Assembly: GCA_036172245.1 (NCBI GenBank)
Contig: JAYWIR010000078.1
Span: 124,001-188,000, forward strand
Direction of reading: 5' to 3'
DNA: 64,000 nucleotides
Source of the DNA: Raillietiella orientalis
Lineage: Eukaryota
Shown: in pieces, positions 1-64,000 of the stretch
Numbering within the stretch: the stretch's first letter is position 1
Layout: each line of letters starts with the position of its first letter
Made by a program: the position numbers and the translations under genes
The notes under the pieces: generated by a model
Told to the model about the DNA's origin: nothing
Seen by the model: the letters and a program-made list of their open reading frames with translations, nothing else
The model's database searches: none

Positions 1-488
1 ATTGAATTTACACTGAAACAACACAAATTCTATGAATCCACCTTCAACTACGAATCTCTCCAGACTAATATGTTGACACAATTCTAATGGAAACTCTTAG
101 TTACAAAGACGATTAAAAATATGGCTATATAGGGTTATATGTAATCATATATACATACACACATAATGCTATAACAGTTACATATTGTTTACATTGTAAA
201 ATACAAAATCTTGAATCTAAGATGAAACGAATTTCGGATGCCAGGATCCTAATTCTTACGAAAATTCAAGCAAACAATACCAAAGACTGATGACTCGAAA
301 TCGGAATAGGAGAATGCATAACAAAAATGACTTTTTCGATATTGTCCACATCATGCACATTTCAGCAATGAAAGCTTATGCTAACAAGTCCATGCAAAAA
401 CAATGATGGAAGTTTCAGAAATTATATCACAGTACTTGACAGATTAATTACAGAAATACAATAAGCTGCTAAAGGAATATCTCCTTAC

Positions 489-3400
489 TTTTTTCTATAA
501 TTTGATAAACCATACTTTCTTCTTGGTTTAAAATGATCATCATAGTGCATGACATATTCATAAGGAAGCTTTTCTTGGACAGCATCATATACATGTGAAG
601 ATAAAAAAGCTCTGAAATGTAAGAAAGTGATCAAACAAGTGAAAGATCATCAAACAAGGAAATTATTTCTGTATTACGCTTGTGAATATTTTGGGCTTCT
701 TTCCATACATAATTTCTTACAAAATTTCACTTTTCTTATTCATAAAATGTTTTATATTACGCACATGCCCATAGTACATATTTAAATATCTACACATAGA
801 ACAATTGACCAAAACTACATACATACAAACTGTTAGTCTTTTAACTGGGCTCATAACGTATTAAAGCATAATAACGTCAGACAATGTTTTGCAGGTGCAA
901 GTTTTTTTTGTTCAAACAGAACTTTTCAAAAACCTATTGGAAAAAAAACCCTGAATCAGTATCTTTTTTTTACAACACTCTGAATCATAACAGCCATTTT
1001 TTCCAACAATTCTTCAGTGCTAATCCTAAAATGATGTGCAGATGCCAACTCTGTTGAGTTTCTTATGAAAAATCTGAAAATCATACTCCACAATGCTGAA
1101 ATCAAACAATACAAATGCTAAAAATCTCTTTATTCCTGCTGTGTTTTGACTAAAATTACTTCCAAGGATTTATTAGAACCTATTAAGTCGGCTGCACTTA
1201 TTAAATTTGTGCGCTACCAAACAATAACGTCTATTCATCACTTTCGAACACAAGGATTAAATAATTTTTTCATCATAAATTTATTGTATCATTACAGTTT
1301 CCAGTGTACACACGTAGACAGAAGAAAATTAACATAAAAAGAAATTAACAAATGCACAAATAAAAATGATTGATCAAAGAATAAAACACATTTGAAGAAG
1401 GAAAAACTTGGAGATTCCGTACCGAAAGAAAAAAAAAGAAAAACAATACATCGCAAGTGATATACCACAATTGATAGATAGAAATGAAAAACTAAAGGCA
1501 AAAATGTTGATGTACAAATAGACTGCTAAAATCCCACATAAAAAAATTCAAGTTTATCGACCAAATGTTTATGTTCACAAACGAGCATTCTTGTTGAGCC
1601 TTTGAAAATATGAATGGGCAGAAAATTGACAAAAAATTAATCAGCATGAGATCACAAACAATATATGCTTATGCAATACTTGACGAAGCTTCATCATCAA
1701 AACTTAAGATGTTCTAAACAGTTCCATTTGCAAATACAAAAGGTAGTTAGAATCTTCCAGTTCTCCCTTTACAACTCCTCATACTACAAAGATAGTTTCT
1801 AAACCTAGGATTCAGTTCCCAATAAAATGTGTAAACTTCCATTTTTGGTGTGTGAGGATCCTATTTTCTCTAGTACTGTGACTAAAGACTGATGGATAAT
1901 TTTTACCATATTCTCTGCATTTATCTTAAAAGCATCACCAATCTGTTTACCGTGTACCTTTTTAATGCAAAAGTGTACTGTAAACAAATGGGATTAACAA
2001 AAGGATAAAGACAAGATTCCATCCATTTGTTATAATTATCTTAGAATGAAATTGCTTATATGATGAGGTCATTTTTGTGCTTCCTTGTTTAACATCTTAG
2101 AAAACACACATAACTTTGAAACAAAAAAGCAACCCAAGCAAAGTTATCTTTCATGAACTCATTTTGGAAATGCAAACACCACATACAGAACAATGCAATA
2201 AAAATAGGCATAGGTCAATATTTCACAATTGAACTATTCCTTTTGGATGACTGCATATGAATCAAATATGAGCTGAAAATTAAATTGATTATTGTTGTAA
2301 TAAGAGAATGAATAAAACTATGGAAAAATTTTAAGAAATCTCAATCCACATACAAAGTGGGCAGGAATATGTATGACATAAAAGCAAAAAGGCACAATGG
2401 TCATTTCATTTATATGCTCAATATGGCTGACTAAACATGAATAAAGTACCATCTTTGATCATTTGTCTTCTATCTACTAACTAAAAAAGCAAGTTTTTTA
2501 CGTCAAATAGAAAACGTTTTATAATAATGGATTCCTCATGCAGACCTCAAACAATTAACGTAATTTTACATAAATCAACAACATATATTCCCGGAATACA
2601 TTATGAATTGCTTTACTATGGTTTGTCACTTCATATCTAAATTACCATTCTTTTGTTGAAAAGATGAGGTTGTGCCTGTGAAGTCTTCATTGGGACTTTT
2701 TTCAAATAAACATTCGTGTATAATATTGGAACATAATGGACACATAAATTAAGATGCTCCTATTGCAATATTGAAAAGTAAGTGGCCCAATAATACAGAA
2801 CATTTACAATAAATTTAAGACATATTTTATACGAAATTATATTTTGAATGCAAAAGTCTTCAAATGTAATTTTTAAATGTAAGCTTTTAAATAAGGTGTT
2901 TAAATAAAAATTCAGAATGCCTAAGTGCATTTAAGGAAAATTCTTATTGATTTTAAAAATAAATCATAACTTCAAGCATTCTGAATGCTGATTGGATAAC
3001 TTTAGGTAGAGGAAAAATAAAAAATGAGAAAATATATACATATAGTGCTGAATTAAGTCTTGTTTTAACTGATTTTTTTTCATGTTTGTTTGACAGTTTT
3101 AAGTGGAGTCACCACAATTTACTCCAAGGAAATTATAAATAAGCTGCATGAATGGGCAGAATCATCACCTCATTTAGATTTCAGACATCTCACATCTCAC
3201 ATCTTTCAGACATCTCAAATGTGTCTGCATTCTATCTGAATGCAGACACATTTGCTCTCCATCAACATTCTAATACATGTAAACATATGAATGGAGGCAT
3301 GTACATGTGAAAATCTAATACACAACATGGATAGACATCTGTATGCTCAATTTTTAATGATAATTTCTCAAATACAGGTTTCAAATACGGACCAATAGAA

Positions 3401-6400
3401 CAGAAATGAACAATTAATTTATTTACAATTTTAAAAAGGATTTAATTTTAGAATAATGTTTAAATAATGCAATTTGTTTTACAAAATACCAAAAAAACAC
3501 AAGCTGCAAAAGTGAAAATAAGGATGCACCTACCTTTTGATTAGTTCTTTGTGCTTTGATAATGTATCTATATCTACAAAATATTCTGACTTCTGAGGAA
3601 GTTTATTTGGATACACAACAGAATTTGTTAAAACCTGGGCTTGCTTCATTCCTTCTGCTAATACAGAATTCATGTTTACAATGTAAGCAGAAGTCTCCTG
3701 ATGCTTGGCAAGCTGGGAATTCACATTAGCTCCAGCTGGTTCTCCAAGATTTGCTACATCAGTCCTTAGAGATATTTCAGCATTAGAGAAGAAATTAAAA
3801 ACACATACACCATGAAATAAAATATGAGATTTAGTGAGAATGAACAAGAAGCTGGACTTGAAAAAAATCTCCCACTCATCAGTCAAGAAGTCTTATTATT
3901 TTAATCGATAAGCATGAAGATTTTTAGACAGAATTCAGTGAATCTCTACAGTTTAATATATTTTACAGATCAGTCTGTTACGCATTTTTCCAAGGCGACA
4001 ATAAAGAAATTTTCACGAAAAGATTTCTGTATTTTCTCATCCAAGCTTGTAGAATGTATGCATCTTTTGTGAGAAGCTAATGGCCTTAAGAAAACTTAAC
4101 ACAAGAGAAAAGTTAATAAAGTACAGCTCAATAAAAGAGTTCTGAGACAATATTTTTTGTTCTTTTCTACTGCTTTCATATATAAAGCAAGAACGAGGTG
4201 ATAATGCTTATATGATGTGTCTCCGTTCTATACTTTCAAAATGATTTGCATGTTGGGAAAATTTGCTGAAAACCTGTTAATAGCGAAAAGTTCGAGGTTC
4301 ATGGCATTTCACAGTTTTTCTTTGATTCCACATTCGAATAATGCTTTAATTATGCATTAAAAATCTTAATGCCATACATGCATGTGTCCATGGCTAGTTA
4401 AAGTTGATTTAAGCTTTAAAGAGTCTGTCAAGTCTGTCTGTCTTAAGTTCTTTTAGACGCCAATGGAAAGATTCCTTTTTGTACCCTCATTTAACATCTT
4501 TTCACAATAAGCATGTACTTATTAAGTTAAAAAATGTCCACATTGTCTAGTTTAATATTCATGAATTGCGTATATCATTGCTTCTGACTTGATTTCTAAT
4601 GAACTTCTAACTTTTAATGAATTTTGTTAATGAAGATAACTTTTCAATGAAATTTAGAGCAATCACATATGAAAAAAAAGACCTCATGCTTCTTTAATGA
4701 GTTATTAAAACAGATGTCATCAAAACAGATGTCATCAAAACCAGAATTACTGAAAACTATACATATAAAGAGCACCATAGCTTTTATGCATCAATAACCT
4801 AAGAACTTCAAATGGGTCACTTTCAGTAAATCCACAATTACATAAATAAATCAAATATCAAAATAGCTACGATTGCATCATTTCCTAACACTTAATCTAC
4901 TTCCAAAAGAATGCATACATGACTTTTTTTGAATGAATTGCGGTCTTAACAATACAAACATTGTTTATACAGAAAATGATTTATTTTTCTATATAGTAAA
5001 AATGCTTTCATGAGTGCAAAGAGTTTCAAATTTAATATTCTTTGATTAACAGTAAGATGTGTACATTTTCATCTGACCTCCAGAAAAATCATTACACAAA
5101 AAATTAGTTGATTCTTGATTGATCTGAGCTGAATGATGATGATTATCAGTTCTTATAATCGTATTCAATTGCTTATTGGAGGATACTGCAGATGAAGCTT
5201 AAATCAGAAGGGCACACTCAATACAAAGTTTCAACAAAAATGTGAAAATGGTTACATGGATGAGCTACATAAAGCTACATTAAATTTACGTTGGTAAAAG
5301 TACAACTTAAAGGAAACCACGAGCCCTATTATTTGCACACAAAATCCTTCTCAAACACAAATGAAATAATACAAGCAATAAATTAGTAAAAGACACCACA
5401 GACAGGACAGAACACAGAATTGCATGTATGAAAATCCTTAAAGGATCCTAAGAGCTATTAAAGAACATTTTTGAATACCTAATGGCTGAACAGGATCAAC
5501 TGGGTATTTTGTGAACTGAGAAACCCAAAACAAATACTTCCATACATGATGATTAGTTTCAATCAAAGTACTTTACTAAACAGAAAATTAATGATCGAAA
5601 TTACATCACAAATTCAAATCAACAAATGAATTCCATAGCACAGTTTGATGTGTGGTTCATTTAAGTGCCTGACTTTCCAAAGATACAAATGTTCGGACAT
5701 ATAAACGTAATTAATTAACAATACAATAATATACAAACCTGAATGCATACAAATACAAATTCGAGCATGATACAAATTAATGGAAAATTCTTTGAGAAGC
5801 TTTGAGGGTATATGAGCTGTATGATAAAAGTATATGTGAGAATCCTTCTCAACTCTTTGGTGCAACAAAATTATCTAATCAGTTCTCATGCTCGAATTTC
5901 TACTCAACTCTTACTTAAAATCTCTACGATCTCCAGTTTTAATGACAGAATGCCACTCATACATAGCAATATGGTTCATGCGACACTTTTGTCAGTGAAT
6001 TCTCTTGCAGTTAAGGCCCAAAGATGTGTTTTCAGATTCAAAAATAACAAAACTGCATAAGAACTATTTTTCGTTATCATGATGATTAGTTTTCTAGTCA
6101 AGTAAATGCTTTTCCAGAATGCTACTGTTCATGTGGAGTGCACATGTTAAAAGTGGATCAACAACTTGAATGAAGAAATTGTGCTTAGTTTCATAAGCAC
6201 TTTTATTTATCAAGTTTGATAAAATACTTAACTGTCAATGCGAGCAAATTGCTATAAAGAAACAGAAATAAAAACAAATGCTACATTCTGCTTTTTGCCT
6301 TCGTAATTACATGCTCACAGCTGTTTCAAGGAGAGAAAAAAAAATTATTACCAAACTCATGTTCAAGAGATTCTAGTACTTTTCATGTTTCTCATATTTA

Positions 6401-7543
6401 TTAATATGATCACTGGCCACTGTCGAGATTCTCAACCTTTCAATTAAAGATAATGATCAATTACCTTTTTCCATTTGCATAACAACTTACAGATTAGATA
6501 CTAGTTTTTCTGAGAAATAAAGGAAACTTCTCAAATAGTAATAAAACAATTTACACATCATGAAGATCAATTCAATATTAAAATATTATGCTCTGAAAAT
6601 TTTGCACATTTTTGCAGCAATACTAATATTTTGAAACTTTAATTTGTATCATCACTCAAATCCATAACAATCTTCAATATCTGCAGATAATCTACATAAT
6701 GAATGGAAATTGAGATAACTGCCCAACTGAGGAGAATGTAAGTCAGCATCCCATACATAAAAGCAATTCAAAGAGAGTAATCTTTAAATGTATCCAACGA
6801 TACAGGAAATTCTTTAGGCATGGCATATAAAACTACACTATTTTTGGACAAGAAAAATCTCTTAGGCATTTGTGATTAGTTGCAAAAACAAATTCTATAA
6901 TGCACTGTATTTTAAAGAAACATCTGAAAATGCTTCCATGCTAATCATATGCAATAAAAAATCTAAAAACCATCACCAAGTCTTTCTTTCTAAAATTAAA
7001 ATTGAAAACTGATTCTTAATGAGTTGATTCTTTGTATAAAAATACGGATTTATCAAATAAATTACTTCAAATCATACTGTTGACAAAGCTGACAGTATGG
7101 TTTAAGATAATTTTTAAAACCTTTCTTTTTTTAAACTGGTTTCTGCTACAGCAAATTTTTATTCTGTTAACGAAAATTGGTAAAGTAGTTCAAGACTTCC
7201 GGCAAAAGTATATTTTTTCTCCTTGTTTAGTTTACAGAATGCTACATATGTGTAGTACGTGCTCCACTCTATTTGTATAGTCTTTTTATGTATACTATTG
7301 TATTCCCTTAATACAGTAGATGCAATAAGCACTTTTATTAATGGGTTTATATTTATATACATACGTTTCATTTGGTGGAACTGTTGAAATAATGACATCT
7401 TGAGGATTCGTAATTTCAAGGCCCTGGGCTTTCACATATGCTCTTGTTCCATCGTCAATTACCTTTCTTTTCTTTTGAGATGCACGTAGAAATTTAAATA
7501 GTCTATCATTATGATGTTTAAACAGTGTTAGTGTCAATCTCAT
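489..7543 (-). CDS. mRpL37: 39S mitochondrial ribosomal protein L37 (mL37), 5' part; three exons resolved (7543-7365, 3764-3534, 611-489); gene continues toward or beyond the window start
   Basis: Exon1 MRLTLTLFKHHNDRLFKFLRASQKKRKVIDDGTRAYVKAQGLEITNPQDV resembles arthropod mRpL37 N-termini. Exon2 contains NSVLAEGMKQAQVLTNSVV (family motif V-L-x-E-G-x-x-Q-A-x-x-L-T). Exon3 reads RAFLSSHVYDAVQEKLP...RKYGLSNYRK. GT-AG junctions are phase-consistent (2/2). Additional small exons cannot be excluded. Confidence 0.75.
3216..3254. repeat. Perfect 17-bp inverted repeat with 5-nt loop (intronic)
   Basis: caaatgtgtctgcattc-tatct-gaatgcagacacatttg; the arms are exact reverse complements and are preceded by short cacatct/cagacatct repeats. 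Confidence 0.9.
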
Positions 7544-10500
7544 ATTCGGCTTTTAATACTGCTGTCGCCAACAAATGCTCACTTTTCTTACTTATTGCAC
7601 GAATAAGTACTTAAGAATCGATTTCAGGGGCTTCTAAGAATTCCCGATAGTTATCGCACTAAAATAACTTTTTATACAAAGCAACTCATGAGTTTCTCTA
7701 TCTCATTTCGCTATCTGGTACAAAATCTGAATAACTACACAACACTGAAACGCTGAAAACTCGCTTCTAGTGCTGTCCTATTTCTAAGACTTCACACCAC
7801 ATTATTGTACAACATAAAAAGTAATTTAACCCTAGAAAAAGGGAGCAAAATGAAACATGGAAATTGCTTTCGTCGCCAACCAGAAAATGGTAATTCCCAT
7901 AAACAGGATGCTGAACAAATAAATAGCACGGAAAACAAGAAAACTTTGCCATTCACCACGAGCGCCCGAAAATTCATTTCATTCAGGCATTCCAGGCTCT
8001 GTGAATCTTAATTTTAAAATAATTCTTTTATATGGAAGAAAACGAAATACTTCATTAAGATACACATTATGCAAAATATAAGATAAGAAATTGCAGTTTC
8101 AAATCGTTAGCTGTTGATATAAAAATCTGTGTAATGATTGGTATTCTTTCTTAGTTTTCAGAATTTCTTGAAAATGAATGTTGATTTTCAAACACAGAAT
8201 GTATTTTGCAGAATTATTTGGAAAGCAAGAATACAGCCATTTTGTGTTGGTACACGAAAAATTGTTATACTCTCCTTTTCTGTGTTTTCTTTCTCGTAAA
8301 ACTCATTAAAGAAGTACTTCTTAAGAGATTCTGCTTTGTAAAACTGATAAGTGCAAACTTGTACTCTAATTCCTATTAACACAATCGGTAAAGTCAGAGC
8401 AAATCCCTAGGATGTTGTATTTTCAGAGAGCACATAATCGAATTACATTGTAGAGCATACACATCCCAAATATTCTTTGAAGGACCATCTAATCATTCGA
8501 AGAATCCATATCCGTTTAGAAATATTTTCAGATGAACTGCACTAATTACTTTTCATTTTCAAGATTAAATGTGATCAAGAACTATCGTACACATTTTGTC
8601 AACCAGAAAAGTGATCATTTTAGAAGCAAACCCTAATTTACGAATTTCCATATCTTAAGCTACTTTTATTTCCTTTGTCTTAACTTGATTTCTTAATCAA
8701 TTGATAGTAGTGGCGCTGGCACTATCATCTGTATAGGCTAATGAATCTTTTGCAATCATAGAATCTGTGTTCGAGTCAGCTGCTGAATGTTGGAAAATGA
8801 AAAACAGAAGAGAAAAAGCACTGTGATACTCATTAACTTCCGTATATAGCTGGTTTAAACTGAAATAAGATGTCTATCAATATGTTCAACACTTTGATAA
8901 TAATTCATGGTTATATGAGTTGTTTTTGCAAATTTGTTTATGCATGGATTTATTGAGAGAGACGCAAACAGAACACCTTGAGTGTGTTTCCCATTGTTCA
9001 CATCGACTCGTCTTTCTCTTCGTGTTTAGACTTTCTTCCATTTTCAACATGTGAGAAAGATAGGCAGGAAAGAAAGGAACGAATTGAAAACCGCGCGAAC
9101 TATAATTTAAATGAGCGCGACTGTGGAAGCGATTTAATTATAAATAGTTTTACATTGTAGATAGAATTTAGTCATGACTGTATCCACCATCTTCAAATGA
9201 ATCTAATTCATTTTGATTTTCTATTTGAAATAATGTTCTGTTTTGCCTAAAAATGTTAATTTTTAAACACAGATAACAATGGCAAATATTGCTACCAAAA
9301 AACTTAAAGGTCAATTCAAAAAAAGAAAAAAAGAGGGAGATTTTTCCTTGTCGTAAAATTCGCTATTACATTAATCTATTTCATAAATCTGCTAAACTCT
9401 TTTAAAATCGCAATTGGATTACAGCCAAATCTCCCCTTCCTCCATTTTTTATTATTTTGTGGAACTTATGGCTATTATACCAATACAAAGCCACAGAATT
9501 CGCGACAATTTCCAGCTTCTAAACTTTCAGCTTTAACGTCTATAAATTGGCCATTTTTTTTTGTCAGTCTTTTTCTTACGCTTCATGGATGCTCTTATTT
9601 CACTGTTGCATCTGTAAAATTCTCTCTCTTACTCGAGTCGCTGAGTACTGGATGAGTTTAAAGGAATATGAATGATAGAAATACAAAAATAAGTTTCTTT
9701 TGATAAAGGCAATTGCATTTATAAAACATTAAACAAAGCAGTTATAGAAAAGAAGCGAAAAGTGTAAAACTCTGTATGAAACCTTATTCCAGTTGATCAA
9801 ATTTTTAAATAGAGTTCAAAAAAAAAAAAAAAATTTAGAGAAAGCAGTTTTAAGAAGTCTTGAGAACCATTACTTTCAGAGTACGTTAAAACTATAGACT
9901 TCCTACTTTTTGTTTACCAATAATATTTTTGAACTCTGTGTTGGTGATAGAACGCGTCTCCAGATAACATTTATTTTTCATGGGTCCAACAGTTTATTAC
10001 CAATTAAAAACAATGTTCTCCCATTTGCTTCAATTTAAAAAAAAAAAATGGCGAGTGGATGAAGAACTGGTGCGCTTCACACATGTTTTTCTTCCTTTTA
10101 CCAATATTTAACATTTTGGGAATCACTATTTACGACGATCTATGAGGAACCCGAGATGAAAACAGCTTACTAAGGGCACGAATTCAGGTGCCATAGTAAC
10201 ATATGTCTTGAAACCTAACTCTTCCCAAACGTAATAAGCTATGCAATGGCGAATCGCCTTCTATAGCCGGAAGTTACGGTAAATCTCATTAATTACTTTT
10301 CAGTGTGTGAGCTAGATCATCATATTATATTGTGGTTCATATCAGTCAGCCTGGTTTCTCGGGATGCAAAAAAAGACTGCACGGTCCACACACAGGTTGT
10401 CGATGTCTGCAATAAAAGTGTTACCTCTGAAGGCTTCATTATAAGAGGTTATTCCTTTTGTGCTTTTATTTTTCTTATCAGAATCTGCTTTGATTTTAAT

Positions 10501-12882
10501 TCTTTCTTCCATTTTTATACCGTCAAGCACATAAAGTTAGGTTTTTGTAGTGCAAATCTTTCATAAATGCTCATTTATTCGGTCTTCAAAGTCTTTGAGA
10601 TGCACCTTATCTGCTGTTTCTGCCACAACTTTTTTCCAATAAAAATTCTTTCAGAAAATAAATTTATTCTTAATGAAGAGAAAATTCTGGTATAACAGGA
10701 AAGAAATACGTATTAAAGGCTACTTCATCTGAAGGAATGCCTCTCTTGGAGATGGAGTAGACCTTTAATGCTTCAAACTATTCTCCATTTTGCATACCAG
10801 GAATACTTTCTAATCATTGGAAATGAAGGAATACAAAACGAATAATATCCAAAATTCAAGAAAAATAAAGATGAAAAATCAATATACCTGAAAGCATTTT
10901 GCCGAATTAAATCTTGAAAAACTCATGAATACAGTTATGAAAGGTAACTTAGGGATTGCTTGTTATTGTCTTTTCTTTTCGTTTCTGAGCAAGGAAGAAA
11001 TCTCAAGAGCTTTATCTATAAAAAGCTTGATCTGGAGGAATTCATGTTTTCGCATTGAAATTGGAGTTCATGTTTTCCATTCAAGTGTTTACTCGTGGTA
11101 TTTGTTCTTGATATATGTAGAATTTGTTTATATCGTAACATCCATATTCATAAACGAATCAGTACGTCATTTCTTTCCTAATCGAGGAATCCTGGCATTA
11201 TCCACTGTATTTAATTTAGTGACTAACACGGAGAAGAACGAAAGTGTTGGATTTTTATCTATTCGGAAGTGGCATTCTCGTTTAAAGCATAATAGTGAGC
11301 AAACACTGAAAACGTAATAAACTTTCTCAGCGATCCTCAAAATATATTTTTTACCAAATACACGGCTTGAAAAAAATTATATTTGTTCATAAATGTTAAC
11401 TCAAGAAACTAAATATTTGAGCTACTAAGCCATTAAATAGCTATCACTTCCTAGGAAGCAGTTTGGTACTCATTATGACAACTATTTAAGACTTGCTTCA
11501 AGCTGGCTTTAAGTTTTCGAAGAGAATGTTTGCTAAAAAGGGGGGAAAAAAATGTTGCATTAGTACGTTTACTTCCAAATAGTGTCCATTCGTCCTATTT
11601 TGAATACAACATTTGCTTTATCAAACACGAGAAAATGTACGCACCTATTCTGGTTTCCAGAGAAAGCTGGCTTCCGGAGAATTTTTTCTTTTGTTCCCCC
11701 ATAGAAAACCATTAGATCGCACAGTCAGAATGCTTCTTCTTCAGTAGGAACTCGCTCATTCATCTCCTTTCAGATGGAATGCATACTATAAAGCAAGAAC
11801 TGCACCTAAATTCAAGTGCATCGTTCGTCGAAAAAGCAATTTTTCCTCATGCAGGGAATTTAACAATTATGGCACATTGAAGGACTTCATCATGGATTCA
11901 TTTATCAGAACAATGATTTACTTTATAAATCTTTCACCTTTTCAGGTTTTTCTCAGAGTAAATCATCAATGTTTACTGCACATCGTAAAATGCATTCCGA
12001 AGTTCCAAATATTTAGGTAAAAATTACTCAAAAACATATTATCCCTTATCTTCCAGTTCAAAATGAGGAATTTTTTTTTTTTAACAACCACACATCACAA
12101 ACGAGATAAAGGATAGACATCAAAACTTCACAGAGGAACAAGAATAAGCATGACTCTGAGGACGGTTGAAATGTTTGTTAGGAAAAATCCAAGTTCTGCT
12201 CTGTGCTGAACGACCATTCCTAAAGAAGCAGTTCATCTCAGATCTCAGACTCGCATCTCCAAGGACACGTCATGTAACGCAATCAAGACTTTCAGACACT
12301 TTTCTCTCCTGTTGCTTTCTATTCTTCAGGTCAGAAAAGATCGAGCAGTCAACCATTACATTCTCCGATGTGACTTCAAAGAAAGGAGCTGACAATCCGA
12401 GCGTGGCTCTACGTTTGACATCCATTTGTTCAATGCGTTGGATGTATCCGAAGTTCACGGTCATTTTGTTTGAGCGATGGGGATTCACTCTGAAACACTT
12501 TTTTTTTTGTGTGTGTGACCATGGGATACTGTAGTTAAGGGAATTTAGCGGCTGACAAAGTGTGCTGAGAAACAATCCAAGACGCTTGGCCACTGGTTGA
12601 ACAGAATCTCTGCATTTCTAAAGTTCCTCAGCACCGAGTCGCTTGCAGTATCCAACACCTGTCCATCTTCAGTCACAACTGATTAACCATTTCAATGTGC
12701 GTAATCACTAAGGTTTGTATTTTATTGCAAGCCAGGCATAGGGACCACGTTCTTGCAATTATAAATTGAGGGGTCACAGCAATTTCTCTAATTCAATGCA
12801 AGAATTAAATACTGATCACGTGACTGCGTACATCCTTGTAAGTGCTGAAATGGGTAGGGGATAAGGGAAGACAGATTGGGAT

Positions 12883-15800
12883 TCAGCTGCAAAACTGTCG
12901 GTTAGACAAACATTTTCCCAGATACCAGGAATGCAACAAACGATTCTTAGGACTCAAATCATCCCAAGTAGTAGCGTTGGTTGTAAGGGGATCCTGAAAA
13001 TCACAAAGTCTTCCTCTTGAAAAAAACTATCAATAAATTACCATGGGTGGTGGCACAATGCGTACACACATCTGCTTATCTAGATGTTCCCGATAAGCTT
13101 CTTTGAAAATGAGACGATTTTCTTCTGTTAAGCAGTTTTTACAAATCAAACACTGTTTCTGCTGACAGGAGTTCTGGCATTTGCTGGATGAACACAGAGA
13201 AGGAAATACAGAAATGTCCTTGTCAGACACCTGCATATTTGATCCTGCAATGAGAACAACATGCGCTCCGATAGAAGGTTCGCATGCGTACTGAATGTGG
13301 ACCATTGCTCATTGTCCAGAAAACGAGAAAGTCCAACCAGGCTGAGAGAATGGAACAGCACCTGTTCGTACAGTAGGCGATTTGGAGGAAAATGTTCTGA
13401 CGAAAGATTTGGAGACATGTTGACCTAAATTGATTGGAAAAATGAAGACATCCCGCGTTCAGCTTCACCGACCTCCAATAAGTACAGTACTAGGTCTGTA
13501 CCAAGCAGAAAATCAAACCGAACCATCTCAAAAAATGATGCAGCTTGCTGGTTTGAATGCGCCTCGATGGTTTGAATTAAGTTTTTTTCCTTCTTTCCAA
13601 AAACCTCGCGAATAATTTCGAATGCTCTCTTCCAAATGGACTCGGGATCTTCTCCTAAGAATCTGTTATTGGAACTACCATTTTCAACAACCTGCGCTAC
13701 GAAGGTAAGCATCCACTGATTCTTTCATCGTGTATCCAAGTTCAGAATAATATTTGGAAAGGACAGGAACTTCCCAAAGGGGCCGATAATTACCCGAAAT
13801 GACATATGTTTTCGTTTCTTCTTGCTTGAAATGCTGATATTTTTCAGGGCAAAACCTTCGATAATTACATTAATAGTGCATCTAAATGAAAAACAATTAC
13901 GAGGAAATTTACAAGGAGAAGTGAGATCTCCTTTCAGGATCAAACCGCATGCATCTGATTTAAAAATGACAGAAGGCGCACTAAAGCAGGTAGAAAAGAT
14001 AAGGTACAGCCTTTCTGGATTGAAACACCATTCGTAAAAACGCAATGCCTTTGCTTCCTCCCAAAATCAAACTTCAAAAATTAGTTAATAGCCATTTCGC
14101 CACTATTCTCAATGTTCGCCAGCACGCGCACACACACAAAGCATTAGAGACAGCATTAAAGATATGGGTGGATCTATCAATCGTATCGAATACAATTAGC
14201 TCTAATGGAACATAGCGTTAACTGCAATAGTCTGACAAACCAACCGATGAATTTGTTGGATTGCATTTTTCAAGAGGCCGAAGTTAACATTCAGTAAAGA
14301 TCGACTGCAGTTCGAACGCCAACGTGACTCAGATGTCATAAAAGTTCACTGCACCGAATCTCGATAATGTAACTAATTTTCTTCTAACTCCACCATACAC
14401 TTGAACTCGCTAAAGCAAGCTACGGACATGTTTTAGATTGCATCGTATTCTCAGCTAATCAAGGCATTGAAACACATTAAACTGGAAAGAAAAATCATGA
14501 CCGATTTGCAGCAGCAGTGCTAAAGAGCAATGGAAAATGCGAAAAATCCTTTGCAGAATTTCCAGAGAGCTGATGCTGTTCTCAGATTGAGTTTCCTAAT
14601 TTATGATTCCACATGGTGTTTGCTCTACCTGAATAACACATCTCCCATGAATGCGTACACTCTCAAAGGATTCACAGACGTGATGATAACGTAAATGCCG
14701 ATGTCAAATTTATAACCTTCAATAAGGAAAGGATTGTGTACAAATTCTTGTATGAATGTAACGTTGGGAAGCGAATCAATCTCATCTGTCTTTTGTATTT
14801 GTATTCCTCGATGATTAGTTCCTTTTCTCACAAAAAGTTTCTTGGGATTTTGGAGTGCCTGGAATGATTTTCAAAAATAGCTGCATAAAGACCAAAAAAA
14901 AAAAAAAAACAAACATCAGAAACACAGTAAAAATAAAAGAAACATACATTATCTTTCAGTTGACTTTATTCTGAAAACACTTGTAAAGCAAATATGAGAC
15001 ACAATTGCATGTAGCAAACTAGAATTCATGACAGAAATCTGAAACAGATGTCAAAATCAAGTAACGTACAGCGATTGCCCATGGAATTTTCCACCAATCA
15101 CAACAAGATAGACAATGCCGAAGGAGAAGCAATAAGAAAAACTTGCGAGAAGATAAGTTTACTTCCAATCCATGACGGAGATGCTTAGAACTCATTAGTT
15201 TATCGATGAATGTCATGTGAATTGTATTCCAAAATGCGAAGCATAAATATCATAAAATCCTTAGGAAAAGGTCACACTCATCCTAAAGCTAACCGAAACG
15301 GCCCATTTCTGTACCAATAAACGCCCCCAAACTATAATACATTCATTTGAACATATAAGGCATTTTCTGCTTATAATACATTCATTTGAACATACAAGGC
15401 ATTTTGATGTTCTGCAATGTACAAGCAGCTGCTTCGGAATCCTTTGCACTTGTAGCCTTAATGAATTTCCTTTCACGAATGCTCTTCCAAAATGGGCATG
15501 GGTATTTTCGAAGGAAATCTGTCAGTTGGTAGTTAAACCTCTAGACTTCTGGTGATACTCAAGCAAAGTCTGAATCGAAGCTATATGGTTGAAATATGGT
15601 CTATCTACTTGTTTGATAATGACACGTCAACATCTACTCCTTCGCATAAAGTCCCCATGGTCAAAGAAGCAGGAACCATGTTCATCTGTTACAAAAAACG
15701 AAACCTTTATCTTGAATTCAGATGCTGATTTACGGAGATGACTTATCCCAGCAAAGCCTTCTTCCATCTGGAGAATGGATGCCGTGTGGTGTGCCCTATA

Positions 15801-18800
15801 GACACGCATTCTTGCCACACCTTTATCAGTACCTTCCTTTACATGAATTCGGAGCTTTTCTCCCATACTTTGGAGAACGGCCACAATATAGTTGAGAATC
15901 CTTATAGGTCATTTGCATAAATTTCGTCTTCTTGACATTTATGAATTTGTGCCACATCAATCAGGCTGCAGCAGCACCGTTTATGTATTTTTTCGTGAAA
16001 TCAGCACCGAAAATAGGAAAGCAATGAAGAGCACCAGACAGAAAAACTCAAAATTTACGAAACATCGAATACAGAAATTTTCGCTTTTCCCCTTTGGGTG
16101 TGGCAGAAATCAGAAATCATCTCAGAAATCAGAAATCATCCAGTAGAACGCAGAAATCATCCAGTAGAACGCAAATCATTAGCATGACCAAATACATTTA
16201 TCTACATCCAAGGTATTTGCTAGTTAGTTGAGTTCAAACTCCCAAATTGCCTGATGGTAGCTTCATCTTTGGGAGGTAGCTTCTATGCTTTGTTGCCACG
16301 AATCAAGGTATTTACTTCCAGTCTATTTGATGCTGTTCCTCTATCTTCCAGGACCACTGTTACAGTACCATCTCGATTCAACAACAGAAGGAGTTCCTCG
16401 CTCGCCCTTTCCGTAAGGTACACTTATTGACTGTGGACATGTGTGAGCTCTTCACAACATGTGTTGAGTCATTGCATGCCATAGAGCGCGCTCACTCGAA
16501 TACTCTCTGCTCGAGAGGAAAATCTGTGAACTGGGCGCCGAACTGCAGTTTGAGCTGTTCCCAAACGAATCATCAAAGAAATAACACAAATGCAATACTT
16601 CGTTATGTGCGACAAAATTCCCGGGACATCAGCCGGGACTTACAATTTGCAATCCATTTGCCTCGCATAAAATAATTCGATGCACCACAAGGTGGGTTTC
16701 ATTGCCTTTTCCATAGACTTCACGAACTGAAACCGTTCTCAGGCATTGCGGCAGGTACAGCTGCAATGGTTGCAGATTTGCTAATGCAAGCAATTGATTC
16801 TCAAAGTGGTAAATAAAATAGATTTGAAAATCGTAAAATAAAACGGCCAGCAGCTTCGTGACGCGTTCCCTTGATACGCATCTCAGTGCTCTTATCTCTG
16901 CAGAAAATCAAAACAAATGAAGACCAGTACGATGCTGCTGATTGCAAATTTTGAACTGGCCAATTTTTTCACTTTCATCCAGGGAGTGCACGGAGCTTTC
17001 TATTAGAAGAAAGCTGCTTTTCAGAAGCTTCACTATTCGATTAGCTACTGTCGATTAAAAAAGTGAATACATTTCGAGTAAAGCACAGATATCAACCGGA
17101 AATTCGTTAAACAGCCTCTATTACTGTTGGAACCCTTTCTTGGCAGAATGTCTGACATTGAAGGTTACATCTCACACAGTCTTAACCAAATGTCGCATGT
17201 GACAAAAGCTGCAAGGGTCATTTAAATTCACCCTTTGTTTTTTTTTTTTTGATAAACACAGCTTTGGGAATGAAAATTCAATTTGAGATTTCTTTGAAAA
17301 GAAGGAATTTTTGCTTCAGTGGATGCAAATCATCTTTACGATGTTTACCGAAAACTGAAATGTTTACCGAAAGGCTTCTGGGATTTTTTTGGCTTCTTCT
17401 CTACCGAAAGGCTTTCGTTCTTCGACTCGTGGCCGAACCAACCCACATGAGCCAAAATACGATTAGTTAGGTACAGAAATGCGATCAAATTTTTGTGAAA
17501 AGCGTGTACAATGGAAAGATCAAAATTTCAATTGCCTAATCAATTTTGCTGCCTTCTTAACACGGAACAAAGCATGATAATAAAGAATCGCCACTACAAA
17601 TATTTTGCAGAAATAGATTTTTTTCAAAAGCCACTGCACAATTAGTTATGAAAGCAATAATGATCTCTATCCTCATCGGAAAAAGTAAAGTTTATCCTTA
17701 GTCCAATATCAATCGATAAGATTTTGTTGCTAACGATAAATGGTCCCCATTTTCCCAGCTTCAAGTCTTTCACTTAAATTTCCATCACGTTTTGCAAATG
17801 TCCACTGGCTTCCTAAACATTTTCAAAGCTCCGCCCTATCTTGTATGTTTCCAACTTCATCGGCATGTTAAGTTATTTACTAAAAAACACTAAAGTGTAC
17901 TAATGAAGCATAGCTGCATGTACATTGGGATTCCGTTCCCAACCAACTGATCAATTGATTCTCATGCAGTGAAAGTTCTTAAATGCAAAAGTTTGCAATG
18001 AGCTTCTCCAGTCTAAAACTTTCAAGTGGTAGCACTCATGAAAGTTCATAATTTCCTTTCGGAATAACTAATTGTAAGCAATTTCACCTCATAAACATCG
18101 ATCTACAAAAAACACAATCAAGGTAGATTACTGAAACAGCTCTCGACGGGTAATAGCGCTTTTACTTTGGATTAATTGGCCCATCCACTTGTTATTTCTA
18201 TGAAAAGAATCCTAGAGAATGGGACAATTTACCACTTTCTGCATCATAATGACATTTAATGTATCCTGTGAATTCATGTATAACAAACAGGTCTATTTTT
18301 TTTCTTCCCCATGATCACACTAAACAGGCAAATACATCTCCTGTTAAGAAAACAGATCTTAAAGGGATTGATGTTACCGAAGACAATCATCATAAGTACT
18401 AAGTAGAAACTTATTGCTAATTAAGAAGGAACTCCCAACAGTCTCAAATGTTTTTCGCGAAGTTAGAGAAACTTCCGACGCCATTGGAGTCAAAGGCAAG
18501 ATCCGTGATTATTGAACAGCTTCCTCAACCAGCCTCAACAGATCTCTGTTTTTTATCCTTATGTTTATCTTTATCCTCCATAACACTCTGATAAGGAAAG
18601 CATTCTCATCATAAATTCCAGGCTGATGATAGATTCCTGCAACGGATGTATTTTTGCTCTGTAAACAGAATCGTAGAGAGCACTCTAACTGGGAACAGAT
18701 CAGCCATAGTTAGCTACAGATTCACGCAGCGTTACCTTTTCCACTTTAAAGCTTTGCTAAGCATGCCTAACAAAATATTGTAGTATCAATAAAATTAATT

Positions 18801-21800
18801 TAGTGTTCGTTTGACGCATTGCTAGTGGACCGAGCAAACCACGCTAGACGGAATGAGAGACTACCATCCAAAAGTTTGAATCATTTCTTCAATATTCCAA
18901 GGTATTGGCGGACGAATTACTCAAACACTAAGTGTTATTCCAATTTTCTATCCTTCCACTGATTTCACGGCCATGCATTCGAACTACTTAAATGCCCATT
19001 TTAAAACACTTTCGAGCTAAAAGACTACTTTCTATTTTGTGTTCTTGCTTGTCGAATAGCCTAGTAATAGAACGAAGGCAACTTAGGGGGAGAGAACAAA
19101 AAAAAAAAAAAGTATGCAAACATTTAGAGAGCGCTTGCAAGCAATCATGCATGACGGAATGCATCAGTGTTTCTAATACATCATTAAAAGTATGCTTTAG
19201 CTATATAAGCAATACGGGGTCTCAAAGTATGATAGACAATGAAAGCGTCAGGATAATTTTTCATAATCCATTGTGAAATCTGGGAACACTGCTTTATCAC
19301 CGTAGAAATAATATAAATAATTTTCGCATTACATAACGTCCATTGGTCATTAAAATACTTACGTACTGTTGAAACTGTAGTTTATCTTTGGGAATGCTGA
19401 AAGCTCTTGGAATAAAACTAAAATTGGATTCAGTAATAAGATTGAGTTTGTTTGTTATGTACCCTGAACCAGGGAAATGATTCACCTACAAATAGAATAT
19501 CAATGAGACTATTGTAAAAAAAGATGCTACTCATCATCAGAAATACATAAAACCATGTATACTCACTTTTTGCTGTGGAGAAAGATTTTTCAAATGCTTC
19601 ATCAAACTAAAGAAGGGGTACTCATGTGACCAAAGAACATTCCAGTTGGAATTCTCATCACCCACAATAAAACCCAAGCGCTCGAATACACCAATAACGT
19701 GATCTAGGTAGCCGCTGTTTATCTAGGATTAAAAGGTATGCATAAGCACTATTTTGCTGCTACTTTGAAATACTATTATGCAACTGTCACAGTCATTGGC
19801 AACTCAAAAATTCCAAAAAGGAAACGGAAAGAAAAAATGCTAAACTTTCGAAGCAAAGGAAAACAAAAGACTTTTTTTAAAACAAACAAAAAAAACGCTA
19901 TTGCTAGCACCACCACCAACAACAACAACAGAAAAGATCGAAACACAGCTGCTGAAAGTGTTTCACCGAATTACAAATATGTTCTTAGAACATTTTCCTA
20001 ACTTGACCACCGAATAAAACAAGAGAAATGATATGATTATTTTTCCTTTCGATTTTAAGCAATATATCCTTTCTTTGATCTTATGATTCCTGTGTTCCTG
20101 GATGTAATCTCAAGTGCATTGTTTTCTTCTTTGGATGTCTTGCAGCACACATGTATAGGCAAAAATCCACTATTTACGATAATGACGGCGGAATGATTTC
20201 ACTGAAGGCCTAAACTTTCGGTAAGGCATACCAAAACTCTTAAGTGTGAAAGTGTCCGTTGAAGAAATCAAATCCTCATACTGGTATTTACGAAATACGA
20301 GAGTGACTTCTTTCAAAGCCAATGTCGCATAAATTTCTGGTATTCCATACCCTCTAATCTCAGGTGAGGGTTTATCTGAAGTTTTGAATCCATACAAATG
20401 GGTTTGATAATCTAGGAATCTCGAATTTGATGACCGTAACCGGAATCTACTGTAGAGAAATGCTGCAAATGGATTTCGTTTTCTAGAAACTCAAGCTCTT
20501 CCTTAAGAAACAAAGGTCTTGCTGCCCACGATCAATCGGTTCATGAAAACAAGGCATCTGTGGCAAAACTTACTTAAAGCTTCGAATTATGTAAGGACAT
20601 TTCGAGAAATTTCAGAAATAGCACGGTGCTACTGGATGGAACGTGTTACTTTTGAATGGTGGCAACACAGTACGTTATGTCAATCACAGATTGCGATATT
20701 TGTGTGGAGCAATTTGCCCAAAATTACGAAAGTTTTGAAAAAGGTAAAGGAACTGGGGAAACTGCCTTTGGATAAGCGAACATTGGATAAGCAGTTGGAT
20801 CCGTGAAAACAATTCAGCATGCGAGCGTAATCATCAGTGGTTTTTGTGCTTTGATACGTTGCATGCACTTTTAGAAAACACGGACATTTCCATGACATTA
20901 CTAAAACGAACTGAACACATTTATGCAGGAGCCTAGGCATGTGTGTAAGATGTGCACGCATACACGAAGTATACTCAACAGGAGTCAACGTGCCACTTAT
21001 TATAGCCAGCATTTCCCTTTACGCTGCAACGTTGGATTTTCGTTCACTTCCTTTCTCCCCGAAGCAGAAATGTCCGTCTAGCTCCACATGCGTGCACATT
21101 TCGATCATTTCCCATTTACGGCAAAGATTGGTGCTACACCGAATCGTATGCTGCACCACCGATCCCGAGTCAGCTGCGCTTGCTTACTAGACGAGGGAGA
21201 TACAAACGGCCTCGGGAGACAACCGTTGGGATAATGCACGCTAGCCTGGGACAGGAAGGGCACACGCGCCGAGATACATTTACGTAACCAACGCAACGCC
21301 ATCGCTCGAGTTGCGTGGGCGCGCTCGAGGAGCTCGAGGGCACGCAAGCGGTGGCGTCCTTGAACCAGAGATGACCGACTAAAGAGGACTCGCCCCGATT
21401 AGTGGGGACTCGGGTCGTTGGGTCGACGCATCGCTCCGGTGTGACCAGAGCCCTCCACTTGCTCCCTTTAGCAAGACTTGGCTCGCTGATGTGCGCATTC
21501 CTACCGCTTGTCTGACCGAAGACGGTAGCGTCGCTTCGGAAACTTTCGCGCCCTCCGAGCCAAATTTACGGGAAAGGAAAACGGCATCAGGACCCTGGCA
21601 ACCAAACGAATTGCCGACCCCCCCCCCCCTCTCCCTTCCTGTGAATAGCGACAGGCCGTGTTCCGACAAATGTTCCCGACGTTCCCTTCAAAGGCAGCCG
21701 AACGCCCTGTCGCCTCTTGACATGCACATGGCTTGCGGGCAGAAGACACGCAGGTTTGCAAAAAGTATGCCAAAGGACGTGCTTTCTCGCGGACCAAGAG

Positions 21801-22112
21801 GACGGCTGAGGGAGTGCTCGCCCTCTGCCCCGCAATGGACCTGCAGCACGTCAAAAGCATCCAAAATTGACTCACTTTCTTGCCATGAATCCAGACCACC
21901 GGCGGACGCTTAGACAGCACCCTGCTTCTTATATCCATTAAATTCTGATCCATGCGGCTTAATTTGAGAACGCTGAACGCCAATGCCAAGATGCCGACCG
22001 TGAATATGAAGCCGGTGATCGCCCGGTGTCGGAACTGGCGAGGCATCGAGCGAAAAAAATGGCGCATCGCAACAGCACGTGAGAAGAGGCCGAGACGTGA
22101 AGTCGAAATCAT
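12883..22112 (-). CDS. Tubulin-tyrosine-ligase family (TTLL15-like) ATP-grasp protein with N-terminal transmembrane segment; 9 coding exons
   Basis: Exons 22112-21876, 19722-19567, 19485-19363, 14858-14629 and 13855-13692, then three exons within 13654-13042, then 12993-12883. Motifs: WNVLWSHEYPF, KVNHFPGSGYITNK, FIQEFVHNPFLIEGYKFDIGIYVIITSVNPLRVY, RFCPEKY, FFEMVRFDFLL, LLEVNMSPNLSSEHF, C-terminal WYLGKC. All junctions are GT-AG and in phase. The start codon is uncertain (22112, 22067, 22046 or an upstream exon). Confidence 0.88.
15333..15405. repeat. Tandem duplication, 39-bp period, about 2 copies (intronic)
   Basis: tataatacattcatttgaacata(t/c)aaggcatttt starts at 15333 and at 15372. Confidence 0.85.
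16104..16178. repeat. Short tandem repeat (cagaaat units and a 21-bp cagaaatcatccagtagaacg x2)
   Basis: Direct reading: the 21-mer is at 16130-16150 and 16151-16171. Confidence 0.85.
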
Positions 22113-23740
22113 CTTTGAGTTTCGGTTGCGACTACTCCCATGGTTGCCAGCCAGCCGCCCGTTCACCTGCGCTCTGGGTTCGTCACGTGACGAGTCGGAA
22201 ATTCCGCGTTCGCCGACGACGCGAGTCTGCGTGGGGATGCAGCAAGCGCCGGCGGTGCCGGGCAGATCGCTGCCTCAAAGGAAATGGCCTGCAATACTCC
22301 CTCCTCTCTCCCCTTTTCGCCGCCTCCTCCGCGCATCCTACCGGCCGGCCGGGAACTGGCCTGAGGGACCGCAGGACTGCCAAGCACTTCGCTTGGGGCG
22401 CCATGGTCTGCAGGGCGGATGGCCATGGAAGAGCACCACCTCCAGGCGATGGGGCGGGTGGGCAAGCCTGGTCCCGGCCCGGGGGTGCTGGGACGGAAAC
22501 CCCGCAGTGGGGCATCGCAGCTCGTCCCCTCCGCAAAGGCCCGTGGAAGATGCATGGGTGTGCAGGACGACGACGAATGGGGCGTGGTACTCCCTCCTCT
22601 CTCTTCCTCTCTCCCTTCCCCTTCCCCACACCCTCCCCACTTCCTTCCCCTTCCTTTGCTCCCACTTCCTCCTCACGAAGCGATAGGTATGTGGACGAGG
22701 CGTAGGGCGTGGGGTCGGTGTGCCCCGCTGCCCCCAAGGACCCCTGCTCAAGTGACGGCCTCCGAGGGGGGACTCGGGGGTTCGTTTGGATCCCCTCGCG
22801 TGTCCGGTGCTCCCGGCGATGGCTTGCGACGGCGGACGTTCCGAGAGGGCTGCTTGTGAAGGAGGGGTCGTCCGGGGGAAGCTGTGCGACATGTCCGGCG
22901 CGTGGAGAGGAGGAAGAGCTTTGGCGCCTGTGCAGAGGCGGAAGCGCACGACATCCGGATCGCCGGCAAGGGAGATGGACGATCGTGACGCCACTCCCAC
23001 GTCGGGAAGAAGGCAGGTGCTGGGCCTTGACCCTCTCGCAAACCCGCCAGGCTGGAAAGCGGGAGAGACGCTGCACTTCCGGCCCGCTTTCCAGCCAGGG
23101 AGACACGGATGTGACCCCTTGGCTACGGGTCTATCCTTCCGCTGAGGACGGAGTCTATCCTCACCTGGACCATCCATCGCCACCTAAACGTGAGGGCGCG
23201 TGTCTCAGCCACGGGATAGAGGAGGAGGAGTCGGCAGCCCAGCCCAGCGAGGCGTCTCGTGGGGATATGGGATCCCTCTCTGTCCTTGTTCCTCTTGCTG
23301 AGTAAACGAGACTGAATGTACGTATCCCAGTGCCCCCCGATCTCACTTGGCCCTTTCTCTCCCCCGTCAGCGTTGGCTGCTGCTGGCATTTCCGCTCCCC
23401 TTTCCTTCCTGTCTCTTCCTACCCCTCCTCCTCCTCCCTTTTCCGGAGCAGCGTCCGCGAAGCCCCGGGCCGTCCGGGGGAAGCGCGTCGGTCCCAACCT
23501 ACAGGGATGCCTCCGCTCCCAGGAAGTACGCCAACGTATCCCCACGTGAGGTGGGGTGATGGACCCGGAGGCAGCACTATGGTGACGTCACCGTCGTTTC
23601 TCCCCCCCCCCCTTCTTCCCCCGACCCCACGCTTCCTGGTCATCCCGCCTTCGCCTTCTTCCCGTCCTTATCTCCTCCCTCCCCACCCCCTCCATCCTCC
23701 CAGGATCACATGCATCTTTGTTCCTTTCTTTCTCTCTCTC

Positions 23741-23746
23741 TTTATT
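23741..23746 (-). terminator. Polyadenylation signal AATAAA of the cuticle-protein gene
   Basis: tttatt on + strand, about 120 nt downstream of the TGA at 23865. Confidence 0.55.
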
Positions 23747-23864
23747 TTTCGTAGGCGGCGAGAGTGACTTCGCTCCCGTTGACCGCACTCGACACTGCAC
23801 GCAGCGGGAGGAGGCGCCCTCTTTTCGCTGTGGGATTGGGCGGTGCATGGGCGTGCTCCCTGCC

Positions 23865-24871
23865 TCAGTGGTATCCGTGGGGCTGCAACAGGACACAGGG
23901 GTGGGGTCGATCAGGGACCGCGGTCCCTTCCCCATCCTCCTCCCTTCCGCCCGCGTACCTGACCGTTGACGTTGGCCCGGAACCCGCCGCCGTCGGCCGA
24001 GTACTTGACCACCCTCAGCGACCCGTCGGACTCCACCACGGTATATTCGCCGTCCACGTGGCCCGGGCCATGGCTCGTCTCGCGGCGCGTCTGCCTCTCT
24101 CCGCTGTAAGGGTCGGCGACGTCATAGCCGAAGTTGTAGCTGCCGTATCTCTGCATTTGGGAGAGGAAGGAAGTGGTGACGGAGGAAAATTCCTTGGCGC
24201 CCCGCCTCCTCCGCTGTGCTCACATTGTGGTCCTGGCTATGGTAGATGTGGCGCCGCGATCCGTGATGCGGCGGCCCGTGATGCGGAGGGCCATGATGCG
24301 GAGGACCGTAACCGTGGAAGCCGCCGTGAGCCGGAGGAAAGGCGAACTGGGAAAGGGCGGGGCCCACCATCATGGCGAGGGCAAGGACAGAGGCGATCCC
24401 TCGAAGTCCGCCGAAGGAGAATAACTGCGAGTCCGTGACCTAGAAGGGAGGGACCGAGGGAAAGGGGGAGAGGGAAGCCGAAAACGCTGCTGCGCCCCGC
24501 AGGTGCCCCCCCCCTTCTCCCTCCTCTCTTCGGTTCGGTCTCGGCCGGCCGTGGTGCTCTCCTGCACCATCTCGTCCTCAGAGGAAGAAGGAATTCTTGT
24601 GAGCGCAGGAACAGACCATCGTCGCCTTCCTCCCAGGTGCAGGCGTGAAGAGGAGCCGTCCTCGCAGACAAGAAGAGCAGTCTTTCCAACTTCCAGAGCA
24701 GCCCCCTTGTCGAAGCAAAGACACGACGGGCGACGGCAGAGCAGCCCCATCGGAAAGGAGGGACCGCGTTCCCCCCGAGACCCCCTTCCCCCGCCGCCCT
24801 TCCCTGCTCCTCCTCACAGAGCCTGAGGGGGCGTCCACCCACCCACCCGCGCGCCGCTTACTTACGGGCAT
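23865..24871 (-). CDS. Cuticular protein with Rebers-Riddiford (Chitin_bind_4) domain, signal peptide and His/Gly/Pro-rich repeats; 4 exons (24871-24866, 24439-24224, 24150-23959, 23882-23865)
   Basis: ATG CCC|gtaagt micro first exon. Hydrophobic GIASVLALAMMVGPALS signal. HHGPP-type repeats. R&R consensus YNFGYDVADPYSGERQTRRETSHGPGHVDGEYTVVESDGSLRVVKYSADGGGFRANV. Terminal exon PHGYH*. All junctions are phase 0 GT-AG. Confidence 0.88.
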
Positions 24872-24924
24872 GGCTGCGGACGGGGAGGAGGAAGCGCGCT
24901 GAGCCGCTCTCGGTCGACTCACGG

Positions 24925-24961
24925 AAACGAAGCCCTCGGACGGCTACCGCGCTCCTTTTAA
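24925..24961 (-). promoter_or_regulatory. Putative core promoter of cuticle-protein gene (TATA-like TTAAAAG about 30 nt upstream of a likely start site)
   Basis: TTAAAAG (24961-24955) is an isolated AT run in GC-rich DNA, about 85-90 nt upstream of the ATG at 24871. Confidence 0.45.
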
Positions 24962-26379
24962 GCGCCGTCGTGGAAGGTCGCCTCGCGGGCCTGCGGTCTC
25001 TCCTTCCCGGGGACGTGGCGCAAGAAGGAGCACGTGAAGCGTGAAACGTTCCCGGAGGCGGAGATCCGCTCGCCTCGTCCCTCGACCGCCTTCCCGGAAG
25101 CTGCCGCTCTGTGCGCCACGGGAACGACGGGGGAAGGAAAGAGGCGGCAAAAAGGGATGGTCACCCCCTTCGCGGGATGACCCAACCCTCTGCCCATCCC
25201 CTCCCCCTCTCACACCGCCACCACCAGCAGCTGCTGCCTTCTCCCTGCAGGACATCACACGGAAAGTTCTCATGGGAAGCGGGTCAAGCTCGTAGCCTCC
25301 TCTAGCTGAGATGACGAGTGGAGCGTCCGTCCCGGCAGCGCCCCATAACGTCTTATTGGTGGCTCGCGCCGAAGTCACGTGTCTTGGCGCTACCGCATGG
25401 AGACCTCACTGGCGCTCACTTTGACTTGAGCTTCAAAAGGGATCTCAATGACCGCTAACGGTGGGGAATTCGGTCCTCGGTTTGCTGCCGAAGGACCGTA
25501 CTGCAGGAGACCTTCCACTTGACCTGCGCGCTATGATTTGGGTCCTTCACGTTTTCGAGTGTATTGCATAGCCCGCCTATCATTTGCTCGACGAAGTGAC
25601 TGATGCACGCTGCTGCTCTAACAGCTTTGGTCACGTGACCATTTGCGCGTCCAGACGGCTTTTTGTCCCTCCCTTTTCCTTTTCTTTTGTGTGCGCGCGT
25701 CTAAGTCAGCGCTTCGATCGCGGAAGGACGTTGCTGGTGCCGCAACGCATCTCATGTGCGCTCCGGAAAAATCGAATGGTGCACGGAACACCGTTGCAAG
25801 CCAAGGCAACGAAAAACTGCCTTCTTCTTCAGCAGCTGCAGTGCAAAGTGCACTGTTTCCTTTTCCCTTGGTGGGGAATGCCAGACAAACGTGCTGTCTG
25901 ATCTGGCACCACTGAAAAAAAGAACCTGAAAGCCTTCATTTATGCTGACCAAGCAAACTGCGGATCGTTGGCATTTGATCTTTTGCCGCCGAACGAAAAG
26001 CGAATCAAGCAGCTTTGTTGCAAAACAGCCTCAGCATTGTTGGATGAGATGCACTCGTTTCGAAAGTCCAGGCATTTTATGCTTCGCTGCTGCTCCGCTA
26101 CCGCCTGCAAAATTGATGAGGCGTAAATTGCCATGACGATTATGGTAGGCACCCTCAGTTTTCTGCACCTATCACTGAAAATAAAGTTACACGTTTCAAG
26201 GCTTCACTCTTTTTTTCGACTTTTTCTTTCCTCTAACGACTTTCCCAGGTAATCTAGTGAGAGCCGACTTATTCGGAACATCATTCTGTAACCATGAGAC
26301 TACAATGAAAGTGAGAGCAAGAAAGTTCTTATGCTTCCCACAACATGGCAAGGATCTTGACAGCTAATGTCGTTAATGG

Positions 26380-26800
26380 TCCAAGCCATGATCCCGGCGA
26401 GGCCTGGTAGCACGGCTCAAGCGGGGTACACCGAAAACATTGGTAACTGGTGGCCTCCAATCGACGTATTCCGAGAATGGGCATAAGCCTGAAGTCTGAT
26501 CTGGTGCTCCTGGGTGGAAGAAAAAGTACTGGTTTTGGACGTCACCTGTCGCTACGAGCACTCCGCAACGACTGCAGAAGAGGCATAGGAAAAGAAGGGA
26601 AAGTATAGAGAGGATTGGTCGGCTCTCCACTTTTGCAAAGGCGTGCCCGAGACCGTGCGAACAGTCGTCGCAGACCTTTGGGATCTTGGAATCCAGAGGA
26701 CGACCAAGTATTCAGGGAATTAAAAGTGTCAAGAAACATGCAGGGGCGCATCAGAAAGGAAATACTGTGTCTCGAACACTGCATACTTCCAGGATGAGCA
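26380..26800 (+). mobile_element. Degenerate 3' fragment of a restriction-like-endonuclease (RLE) non-LTR retrotransposon, NeSL/Utopia-like
   Basis: Stitching frames gives LVARLKRG...W*LVASNRRIPRMGISLKSDLVL...EEKVLVLDVTCRYEHSATTAEEA*EKKGKY...PLGSWNPEDDQVFRELKVSRN. This matches the RLE layout L(K/R)PDLV...(V/I)DVT..(F/Y)E...K..KY and the NeSL/Utopia GxLGxWxPxN motif. It carries stops and frameshifts. Confidence 0.65.
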
Positions 26801-28394
26801 CTGGAAGCATCGGACGGGTCGGTCGTGGCCGGTATTGAAAGAACCCTCAAAAAGCACAGTTTCGTCATGAAGGAAAGTTGGAAAGAAAAGACAAGCAGAG
26901 AAGATACAGGAAGTCATTTCTGACAGTCATGGATACCTTCGTCGCCTACCTACAAAGAACATGAATCTATGGTTGACAGAAACCACTCCTACTGTAGATG
27001 CTATATACATCACTGTGAGACAGTGGAAACAAAGTACAATGCAGCTTGGGAGAGAGATTTTCTCTGCAGCTGCTATGGTGGGAGATAGGCAATTACTGAA
27101 AAAGGCAGTACGGTAGTACTGTACCATTTTCGATTTAACAAAGTGAAGCCACATGGAAGCTACATGCTTTCACACGGGCAGCAAGCAAAACGACTAACCT
27201 AAAAAAAAAAATATCTAACACAACAGAGATAAATGGGTAAACGACAAGATGCTGCATAGAGGCGCCTCCGTGTACTTTGTACAGCTGGAATCAATAAGTC
27301 CATGGGGTCTGTTTGCTTGCCTATGTAAAAAAAAAAAAACTGCATACACGGCATATTTATCGGAAATCACCGGTTGAGGAATCGGAGTCACTAATAGTTT
27401 GCTCACTAAGAAGCCGTATCACACGGACACGGACGACCTTTCCGCATTTACCAGTGACACTCGATTTCTCGTAACAGAGAAGATCCACGAAAGTTCAATA
27501 ACGAGGCCAGAAATTCATTTTTCAGACATAAGCAAACAAATCTAGCTAGCAAGAAGAGTCCCTGATTTTTTTGGAGAAACTCGTGGTCTCTCCTTCGACC
27601 GTTTTCTGAGAGCAGTCTTCGAACGTTCACTCCATTTCCGAATTTCGTTTTTCTTTTTGCACCCGATATTTGCACGAAAATCAGACGAAAGTCATAGGAG
27701 AGAACAATTAATCTTAATGTAATCACCTATGATAAATTCACTTTGCAGTGACGCGCCTCCTGTGTTCAATAATTTCGTTCTTAAAAACCAGAATTTTGCA
27801 TTTTCATTCAATCAGGTTTGGGGTTTACAGTGAATTACAGTGACCTGACCTGCATATGTTCCCTCCTATCCACATGCATGCACTTAATAAGGGGATTCAT
27901 AATAAGCATGATCCCGTAATTCAAATACCAAAGAATGGTTTTATCACCTTTGCAGGTACTTCCGCATTCTTTGTTTTCAGTCTTCACGGCTTAAGCAAGC
28001 GCCTTCTTGTGAGAAGGACTTCTCGGAATCGACAACCCCTAACCAAGAACGCGCAAGTGAATGGACAGCTGATAAAAATTTCCCTGAAATTCTCACAGGA
28101 CAGAAAACCAGTGAAAAACAAACAAAAGCGAGATGCCTTTGGGTTTATCCCAAAGCGTTTCTCGTTAAGAATCCTTTTGGGAAGACATCACTCCTCGGCC
28201 AGCTGCATGCTCCCGAATATTCCATGCTAAGTTGCTCATACAAGAAATCAATCAGACCCATAACATATTTTGCTTAGGGTTCACTGAGAAATACGATGGA
28301 ATGCGGGGGGTGCGGCTGCATCACAGACCTGAACTCACATATCGCCTCGTCGCAGTTCATACGTTAGAAGTGATGGGGGCAGTAATCTAGAATT

Positions 28395-28870
28395 ATTGGG
28401 CATGGATGGAGAGAAAACATGGGCTCATCTTCTCCAATGATTTCCTTATCAGAACGATGAATGCTGTGATACAGAAATCATTGGAGGTTAACTATCTTTT
28501 GAAGATGTCGCAACCTCTCGCCACATATCTAGATTTTTTTCCACTTTGCTGCCATCGTTCAATTAGACCTCAGCTTATGGCATCATGGATCATAAAAGTG
28601 TACTTAGAACAAGTGACTGAAGGGCCCACTTTCAACACACTGTGCCGTGCAAAATAAGTGCAGGTATCTTTCCGCTATTCAGCATAAGTAAAAAGCATGA
28701 AGCAAAGAAGCAAATCATGCGGTCCGTAACATTTGTGTTGGAGATCAGACAAGAAGCAATCAAAACAAACAAGAAGCAATCATACGAAACAGAAGCGAAG
28801 CATGAGAAAACATTAATTAGAAGTAGATCTGTAATGACTAGAGGGATCTTCTCTGCATTTACCATTCCAA
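28395..28870 (+). mobile_element. Possible highly decayed RLE non-LTR retrotransposon C-terminal remnant
   Basis: Frame-shifted pieces EKTWAHLLQ, MNAVIQ, SIRPQLMASWIIKVYLEQVT and KCRY occur in the order expected for zinc-knuckle/RHN/PD..(D/E)/KxxxY; weak. Confidence 0.25.
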
Positions 28871-30560
28871 GATGTAAAAGATGTGAGGAAGTTCAAACAG
28901 ATGGTCATCCAAAGATAAAGTGATGATACTACAGACTTCAGACAAGTAATTGGCCTTGTAAACGGCGACAGTTTACTTAATATTGGTGCTTAATGGACAC
29001 AAATGAGGAATCAGGAAAGAGAAATACACAATTCGTACATTTCTGGAGTTGCTGCGGTAAGTCGGCAAGTACTTCGTTCACTCAGTCGAAATGCACTGTT
29101 TTCTCGGACACACAGTCATACATGGATGCGTCCCTGATTACTAGAAGGGTGCTGAAAATCATCAGCAATAGTATCGCTCTAAAGAAAAAGGAATTTTCGT
29201 TTCGTTTAGACAGAAATGACGAGAAATACGTTTTCTTGATGGCACTTGGGTGCAAATCTGATTCACTGAAAATGCCAAGTCCGCAAAGTGAAACTTCATG
29301 AAAATAGGATGATGAATGATTTTAATTATTGGCTGTTTATTCATAATGATTCACAAACTCCTGACAAAAAAAACCCAAGGTGCAGATGCTTGAGGAATGA
29401 CCAGAATAAAAAAATGGACTCAAAACCAGAATTTTGAAAATATTCGAGTTACCATATGCAATCTTTGCGAAAATTTTTCCGAGGACTTCCAAGTCAACCC
29501 ATGATAAGAAAAACCTGCGAAAGTAGTTTTATTCGACACCCAGTTGCACGTGATCATGATGGAAAATATAAAAACTTTAAACTAGAACACGAAAAACACA
29601 GATTATAGTGTCCTAACAGATAAAAATTATCAGAAAGAAGATCAATATTTTTCTGCATTACAGGGAAAATCAAAAAAAGGTGGGAAACAAACAGAAAAAG
29701 AGATTTTAAACTTTACCGATTGGGATATTGTTAATGTTGAATGTTACTATTACTAGCCAAAAAATGGTGTGCAGTATAGTGAGTACATAGAAGTATGTCA
29801 CCGAAACCCCTTAACGTTCGGTAATCTTTTTAAGACGAATTAAAGTCATTCGTGATGATGGCTGAAAATCAACTTATGTTTTCTAAGCAACGTTGGCCAG
29901 CATTACGGCCCTCTAGTATTTTTGAATTTCGCACTTGTCAGTTTTTCTAATTGTAACCTTCTGAAGCTTGCAAGCTTCACAACTTTGTTTGATAATTTAA
30001 ATTATATTTCTGTTATATAATAAAAGATAACAATTCATCATTAATAACTGACTACACAATGTGCTGTACATCAATATAAATTATAAAAGAATTCTAATAG
30101 ATATGCGACATGTGGCCACAAAACAATGTCATGGAAATGGAATATATACATACCATCAAATAATGATTATAAAAATAAGTCTTATGCACACACACTTATC
30201 AAATAAAGGTTTTTCACAAATTTTGTAATTTTCAAATCTTTAAAATGAAATCTGCACAAAATCATGTTATTAAGACGCCTATTAATTATGAAACCATTGA
30301 CAAAACCTACCACTACCACTGCAAGTCAGTCATAGCTCGGGAAGATCCAAGTTCTATTTATCTATGACAATTCATAAGTGATAAAAATCTGAAGCCATTA
30401 TTTCCCTCCAAAAATAATTTGAATGAAACAATAAAAAACATAAAATTAATTATGCTTCATGGCATGATTTGTCCATAGATTTTCCAAATATTTCTATTGA
30501 ATTATTTACCACAAAAATAAATTGGCAATCACATTCACAACGTCAAATCACTGAATGCAG

Positions 30561-33500
30561 CTAGTTGGGCCCAAATGTTTCTTCTAAGACTTCTTTTATC
30601 TCCTCTTGATGAATGGAACCAATGCCTACAGCAGGTGCAGCAAGAGGTTTTCGTCCTGCATACTCAAGCTAAAGAGGAATATTGGGCATCATGAAAACAC
30701 ATTGAGCTTACAGATATGCCAACTAGATTTTGAAAACGAGGTCTTACAAAGGACCATGCTCCCATATTTCTATGTTCTTCCTGACTCCAGATAAATTCTA
30801 GGAATCATTAAGCATCCTGTCATGAGAGCATAGCTTACTCTTTGTATTTTTGTATTTTGCTAATTCAAGTATGATATCTCTCATTGGGAAAGGACATAAT
30901 TGTTCCAGGCGTACTAAAGCAATGTTTTTCAATTTTCTAGAATCCCTTTCTTTGAGCAAAAGATAGTAGTGCTTTCCTGAACAAAACACTACTTTCTCAA
31001 CAGCTGCATGATGAACAGAAGTGTCTCCTGTCTTGAAAATAAAGATACAAGTATCAGATATATAGTTTACCCAGCACAGTTTTGAAAAATGATCCAGGAG
31101 CCATTTCATGTAAAGAAGAAACTGCCAGTGGATGTCGCAGAAGAATTTTTGGTGCAGCAACCATCAGTGGTTTACGATAGTTGCGCACAATTTGACGCCT
31201 TAATAAATGAAAATACTGAGCAGGAGTAGTAGGATGCACAACTTGTAGATTGACGTTGTCTCCATCTGGGTGTGTCTCAGAGGAGTCACACTGCTGCAAG
31301 AATCTTTCAATCCTGCAAGAGGAGTGCTCTGGACCAGCACCATCATAACCATGAGGAAGTAAGAGAACCAAGCTGCTCTGTAATAACCACTTGGCTAAAC
31401 AACCCTCCTAAATGCCCTGAAACTTCTCTACTCACACTCTCCTGATGTCAAAAAAGTATCAATTATGATCTGTGCTCCATTGAAAAAATCACCAAATTGA
31501 GCTTCCCATATCACTAGTCTATTAGGGTGCTCAATGCTCATTCCATATTCAAATGCCAATACAGCTTCCTCAGACAATGGACTGTTGACTAATTCCAAGA
31601 AGCCTTTCAGCTCAGAGTGTAAATTGTTCAATGGAACAATGCATTCATCATTTTCTTGATCTACTAAAGTCATGTGACGATGAGAAAAAGTTCCTCTACA
31701 AGCATCTTGACCACACAGGCGTACATGAACACCTTAAATCAACACTCCATCTTTCCTTATTGCTAGTGACACCACCTTCATAAAGCAGAGAACCTATTGC
31801 AAGAGCCTCAGCTGTTGCCCAGTCCAAATTAGTACCCAACTCAAGACGTTTTTTTCTAGCTGCTACATGAACTTTCTCAAGATGAGGATGGAGTTTCTTC
31901 AAGAAATGGATGTATTCAAAGTGCAATACCAACTTACGAATTTACAAGGAGCTTCCACTGATTTTACTCCAATATGTTTCAACAGATTAGAATTTACTCC
32001 AGTATCCCAAACAGTAATCATTCCTGAGGAAAAATTCATGTCTTTCCATGGTCCTCTACAGACACGCTTTTTTATAGAACACTGTTTATCAACCAGTAAT
32101 AAAATCACAACTCACAGAAGGTACATATGAATCTACTCTTTTCAAGCCATCATTGAGGAACGTCATATGACTGTCCACAATTAACTGGGCATCTGTAGAA
32201 GACATCACTCCTTGTTCTTGAAGTTGAGCACAGTATACATCTGGCACTGACTGTCGATTATGAATGACTTGATACATCACAGGATTAGTAAAGGTAGGAT
32301 CATCCAACTCATTATGACCCCAACGCCGATAACAAATCAAATCTACAAAGATGTCTTTTTGGAATTTCCGCTGATATGCTACAGCAAAGTTAGCTACTTT
32401 GTACACCAACTATTGAATCACTATTGATGTATATTAAAATCACTGTGATAAATTAATACCTCTGGGTGATCCCCATTGACATGAACAACAGGGAAATCAT
32501 ATGCTAGGGCCAAATCAGTACAATGGGGAGTGGAACGTCCAAAGTCAGCTGGAGTAGTGAAACCAAGCTGGTTATTGATCACAAGATGGAGTACACCTCC
32601 AACAGAAAAATGTGACAAATTACTAAGAGTCAACATCTCCTGCATAATCCCTTGCGCAGCCATTGCTGCATCTCCATGCACCTACTTCTATTTGAATTTC
32701 AGGTTCTTGTGCAACAAAACTTACTTGCAAGCAAAGAACTGAGGATGTTGGTTGCAAATGTGGTTTCTTAGAATACATGCCTTCCTGGAGTGACTGTTGT
32801 CGACCACGAACTTTCCCCATACAAACAGGATTCACAGCCTAAAGACGTTTACAAGCCCAATCAATCAAGCCTTACTTCCAAATGAGAAGGATTGGGCAGC
32901 ATAGTTACATGTAACAGACCTTCTTCCAATTGAAAATCTATAGAATTTGCTGCAGATAGAATTAGAATTAGTACAAAAATAACCCATGAGCACTTCAAGA
33001 TTAGAAACAGAGTAATTCACTTTAAAAACTAACTTACTCAAATGGGATAAGACATCACCAGATCCCTTGAATGTTGATGGTAGTTCAGACAACCCTTTCA
33101 TCTTATGAAACACAGCACAAGGTGGAAGACCTAACAACCCTGTTAGCAAGTTCAGACGTCCTCTATGAGCCATACACATAACTACTTGCTTTATATCAGC
33201 TATGTTACAAAAAATTTAGTTACTGATGTGATAGATCAAAATTTTACACTTTGCTGCATGATGAAATGCAGAAAGAAAAAAAGCCATCATGCTTTCTGCT
33301 CCCTCACCACCATATCGTTTAACAGTGGAGAATTTATTGGCTAAGAAATTGTCAAAAACTTGAGACTGCAACATTTGAATGAGTATTTGTTTTCGTTCAT
33401 TAACATGTAATTCCTGAGGCACAGTTTTCTCCCAATGTTCAATTAACCATTCTTTTTCAGTTATTGACTAAAAAGCACCATGATTTGCATGTTGTTAATA

Positions 33501-34206
33501 AATGGAAAGTAACCTCAATATGGGAAAATTGTAGGCTTGCAGGCCCACTCCACACATCCGAAAGCCTCTGAACTAATTCACGAACATTTGTCACAGATTC
33601 TGCTGGAAAGGCTACCACATGCTCTGCAATGCACTTATCATCCAACTGCAGTCCATATTTTTCAGGTTGGAGCGATTCCACCTGCTTGCTAACAATGAAA
33701 TAATATGAACACGTTCAACTAACATGTCATTACTTATAATTTCGCAATTTTAGAGGATCTAATCGTGCTTGTTGATAACCATATTCACGGAAGGCTGATA
33801 CGAAATTTTTCAAACTGATTTCATTTTGACTTGATGTCGATGAAACTTTCGGAACTACAATAAATTGCAAGCATCAACAATTTACAATCACGATTTGGCT
33901 ATCCATAAAAATAATTCGATTTTACACAAAACACTTCCTGAATCTATTGTAAAGCATACCGATCACTGTGTAACATAAAATGAAACTTAATACTTGAATT
34001 TCTGTGTTGTGTGTGGGATGAGCACAGCGCTATGTGCTTACCAGATATGAAATCTTCTGTCTGAACACTTGAATCGAGATATTTTCGAAAGAGTTGAAAT
34101 CTTTTGGTATAATGGCAATTCAATTTATGTTTAATGAAGTTCATAGGCATTGTCACTTAATGAAAGACGAATAACTTTGGAGGACTACCACAGGACGACA
34201 TAACAT
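30561..34206 (-). CDS. DHTKD1: 2-oxoadipate dehydrogenase E1 (DHTKD1), mitochondrial; about 17 exons
   Basis: Motifs [164 protein letters not shown] and PAVGIG, colinear with DHTKD1 rather than OGDH. The start is either 34206 ([10 protein letters not shown]..., via a 56-nt intron) or 34150. Confidence 0.95.
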
Positions 34207-35000
34207 GCTAGCGTACTAACTACAGCCACAAAAGAATTATTAGAACTAGGGTCGGCAGTCTCCAAATACTTCTGAATATTAATTATTCGATTTCTAAAAT
34301 TATGTGCTTCCAACCTAGCGGATTCATATATGCAATAATTCCGTATTTAATGCTATTAAAATTTCTATAGGCTAAAAATGCACTGCAAATACGATTACCG
34401 TATAAACACAAAGACTTCAACAATATATCATTAAAACGTAAATTTTCTAATATTGCTAATGAAGTGATGAACTGCAACGACCCTTGTTTGGTGTAATTCT
34501 TATGCAAGTCTCCTAGTTGTAAAGGGAATTTTATTTTCCTTTTCTGATGACACGAAAAATAGCTGACATGCGTAAAACTCATATAATTAATAGTTAATTA
34601 GGTTGGTTAACAAGCACTGTAGCATGTGAAAACCTACATATTGTGTAAAAGTGATAATTTTGAAAAATACTATATTTGATTACACCTGTTTGCAGTGTAG
34701 CAAAGAATGTGATGAGATCTTCTGAAGTGGAATGTATTGCGACTGAACATACCACGAATTTTTAGAAAAAATGCAGCTTAAAATAAAGTCGTTTATAGGA
34801 AAGAGTCAAAGTTAGGTCTGGACTTTCTTAGTTATAAGTTCGAACAAGAATCTAACTGGCGACGGGGATCAGAGTTATCGATTACTTCCTTACTAATGAC
34901 CTCGATGAGAACTTTTTCAGTGTGGACTTATGAATTTTTTCCATTGAAGGATTGATCATGAGCAATCACTATCTATTTATTTTTGATGAAAAGTTCCTTA

Positions 35001-35391
35001 CAGTGTTGGACTCACTGATAAAAATGTTTTTGCTGCCACCTCGGCGGCGTCGGCGGCAGCCGTTCCAGCAGCCTGATCGTCGCAGCCGTCGAAAGGTGAC
35101 GACGACGACGAGGAGGATGACGCGGAACCTCTGCGAGAGAGCAGGGGTCCTTTCGATTTGGATTCCTCTGTTCGAATTCCTGAGATGGCGCTATGCTGAG
35201 GTCAGGCATCTCACGGATGCTCTTCGCGCATCTGCCGGCTATAGCTTCCTGTCTACTGACCGCAGTGCCGCCACCATGCTCGTCTGATTCCTACCTGGTT
35301 CATTACCGGCTCCAGCTGGTTTTTACGTTGGCGGTGCGCCCTCCTTTCCTTGTCGCCGAAATGTCAGTGTTGGACTTACTGATAAAAATGT
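35001..35391. other. GC-rich 337-nt insert flanked by a 27-bp direct repeat (26/27 identical)
   Basis: cagtgttggactcactgataaaaatgt at 35001-35027 and cagtgttggacttactgataaaaatgt at 35365-35391; the interior is GC-rich and coding-like within AT-rich intergenic DNA. Confidence 0.75.
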
Positions 35392-36861
35392 CTTGGACAT
35401 TTGAATCTAGGTTTTGCATGTTGTCCATGGCTATAGTACCGTGTTCAAACATTTCTGGAAGATTTTTATTAAACGAAGTATAGGTAAGGAACAACGAACC
35501 ATTCATTGCAATTTCAAGGGAATGTTTGGCTTTATTTTTCTTCTTCCGAAAGTTAGAATATCCAAGAGATCAGGTTCTTGGATACAATTTGCAAAAACAG
35601 TGAAGTCTTCTATGCGCCTGTCACTAGGCTAGTGAAATCAGCACGTTTTCGAGCACATCATTGCAGTGAATCATCATTCCTCAAGGAACATCAGGCAACA
35701 ATAAGAAGTTAGAGTTTCCTGGAGTTAGAATGTGATTTATATGAATCTTATCTACCACCGAAATTCTTTTAAGGATTTGTTTTTGTATCTTTAAAGTAAG
35801 TTTCAATGTCTGAGCTCTTTGTTTTCCGCTCCGCGATCTCAATAAAGTTGATAAACATCCTTTAGACACAAGTGAATGTATCAGTAAAGAATGGTGAAAA
35901 TACACAAATAAAATGGATGATCTTGCTCAATTTTCAGTGATAAGATAAGATACGAGAAAAATCCTGTGCTACACATTAATTCCAGAAATAGAGTACTGAA
36001 AAAGTCTTGGCACTTGGACTAACATTACAAATAGCTTTTGAAAATCTTTATCTTCGCTGAAATATCATATGAAGGTGACAAAAGAAATCATTTTGGGGGA
36101 AAATGCTGATGCATCTCGGTACGCAACCATAACAGTGGAATCAGACAAGATAGCCCTAATCAAAATGCTCCTTCGAACGAATGTTTTCGAAGTAAAAATA
36201 GAAAAAAGCTCGCGGTATAATTATTTTTTATTGAAGACATAAAATCTTCATTTTATTTGTTATAATCTTTTTATTTGTTTGCTACATGACTTTCAACGTT
36301 TGCATTTTTGATCACATTTTTGTCTTATCTCGCCTTCTATATAACTCAGTTTTCCTTGTTTGTCTTTATGAAAGGTTGCTTCAGAGATTCAGAATTTGAT
36401 AAGAATCATATCACAGGAGTTTGAAAACGTTTAAAAAGTGTTTAAAATGTATCGTGGCTTTATTTCTGATTCACTGGTATTTGCAATGTGTTTTCATTGT
36501 CAACCGTTCCGTTTTGATTGGTTACCTGTGATATTTTCGAGTTCGTAGGTCTCAAGAGTAGAAAGGGAAAAACAAATAGGTTAATTTTCATCGTAGTATA
36601 TTTGAAGACGTAATTATGTACCTGTAAGAAAAACCAGAGTTTTGTTGAAAAGAAAAAAATAGGGTCATCGATTTTCCTAAGAAATATTGCATCATTAGTT
36701 TCGTAACCCAACAAATGATAAAGTTTGTAGAACAATCCAGAGTAAATATCATGTTTGTGAAAATTTATAAATTAGAATTGCACATCACTATAATTTGCAT
36801 TGTGAGCATATGCTATTAGTTCTTTTAATGATGTGTTGAATTGTTCTCGTGAATTTTTGAG

Positions 36862-39154
36862 ATGTCAGTAAAAAAAGAAAACGCTTGGAATAAGCACTCC
36901 AATGGAAATCCACAGTGTTTTGCTTTTGGTATAAATATAGTTCACAGTTCATGGATATTAGGAAGATATGCCTTCTTATTATTGATTGCCATTTGTAATC
37001 TGCTTCTTGCTATTGGCAAGTATTTCCTTAAATAAAGCATATCTTTTGTTTTACTGTTTTTTCATTATTATGTAATATGTGAAACCATAAGTGCCCGAAT
37101 TAGAGTAACACGATTAGAAATAAAATTCATATTCAAAATAATTTTATATTCCACGGTAATTGCTTAAATGTTTTTAAAAGCTGCTTCAAACTGTAATTTC
37201 CGTCATATAAATTCAAATTTATGAATTTCAGTTACCATACACAATTTTACATCAATTAGATTCTCCAGTCATCAGGTTGCATATGTTGATGTATTATCCT
37301 TAAAGCTGGGTCTTCAGGATCCAATGTATTCTATCGTTATTGATGCTGGAAGTACAGGAACAAGACTGCTGGCATTCAGTTTTCAAAGGTTCCTCTTTGG
37401 TATGAATTGTGCATTCTTCAAAAACGAAATATTGCTTTTAGTTTAGATTTTTTTTTGCATTCAATATAGCAGCATTTCATGTGTACCAGACTGAATACAC
37501 ATGTAGATCATTGCTGAAAATTTTGGAAATTCATTTATGAGGAACTTTTAATTTAGTATTGCAACTGGCTTGATTTATTTGAACTGTTAAAGGTTTAAAT
37601 CATAGTCACCCAAAATAATTAAATAAATTGCATCAATTTCTTTGTAAATTAATAATTTAATTTTCGAATGTGTTCAATATGTAGCATTTTAGATGGAACT
37701 CTAAAGCTACGTAGTGAAGTCTTTAAGGAAACAAAACCAGGTCTATCATCATTGATTCATAATTCTGACATGGTCTGTATGCAATGTATATGACAGACAA
37801 CTGAACAGTTGAGTCTTCAGATCAGAGAACAATTACATCAGTTATTAGATGCTGCTAAAAAATTTATTGATCCAGACTTTTGGTATCGGACACCTGTACA
37901 GTATAAAGCAACAGCAGGGCTGCGTATGCTACCTGAGCAAGAAGCTGTATTTTTGCTCAGTGTTGTAAGTGTAATGCATCTTCTTCAATTTAGTAGATGC
38001 ATTTTGTATTACAACAAGTTCTGTATTTCCAGGTGAAAGAAACGTTGAAGGAATCCCCTTTTAAGATAACTGATGATTCAGTAGCCATTATGAGTGGATT
38101 AGAAGAAGGCCTTTTTTCTTGGTTTACTGTGAACTTTTTACTTGGTAAGGATACTAGAAGTGGAAGTGTTATATATTTAGTAGATTGCTTGGACACATCT
38201 GAACATGATACAGTGGTGGCTCTTGATCTTGGAGGAGGTTCTACTCAGATCACATTTGCTGTGAAGGATACTGATGCTATGTTGCGCACTTCCCCTGATG
38301 GTCTGGTTAATGCAACCATTTTTGGTCATGAAAATCAGATGTATATAAAAAGGTATGTCTCATGTAATTGGTTTACAAAAAGAGAAAGTTCATAGTTTAG
38401 CTACATGAATTTGGGATTGATGGCTGCACGGCTGGCAATTCTGAAAATAAATTATACTGCAGAGACCACAGACTTGCAAAGTGCTTGTATAAATCCAATT
38501 GTTGATCATACATGGGATTACCACAGACAGACGTATCGTGTAAGGCAAGTTATCTACCATATTTATTTCTGAATCTTAGTTTGTCTTTATGTGTAGGGGC
38601 TTCCCTGTCATTGACAATTCAAGTGCACTTAAAATAAAAAAAAATCCAACAGCATCGTTCCCATCCTGTTTGGAAGCTGCAAAACACATTTTGAAGGATC
38701 GTATTCATGTTCCCCAAGAATTGCCTCAACACAAGGTGGCAGCATTTTCTTACTACTATGATAGAGCAGCTGAGAATGGTCTCATTGGTGAGTGTCGGGG
38801 CTTCCTTGTAATGTCAATGGTGCAGATAGACCCTATTATAGGAGGTGATGTCACTGTAGCAGACTTCCATAAGGCTGCGCAGCAAGGTATGGAATGTAGG
38901 TATTAGAATTAGTGCATTGTTTTTACAGCATGTATGATTCCAAACGTTGACCAGCCATTTGCTTGTCTTGATCTTAGCTACATTGTAGCCCTGCTTACTG
39001 AAGGATTTGGATTGTCTTCAGACAAGAAGTTAATGGTAAATACAAACATGAAAGGTGTACATGGAACATGATTTTTTAGCTTTACAAGAAAATTGATGGT
39101 CATGAAACAAGTTGGGCATTGGGAGCTGCTTTCCATTATTTTAATGAGCACTAA
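36862..39154 (+). CDS. Ectonucleoside triphosphate diphosphohydrolase 5/6-like (GDA1/CD39 NTPDase) with N-terminal membrane anchor
   Basis: ACR1 IDAGSTGTR, KPGLSS, ACR2 KATAGLRML, ACR3 MSGLEEGLFSWFTVNFLL, ACR4 LDLGGGSTQITF, SYMNLGLMAAR, FSYYYDRA, CLDLSYI, ACR5 ETSWALGAAF. Hydrophobic AFLLLIAICNLLLAIV near the N-terminus. The model requires GC donors at 37016 and 38545. Confidence 0.92.
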
Positions 39155-39760
39155 AGAGTACATCATATTTTTTTCGACTGTTTTGTATTCTACCATTTGG
39201 TTAAAGTGAGTATTATTCAATGTGACTGGATCCAAATTGAGTTGAGAAATCTTTTTATTAGTATGGATTGTTTTTTTTTTATCATCATGATCAAGTAGTA
39301 GCAGTTAAATATTAACCAAGATAAATGTAATCAGTATTAAGGGATAAGATGACATATCATAATTTATTGTAAATGAATACTTCCTGAGTAATTGTACAAT
39401 GTATTAATGTTTCTCGGTGCTCTAATTGATTGATGGTGTTGCCATGGAGTTTTGTTTTTCATCTTTTTTTCAAATATTAAGTTGACCATAAAATTCTTGA
39501 AAATTGGATGATTTGGATTTCTTTTCAGCTATCTGACTATCTGAATGTTGTAAAAAGTAATTCAGATGTGTGTCCTGCATGTCTAGGCAGTCAATATGTT
39601 GACGTTTTGTGTTTTGAATCTTTGGTGAAACCAGAACAGAATTCTGTGTGATATTGAAATTAGCTTGTCTATTTGATGTAGCAGCTGTGTATTTGTAATT
39701 GTAAAATACTTGTGTAAGCATGCATTAGTAATCATGTCATTAGTCTCCCCCCCAAAAAAA

Positions 39761-39788
39761 TATATATATATACATATATATATATATA
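39761..39788. repeat. (TA)n microsatellite
   Basis: tatatatatatacatatatatatatata. Confidence 0.85.
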
Positions 39789-41229
39789 CTTTAGGACAGG
39801 GAGTTTTTTTTTATTCATGAAATGTTGATTGCTGGAATTCTGTTTTACCGAAAACATGTTTCAGTAATGTTCATGTACTCAGTAAGGATCCTTACATCCT
39901 GGATCTTTGAGGAGGTTGACAGAAGTACACATGGTGTTATGCATTCCATAAAACATCCACGAATTATGCTCAATCAGTTATACTCAAATTAAAGCATTTT
40001 ATGCAATTGTCACAAGTACAAATGTCATCACAAGTGTAGCTTATGAGTGTATGTAAAGCATGCAGAGTTGGTTTGATGGCATCACACAATGGAGCATTAC
40101 TGCATTTATGCTACCACATGAAGTGCATCTTGAAAAGAAATCCAATAACTTGTGGGAAATTTATCACAGCTTTGCAGATTCAAGCTGAGCATGTATTCAT
40201 ATTACTTACTTTTATTAATAAAAACAGTATATATTTTTTCCTGCCTTTCCAATATAATCTTAGGTGGACATCTCCTAAATTTTTATTCCAGAGAAGCATG
40301 TGTAATGTATTGGTTTTTGAATGCTACATTCAGCCATAAAGATATGCTACTATTTTCTCACTGGACTAACAAAAATGGATGCAACTTTATCATGCATGAT
40401 GCTCTCTAAATCTTATGTGTTTATTGACCTTTTTTTCTTCCATGCAGTGAACGGCCACCTTATCTAGTTATTTGTTTTCTTTTACTGGTTGGATCGTTGT
40501 TTTCTGCAAATTCATTTTTACTCACTCATGTAGCTGTTATCCACCTAAGCAATATGCTTCATTCCCTCAGAAAGTTTATCTCAAACTTAACTTTAAACTA
40601 AAGTTAAAGATGAAAAGTTGCTTATAATCAGTGCTTTTGCAAGTCCATAGTTAAATAACAGTCATTTTTAAAGTTATTATAGCAACAAACTACAATTCTG
40701 GTAAATGCTTTATTCTCAAATCTTGCTTCAAGTTTCTCTAATAATTACTTCAGATTTTTGAGCAACTCGATCTAAGACCATTTTTTTCATAAGTTTTGTC
40801 AGATCTATAAGACTTGCAACTATGGCTCATCAATCAGTTCTCATATTAACTATTACTTATTTTGGTAAATGCCAAATGCATTTAAATTGCTTTAAATAAA
40901 TAGCAACTTCGCTTAGCAAATACTTTATGCTACCAAAGTGGAATATCTTGCAAAGTAATTTCATGCTACTTGTGTAAATTGATTTCAGTAGTATAAATGT
41001 AAACAGTTTTTTTCAATAATACATATGAGACACTATTTTGCTGGTTTGAAAGGATGGAAATTACTCTCCGAATTACTTTATGATAGCCTAATAAATATTT
41101 TCCAAGTTATGGAAAACTGACAGAACTCTCAGAACATGCAAAATATTATGTAAAGATTCACAGACTTATTCTTTTAAGCAGATCTACTTCATTTCGTACT
41201 TAAAGTTGTAAACCATCTTGGTCTTTTTC

Positions 41230-41460
41230 TCTTATTTAAAACCTGTACAAGGAACCTCAGTCAGTCTTCCAGGTTGTCCAAGACTGATTTCAGCACTAAA
41301 TTCTTGGGGGCATTCTATTCCTAATTTCATACTTACATGTGCCAGTATGTCATTGTGTCTGAGATTAACTCAGTTTCACTTGTTACAAGTAGTCCAAATT
41401 TTTGGCAGAATGCAATTCTCCTTCTGGTGTTGCTTCACACCAGAATTTAGCAGGGTGACA
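41230..41460 (-). mobile_element. Possible decayed non-LTR retrotransposon zinc-knuckle/RHN remnant
   Basis: C..C-like KFWCEATPEGELH followed, after a frameshift, by NLRHNDILAHV; weak. Confidence 0.25.
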
Positions 41461-44420
41461 TGCAAGTATCAGCATAGTTTTGACCTTTCTGGTGTACAGT
41501 GTCATTAGCAATCACGTGAACCAAGAAACTGATATAATGCACTTTGGCTTGATCTTTGTGATGGTTTTTGATATTAGTGCTGTGGAAACTGGGCATAAAA
41601 TTGTCCAGCTTATTTTCCTAGGACTGATGAGGTGCAAGTTACTCTTTGTAGCTACACTCTTATCCTAGAACGTAATATTCACACATCTTTGCAGGGAAGC
41701 ATGTAACTATTTGAGGGATTGATGTCTGAACTCATGAGGCATTTGGCAGGTTGCCTGTGATTTTAATGGTGTATTTCTTTGGCAGTTATCCTGCTAATAA
41801 TTTTAAGCTCTGCACCTGTAGTTCTGTATTTGTCTTTTTTGTCCTCTTTCTTCAAACAGGAAGATGAGAAATTCAATGTCCTGTCATAAACTTTCTGTCA
41901 TTACATATAATGGTTTCTTCCTGCCTGCGCTCCTCTGATGGATCCTGATCTCAACACAATCCTTGCAAATTGTTTCATAAATTTTCTTGTGTTTGAGAAT
42001 TCATTTTAAAATATGCTTTTCACTAAAACCTTGCTTTGTTTTGGTAGCTTTCTACTGCAGTAAGTCACAGTCATTAACACCTTTCAGCACACTTTCTCCT
42101 ATCTCAATTAGCCACTTGGCTATATCTGCATCCTGTCTATAGCAAGATATACCAAGGAGATTGTTTACTAGCTGACACATTCTTTCTCCAAAGCCTAGAA
42201 ATCAAATCAAATTAACTTGCAAAGCTAGTCTTGCAAATCAGCAACTAGAAAATATGAACTTAAGTTCATGCTTTTGGAAGCCCTAAGCAGATCACTTACC
42301 TTAAAGTGAAGCTTGATGTTTTTAAGAATATTCACTTAGTACATCTGGTGGGTGATATGGAATTCAAAACATCAATTTCATGCCTTGGTTGATTTGTTGG
42401 GCAAAGTTCAGCAGCCTACTTATCAAAACACATCACCATAATAGGAATTTTCGATATACAGCGCCTGTCAATGTTTGTTTAACTGGATTCACACCCATAT
42501 ACAAGAGAACACAATACAGGCTTGTGATCGCAACAAATACAGAAATATAGTTTCATTAAACAGTGTCCATGTTTGAAAGGAATGTCCGGTTGATCATGTC
42601 ATTCGAAACTTTGTTAAACAATAAAGAAACTACGTTCGCCACACGAAGTGGGAGACTTTTTTTAAATTCACAAAGCCAGTAAATGATGCTTGATGGTAAG
42701 ACTACAAATCGTGACACATTACCCATACCTGTCATCCGTTTTCAAATTGCCGCGCATGTACAGGAGTACATGGGAAACCTACATGGATAACAGAAATGCA
42801 ACTCAAAGTTTGCAACATCTGCATGAAACAACTGGGCAAATTCACGAGCACAATGTTTAAAAGCATCATGTTTGATCAACCTACCGTGATCACTATTGGC
42901 ATTGTCATTTTATGTGTTTTACGAGAACACTATCAGGAACCTGTCGGAGATGGTGAAATTCTTGGAACGAATATGGTTACCAGAACTTCCAAGCAACCAC
43001 GACTGAATTTTGACGAGTATCAAATCTCTTGAGCTCGTTTCACAACAGAGCTAAAATTTAGAAGCTAAAGAGCACTAATTTTCTTCAGTTTTCATTTGTC
43101 AAAACTCATTAATACTGTGAATCCAATTTTCCACGCCATTCTTCAAGCACAGTTTTAGTTTCGAAAGAAGTATTCAGATTCACACACGTCCAAAATTGTT
43201 TGTTATTTCTTTCCAAGACTTTTCCTAATGAGTACAGTTTTGGGTATATTTCTTCATGAATGATTGGAATTAAAAACCGTTATTGTAAAATGGAGCATTT
43301 TTGAATTGAAACTGCATTACAAATAAGTATTAACAACGTAGGTATGGAATGTTTTTTTCTTGCGCTTTGATCAAGCCAGTGCAGAATCGAGAAATTTTTT
43401 TTTGTGCTGTGTACCGATTTGCTTAAAGTACTGAATTTGCTTTGAAAGCTTCAAAACATTCAACAATATCAGTTTCCCTTTGAATTTCCAAGTCAAATTA
43501 CATTTTTATTTCTAGAGTTTCTCGTTTAGAATGCCAGAACTCTGGGAATCTTAATAATGAAGGCATCCTTCCTTATTTTAATGTGCGTCTCAAAAATGAA
43601 ACGCAATTTCTTAGAAATTCTTGGTTCGATTTAAAAAAAAAGTTCAAAATATCTCTTATCATGTTGCCTTTTTACATCATAATTTACATACTTTAATAAA
43701 ATAAAGATTTAATAGAACTTAACTTTTGCAATTACAGTATGAAATCAAAATTTAACTCCTGCTTTGGAAAATGTTCAATAATCTCAGTGCACCTAACACT
43801 CAATTATTCTTTGCATTTTATGAGTGCATGAAAAGGAGTTTTTTTAAAGCAGCAAAAAATTCTCATACTTGCTTAGAACATTCACAGGTTTCCATATTCT
43901 CAAAATTTTTTTTTCTTATCATTTTCGTTTTTGCCTCCATAGTAAAATTGCATCTTCTATGTTCTAAAAAATAAGAAATAATCCCAATATATTGATGATT
44001 TGAGTCCATGCCCATGAATGATATAATTACTTGATTATGAAGAATCTGTTTACGGAGGGCCAATTCCATTCTTACAATATTTCAAGTGTATATTTGTGAA
44101 GTTGGTTTCTTGAAAATTTTCAAGTTCTTTATCCTTTGAGATTTATACTTCAAAAGTAATATATAAGAACTTTTTATCTTCCTCCTGTGCTTCTCAAATT
44201 GCTCCATTTATGCGGGAATATTTTTTTAATTTTGTTTGAATTCGATGTTTCCTGATTGTTTTGACTGTTACATTGATAATTAAGTAAATTCAAAAAATTT
44301 GTACTAATATTTTTGTATAATGCATCTGGCAAAATTTAAATTTCCGCACGTGATAACGAAAGGTTTGCAAGTATGTCAATACTCTATTGTTAACTGAATC
44401 CAGTTGAAAATTTTGTAATT

Positions 44421-47221
44421 ATGACTGTTGAAGATGAAGTGAAGCGCAAAGCAGAAATTTTGAAAGCCCAAGCAAATGAATATTTTAAAAGTAGGAAAAG
44501 TTTGTATTTTCATACTTCTATTTGTTTTTAATTTTTGTTATTGTCCGGGATTTCATCTTTTTCATATGTGTCCAAGTGCATTCGATTGCCTGTCATTGAA
44601 TGAATTTTGTTTGTTGGCTTGTAATTAAAAGTCTAACAAATGTTTGCACAATCTATGTACTCACAAAACAGCAATGCTTATCATAAATTGGTTTGCTTAT
44701 GCTATGTGCAAGGATTATTTCTAAATATTATTGAATATATGCATGCAGGGAGTTTGATACTCAAGTATTGTCGATCATCGTGTAATGGTTGAAGTTTGTA
44801 TGCAGGCCTGGCCTCTCCACAAAAATCTCACGTTGTTTTGGATTTATTGCGATGAATTCTTTAATTCTGGATCTATTTGATGTTTGATGTGATTTCTGTT
44901 GTAAATTCTTTTACCGTGTTCCTATTGATTAGGATAATTATTGTTCTGCACACGTTTTCAAAGTGTTGTGACTATTTTAAAAATGAAGTAATTAAATACT
45001 TAGTGTCTCATTAGTGAAATGTTTGGTGTATGTATCCTGGAATCCTTTATTACAGCAACAGGATATGAATAGTTCGAGTTGTGTATTTTTTAAAAAAAAT
45101 AAAGTTTAAAGTAAGGTTTTGTCCCAATAGTGCAACCAGACATGGGACTACAACATGAACTATATTTTGATAAGATGCTGCTTGTATTGCAAATGTGAGC
45201 ATCACTGTAATGTTTCATGTAACATGAATGCTAATAGATAAGCTAATAGATTTTTAAAGCTTGTGTGTGGCTCATTATAAAAACAAGACTTGTGTTAAGT
45301 ACGAAAACATCTGTTCCAGTTTTACTTTGAAAGTTTTCACTATTTATGCATATAGTATCATGAATACATTTGATTGACTGATACTCTCTTTTTATTTGTT
45401 GAAGCTTTTGGAGAGTGCTTTGTTTCATGTCATTTTTTATAAGATTCAAGATTACTTTCAATCACCATTATGCATTATTAATCCAGGTTTGATGTAACTA
45501 ATATTTGCATTTTAGAAAATAATTATGTAGAAGCCATTAACCTCTATACTGAAGCGATCCAGCTGGATCCTTGTGATCCAGTCTATTATGGAAACCGAAG
45601 TTTTGCACATTTGCGAATGGAATCATTTGGCTCTGCTTTAGAAGATGCAACAAAATCTATAATGTTGGATAAGAAATACATCAAAGGATACTACAGAAGA
45701 GCTGCTGCCCTAATGTCCCTTGGGCGGGTTAAACAAGCTTTGAAAGATTATGAAGCGGTAATATAAAAGATTTTTTTTCCTCGACCTTGTTCGTATAGGT
45801 TTCTAAAGCACGTCCTTCTGATCTGGATGCTCGTCAGAAACATGCTGAATGTGAAAAGATTGTAAGAAGACTAGCATTCGAAAAAGCTATTGCTATTGAT
45901 GATAGGAAAATGTCAGTTGCTGATACAATTGATTTGGCTAGCATGGGTATGCATTTGAATTATGGTCGAAAAACGTTATACCTCGTATTAAGTTATTGAG
46001 GAAGATTATGAAGGACCACAACTGAATTCCGAAGGTAAGGTTACTGTGGAGTTTATGGAACAGCTGCAGGAACATTATCGAAATCAGAAAAAGTTGCATC
46101 ACAAATATGCTTATCAGGTGAAAATCTTACATATATAAAGTGATTATACCATAACAATGTTACAGATTTTATTGGATGTGAAAGCTTATTTTGAAAAACA
46201 ACCAACCCTGTTAGAAATAAATATGGAAAAAGACAGCAAATTCACAGTGTGTGGGGATATACATGGGCAGTTTTTTGATCTACTCAATATTTTCAAACTG
46301 AATGGAGTGCCCTCTGAAAAAAATCCTTATGTATCCTTTTGGAATAGGATATTTAATTTATTGCACCTTAGTTCTTTCATAGCTGTTTAATGGAGACTTT
46401 GTAGATAGAGGCTCATTTTCCGTGGAATGCATCTTTACTTTATTTGGTTACAAATTGCTTTATCCAGATCATTTTTTTATGGCACGTGGTAAGGACAGTC
46501 AAAGGATAATGCAAAATGATAATGTCTATAGGAAACCATGAAAGTCAAACCATGAATCAAATGTATGGATTTGAAGGTGAAGTACGAGCTAAATACACTG
46601 CTAGAATGGCAGAGTTATTCACTGAAGTCTACAACTGCTTGCCTCTTGCTCATCTAATTAGCAATCGCATTCTTGTAATGCATGGAGGGTTATTCTCAGA
46701 TGACAATGTAACTCTAGATAGCATACGCCAAGTTAATCGTTTTCAGCAACCACCTGAAGAAGGTAAAAATTTTTGTGCGGGTATCAGCATAAATCAATTT
46801 TCTAGGTATAATGTGTGAACTATTATGGTCGGATCCACAAGTACAAGAAGGAATTTCCCCAAGTAAACGAGGTGTAGGGATCCAATTTGGACCAGATGTT
46901 ACTGAGAAATTCCTGGCTAGAAATAATCTTGACTACATAATTCGCAGTCATGAAGTTAAAGCAGAAGGCTATGAAGTAGCACACAAGGGGAAATGTGTGA
47001 CTGTATTCTCTGCCCCTAACTACTGTGATAACATGGGCAACAAAGGTGCCTTTTTAACATTACGAGAAGGGGACTGGAAGCCAAATTTTGTTACATATGA
47101 AGCAGTGGTATGTATTAAATGACTAGTTAAGATATGCATTCTGCCATTTTTTTTTTTTAAGCCACATCCCAATGTTCAGCCAATGATGTATGTTAATCCC
47201 TTGTTACGTGTGTTTTCCTGA
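44421..47221 (+). CDS. PPP5C: Serine/threonine protein phosphatase 5 (TPR + PPP catalytic domain); 9 exons
   Basis: TPR motifs ([39 protein letters not shown]). Catalytic motifs [65 protein letters not shown]-terminal [11 protein letters not shown]. Confidence 0.97.
46331..46382 (+). other. U12-type (minor spliceosome) GT-AG intron in PPP5C, 52 nt
   Basis: The 5' site GTATCCTTTT is the U12 consensus. A branch-like CACCTTAG has its A at 46370, 12 nt from the 3' end. Removal joins [13 protein letters not shown] in frame. Confidence 0.85.
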
Positions 47222-47245
47222 CGATACAGGTTATTAATATATGTT

Positions 47246-47925
47246 TTATTTCCCGATCATTGTATTTATCTTTTCCATAACATCAGGGAGTAGTTCATTG
47301 CGATTGCCTCTTGTCACCTGAAATCAATCCAGAATCCATACACCAATTAGCATGCTTACTGTAAATACATAGCAGTCATTTCGGTCACGCAATGTCCTTA
47401 AAAAAGGTGTTATTCTGTTAGATATTGTTGCTACTAAAGGAACTCTGTTGGAATTGAAAATCTGTTGTATCTTCTGTTGGAAGGTCTTGCTCAATAACTC
47501 CATGCTGCCTATTTCATCTAATACAAATAGTGTCAGCATTTCTTCACTGTAATTTTCAAGCAATGGCATGACTAACTTCTCAAAGGACGAGACATCTACC
47601 ATATACTGACCAATACATGGCAACTGGGTATTCTTTTCTCTATAAAGGAAAGCTAATATTAAGTTACACAGCTGAATCAACCTGATTCGAGCAAGAACTC
47701 CATGGTCTCCATTTAAAGTGACTATGTCAAAACCAACACGTTTGGTTCTATCACGAACTTCTTCTGTATAAAACCCCTGTATTTTATATAGTGGGGTTTT
47801 GGATAGACTACTGACAATTTTTTTGATTAATGTGGTCTTGCCTACTCCTAAATTGAAACACATTGATGCAATTTAAAGGATAAAAAAAAATTACCAGGGT
47901 CTCCAGTTATTAATATATGTTGCAT
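47246..47925 (-). CDS. NTPCR: Cancer-related nucleoside triphosphatase (NTPCR/THEP1 family); 4 exons
   Basis: MQHILITGDP|GVGKTT (Walker A), IQGFYTEEVR, RVGFDIVTLNG..GVLAR, IGQYMVDVSSFE, LDEIGSMEL (Walker B), VTRGNRNEL; introns of 47, 42 and 42 nt. Confidence 0.93.
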
Positions 47926-47971
47926 CTTTACCTGCAATACATTCGGAAAAATGATTTGCATGCATTATATC

Positions 47972-47977
47972 TTTATT
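47972..47977 (-). terminator. AATAAA polyadenylation signal between the lines stop and the NTPCR start
   Basis: tttatt on + strand, 20 nt after the lines TAG; the first canonical AATAAA I find downstream of both the methyltransferase and lines ORFs. Confidence 0.6.
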
Positions 47978-47997
47978 GCAAACACTACCCATTCCCC

Positions 47998-49677
47998 CTA
48001 CTCATATAAATGCTCGCAGTGAGCAAGCAGCCGCAAGATTGGATCAATATTGTAAGGAAATAAATGTTTTTCAACCAAACGAGAAAGCAGCATTCGTAGG
48101 CGAATAAACAAACTCATAACAGAATCTAACTGAAAGGAACAGCTCGAACAAAACACTCTCCAGTTCCTTTTGATAAATTTAAGCAATTTTAGCACGAACA
48201 GTAAGAAACAAGTTTCATTGGATACCAACAAATCCAACAGCACATTTGCATCATAATCTATCATTGTTAAGAATTCACATAGGGCAGCTGTGGGGTTAGT
48301 GGCTTCTAGCAACCAGCTTGAATTATTTTGCATTTGCAAAGTAACATGGATGTCCAAAACACACACCAATGCTTCAACAAGGGCATCATCTTGGTCACCT
48401 AGTAATTTTACAATCCATTCAGCTAAAGGAAGTTGTGGGTGATAGGGAGCATGAGATTTGACATAAAGGTCAAGACGTTTAAGGCATTCACTTGCAATAC
48501 GCTCTAAACATGATACATCGAGCTCAGGTTCAGATCCTATTTCACTGCCTTCAGAACTGTCTTCACTCTCTCCACGTGTGTCTTTGCTTAGGACAGCTAT
48601 GGCTTTAATAACTAATAACACAAGTTTTTGTATGAGGGTGCTTGCACTCATTTTAGTACATAAATCATCTGATTGGTTAATGGGGATTTTCTGCAAAATA
48701 TTGCCTGCAGATGCTGAACGCAACAATGTCTGTGCAAAATGTAATGGCTCGTCTTCTACAGAATCCTGAAGAGCAAGTGTGCTACCATAACAGAGCAGTT
48801 CATTTGCCAATGTGAGAACTGCATTCCACAGAGCATCAGATGATTGCTGATCCAATGATTCAATCAATGTATCAATACAAAGCTGAAACTGGCGGGTGTC
48901 AACCACAGATAAATTTGTGCGAATGGCCACAAGTTGCTGCCATAAATGTATAAAAGACAGCAACCCACTTTCTAATGACGGATTAGCTGTAGCTATTTGA
49001 TTCAAAAACCAATGGAGAATTCCTGTCCAACGTATCTCTAATGCTTTTAAGATAATACACTTCAGATTGTTGATGCTTGTTGATATCTGTTCAGGATCTG
49101 CAGATGAAATGCAGCAGTTTTCGGGATGCTGATGATTTTCAGTGGGATGTGAATCATTATGCTGCCATTCCATCAATTTAGTAAGCACTTTGACTGAATG
49201 CTCCCATTCTCCAACATTCTGGGATACAGGTATTTGTGACAAAAGCATGCTAACGACATCTGCTGCCATCTGACTCTTATCTAATATCAACAAGTGAATC
49301 AAGGCATTGTGGGCACAGTATGATACTAATTGCACTTCAGATGAAAGCAGCAAAAGCAGCACATCCTTGATACCAGAATAAGAGCTATATAATATCTCGC
49401 ATAAATTTTTCAATTGAGAGCAAATAATGCCATGTTCCATTTGTAACTGTAGAGAACGACACAAAATATTAATCACACTACAGAAAAGTGCTTGGTGTTC
49501 ACAGCTGATAACAGTCTTTTTAAGCAAATTACAACATTGCTGAAACTCATCCAGGATTTTTTCTAGATCCACATTGCAAAGACACTGTGTTATTGCCTCA
49601 CTATACAATTTTTTAAGAAACTTATAACAGTGACTGTGGAGGGGGTCATATCTTGGCTTTTTGTTTTTAGGTGCCAT
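47998..49677 (-). CDS. lin: Protein lines homolog (Lines/LINS1), intronless, 559 aa
   Basis: Lines C-terminal domain: DQDDALVEALVCVLD, NPTAALCEFL, DANVLLDLLVSNETCFLLFVLKLLKFI..NW, LFIRLR...RLVEKHLFPYNIDPILRLLAHCEHLYE. Central LCYGSTLALQ motif. First ATG at 49677. Confidence 0.92.
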   Translation of the reverse strand: MAPKNKKPRYDPLHSHCYKFLKKLYSEAITQCLCNVDLEKILDEFQQCCNLLKKTVISCEHQALFCSVINILCRSLQLQMEHGIICSQLKNLCEILYSSYSGIKDVLLLLLSSEVQLVSYCAHNALIHLLILDKSQMAADVVSMLLSQIPVSQNVGEWEHSVKVLTKLMEWQHNDSHPTENHQHPENCCISSADPEQISTSINNLKCIILKALEIRWTGILHWFLNQIATANPSLESGLLSFIHLWQQLVAIRTNLSVVDTRQFQLCIDTLIESLDQQSSDALWNAVLTLANELLCYGSTLALQDSVEDEPLHFAQTLLRSASAGNILQKIPINQSDDLCTKMSASTLIQKLVLLVIKAIAVLSKDTRGESEDSSEGSEIGSEPELDVSCLERIASECLKRLDLYVKSHAPYHPQLPLAEWIVKLLGDQDDALVEALVCVLDIHVTLQMQNNSSWLLEATNPTAALCEFLTMIDYDANVLLDLLVSNETCFLLFVLKLLKFIKRNWRVFCSSCSFQLDSVMSLFIRLRMLLSRLVEKHLFPYNIDPILRLLAHCEHLYE

Positions 49678-52600
49678 TATCCTGGAGGCGCCAAACACTC
49701 ACATGATCAAATACTAACTTATGAATACGTTCAGTGTCAGGTTGAATCCAACTAAGTTCTACTTCTTGAATTAGCTGAAACTTGTTTGAAAGAATTTTTT
49801 TAAGTATGGAAAATGCCTGTGTGTCCTCACTGCGATCGTCTTTATAAGTTTCCAAACGATGTGACTGCAAAACAGGAAACATTACAAATATTAGTTTCCA
49901 TAAATTTACCTTTGGTATTAGTGTTTCATTCCAATAATAATCTGATGCGATCACAAGGATACCTCCGGAACACAGATACTGTGGAATTTTCTGTAGAAAT
50001 GCTTCTGGTTTCTGTAAGGATGTCAACACATCTGCTAGCAATATGCAGCCAAAATTACGAAATTGTCGTGGCAAATTTTGCAAATCTCCCTGATGAAAAG
50101 TTACTTTTTTGGCATCCTATGGATACCTATGTATAAAAACAAATGGCATGGCAACGTAGTCCTTACCATATGAAGCTCAAGTTTAGCAAGAAAGGATTTA
50201 GAAAAGCCTTCATTCTTATTTCCCAATGTAAAAGCTAAATAACCATACTGTTTTAATTGATTGCAAGCTGCAAGCATCCAATAACTTTGATCAACTCCAA
50301 CAACTTCTTTGAAATATGATGATAACTCAAAGCTGGTTCTTCCTGTTCCACATCCTGCATCCAATACTTTTCCAAGTAAATCTGGCTACAAGCATAGAAT
50401 CTATGTTCCTAGTTCTGAAGATACAATACAATGAACAACATGCATGCAAAATAAAATAATACTGAGAACCGCTTCAACCTGAACTCATCATATTTATAAC
50501 ATACTTCTAGTGTACAAAATGGTGAGTCATTATTCATTTCATCAACAACATAATTATGATACAGCAATAATGCACTATGTGTAGTGCTTTTAATTAGAAA
50601 AAATGCAAATCATCCAAATGAAATCAGTCTATGTGATAAAATTTTTGAAGTTCATGAATTAAAGATCAGATAAGGGGCTTGTAAGTGCAAACAAAAGGAA
50701 ACAAAACTCAGATCAGTGCTGACCATGATACGCACTTTATACACAATCATTTGTGTTGTTTCCTCAAATTTCAATTTTCATAGTGAACAATCAAAAAACA
50801 TCTTAAGAGACAAAAATAAAGCAAAATTAACTGTCTAGTCCATGAACTGGAGGCATTTCAGGATACAAACAAATCTTGGAATATTACAGGAAATGAAAGA
50901 TCACAACAGAAACCAATCACCTGGCACAAGCTAAAATCTCAAAGAATTGTTTCATTTCAAAATTTTGAATATGGTGCAACAATTTTTAAAAATAAAAGGG
51001 GAATCGCCATTTTCTTAATTTTGGTCAAGTTTGAGTTGAATTTCAATGATACTCCTGTTTTTTCTAATCTGATCTACCAAATGGAAATTTTGTAACACTG
51101 ATCAAAAAGCATTACTTAAACATAATAAAGTTCAGTTTGAATTGCATTTGCATAAAACAAGGGAGCCCTATAACTGAAAGAAACATGATGCAAAATTGAT
51201 GTTTCATTATTTTTATACATTATTATTCCAAAATGATCAAATGAATTTACACTAATGTGACCTCTCTCCCTTTCCCCAATGGGGCCCCAGTGGCAAGTAA
51301 GCTGCTTTCTTGCCACTGGGGTCCAGAATCACTTGAACTCTTGCAGGAACAAGCACCCTACATAACATCATCCCCCCCCCCCCCCACTGTAAGGAAAAAA
51401 TAAATGCTCTGGCTCAACTGGATGTCAAAGCTGCTAGTACTGTTGCATATAAACATTGAATATCTGTGGTATAAAAACACTTCATTCATGACTTCCTGAA
51501 TTTGAAATTCCCAATCATATTGCTCTCATCAACAATACAGAGTAATATATATACCAAAGAGGGATTTCTATAGATGCGACCCATTATGAATATTATCCTT
51601 CTAAGCATTCAGATTTGCATCCCTAGTTTTCCAATATCAAAAGAAAGCAAAAACAAAGACAGTACTTATTGCGAGAGTGGTTGTATTCATTATTATTAAA
51701 ATAAATCATGCAAACTTATTTTTTCTCCTTTAATTTAGCATTTTCTTTCTTCTGTGTACTCACAATGTCTAAAAATAAATCAACGCAAAAAAAAAAAAAT
51801 GAGCCTTCTATGCTTTCAATTTCTGTGTTTTTGTGTCAGAAAATGACTATTCTATATTCAACAAAAGCAATACACAAAAATGGCTTTTAAACAAACATTC
51901 TGAATTCAGCTACTTTGGAAGCTTAGAGATGTGAAAACCATGACACTGAATAACTTTATACATTGCTTACATACAATAAACATCAAATCTTAGTTGATTA
52001 GTTCAAAAGTTTCCTTACTGTCCTACAACACACAGAACACATAGCCTGCATATGATGTTCGCCAAAGGTATGAGTACAAACCAATGTTTGGATTTCAGAA
52101 ATGCAACAGAACAAAAAATACCACTGTGAGCTACATTTAATGTGTACATAGCAGTAAACTGCAAATGAGGAATGTGGGAACAAAGTGTGTACATGTAATC
52201 ACCAAAGACCTGAATAGAACTTGAAAAACAAAAAACCAAAAGAAAGAAAAAAGAAAAGCTTCCCATGATAAACATACCAAAACATACCACTAAAATTCAT
52301 GGAAGTTAATCCTGAAAAATTTAAAAGCACAAATCTTAATATAGTGGTAAAAGCAAAGCTTCTGTGTATAAGAATAAATTAGGTACCTTCTAATGGATTA
52401 ATAAATCCATATTGATAAATTAGTTTCCATGCAATTCTTTTCCAAGATAATTTCTATACAAGGAAAGGCTATATAAAGGTGACATGCACATTAACTTTAC
52501 ATTGCATATGCTTCAAAACATATTTAAGGATTATGTAATGTGATTGAAAAATGCATTTCATTGTACTTGGAGGAACTAAAGAATTTTATGTGATAATCCT

Positions 52601-53996
52601 GGAGTATACATTCAAGGACATAATACAGTATAATCAACAGATTGATATGAAAACACTTGCAGGAATACACAGAAAAAGACTAATGCAAAACTAGCTAGTA
52701 ATCATCATAATTGAATATCAAACACTGAAAATTATGAGTGTAAGAGTTCTCACTTTCAAATATTGAGGCAAATTATAATGAATGGTTATGATGAACTTAC
52801 CATAACTGTTCATCAGATATGATCAACATAATCAAATCAAACTATAATGAATTACGACGACTCATTCAATATTCAGCTCAGAAGTTAAGAAAAAATCCCA
52901 CACATGAACTGTGCTGAATATTAACACAAAGAGTATTAAAAGTGTCCAAATTGGAACCCATCCCATTCCTCATTGTGAAAGATCTGAACAAAATTTCCAA
53001 GGAGTCTTTCTGAAATATCTGCAGAATGAGTGGAAATAAGATCATGTGATCCTCTATATCAAAGTATTATTTGTACCAGCATATAAAAATTCCAATTTAG
53101 TTTGGATTTTTCCAATTTATCACATAAAAAATTCATTATTTTGATGCAAAAAGTGTACCATTCAAATTTCTACAAAGACTATCCAATGTTCATGCTTCTT
53201 AAAGATAACATCTTCACCAATATGTGAAATAAATCAGTACAAACATCACACTCAATGTTAATGAAATTTAATCATTCAAGTGTGCTTTGTTCTCAACTTA
53301 AAATTTTTTATTCCAATTTTCTAAAAGCTTTCATACATTGGAAATAAAGTTTCTGTTTCCCTGATGACCCCCATGCACATACTTTCAACCAAAAATAATC
53401 ACTCAATCAAGAAACAGGTGTTGAAACTGAAGACACGAAAAACTGTTTCAATTGGAATTCACGAGACTCACATGAACACTAACCAACGTTGTAGTAGTGA
53501 CAATTTATTTTTTAAAGTTGATGATCACAGTGAAAAAACAAACAAACAAACAAGATTATTAATGTTTATCCAATTATATAAAATACTGCTTATAAGCCGC
53601 AATCAAGAAAAATGCACAGTGCTATTTAGAGTCAATAACAATCAACATCTGCACAAGTAATTCAAAATAACAAAGCTCTCAAACTATGTACTCAAATCTT
53701 AAGTTCACTGAACTTACATTATTTTCACAATGTTTCCAGCATAGATCTGCAAGACTTTTATGATAATTAAAAAATGATGAAGGTAAATCTTTCAAATGCA
53801 CAAATTCGGCTTTCAAATTAATATAATGAGAAAGCAAATGTTTTTTGACAACAATGTCATCTTCATAGACATTTAGGACTTGATTCTTCCAGATATTGTA
53901 TAATTTGTAGAATGAATATGAAACAACACCTGCACTTACAATAGTAACTGAATACAGAAGCGGTGTTCTATGTTCTTGCCAAAAATGCAAATTCAT
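49667..53996 (-). CDS. Stand-alone class I SAM methyltransferase resembling the OvoA C-terminal (mercaptohistidine N-methyltransferase) domain, with N-terminal hydrophobic anchor; 4 exons (53996-53718, 50385-50167, 50116-49910, 49864-49667), 300 aa
   Basis: Motifs NVYEDDIVVKKHLLSHY, SLADLC, VLDAGCGTGRTSFELSSYFKEVVGVDQS, KVTFHQGDLQNL, KPEAFL..I...L.SGGILVIASDYYW, LKKILS..FQLI and DTERIHK...VSVWR. These follow the OvoA methyltransferase pattern (NxYE...Y..FHY, LDxGCxxGRxSFEL, FxQGDAxNL, GGxLVxxSPYTW, ETxRK...TxW). All junctions are phase 0 GT-AG. Confidence 0.8.
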
Positions 53997-56264
53997 AATT
54001 TTAAACTCATTGGCAGCATTTCACTAAGGTATGAACCACTGTCGCTGTTCGGAAAGAATGTCTGAAAGTATAAACATTTTTCTTACATATACGTTCCTAT
54101 GTACAAAACAGTAAAATTAAATCAAAAGGAATATACGGGAATTATGACTCATACGAAGAATAAGAAATCCATTAGGTAGTAAATTATTAAAATGACATGA
54201 AAAACTGTTAATGTGGCACTAATATAAAACACATTCAGCTCTGTATAGTTTTCAAGAACACACTATTTTTAAATTTTTTGCAAAAAAACATAAATGACAC
54301 ATAGCAAAATCTTCGTGATCTCCCATAACAATGTAGCAAAGAAAATGCCATGTTGTTGTTTCTCTATTTCTAACAAGGAGCGAATGTAAATTCGTTTGCT
54401 GTTCCCGTAGGAGTTTTACTGAAAAATGAAATTCAGAAATACCAAGTTCCCAAGCAGCAACAAAAGTACGAACACTGGTTTTGCTGACCGAAAATCCTTA
54501 GATTTTATCACATGATCTTAGATTATTATTCGAAAAGAGTAAGCTACTGAGATTCAAAATTACATATAAAGTAAGTTTGGAAAAATCTTTTCGAGGAAAA
54601 CAGGAATTCTCAAATTCATGGAACTTGAAAGTTTTTAGACCTTGAAATTGAGATATTTAATCCACAAATCAGATTATGGCGACTCATATAAAAGCAGGAA
54701 TGATGGAAAACAACAATAAATGTGAATTATACAAGAAAATGATGATCTATAGTTGAATGTGCATACTAAGAATACTCAAAAATGAGAACTTGTTTTGAAA
54801 ATTTCTGACAAAGCATAAAAGTCAGGTAGATGAAAAAGATAAATTCTTGACTATGCATTGATTTCAGTGTTCCAAGAATAAATATAACAATCAGGTCATA
54901 AATGCAGAATCAAAATGCAAGAATCGGTTATGTGTGAACTGCTCTAAGTTTTCAACTAGCAATAATTACGCCTCCGCAAGCGCCCTCGGCTATAATATTG
55001 CCCGTCTGAAATTAAAGTCATACAATTTTAGAATTTTTTGCCAATAATGGAACTAATACTGCATAATTTTCTTTTTTTTCCATTCTATGAAGTGCAGCCA
55101 AATTTGTGTTTTATGAGAAACTGACGATTAAAGGATATGGTTTGTAATTGTTCCGATGACAATGAATCTCATTTTGCATCCATACTTTCTAGGATTCAAA
55201 ACATACACAAGTCTGAATAAAAAAAACCCTATGAAATAGAAAACACATTGTATTGGAACCAACAACACTTCTCTAGACATTAACAAAAGGATGCCAGTTG
55301 GGGAGAGAGAATAAAAATACTGTCGAATGTTTTGAAGATTTTCAAAATATTCCACTGTCATTTAGACTTCATTTTTATGAATGACAAATTGTACTACAGC
55401 AATCCTATTCGGAAATCTGAACCTTTTCCAGAAATTAATAAGGTAAAACATGTGTACAAATGCAATTTAAATTCGACTCTTGGTAGTCTTTTTATTCGAG
55501 TCTCTATTTGTTGTTTGAGAAAAGCCTTAAAAACAGTCTATTTCTTCGAAGCAAATTATTTCTATTTACTGATCTTGGGCTTATGAATGCAAGCACGATT
55601 GTTCCGAATATTTTTTATCTGCGAACATCTGGGTAGATTGGAAAATTTCCAAGCTGCAGAATAATTTGTTTTTTCTGACTCTACTAATAGTTTTCTTTTT
55701 TCCGTGCTTTTCTAAGAACTCAGGAGTTTACTTATTCCACACGTACTGAAATAAAGTATTATGTGTTGTTTCCTAGTTTACGGTACTTTACAGTTATATG
55801 CTCATATAGACAAAATAATTTACGGTTTCGGAGGATTTCTGTACTTTTTTTTTTGATGAAATAGTTCATTTATTTTTCTACATCACATAATAAGTGGGAA
55901 ATTCATAACTGTGGAATTAAACACATTGGAATATGTCCAAGTTTTCGAAATTTACTATGTAAAAAACTCAGTCGACTACCTGCTCGAAAGGAAACCCGTT
56001 CCAGCATCAAGTTTTTCTTAAAATTCCATCCATTTTAAAAAGAATATTAAGCTAAATATTTTTCCTGATTGTTTGAGAATATAAAATGAAAACTTACAAG
56101 CAAATTATTTCGAAGTCGTGTGTGTTATTATATAAGCATATCTAAAGTGGCATATTAAACGTGCATGAGTTGGGAATGGAATTATGAAAGCGAGAGCTGA
56201 GGTGAACGTTTAAACGGAGGAGGTAGGAAAAAAGTGACCGTGTGAGGCAGGTTTCAAGCAAAAA

Positions 56265-56983
56265 ATGTGCAGTGATGATGGCCCTGGATTCGTGGGAATT
56301 AGGTTTTGTCAGGAATGGTGAGTATACTTGCTTCTAAATTTGAATTGTACTTCAATATTGAATTTCTTGTTTTAGCAATAATATGCTGTATCCTAAAGAA
56401 GATAAAGAAAATAAAGTACTGTTATATGCCGTAAGTTTAGAAATTTTCTCCAGTTCTTTTATTTCTCCAATTTGATTTATTATCATTGTTTCATACATTT
56501 TTCTTGTTCCCTCTATCAACGATTGTCTATATGTGGGTGCAAATATACATATGTAGTTGACCATCTGGAGCACATTTTTGATGTTCTCCATCATATATGT
56601 GTGTTTTTTTTTTTCAGTGCAGAAATTGTGATTATAAGCAAATAGCTGATAATAATTGTATCTATGTGAACAAGTTGATGCATGAGGTTGAGTAAGTTTT
56701 TTTTTTTTTTAAAAAAAAAAACTTTTAAATGTTTTGTATTTTGTTATAGTGAATTAACGCAAATTGTGTCTGATGTTATATCAGATCCTACTTTACCCAG
56801 AACAGAAGATCACAATTGTCCCAAATGTGGTCATCGTGAAGCTGTGTTCTTTCAGGCTCAAAGCCGCCGTGCTGAGGTACTGAAACAAACCATCAATTTT
56901 ATCTTAGTTCTCTTAATTAGGAAGAAATGAGGCTTTATTATGTATGTACAAATCCTCACTGCACCCATCGTTGGACAGAATGA
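56265..56983 (+). CDS. POLR2I: DNA-directed RNA polymerase II subunit RPB9; 5 exons (56265-56317, 56376-56430, 56618-56691, 56750-56876, 56921-56983)
   Basis: [37 protein letters not shown]...[51 protein letters not shown]. Confidence 0.97.
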
Positions 56984-59900
56984 TAGAATAATAAGATTCT
57001 TCATTATATTCAGTTTAGATTAAGATTTTCTTTTTTACAAAAAGTTTCATCAGTAACAGTGCTTGTTTGACTTGACAAAGTTTGCATTTTTACCTCAGTA
57101 ATTTTTGATAATCAAAATTCGATTCAAGATGTATTTGAATCAGAGGATAAAGTGATAACATTTCTAACGAGGATTTGAATGCATGCTGCACTGGAATTGG
57201 AGTTTGTTTAGGGAATGTTGTAAGTTAATTTCTTTGTTCATGTTATTCTCCAACATCAATAACAACAGTTGAAGATTAAAGAGTCTCAAAGTTTCTATCA
57301 ACCAAGAGTTTGTGACTTTATTACCAAATGTCAGGTATTCTAATGAATAAAAGTGAATTTTGCTTTATGGTCTCAGTTAATTAATTCTTTGCAAGTGAAT
57401 TCCTTAATGAATGAAAAAATTTGTAATGTGACTGATGTTATGTTAGAGCAATAGGTATCTTTTTTCACATTAATTTTGTAAGTAGTGTTTATTGTAATAA
57501 AGCAATATGTGATTCATTGTCTGTTTTATTAAAAATGAAATTAGCATGAAGTATATACACAAGTTTGCCTTTAGTTAAAAGTTGGGTATTCTGAATAATT
57601 CGTTCATAACTTTAATGAATTTGGGAAAACTTTTTTCAAAGTATTTAATTGGTTCCAAGAAGATCCTGTTTAATACATTCAGGACTGTGAATTGTAAATA
57701 GCATATTTTCTAGGGCATGTTTGTTCTGTTTTCAGAAAGCTGTTTTCAAAAACTTATCAAGCTTCATTCAAAAATATATAAAAGTGAAAAACAAGTAGGA
57801 AACTGTGTGTACTTGTACAAAGAAACTAGATGTTGCATGGAATGTAATCTTTGCTTTCAGTTTGCATTAATGTATTGTGGTATGCCAATTATTTGGCACT
57901 GCATGTTTGCTTAATTGTTTTTCTTGAGTATTTCCAGAAATATTTAACCTATATAGAACTTGTACATTAAGGAAACACAATTAAATTCATCAGGACAATG
58001 GTAAAAGAAGGCAACTGCGCGTATGTGCAATTTATTTTACCCAAAACATAAATTTTAACAACCATAATTTTTCAACTTTTTGTTGCTTTCCGAATCATCG
58101 GAGTTTATTTATGCAAACTGTTACAAGCACTGTTTCAGAATGCAGAATGTGTAAAAGTTTGCCATGCAAATATCGTTAATGCATTTGAAGTGAAGTTGGA
58201 AGAAAAAATCAAAAAGGTTAAAAAATATACCTGCAGCTTTATAGAGATGATGACCTACTCACAGATGAAAGGCGATTTTCATCAACTTTTAGAAAATTGT
58301 CTGTAAGGTGGTGAAGAGTCATAATCAACATGTACATCCTGATAAATGTCGATCTTCAAAGCCCCCGTATGAGCCTAATTTAAAAATTGTAGTACATTAT
58401 CCATTATCGTACCTACAACTTTGCATTTGTGCATCATTTGTGCAGCATTTGAGGAAAAGATTGTAACGACTCGGGGGAGTTCAATGATTTTACACAAGGT
58501 TTTTTAAGATTTGAGGTACTAGTGAAATTTCCATTTGAATAATTTCTTGGTACAGGCATTTCCTGCTATTACATACACACATTTGCCAGTTTTTTGAGCT
58601 CAGATTTTTATTTAGATGAAAATATTGTAGCATTCCGTAATCAAGAAAGCAAGCAGTTGTTATTTTGAATATATACTAAATCTCTAAGGACAATAGGATT
58701 CTTCATTACGAAGTTGTGTGCTTTGCCATTTATTTTCTGCTGATTAAATTTTTTTGTAATCACCAGCTGCGAAAGAAAGATGAGTATAAATTTCGAGTAA
58801 TGAAATTGTTTTAACCTAAAAGAAATTAAGCAAATGCTTTTATCATGAACTGTGTATTTTTTTGTAATTTACACTTCCAGGGCGGAAACATAAGATACAT
58901 ATGGAAATTTAGTAGCACTCTTGATGAAAGTTTAAGTTTTAACTAAACATATGGAGTTCCTAGATTTTGTAGGGGCCTTGTCTAATAAGCGCTTTCATTT
59001 TAGTGTACATTTTAGATTTAATTCTGGTTCATGCTTTCGGTTACAAAACTATTGCATTTATTCGTATATGTTATGTTAATATTTTATTTGTTTTATTTTT
59101 TGTTTTTTTCATTACGTATTAATTTGCTTGCATGTTTCAAATGTTTCATGCAGTGTTGCCAGTTTTCAGTTTGTATCACTCATGTTAAATCATGTGATCA
59201 GAAAAAGAACATTTTTAATGTTTTTATTTTTTTAATAATTCCGTCAGCATCATGGACTACGAATTTCGCGGAGCTTTAAACATCGAATGCAGTTGCAATG
59301 ATTTCAGGGGCATTATACACCTCGATCCTAACGTATGCCACGAATGTATCCATGTATATGTTACTTTTTTAAAAAAAAAAAAAAACATTCTGGTTCGAAC
59401 CGTTAATCATCTCTTATTGCCGTCGAGGCAAATAAAAAGCACTTGCGAGTAATTTTGTTTGCAGAGCCCTGAGTTCTGGCATTCATCGATTGTTTTCGTT
59501 TTCTGGCACATCTCGTATCAAGAAACGCTTACATGCATCCTCATCAGCGATTCCTGTTTTCGTACTGCATGCCCGGCACTAAAGCCGATTTTTATAATCG
59601 TGTGTGCTCTGTTTCGTGAATACATGAAGCAGTCGCGCTTTTGCCTTTAACTTTACTCGTTTGTTAAATTATGGTTTCATGAAAAAAATAATAATCTGCA
59701 CACTTTGCCATTTTCTGTGCTTGCCGAAATTTCCGATCTGACTGCTGTTACAGATAATCTCAGAAAGATTCTGATAAGGATTAATGCATAATGTAAAGCA
59801 TTTTTCCACGTCACAGCTTGTGTGTTTTCCTTGTAATGGATTGTATTTAAGTTCATCATTCACCCGGTCTGGCCACAATAATAAATGTGTCATTATGAAA

Positions 59901-60565
59901 GTCGCGTGCTCACATGTGTTAATCATTTTCGTAATATAGATGTTGGGTTTTAGATTCTTTGTTCTGCTCGCATATGTGCTTGCCGAAAATTCTATTACCG
60001 GGAAAGTCAATATCACCTCAAGTTTAACACAATCCGGAATAATTCTGCATTGAAATAAGCGTTTACTTGCCAGGCAAGCATGATGGCATTTCCGAATCGA
60101 TCAGTGATACCAGTAAGGATGTTCATCACACTTCCTAGATTCTTTGTTTGTAGAAATATCAAAGGTAAAATATAGCTTGTACTTTGTGACTGCAATTGTT
60201 TGCAATCTTATAATGATTTTAAAACCAGGCGATTGAACCAGGTAAAGAGTACTGTGAAATGAAAGTTGCATCGGGAACATTCCCCATTGGAGATTAACGA
60301 ATTTGGTTGATATCGAGTGAAGATGTTTATGATTTTTATGAGTAAGTAACTTGAATTTTTCAAGACGGTTCCATACTAATTACCAATTATATTATTCACA
60401 TCATTTCTTTCGTTCATGTCTGGCCTACATGAAAGGAAACACCGTAGTGAATGCCTAGTGTACTTGAAGGTTTCATGGGAAAACCAAAATTAGTAATGAG
60501 AAAATCAACGTGAATACTATACATGCAAAAATAAATTGTATTCTATTTGATTCTGGGTGTCATTA

Positions 60566-61407
60566 TCAAACGATGATAGCATCTTCATACACGAAATGCA
60601 GTGGAACCGAGTGCGTGGTTTCCCCATCAAAAGGTAAATTCTGCCTTCCTTCAAGTACTTCATTTATGTTCCTCGCTCTCAAATTCCGTAGCCCATCATC
60701 GAAATTCGTGAAAGAGGCTCCATTCACATCAGAAATGGGGATGAAAGATTGGGAACTTCTTGGAAAGCCATTCGGTCTTTCGCTGAAGAAATTATTTCGG
60801 CTAGGATTGTTCTCAGTGTTCCGATTCCTTGACTGAAACGGGAAACTTGGGTCGAAAGTTTCCGAACTTCTTGCATTGGTTGGAAATCCTTGCGCTATTG
60901 TTTTGTGATTATTGAAAGAATCAGGAAATGATCTTTCCTGCTCTGTAGAATCGAATATTCCTTGAAAAGTACGAGGTGGGCTGAAATCAAACGGTCTCAC
61001 CAGGGAGTTTTCTTGCTTGTTGAAAGGATTGGGGAAACTGTTGAAGTTGTGGATTGGTGCATTCTGTGTCGGATTATTAGGAGGATCACTAGGACCACCA
61101 TTGTGCACACTTCTGTCGAAACTATTAGCAAAACTGCGCTCTTCTGGTTTCGGATGAATCGGAGAAAAATCATTGGGAAACTGATTAGGATTGAATCTCC
61201 TGAAAGCGTTGTTGCGAAATGGCGATGGTCCATCAGGAACCAAGGGACGGAATCTTTGATTATTTTCACCATTGATCGATCTCGAAGATGCGTCTTGGGA
61301 ATTTTGTAAAGCACCGAAGAATGCAAATGGCGATTGCGATGCTTCATTTCCCAAAATTTTGGGTGGCGGTCTTGCTGGTTCTTGGAACGAGAAAGCGTTA
61401 TTTTTCC
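60566..61407 (-). CDS. Probable terminal coding exon of an unidentified Pro/Asn/Phe/Ser-rich low-complexity protein
   Basis: About 280 open codons after a strong poly-T...TAG acceptor (61408-61409), with repeated F/N/P/S/R motifs (RFNPNQFPNDFSP, NFNSFPNPF). Upstream exons are unresolved; a phase-1 gtaaga donor near 62927 is compatible. Confidence 0.6.
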
Positions 61408-62754
61408 CTAAAAAAAAGCAAAAAAAAAAAAAAAAAAGAATGATAATATATGAGACGATCAACTAAAAGAATGTTTTGCATGCAAACAGCTTTATCCTAC
61501 TATGAATTAAAGCTGTTTAACAGATGAAGTTCTCGGTTGTCCCCGATAAATAATGATTTAACTTCGTTCAGAAAGATCGTTTAATTTATATGCGCTGTCC
61601 GCTTGGTTCTCGCAAAGAATCTCATTCATTAATCAACGCATGTGATTTAGCAGCTAATTTCAGACGAAAATTCCTTAAATGAGCATGCAATTTGTTTAAA
61701 ATTTAATTTAAAAGTTCTCGAGCATCAGGTTCGAACAGCATGGAATTTTAAAATCATAATGCTGTACACGCAGGAGATAGAGCAATCTAAGTGTAAGCGG
61801 GCATCTTTATTTGCGGATCCGCACGTAAGTGAATATGAAATTTGAAATGTAAGGATTTTAGACAAAAAATGGACAAATGTGGTGAGCAGGTGAATTCTTA
61901 GTGGGAACTGTGGGTCGATGTTGTTCGAAGTGATTTTCCCGAACGACAGAGAGCGTCGAAGATGATTTTAGCGCTTTCTATGAGTTTCCGCGGCCGTGTA
62001 GTATATCTGAACGGATGCTGCCTGTGGCACCTGGGGTCAGTCTGGTGCGCTATGGTCCGTTCCACCTGCAAGAGCTTCGAACGCACCGCAACGCGGTCAA
62101 CAGCTCAAAAGTTGCAGCAGCCCCGGATGGAATCGTTCCCCTTGCGGCTGCAAAGCTTGCATCGGAGCTCGTGACGGAAAAGTCCCTCTCTAGAGATCGC
62201 CACAGAGCAGCGAACATTCTTTGCTTCCTTTTCGGTGGTGCCTCCACCTTTTCTGGCTCTCATTTTCAGCGTCCTCCGAGGCATCGACCTCCCGCAGCGT
62301 CTCAGCGTGCACACTGTTTTTGGAACTCAAGACCTACCATGACGTTTCGAGCGTTTCTGAATTTGCTTTCGCATATTAATTTAAAGATTCAGATATCAGT
62401 TATTGAATTTTACACCCTCAGTCGTCAATTTCTTCCTTTTTTCTCATAGAACGCAAAAGAAAAATGAAACGGTACACCAGCGTTTTCTTTTCTTTTTTTC
62501 TTTTTTTTGCAAAGAGGCATGTAGGATTTTTGATGTGCAGTTAAATTTCATTTCCTACCTTGAAATGATTGTGGCAACGGATCGACAAATCCATCTTCAT
62601 CTTTATCTTCCGAGAAACCTGTTAATGATATGTCATCTTCTTCTGGAGATATTGGTTTCAACGCAGTATGCCCGAACGCTCCTTCAAAAAAAGATGACAA
62701 ATGAAAACCAAAAAAAAAAAAAAAAAAATGACAATTATCTATGTATTAAATAGG

Positions 62755-62775
62755 TGAGAGAGAGAGAGAGAGAGA
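62755..62775. repeat. (GA)n microsatellite
   Basis: gagagagagagagagagagag. Confidence 0.85.
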
Positions 62776-64000
62776 AAAAAAAAAGAAGAGAAACTCCCTA
62801 GCTGAAACCTACTTTGGATTGTGATTTCCGGAAGCAGGTGTTCCGTTTCAGTCAGTCGAAATTCAATGGTGTGCGCGAATCGAGATGGGCTGTGTTTCGG
62901 ACGCGTATGTTCTCATGGGATTCTTACCTGCGAGTTCATGCAGGGTGCGTGTAAGAGCTGAAGACGTGAATCCTTGCTCATCTCCAGTCTCATAAATCTT
63001 TCCGTCTGCCCGACCGAGTTCAGGCGAAGACAGCTGACCGGACAAATCTCCGTGTGCGGCGGACACAAGTCAACAGGTTGGATTGGACGCTGTGAGAAAG
63101 CAAACAACGCGGTGATTCCGCTGTGTCGAGTAGTTCGCGGGAACACCTCCGAGCTGTCGGGGTGTGCTCCAGTTTCCGAGAGAACCGCATCCTGAATGTG
63201 GACCGCACAGTTATCTGTCGCACAGCGTTTCAGGTGCAACTGCACTGCATCAAGGGCATGGTAGGGATATTCAGTTTCGCTTTGAAGGTCCAGTCGGTGT
63301 TGCATCATTTTTTGCTCGTGAAAATACGACTGTTTTCTTTCTTTCTTTCTTTCTTTTTTTTTCAAAAAAAAGAAAAACAAAAAGAAAAACTCATTCTAAG
63401 GGCGCATTCTCTCAAGTTCATTTGCTCCTCGAAGAGCAGGGGAAATTCAGGTTATCAGAAGTGGATTTCAGAATGCCAGCAACGCATATGCAATTCTTTA
63501 CAGCAGTTTTGCTTTTTTTTTTTTTTGACCATCGCGTTTTCCTTTATTCTACTTTGCGAGTTATTTTTCAGATCGGAGCCTGGCTTGAATGGAGGGAAGT
63601 CTAGAGGCTCGCTTGTCGTGGAAGTTTAGCATATTCGAGATTAAGAGAAGTTTTTTTTTTTTTTTTTTCTGAATTGGTTTCGCGTCAATGTAGTCATCTG
63701 AAATGGTGTGTTAATCAAACGCATGATGAAAATTTGGGTGGGCATTGCCTGTAGGTTCCTGGGCGTTGGCAGCAAAAATACGCCCCATCCCTTAAAGGAG
63801 CACACCCTTTTTGACTTGAGAAGAAAGGTGCGGAGAATCCCCTATCTTCTGATAAACCGAGACGTCCGACAAATGGCTTGAACTCGTTCTATAAAATAAA
63901 TTCCTTGATTCTGATTCCACAGTTATGTAATCGATACACACTTTTCAGGTTATCATTCGGACGTACACTGATGCGTGTGATTACTTGGTAATTAAATTTT

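Follow-up and report, generated by a model that had tools for sequence, protein, structure and literature searches.

A three-gene cluster on the minus strand

Three genes lie head to tail on the minus strand of the window, as we call the whole 64-kb stretch of DNA that was analysed: a methyltransferase of the OvoA C-terminal type (MTase; 4 exons, 301 aa), lines (1 exon, 559 aa) and NTPCR (4 exons, 182 aa). With the lines ATG at 49677–49675 and the MTase stop codon (TAA) at 49669–49667, the two coding regions overlap by 11 nt (49667..49677, minus strand, ATGGCACCTAA), and a 72-nt spacer (47926..47997) separates the lines stop codon (TAG, 48000–47998) from the NTPCR ATG at 47925. The initial annotation had described three intact, unrelated genes in this order, with the same overlap and the same spacing; its coordinates were confirmed, as were both distances in the sequence. 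These are very short same-strand intercistronic distances (−11 and 72 nt), and the packing of the three genes is clearly non-random, kilobase gaps separating the other genes of the window. On the plus strand, PP5 (last exon 47162..47221, stop codon TGA 47219–47221) converges on NTPCR, and the two stop codons are 24 nt apart. This convergence on opposite strands indicates that UTR overlap is tolerated at the locus and that general compaction is also operating. The whole cluster is compacted locally, and its genes, which belong to a non-insect pancrustacean, are of housekeeping type.

The MTase gene starts at ATG 53996–53994 with an exon of 93 codons (53718..53996), followed directly by the donor GTAAGT and by an intron of 3332 nt (50386..53717). 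Exon 2 (50167..50385) carries the SAM motif LDAGCGTG and matches Methyltransf_25, 31, 11 and 12; exon 3 (49910..50116) and exon 4 (49667..49864), which ends with the stop codon, complete the gene. Exons 1 and 4 were assigned from the sequence and the splice model, and the spliced exons form an open reading frame of 301 aa in that model. The family TIGR04345 (ovoA_Cterm) scored 53.1 bits with exon 2 and 83 bits with exons 3–4, read through the 45-nt intron, values that were obtained with exon fragments, the cut-off of 170 bits being set for whole proteins. Alignments of the spliced product cover 286 aa with shark proteins of 300 aa and 289 aa with prawn proteins of 295 aa. The alignment to the 300-aa stand-alone animal homologs begins at residue 18–19, and the C-terminus falls within 4–7 residues of the homologs' ends. 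Since the C-terminus is at its normal place, the overlap with lines reflects packing and not an extension of the MTase ORF. A HMMER search of representative proteins with exons 3–4 gave 209 matches; a word-index search for longer proteins with the same exons gave 189 candidates, none of them at E ≤ 0.001.

The lines CDS (47998..49677, minus strand) matches LINES_N (E 1.7e-55, 189.2 bits vs. a gathering score of 25) and LINES_C (E 3.1e-14, 52.5 bits vs. 27). The alignment shows almost no variation at P3 and K6, so that the ATG is the true start; an N-terminal extension was rejected because of an in-frame stop codon at 49701–49699. An ESM Atlas search with lines gave nothing narrower than 'Arthropoda'. 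NTPCR (47246..47925, minus strand; exons 47895–47925, 47682–47847, 47360–47639 and 47246–47317) gives a spliced ORF of 182 aa that matches NTPase_1 (PF03266, E 1.9e-36, 125.9 bits vs. a gathering score of 23.9). Its Walker A loop, GDPGVGKTT, crosses the junction of exons 1 and 2, and its AATAAA (47250–47245) overlaps its own stop codon.

Acceptor-like sites, promoter space and the upstream region

An acceptor-like site had been noted ahead of each of the three ORFs, and the AGs are found at those places on the minus strand. Upstream of MTase lies tatactttcag (54062..54072, AG 54063–54062, 9/12 pyrimidines), in which an Inr-like TCAGAC can also be read, TATATG lying 28 nt upstream of it. The second site, cgcctccag (49682..49690, AG 49683–49682, 8/12 pyrimidines), is situated inside MTase exon 4, 4 nt 5′ of the lines ATG. 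The third, gtattgcag (47932..47940, AG 47933–47932, 6/12 pyrimidines), precedes the NTPCR ATG by 6 nt, and its letters can also be read as a donor-like CAG/GTAAAG. The sites do not convince as evidence. YAG after at least 6/12 pyrimidines occurs 15.6 times per kb on the minus strand; a site of this kind (at least 6/12) is present 0–8 nt upstream of 189 of 1430 ATGs (13%), and one of the quality seen before lines (at least 8/12) upstream of 71 of 1430 (5%). AG sites as close to two ATGs as here (4 and 6 nt) have a joint chance of ∼0.7%, assuming independence and taken post hoc, and would be better accounted for by a mechanism based on splicing. The 14 verified acceptors of the window are themselves degenerate (9 TAG, 3 CAG and 2 AAG). 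Because motifs of this kind occur ∼16 times per kb on the strand, the three acceptor-like sites are weak evidence.

Contrary to the claim of the initial annotation, internal promoters do have space: MTase intron 1 measures 3332 nt, which leaves room for an internal lines promoter or 5′ exon. The lines–NTPCR spacer contains, on the minus strand, an AATAAA located by scanning (47977–47972, 21 nt past the lines stop codon), a TATA-like ATATAAT (47970–47964), an Inr-like TCATTT (47954–47949), four ATGs and the AG at 47933–47932.

Farther upstream, the letters of the GTAAGT donor reported at 56097 are present (56092..56097, minus strand), as the candidate donor of a hypothetical leader exon. The proposed shared promoter or leader-intron space also holds a U4 snRNA-like element (54881..55015, minus strand; Rfam RF00015, 50.3 bits vs. 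a gathering score of 46). Its first ∼19 nt and its Sm site deviate (AUUUAUG vs. AAUUUUUG in the model) and its 3′ stems are poor; it may be a pseudogene. The divergent neighbour is an exon with a TFIIS-type zinc ribbon (56679..56927, plus strand; PF01096, E 6.3e-08), which we take to be RPB9 from a motif recognized by eye. Pfam matched none (0/7) of the six-frame ORFs of a GC-rich island and a 298-aa low-complexity ORF, and no match to an SL RNA family was found within the 64-kb window.

Related loci and polyadenylation signals

In a tblastn search of 37 related loci at E ≤ 1e-3, MTase and NTPCR were not found. A sensitive repeat (word size 2, E ≤ 5) revealed MTase in two loci only, L002 and L020, both of which are springtail-like metagenome contigs. 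In each of them a gene of the MTase family lies directly upstream of lines on the same strand, at a distance of 225 nt in L002, where the spacer holds 3 AUGs, and of 19 nt in L020. Of 12 related loci whose upstream sequence reaches 1 kb or more, 2 have the pair and 10 lack it; when the springtail MTase exons were used in a relaxed search of 12 loci, no credible match resulted. The upstream genes match TIGR04345 in two exons each and are 35–44% identical to each other; those of L002 and L020 show weak similarity to the MTase of the window (tblastn E 1e-4 to 1e-3). The lines gene of L002 shares 56% identity with that of Orchesella over 813 columns, and no conserved AG was found near its ATG. Among 20 related loci whose downstream sequence extends for 1 kb or more, none has NTPCR after lines.

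The synteny comparison proposed in the initial annotation hence supports one junction, MTase–lines (2/12 loci, both springtail-like), and not the other, lines–NTPCR (0/20). By this comparison of sequences, MTase followed by lines is an evolutionarily conserved tandem pair, and the adjacency of lines and NTPCR is to be read as a lineage-specific outcome of compaction.

In all three loci (window, L020 and L002) the stretch from the MTase stop codon to the lines ATG is free of AATAAA and ATTAAA, and none of 11 hexamer variants is present in the first ∼470 nt past the MTase stop codon of the window. There is an ATTAAA at 48609, inside lines; the next minus-strand AATAAA past the MTase stop codon is the one at 47977, right after lines. 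That the 1.7-kb lines CDS is free of AATAAA is not significant (∼1.0 per kb expected, P(0) ∼0.17). The absence of a poly(A) signal between cistrons, in the sense used by FlyBase, is true for MTase–lines in the three loci and false for lines–NTPCR.

Given the conserved pair and the absence of a poly(A) signal between its members in three loci, MTase and lines are likely to be carried on a common, structurally dicistronic transcript. The original proposal of one transcript for all three genes is plausible to this extent, because the pair recurs with no signal in between; for NTPCR it is unsupported, with an AATAAA in the spacer and no recurrence in 20 loci.

Transcript models and known systems

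We propose a reading in two parts, which we consider to have an even chance of being correct on the sequence evidence: a co-transcribed, conserved MTase–lines pair, and a separate NTPCR mRNA in a compacted cluster. The MTase transcript, without a poly(A) signal of its own, would run across the entire lines ORF and end at the AATAAA 21 nt past the lines stop codon, yielding a structurally dicistronic MTase–lines mRNA. The Lines protein could then be made (i) from a shorter, co-terminal transcript started inside the MTase gene, where the 3.3-kb intron 1 offers room, possibly with a 5′-UTR intron that ends at AG 49683–49682; or (ii) by translation of the dicistronic mRNA itself, with either termination-reinitiation or internal initiation at the overlapping AUGGCACCUAA. 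For the lines AUG, leaky scanning is excluded, because all 16 ATGs of the MTase CDS come before it. NTPCR would have its own mRNA, since the lines poly(A) signal sits between the two genes, and the start of this mRNA would fall either within the final tens of nucleotides of the spacer or within the 3′ end of lines. A spliced leader (SL) would not be required.

It is unlikely that the cluster consists of three independent monocistronic units with overlapping ends, in which MTase mRNAs stop inside the lines CDS, the lines and NTPCR promoters are embedded in the upstream gene and the adjacency in springtails reflects shared regulatory DNA. MTase mRNAs could end within lines, at the ATTAAA at 48609 or at a non-canonical signal. 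A lines promoter could be placed in the 3.3-kb MTase intron or, in L002, in the 225-nt spacer; the 72-nt spacer has TATA-like and Inr-like motifs, and the convergence of PP5 and NTPCR illustrates how near to each other independent genes can lie. However, with a spacer of 19 nt in L020 and an overlap in the window, the MTase 3′ UTR must extend over 1 kb or more of lines irrespective of the signal, and conserved tandem order with minimal spacing is typical of co-transcribed pairs.

An SL trans-spliced operon would have a promoter upstream of MTase and a tricistronic pre-mRNA whose AGs at 54062, 49682 and 47932 receive the leader, a step coupled to 3′-end formation of the upstream gene. The three genes are packed on the same strand, and the order expected of such an operon, a 3′-end signal before the downstream acceptor, is present for lines–NTPCR: AATAAA (47977–47972) is followed ∼40 nt on by AG 47933–47932 and 6 nt further by the ATG, and splicing at this AG would strip all four spacer ATGs. 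For MTase–lines the order is contradicted. The MTase 3′-end signal is absent before the lines acceptor, as are the 11 hexamers in ∼470 nt past the stop codon, and AG 49683–49682 lies upstream of the MTase stop codon, so that one pre-mRNA cannot yield both mRNAs. We know of no report of SL trans-splicing in springtails, and it is in springtail-like genomes that the MTase–lines pair is conserved. The candidate sites are all CAG, a minority form among the cis-acceptors (3/14); yet acceptor-like motifs are common by chance, no AG is conserved near the lines ATG of L002 and the window (64 kb only) gave no SL RNA family match. The host lies outside insects, and copepods and amphipods are described as having SL trans-splicing (PMC7986045). 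On balance this mechanism is quite improbable, and so, to a similar degree if not more, is a true operon of a non-insect pancrustacean, for instance of a copepod-like or another little-sampled class, in which the promoter region shared with RPB9 drives a single primary transcript that is trans-spliced at the CAGs 4 nt before the lines start and 6 nt before the NTPCR start.

We regard as very improbable a shared non-coding leader, with an exon near 56.1 kb (donor GTAAGT at 56097, in a bidirectional RPB9 promoter region) spliced alternatively to 54062, 49682 or 47932 to give three monocistronic mRNAs. The donor consensus is present, the first ATG past the candidate acceptor is the gene start for both lines and NTPCR, and the two close AG sites have the low joint chance given above. 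Against this, GTAAGT by itself is weak evidence, introns of 2, 6.4 and 8.2 kb would be needed where 12 of the 14 verified introns measure 41–54 nt and only 2 exceed 1 kb, and the U4 snRNA-like element, on the same strand, would fall inside the leader intron. An 8-codon uORF also lies between the 54062 site and the MTase ATG, and the NTPCR adjacency is unconserved. A mature tricistronic mRNA, giving three proteins from one molecule by reinitiation or internal entry, is extremely improbable: the spacings are inside the range reported for D. melanogaster, where FlyBase annotates 7 tricistronic loci (PMC4528330), but a well-placed AATAAA lies between lines and NTPCR, 45 ATGs in lines and 4 more in the spacer precede NTPCR, and the lines–NTPCR adjacency is unconserved.

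If MTase and lines are co-transcribed, as the two-part reading holds, the pair would represent a dicistronic locus that has persisted since springtails diverged from another pancrustacean lineage. It would tie a developmental regulator (Lines) to an ovothiol-type methyltransferase and would provide a natural system for the translation of a 559-codon ORF downstream of a 301-codon ORF in an animal mRNA. Should the SL operon be real, it would represent the first description of an operon from an arthropod; where a genome is AT-rich and its splice sites are degenerate, tight packing with AG-before-ATG motifs is no evidence for trans-splicing. Searches of the PMC and bioRxiv literature found no paper on the MTase–lines gene pair or on operons in arthropods, and none on SL trans-splicing in springtails.

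The cluster resembles the SL operons of nematodes and tunicates in its head-to-tail genes and tiny intercistronic regions, and lines–NTPCR has the AATAAA with, ∼40 nt on, an AG just ahead of the ATG. Unlike these operons, it has a coding overlap between MTase and lines, and a putative acceptor lies inside the upstream CDS. At shared-first-exon loci such as the cholinergic VAChT/ChAT locus, one promoter and leader exon serve several coding units by alternative splicing; here, in contrast, the proposed leader is separated from the first coding exon by 2 kb and a U4-like gene.

Termination-reinitiation is used by caliciviruses and influenza B virus. It also operates at the overlapping stop/start UAAUG of a hypovirus (PMC2699510). 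As in such systems, the MTase stop codon lies within a few nucleotides of the lines AUG (AUGGCACCUAA), or at 19 nt in L020. The differences are that visual inspection of the ∼130 nt preceding the lines AUG showed no UGGGA-type motif and that the L002 spacer is 225 nt long with 3 AUGs.

The closest likeness is to the dicistronic loci of D. melanogaster. The initial annotation called comparable loci rare in insects, which falls short of what has been published: FlyBase records 159 dicistronic pairs along with 7 tricistronic sets, and the stop-to-start distances at polycistronic-only loci span −34 to 319 nt (PMC4528330). All four distances reported here (−11 and 72 nt in the window, 19 nt in L020 and 225 nt in L002) are inside that range. 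At the D. melanogaster loci, short multiphasic overlaps are normal (mostly <40 nt), and alternative monocistronic transcripts from internal promoters are common (PMC4528330). These FlyBase 'rule-benders' are, like MTase–lines, unrelated same-strand genes that overlap in different frames or stand up to a few hundred nucleotides apart, and the poly(A) signal is likewise absent between cistrons (PMC4528330). In the searched supplement files of that paper the MTase–lines pair was not found, 'lin' occurring there only as an author name. The present host, unlike D. melanogaster, is not an insect. There is no sign that any special operon mechanism is needed, and we conclude that the cluster adds one more case to the dicistronic or overlapping genes already known from arthropods.

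Gene models, spacing and local compaction

The gene for an OvoA-C-terminal-type methyltransferase (MTase) comprises exons at 53718-53996, 50167-50385, 49910-50116 and 49667-49864 (minus strand), which splice to an uninterrupted 301-aa ORF. The NCBIfam model TIGR04345 (ovoA_Cterm) scores 53.1 bits on exon 2 and 83 bits on exons 3-4. Shark proteins of 300 aa align with the spliced product over 286 residues (33%, E 3e-54), and prawn proteins of 295 aa over 289 residues (31%, E 2e-43); because these alignments are nearly full-length, the four-exon model is complete, with its C-terminus at the usual position. On the same strand follow lines, a single 559-aa ORF (49677-47998; Pfam LINES_N, E 1.7e-55, and LINES_C, E 3.1e-14), and NTPCR, with exons at 47895-47925, 47682-47847, 47360-47639 and 47246-47317 and a spliced product of 182 aa (Pfam NTPase_1, E 1.9e-36). 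Judged by these matches, the identities of lines and NTPCR are solid, and the OvoA-type assignment of the MTase, scored on exon fragments, is likely. The MTase stop TAA (49669-49667) lies 8 nt past the lines ATG (49677-49675), giving an 11-nt overlap, and a 72-nt spacer separates the lines stop TAG (48000-47998) from the NTPCR ATG at 47925. The three-gene layout of the initial annotation was accurate, with its stated coordinates, overlap and spacer all recovered.

The same annotation saw no room for internal promoters, a claim that fails: MTase intron 1 is 3332 nt long, and the 72-nt spacer carries, besides AATAAA (47977-47972), TATA-like ATATAAT (47970-47964) and initiator-like TCATTT (47954-47949) motifs. 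An 8-codon uORF with two ATGs (54019-53993, minus strand) has a TGA that overlaps the MTase start codon (ATGA), a layout typical of reinitiation control. Intron 1 also contains a perfect 13-bp hairpin (CCCCAGUGGCAAG / CUUGCCACUGGGG; ~51285-51325, minus strand) beside a G12 run, and the 96-nt fold has z = -3.1. A typical miRNA precursor would have a longer stem, and the Rfam mir-26 match reaches only E 0.98.

The plus-strand gene PP5 (stop TGA, 47219-47221) converges on NTPCR (stop 47248-47246) at a distance of 24 nt. Neither AATAAA nor ATTAAA was found in the ~680 nt scanned past the PP5 stop, which hold only AATATA at 47236. From this spacing, the 3′ UTRs of PP5 and NTPCR would have to reach into each other's last exons. 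Two converging genes cannot belong to one operon, and the region would therefore tolerate overlapping UTRs generally. Other Pfam-recognised genes in the window lie kilobases apart. An island at ~21000-26500 has 61-64% G+C (30-40% in the rest of the window), long ORFs in all six frames and one short tandem repeat (24261-24309); six of its ORFs had no Pfam match, and an insertion, a repeat or an assembly chimera are candidate readings.

Splice sites and acceptor-like motifs

Fourteen introns were verified (PP5, 8; MTase, 3; NTPCR, 3), 12 of them 41-54 nt long, a size class unusually short for an arthropod and accompanied by weak pyrimidine tracts. Their acceptors are degenerate (9 TAG, 3 CAG and 2 AAG, with 5-12 pyrimidines among the 12 preceding bases). 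On the minus strand, YAG with at least 6/12 pyrimidines occurs 15.6 times per kb and stands 0-8 nt upstream of 189 of 1430 ATGs (13%), or of 71 (5%) when the motif must be as good as the one before lines. The joint chance of such close sites at both lines and NTPCR, ~0.7% and calculated post hoc, is suggestive at most. At 54062 an initiator-like TCAGAC, with TATA-like TATATG 28 nt upstream, is an equally good reading, and the site at 47932 doubles as a donor-like CAG/GTAAAG. The acceptor-like motifs that had been placed before each ORF are present, but with a frequent motif, degenerate acceptors and other readings at two sites they are weak evidence.

A donor-like consensus GTGAGT (49702-49697, minus strand) lies in MTase exon 4, in phase 0, just upstream of the lines ATG and in frame with the AG at 47933-47932 before NTPCR (CAT/GTA AAG ATG). 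This hypothetical splice would drop the entire lines ORF (1771 nt) and create an in-frame MTase-NTPCR fusion; by length and match position alone, no homolog of this architecture was found among the 150 MTase matches listed.

The MTase-lines pair in other loci and poly(A) signals

Scanning metagenome contigs with a lines alignment yielded 37 loci. A first tblastn (E ≤ 1e-3) placed neither MTase nor NTPCR near lines; a more sensitive tblastn detected a same-strand MTase preceding lines in the springtail-like loci L002 and L020. From ORF lists and sequence, each has four MTase exons, at 284-1568 in L002 (lines ATG 1794, spacer 225 nt) and 1595-4398 in L020 (lines ATG 4418, spacer 19 nt). TIGR04345 matches exons 2 and 3 in both (E 1.7e-07 to 9.6e-11), and the two MTase genes share 35-44% identity. 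The L002 lines protein is 56% identical to that of the springtail Orchesella dallaii, and L020 has, by eye, the same N-terminal signature. Synteny was borne out for MTase-lines in 2 of the 12 loci whose sequence extends 1 kb or more upstream of the inferred lines start (absent from L003, L004, L008, L009, L016, L019, L022, L023, L035 and L036), but for lines-NTPCR in none of the 20 with at least 1 kb downstream. The literature searched gave no record of the pair, nor of springtail-like genomes and another pancrustacean lineage having both kept it.

The SAM-binding GxGxG motif appears degenerate in L002 (VFGSRTGY, 749-800) and L020 (VIGIKTGS, 2680-2730) relative to LDAGCGTGR in the window, and these copies may be inactive enzymes retained beside lines. 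In L009, a long ORF (234-1553, minus strand), elongation factor 1-gamma-like by eye, extends into the beginning of a lines ORF without introns (1404-3623, plus strand); this may reflect a head-to-head arrangement or chimeric assembly.

From 56350 to 47150 the minus strand carries just six AATAAA hexamers (55874, 55496, 53509, 53312, 47977 and 47250), of which those at 53509 and 53312 are within MTase intron 1. From the MTase stop to the lines end there is no AATAAA and a single ATTAAA (48609, inside lines), and none of 11 common hexamer variants lies in the ~470 nt past the MTase stop. In L002 and L020, the stretch from the MTase stop to the lines ATG is free of both AATAAA and ATTAAA. In the window, by contrast, a well-placed AATAAA does follow lines, 21 nt past its stop and ahead of the NTPCR ATG. 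By signal positions, the MTase mRNA would have to include at least ~1 kb of the lines ORF, whichever signal acts, and most simply would include all of it. Fully independent units, with MTase terminating early, are an unlikely alternative.

Lineage, leaders and the proposed arrangement

The lines protein shows at most 39% identity to any protein in the searched collection, its best matches being from insects and crustaceans. A quick ML tree of 37 lines proteins puts it on a very long branch outside the fully supported insect clade. PP5 (nine exons, 483 aa; tree of 41 proteins) falls within a pancrustacean group (SH-aLRT 91), outside the insect, springtail, branchiopod and malacostracan clades, with a single protein as sister (support 99). 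By these tree positions, the source is a non-insect pancrustacean. The placement matters because spliced-leader (SL) trans-splicing, which insects are considered to lack, occurs in copepods and amphipods, and no operons have been reported there (PMC7986045). An SL-resolved operon fits the lines-NTPCR anatomy, but between MTase and lines the putative acceptor is within the upstream CDS with no 3′ signal before it, and such resolution is unnecessary for the springtail-like loci; we consider it improbable. Slightly more doubtful still is a shared leader from GTAAGT at 56097, which requires introns of 2-8 kb and would enclose a U4 snRNA-like element (54881-55015, minus strand; 50.3 bits vs. Rfam gathering 46) in the interval separating MTase from the divergent RPB9-like gene. 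This element has a well-conserved U4/U6 stem I region, deviates over its first ~19 nt and at the Sm site, has poor 3′ stems and may represent a pseudogene or a divergent copy. A mature tricistronic mRNA is very improbable.

Most likely, (i) MTase and lines would form a conserved, co-transcribed pair; and (ii) NTPCR would be a separate transcript abutting lines through lineage-specific compaction. Leaky scanning to lines is ruled out by 16 ATGs in the MTase CDS, so Lines synthesis would rely either on a nested co-terminal transcript or on reinitiation after termination, or internal entry, at AUGGCACCUAA. An arthropod operon, the headline of the initial annotation, is a long shot.

According to PMC4528330, FlyBase annotates 159 gene pairs as dicistronic, along with 7 tricistronic and 2 tetracistronic sets; at loci with polycistronic transcripts only, the distance from stop to start is -34 to 319 nt, and internal promoters are often the source of monocistronic alternatives at fly polycistronic loci. 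The MTase-lines pair would be of the same kind as those dicistronic pairs annotated in flies, and the arrangement is of a kind already known, as arthropod gene pairs that overlap or are dicistronic have been described before.
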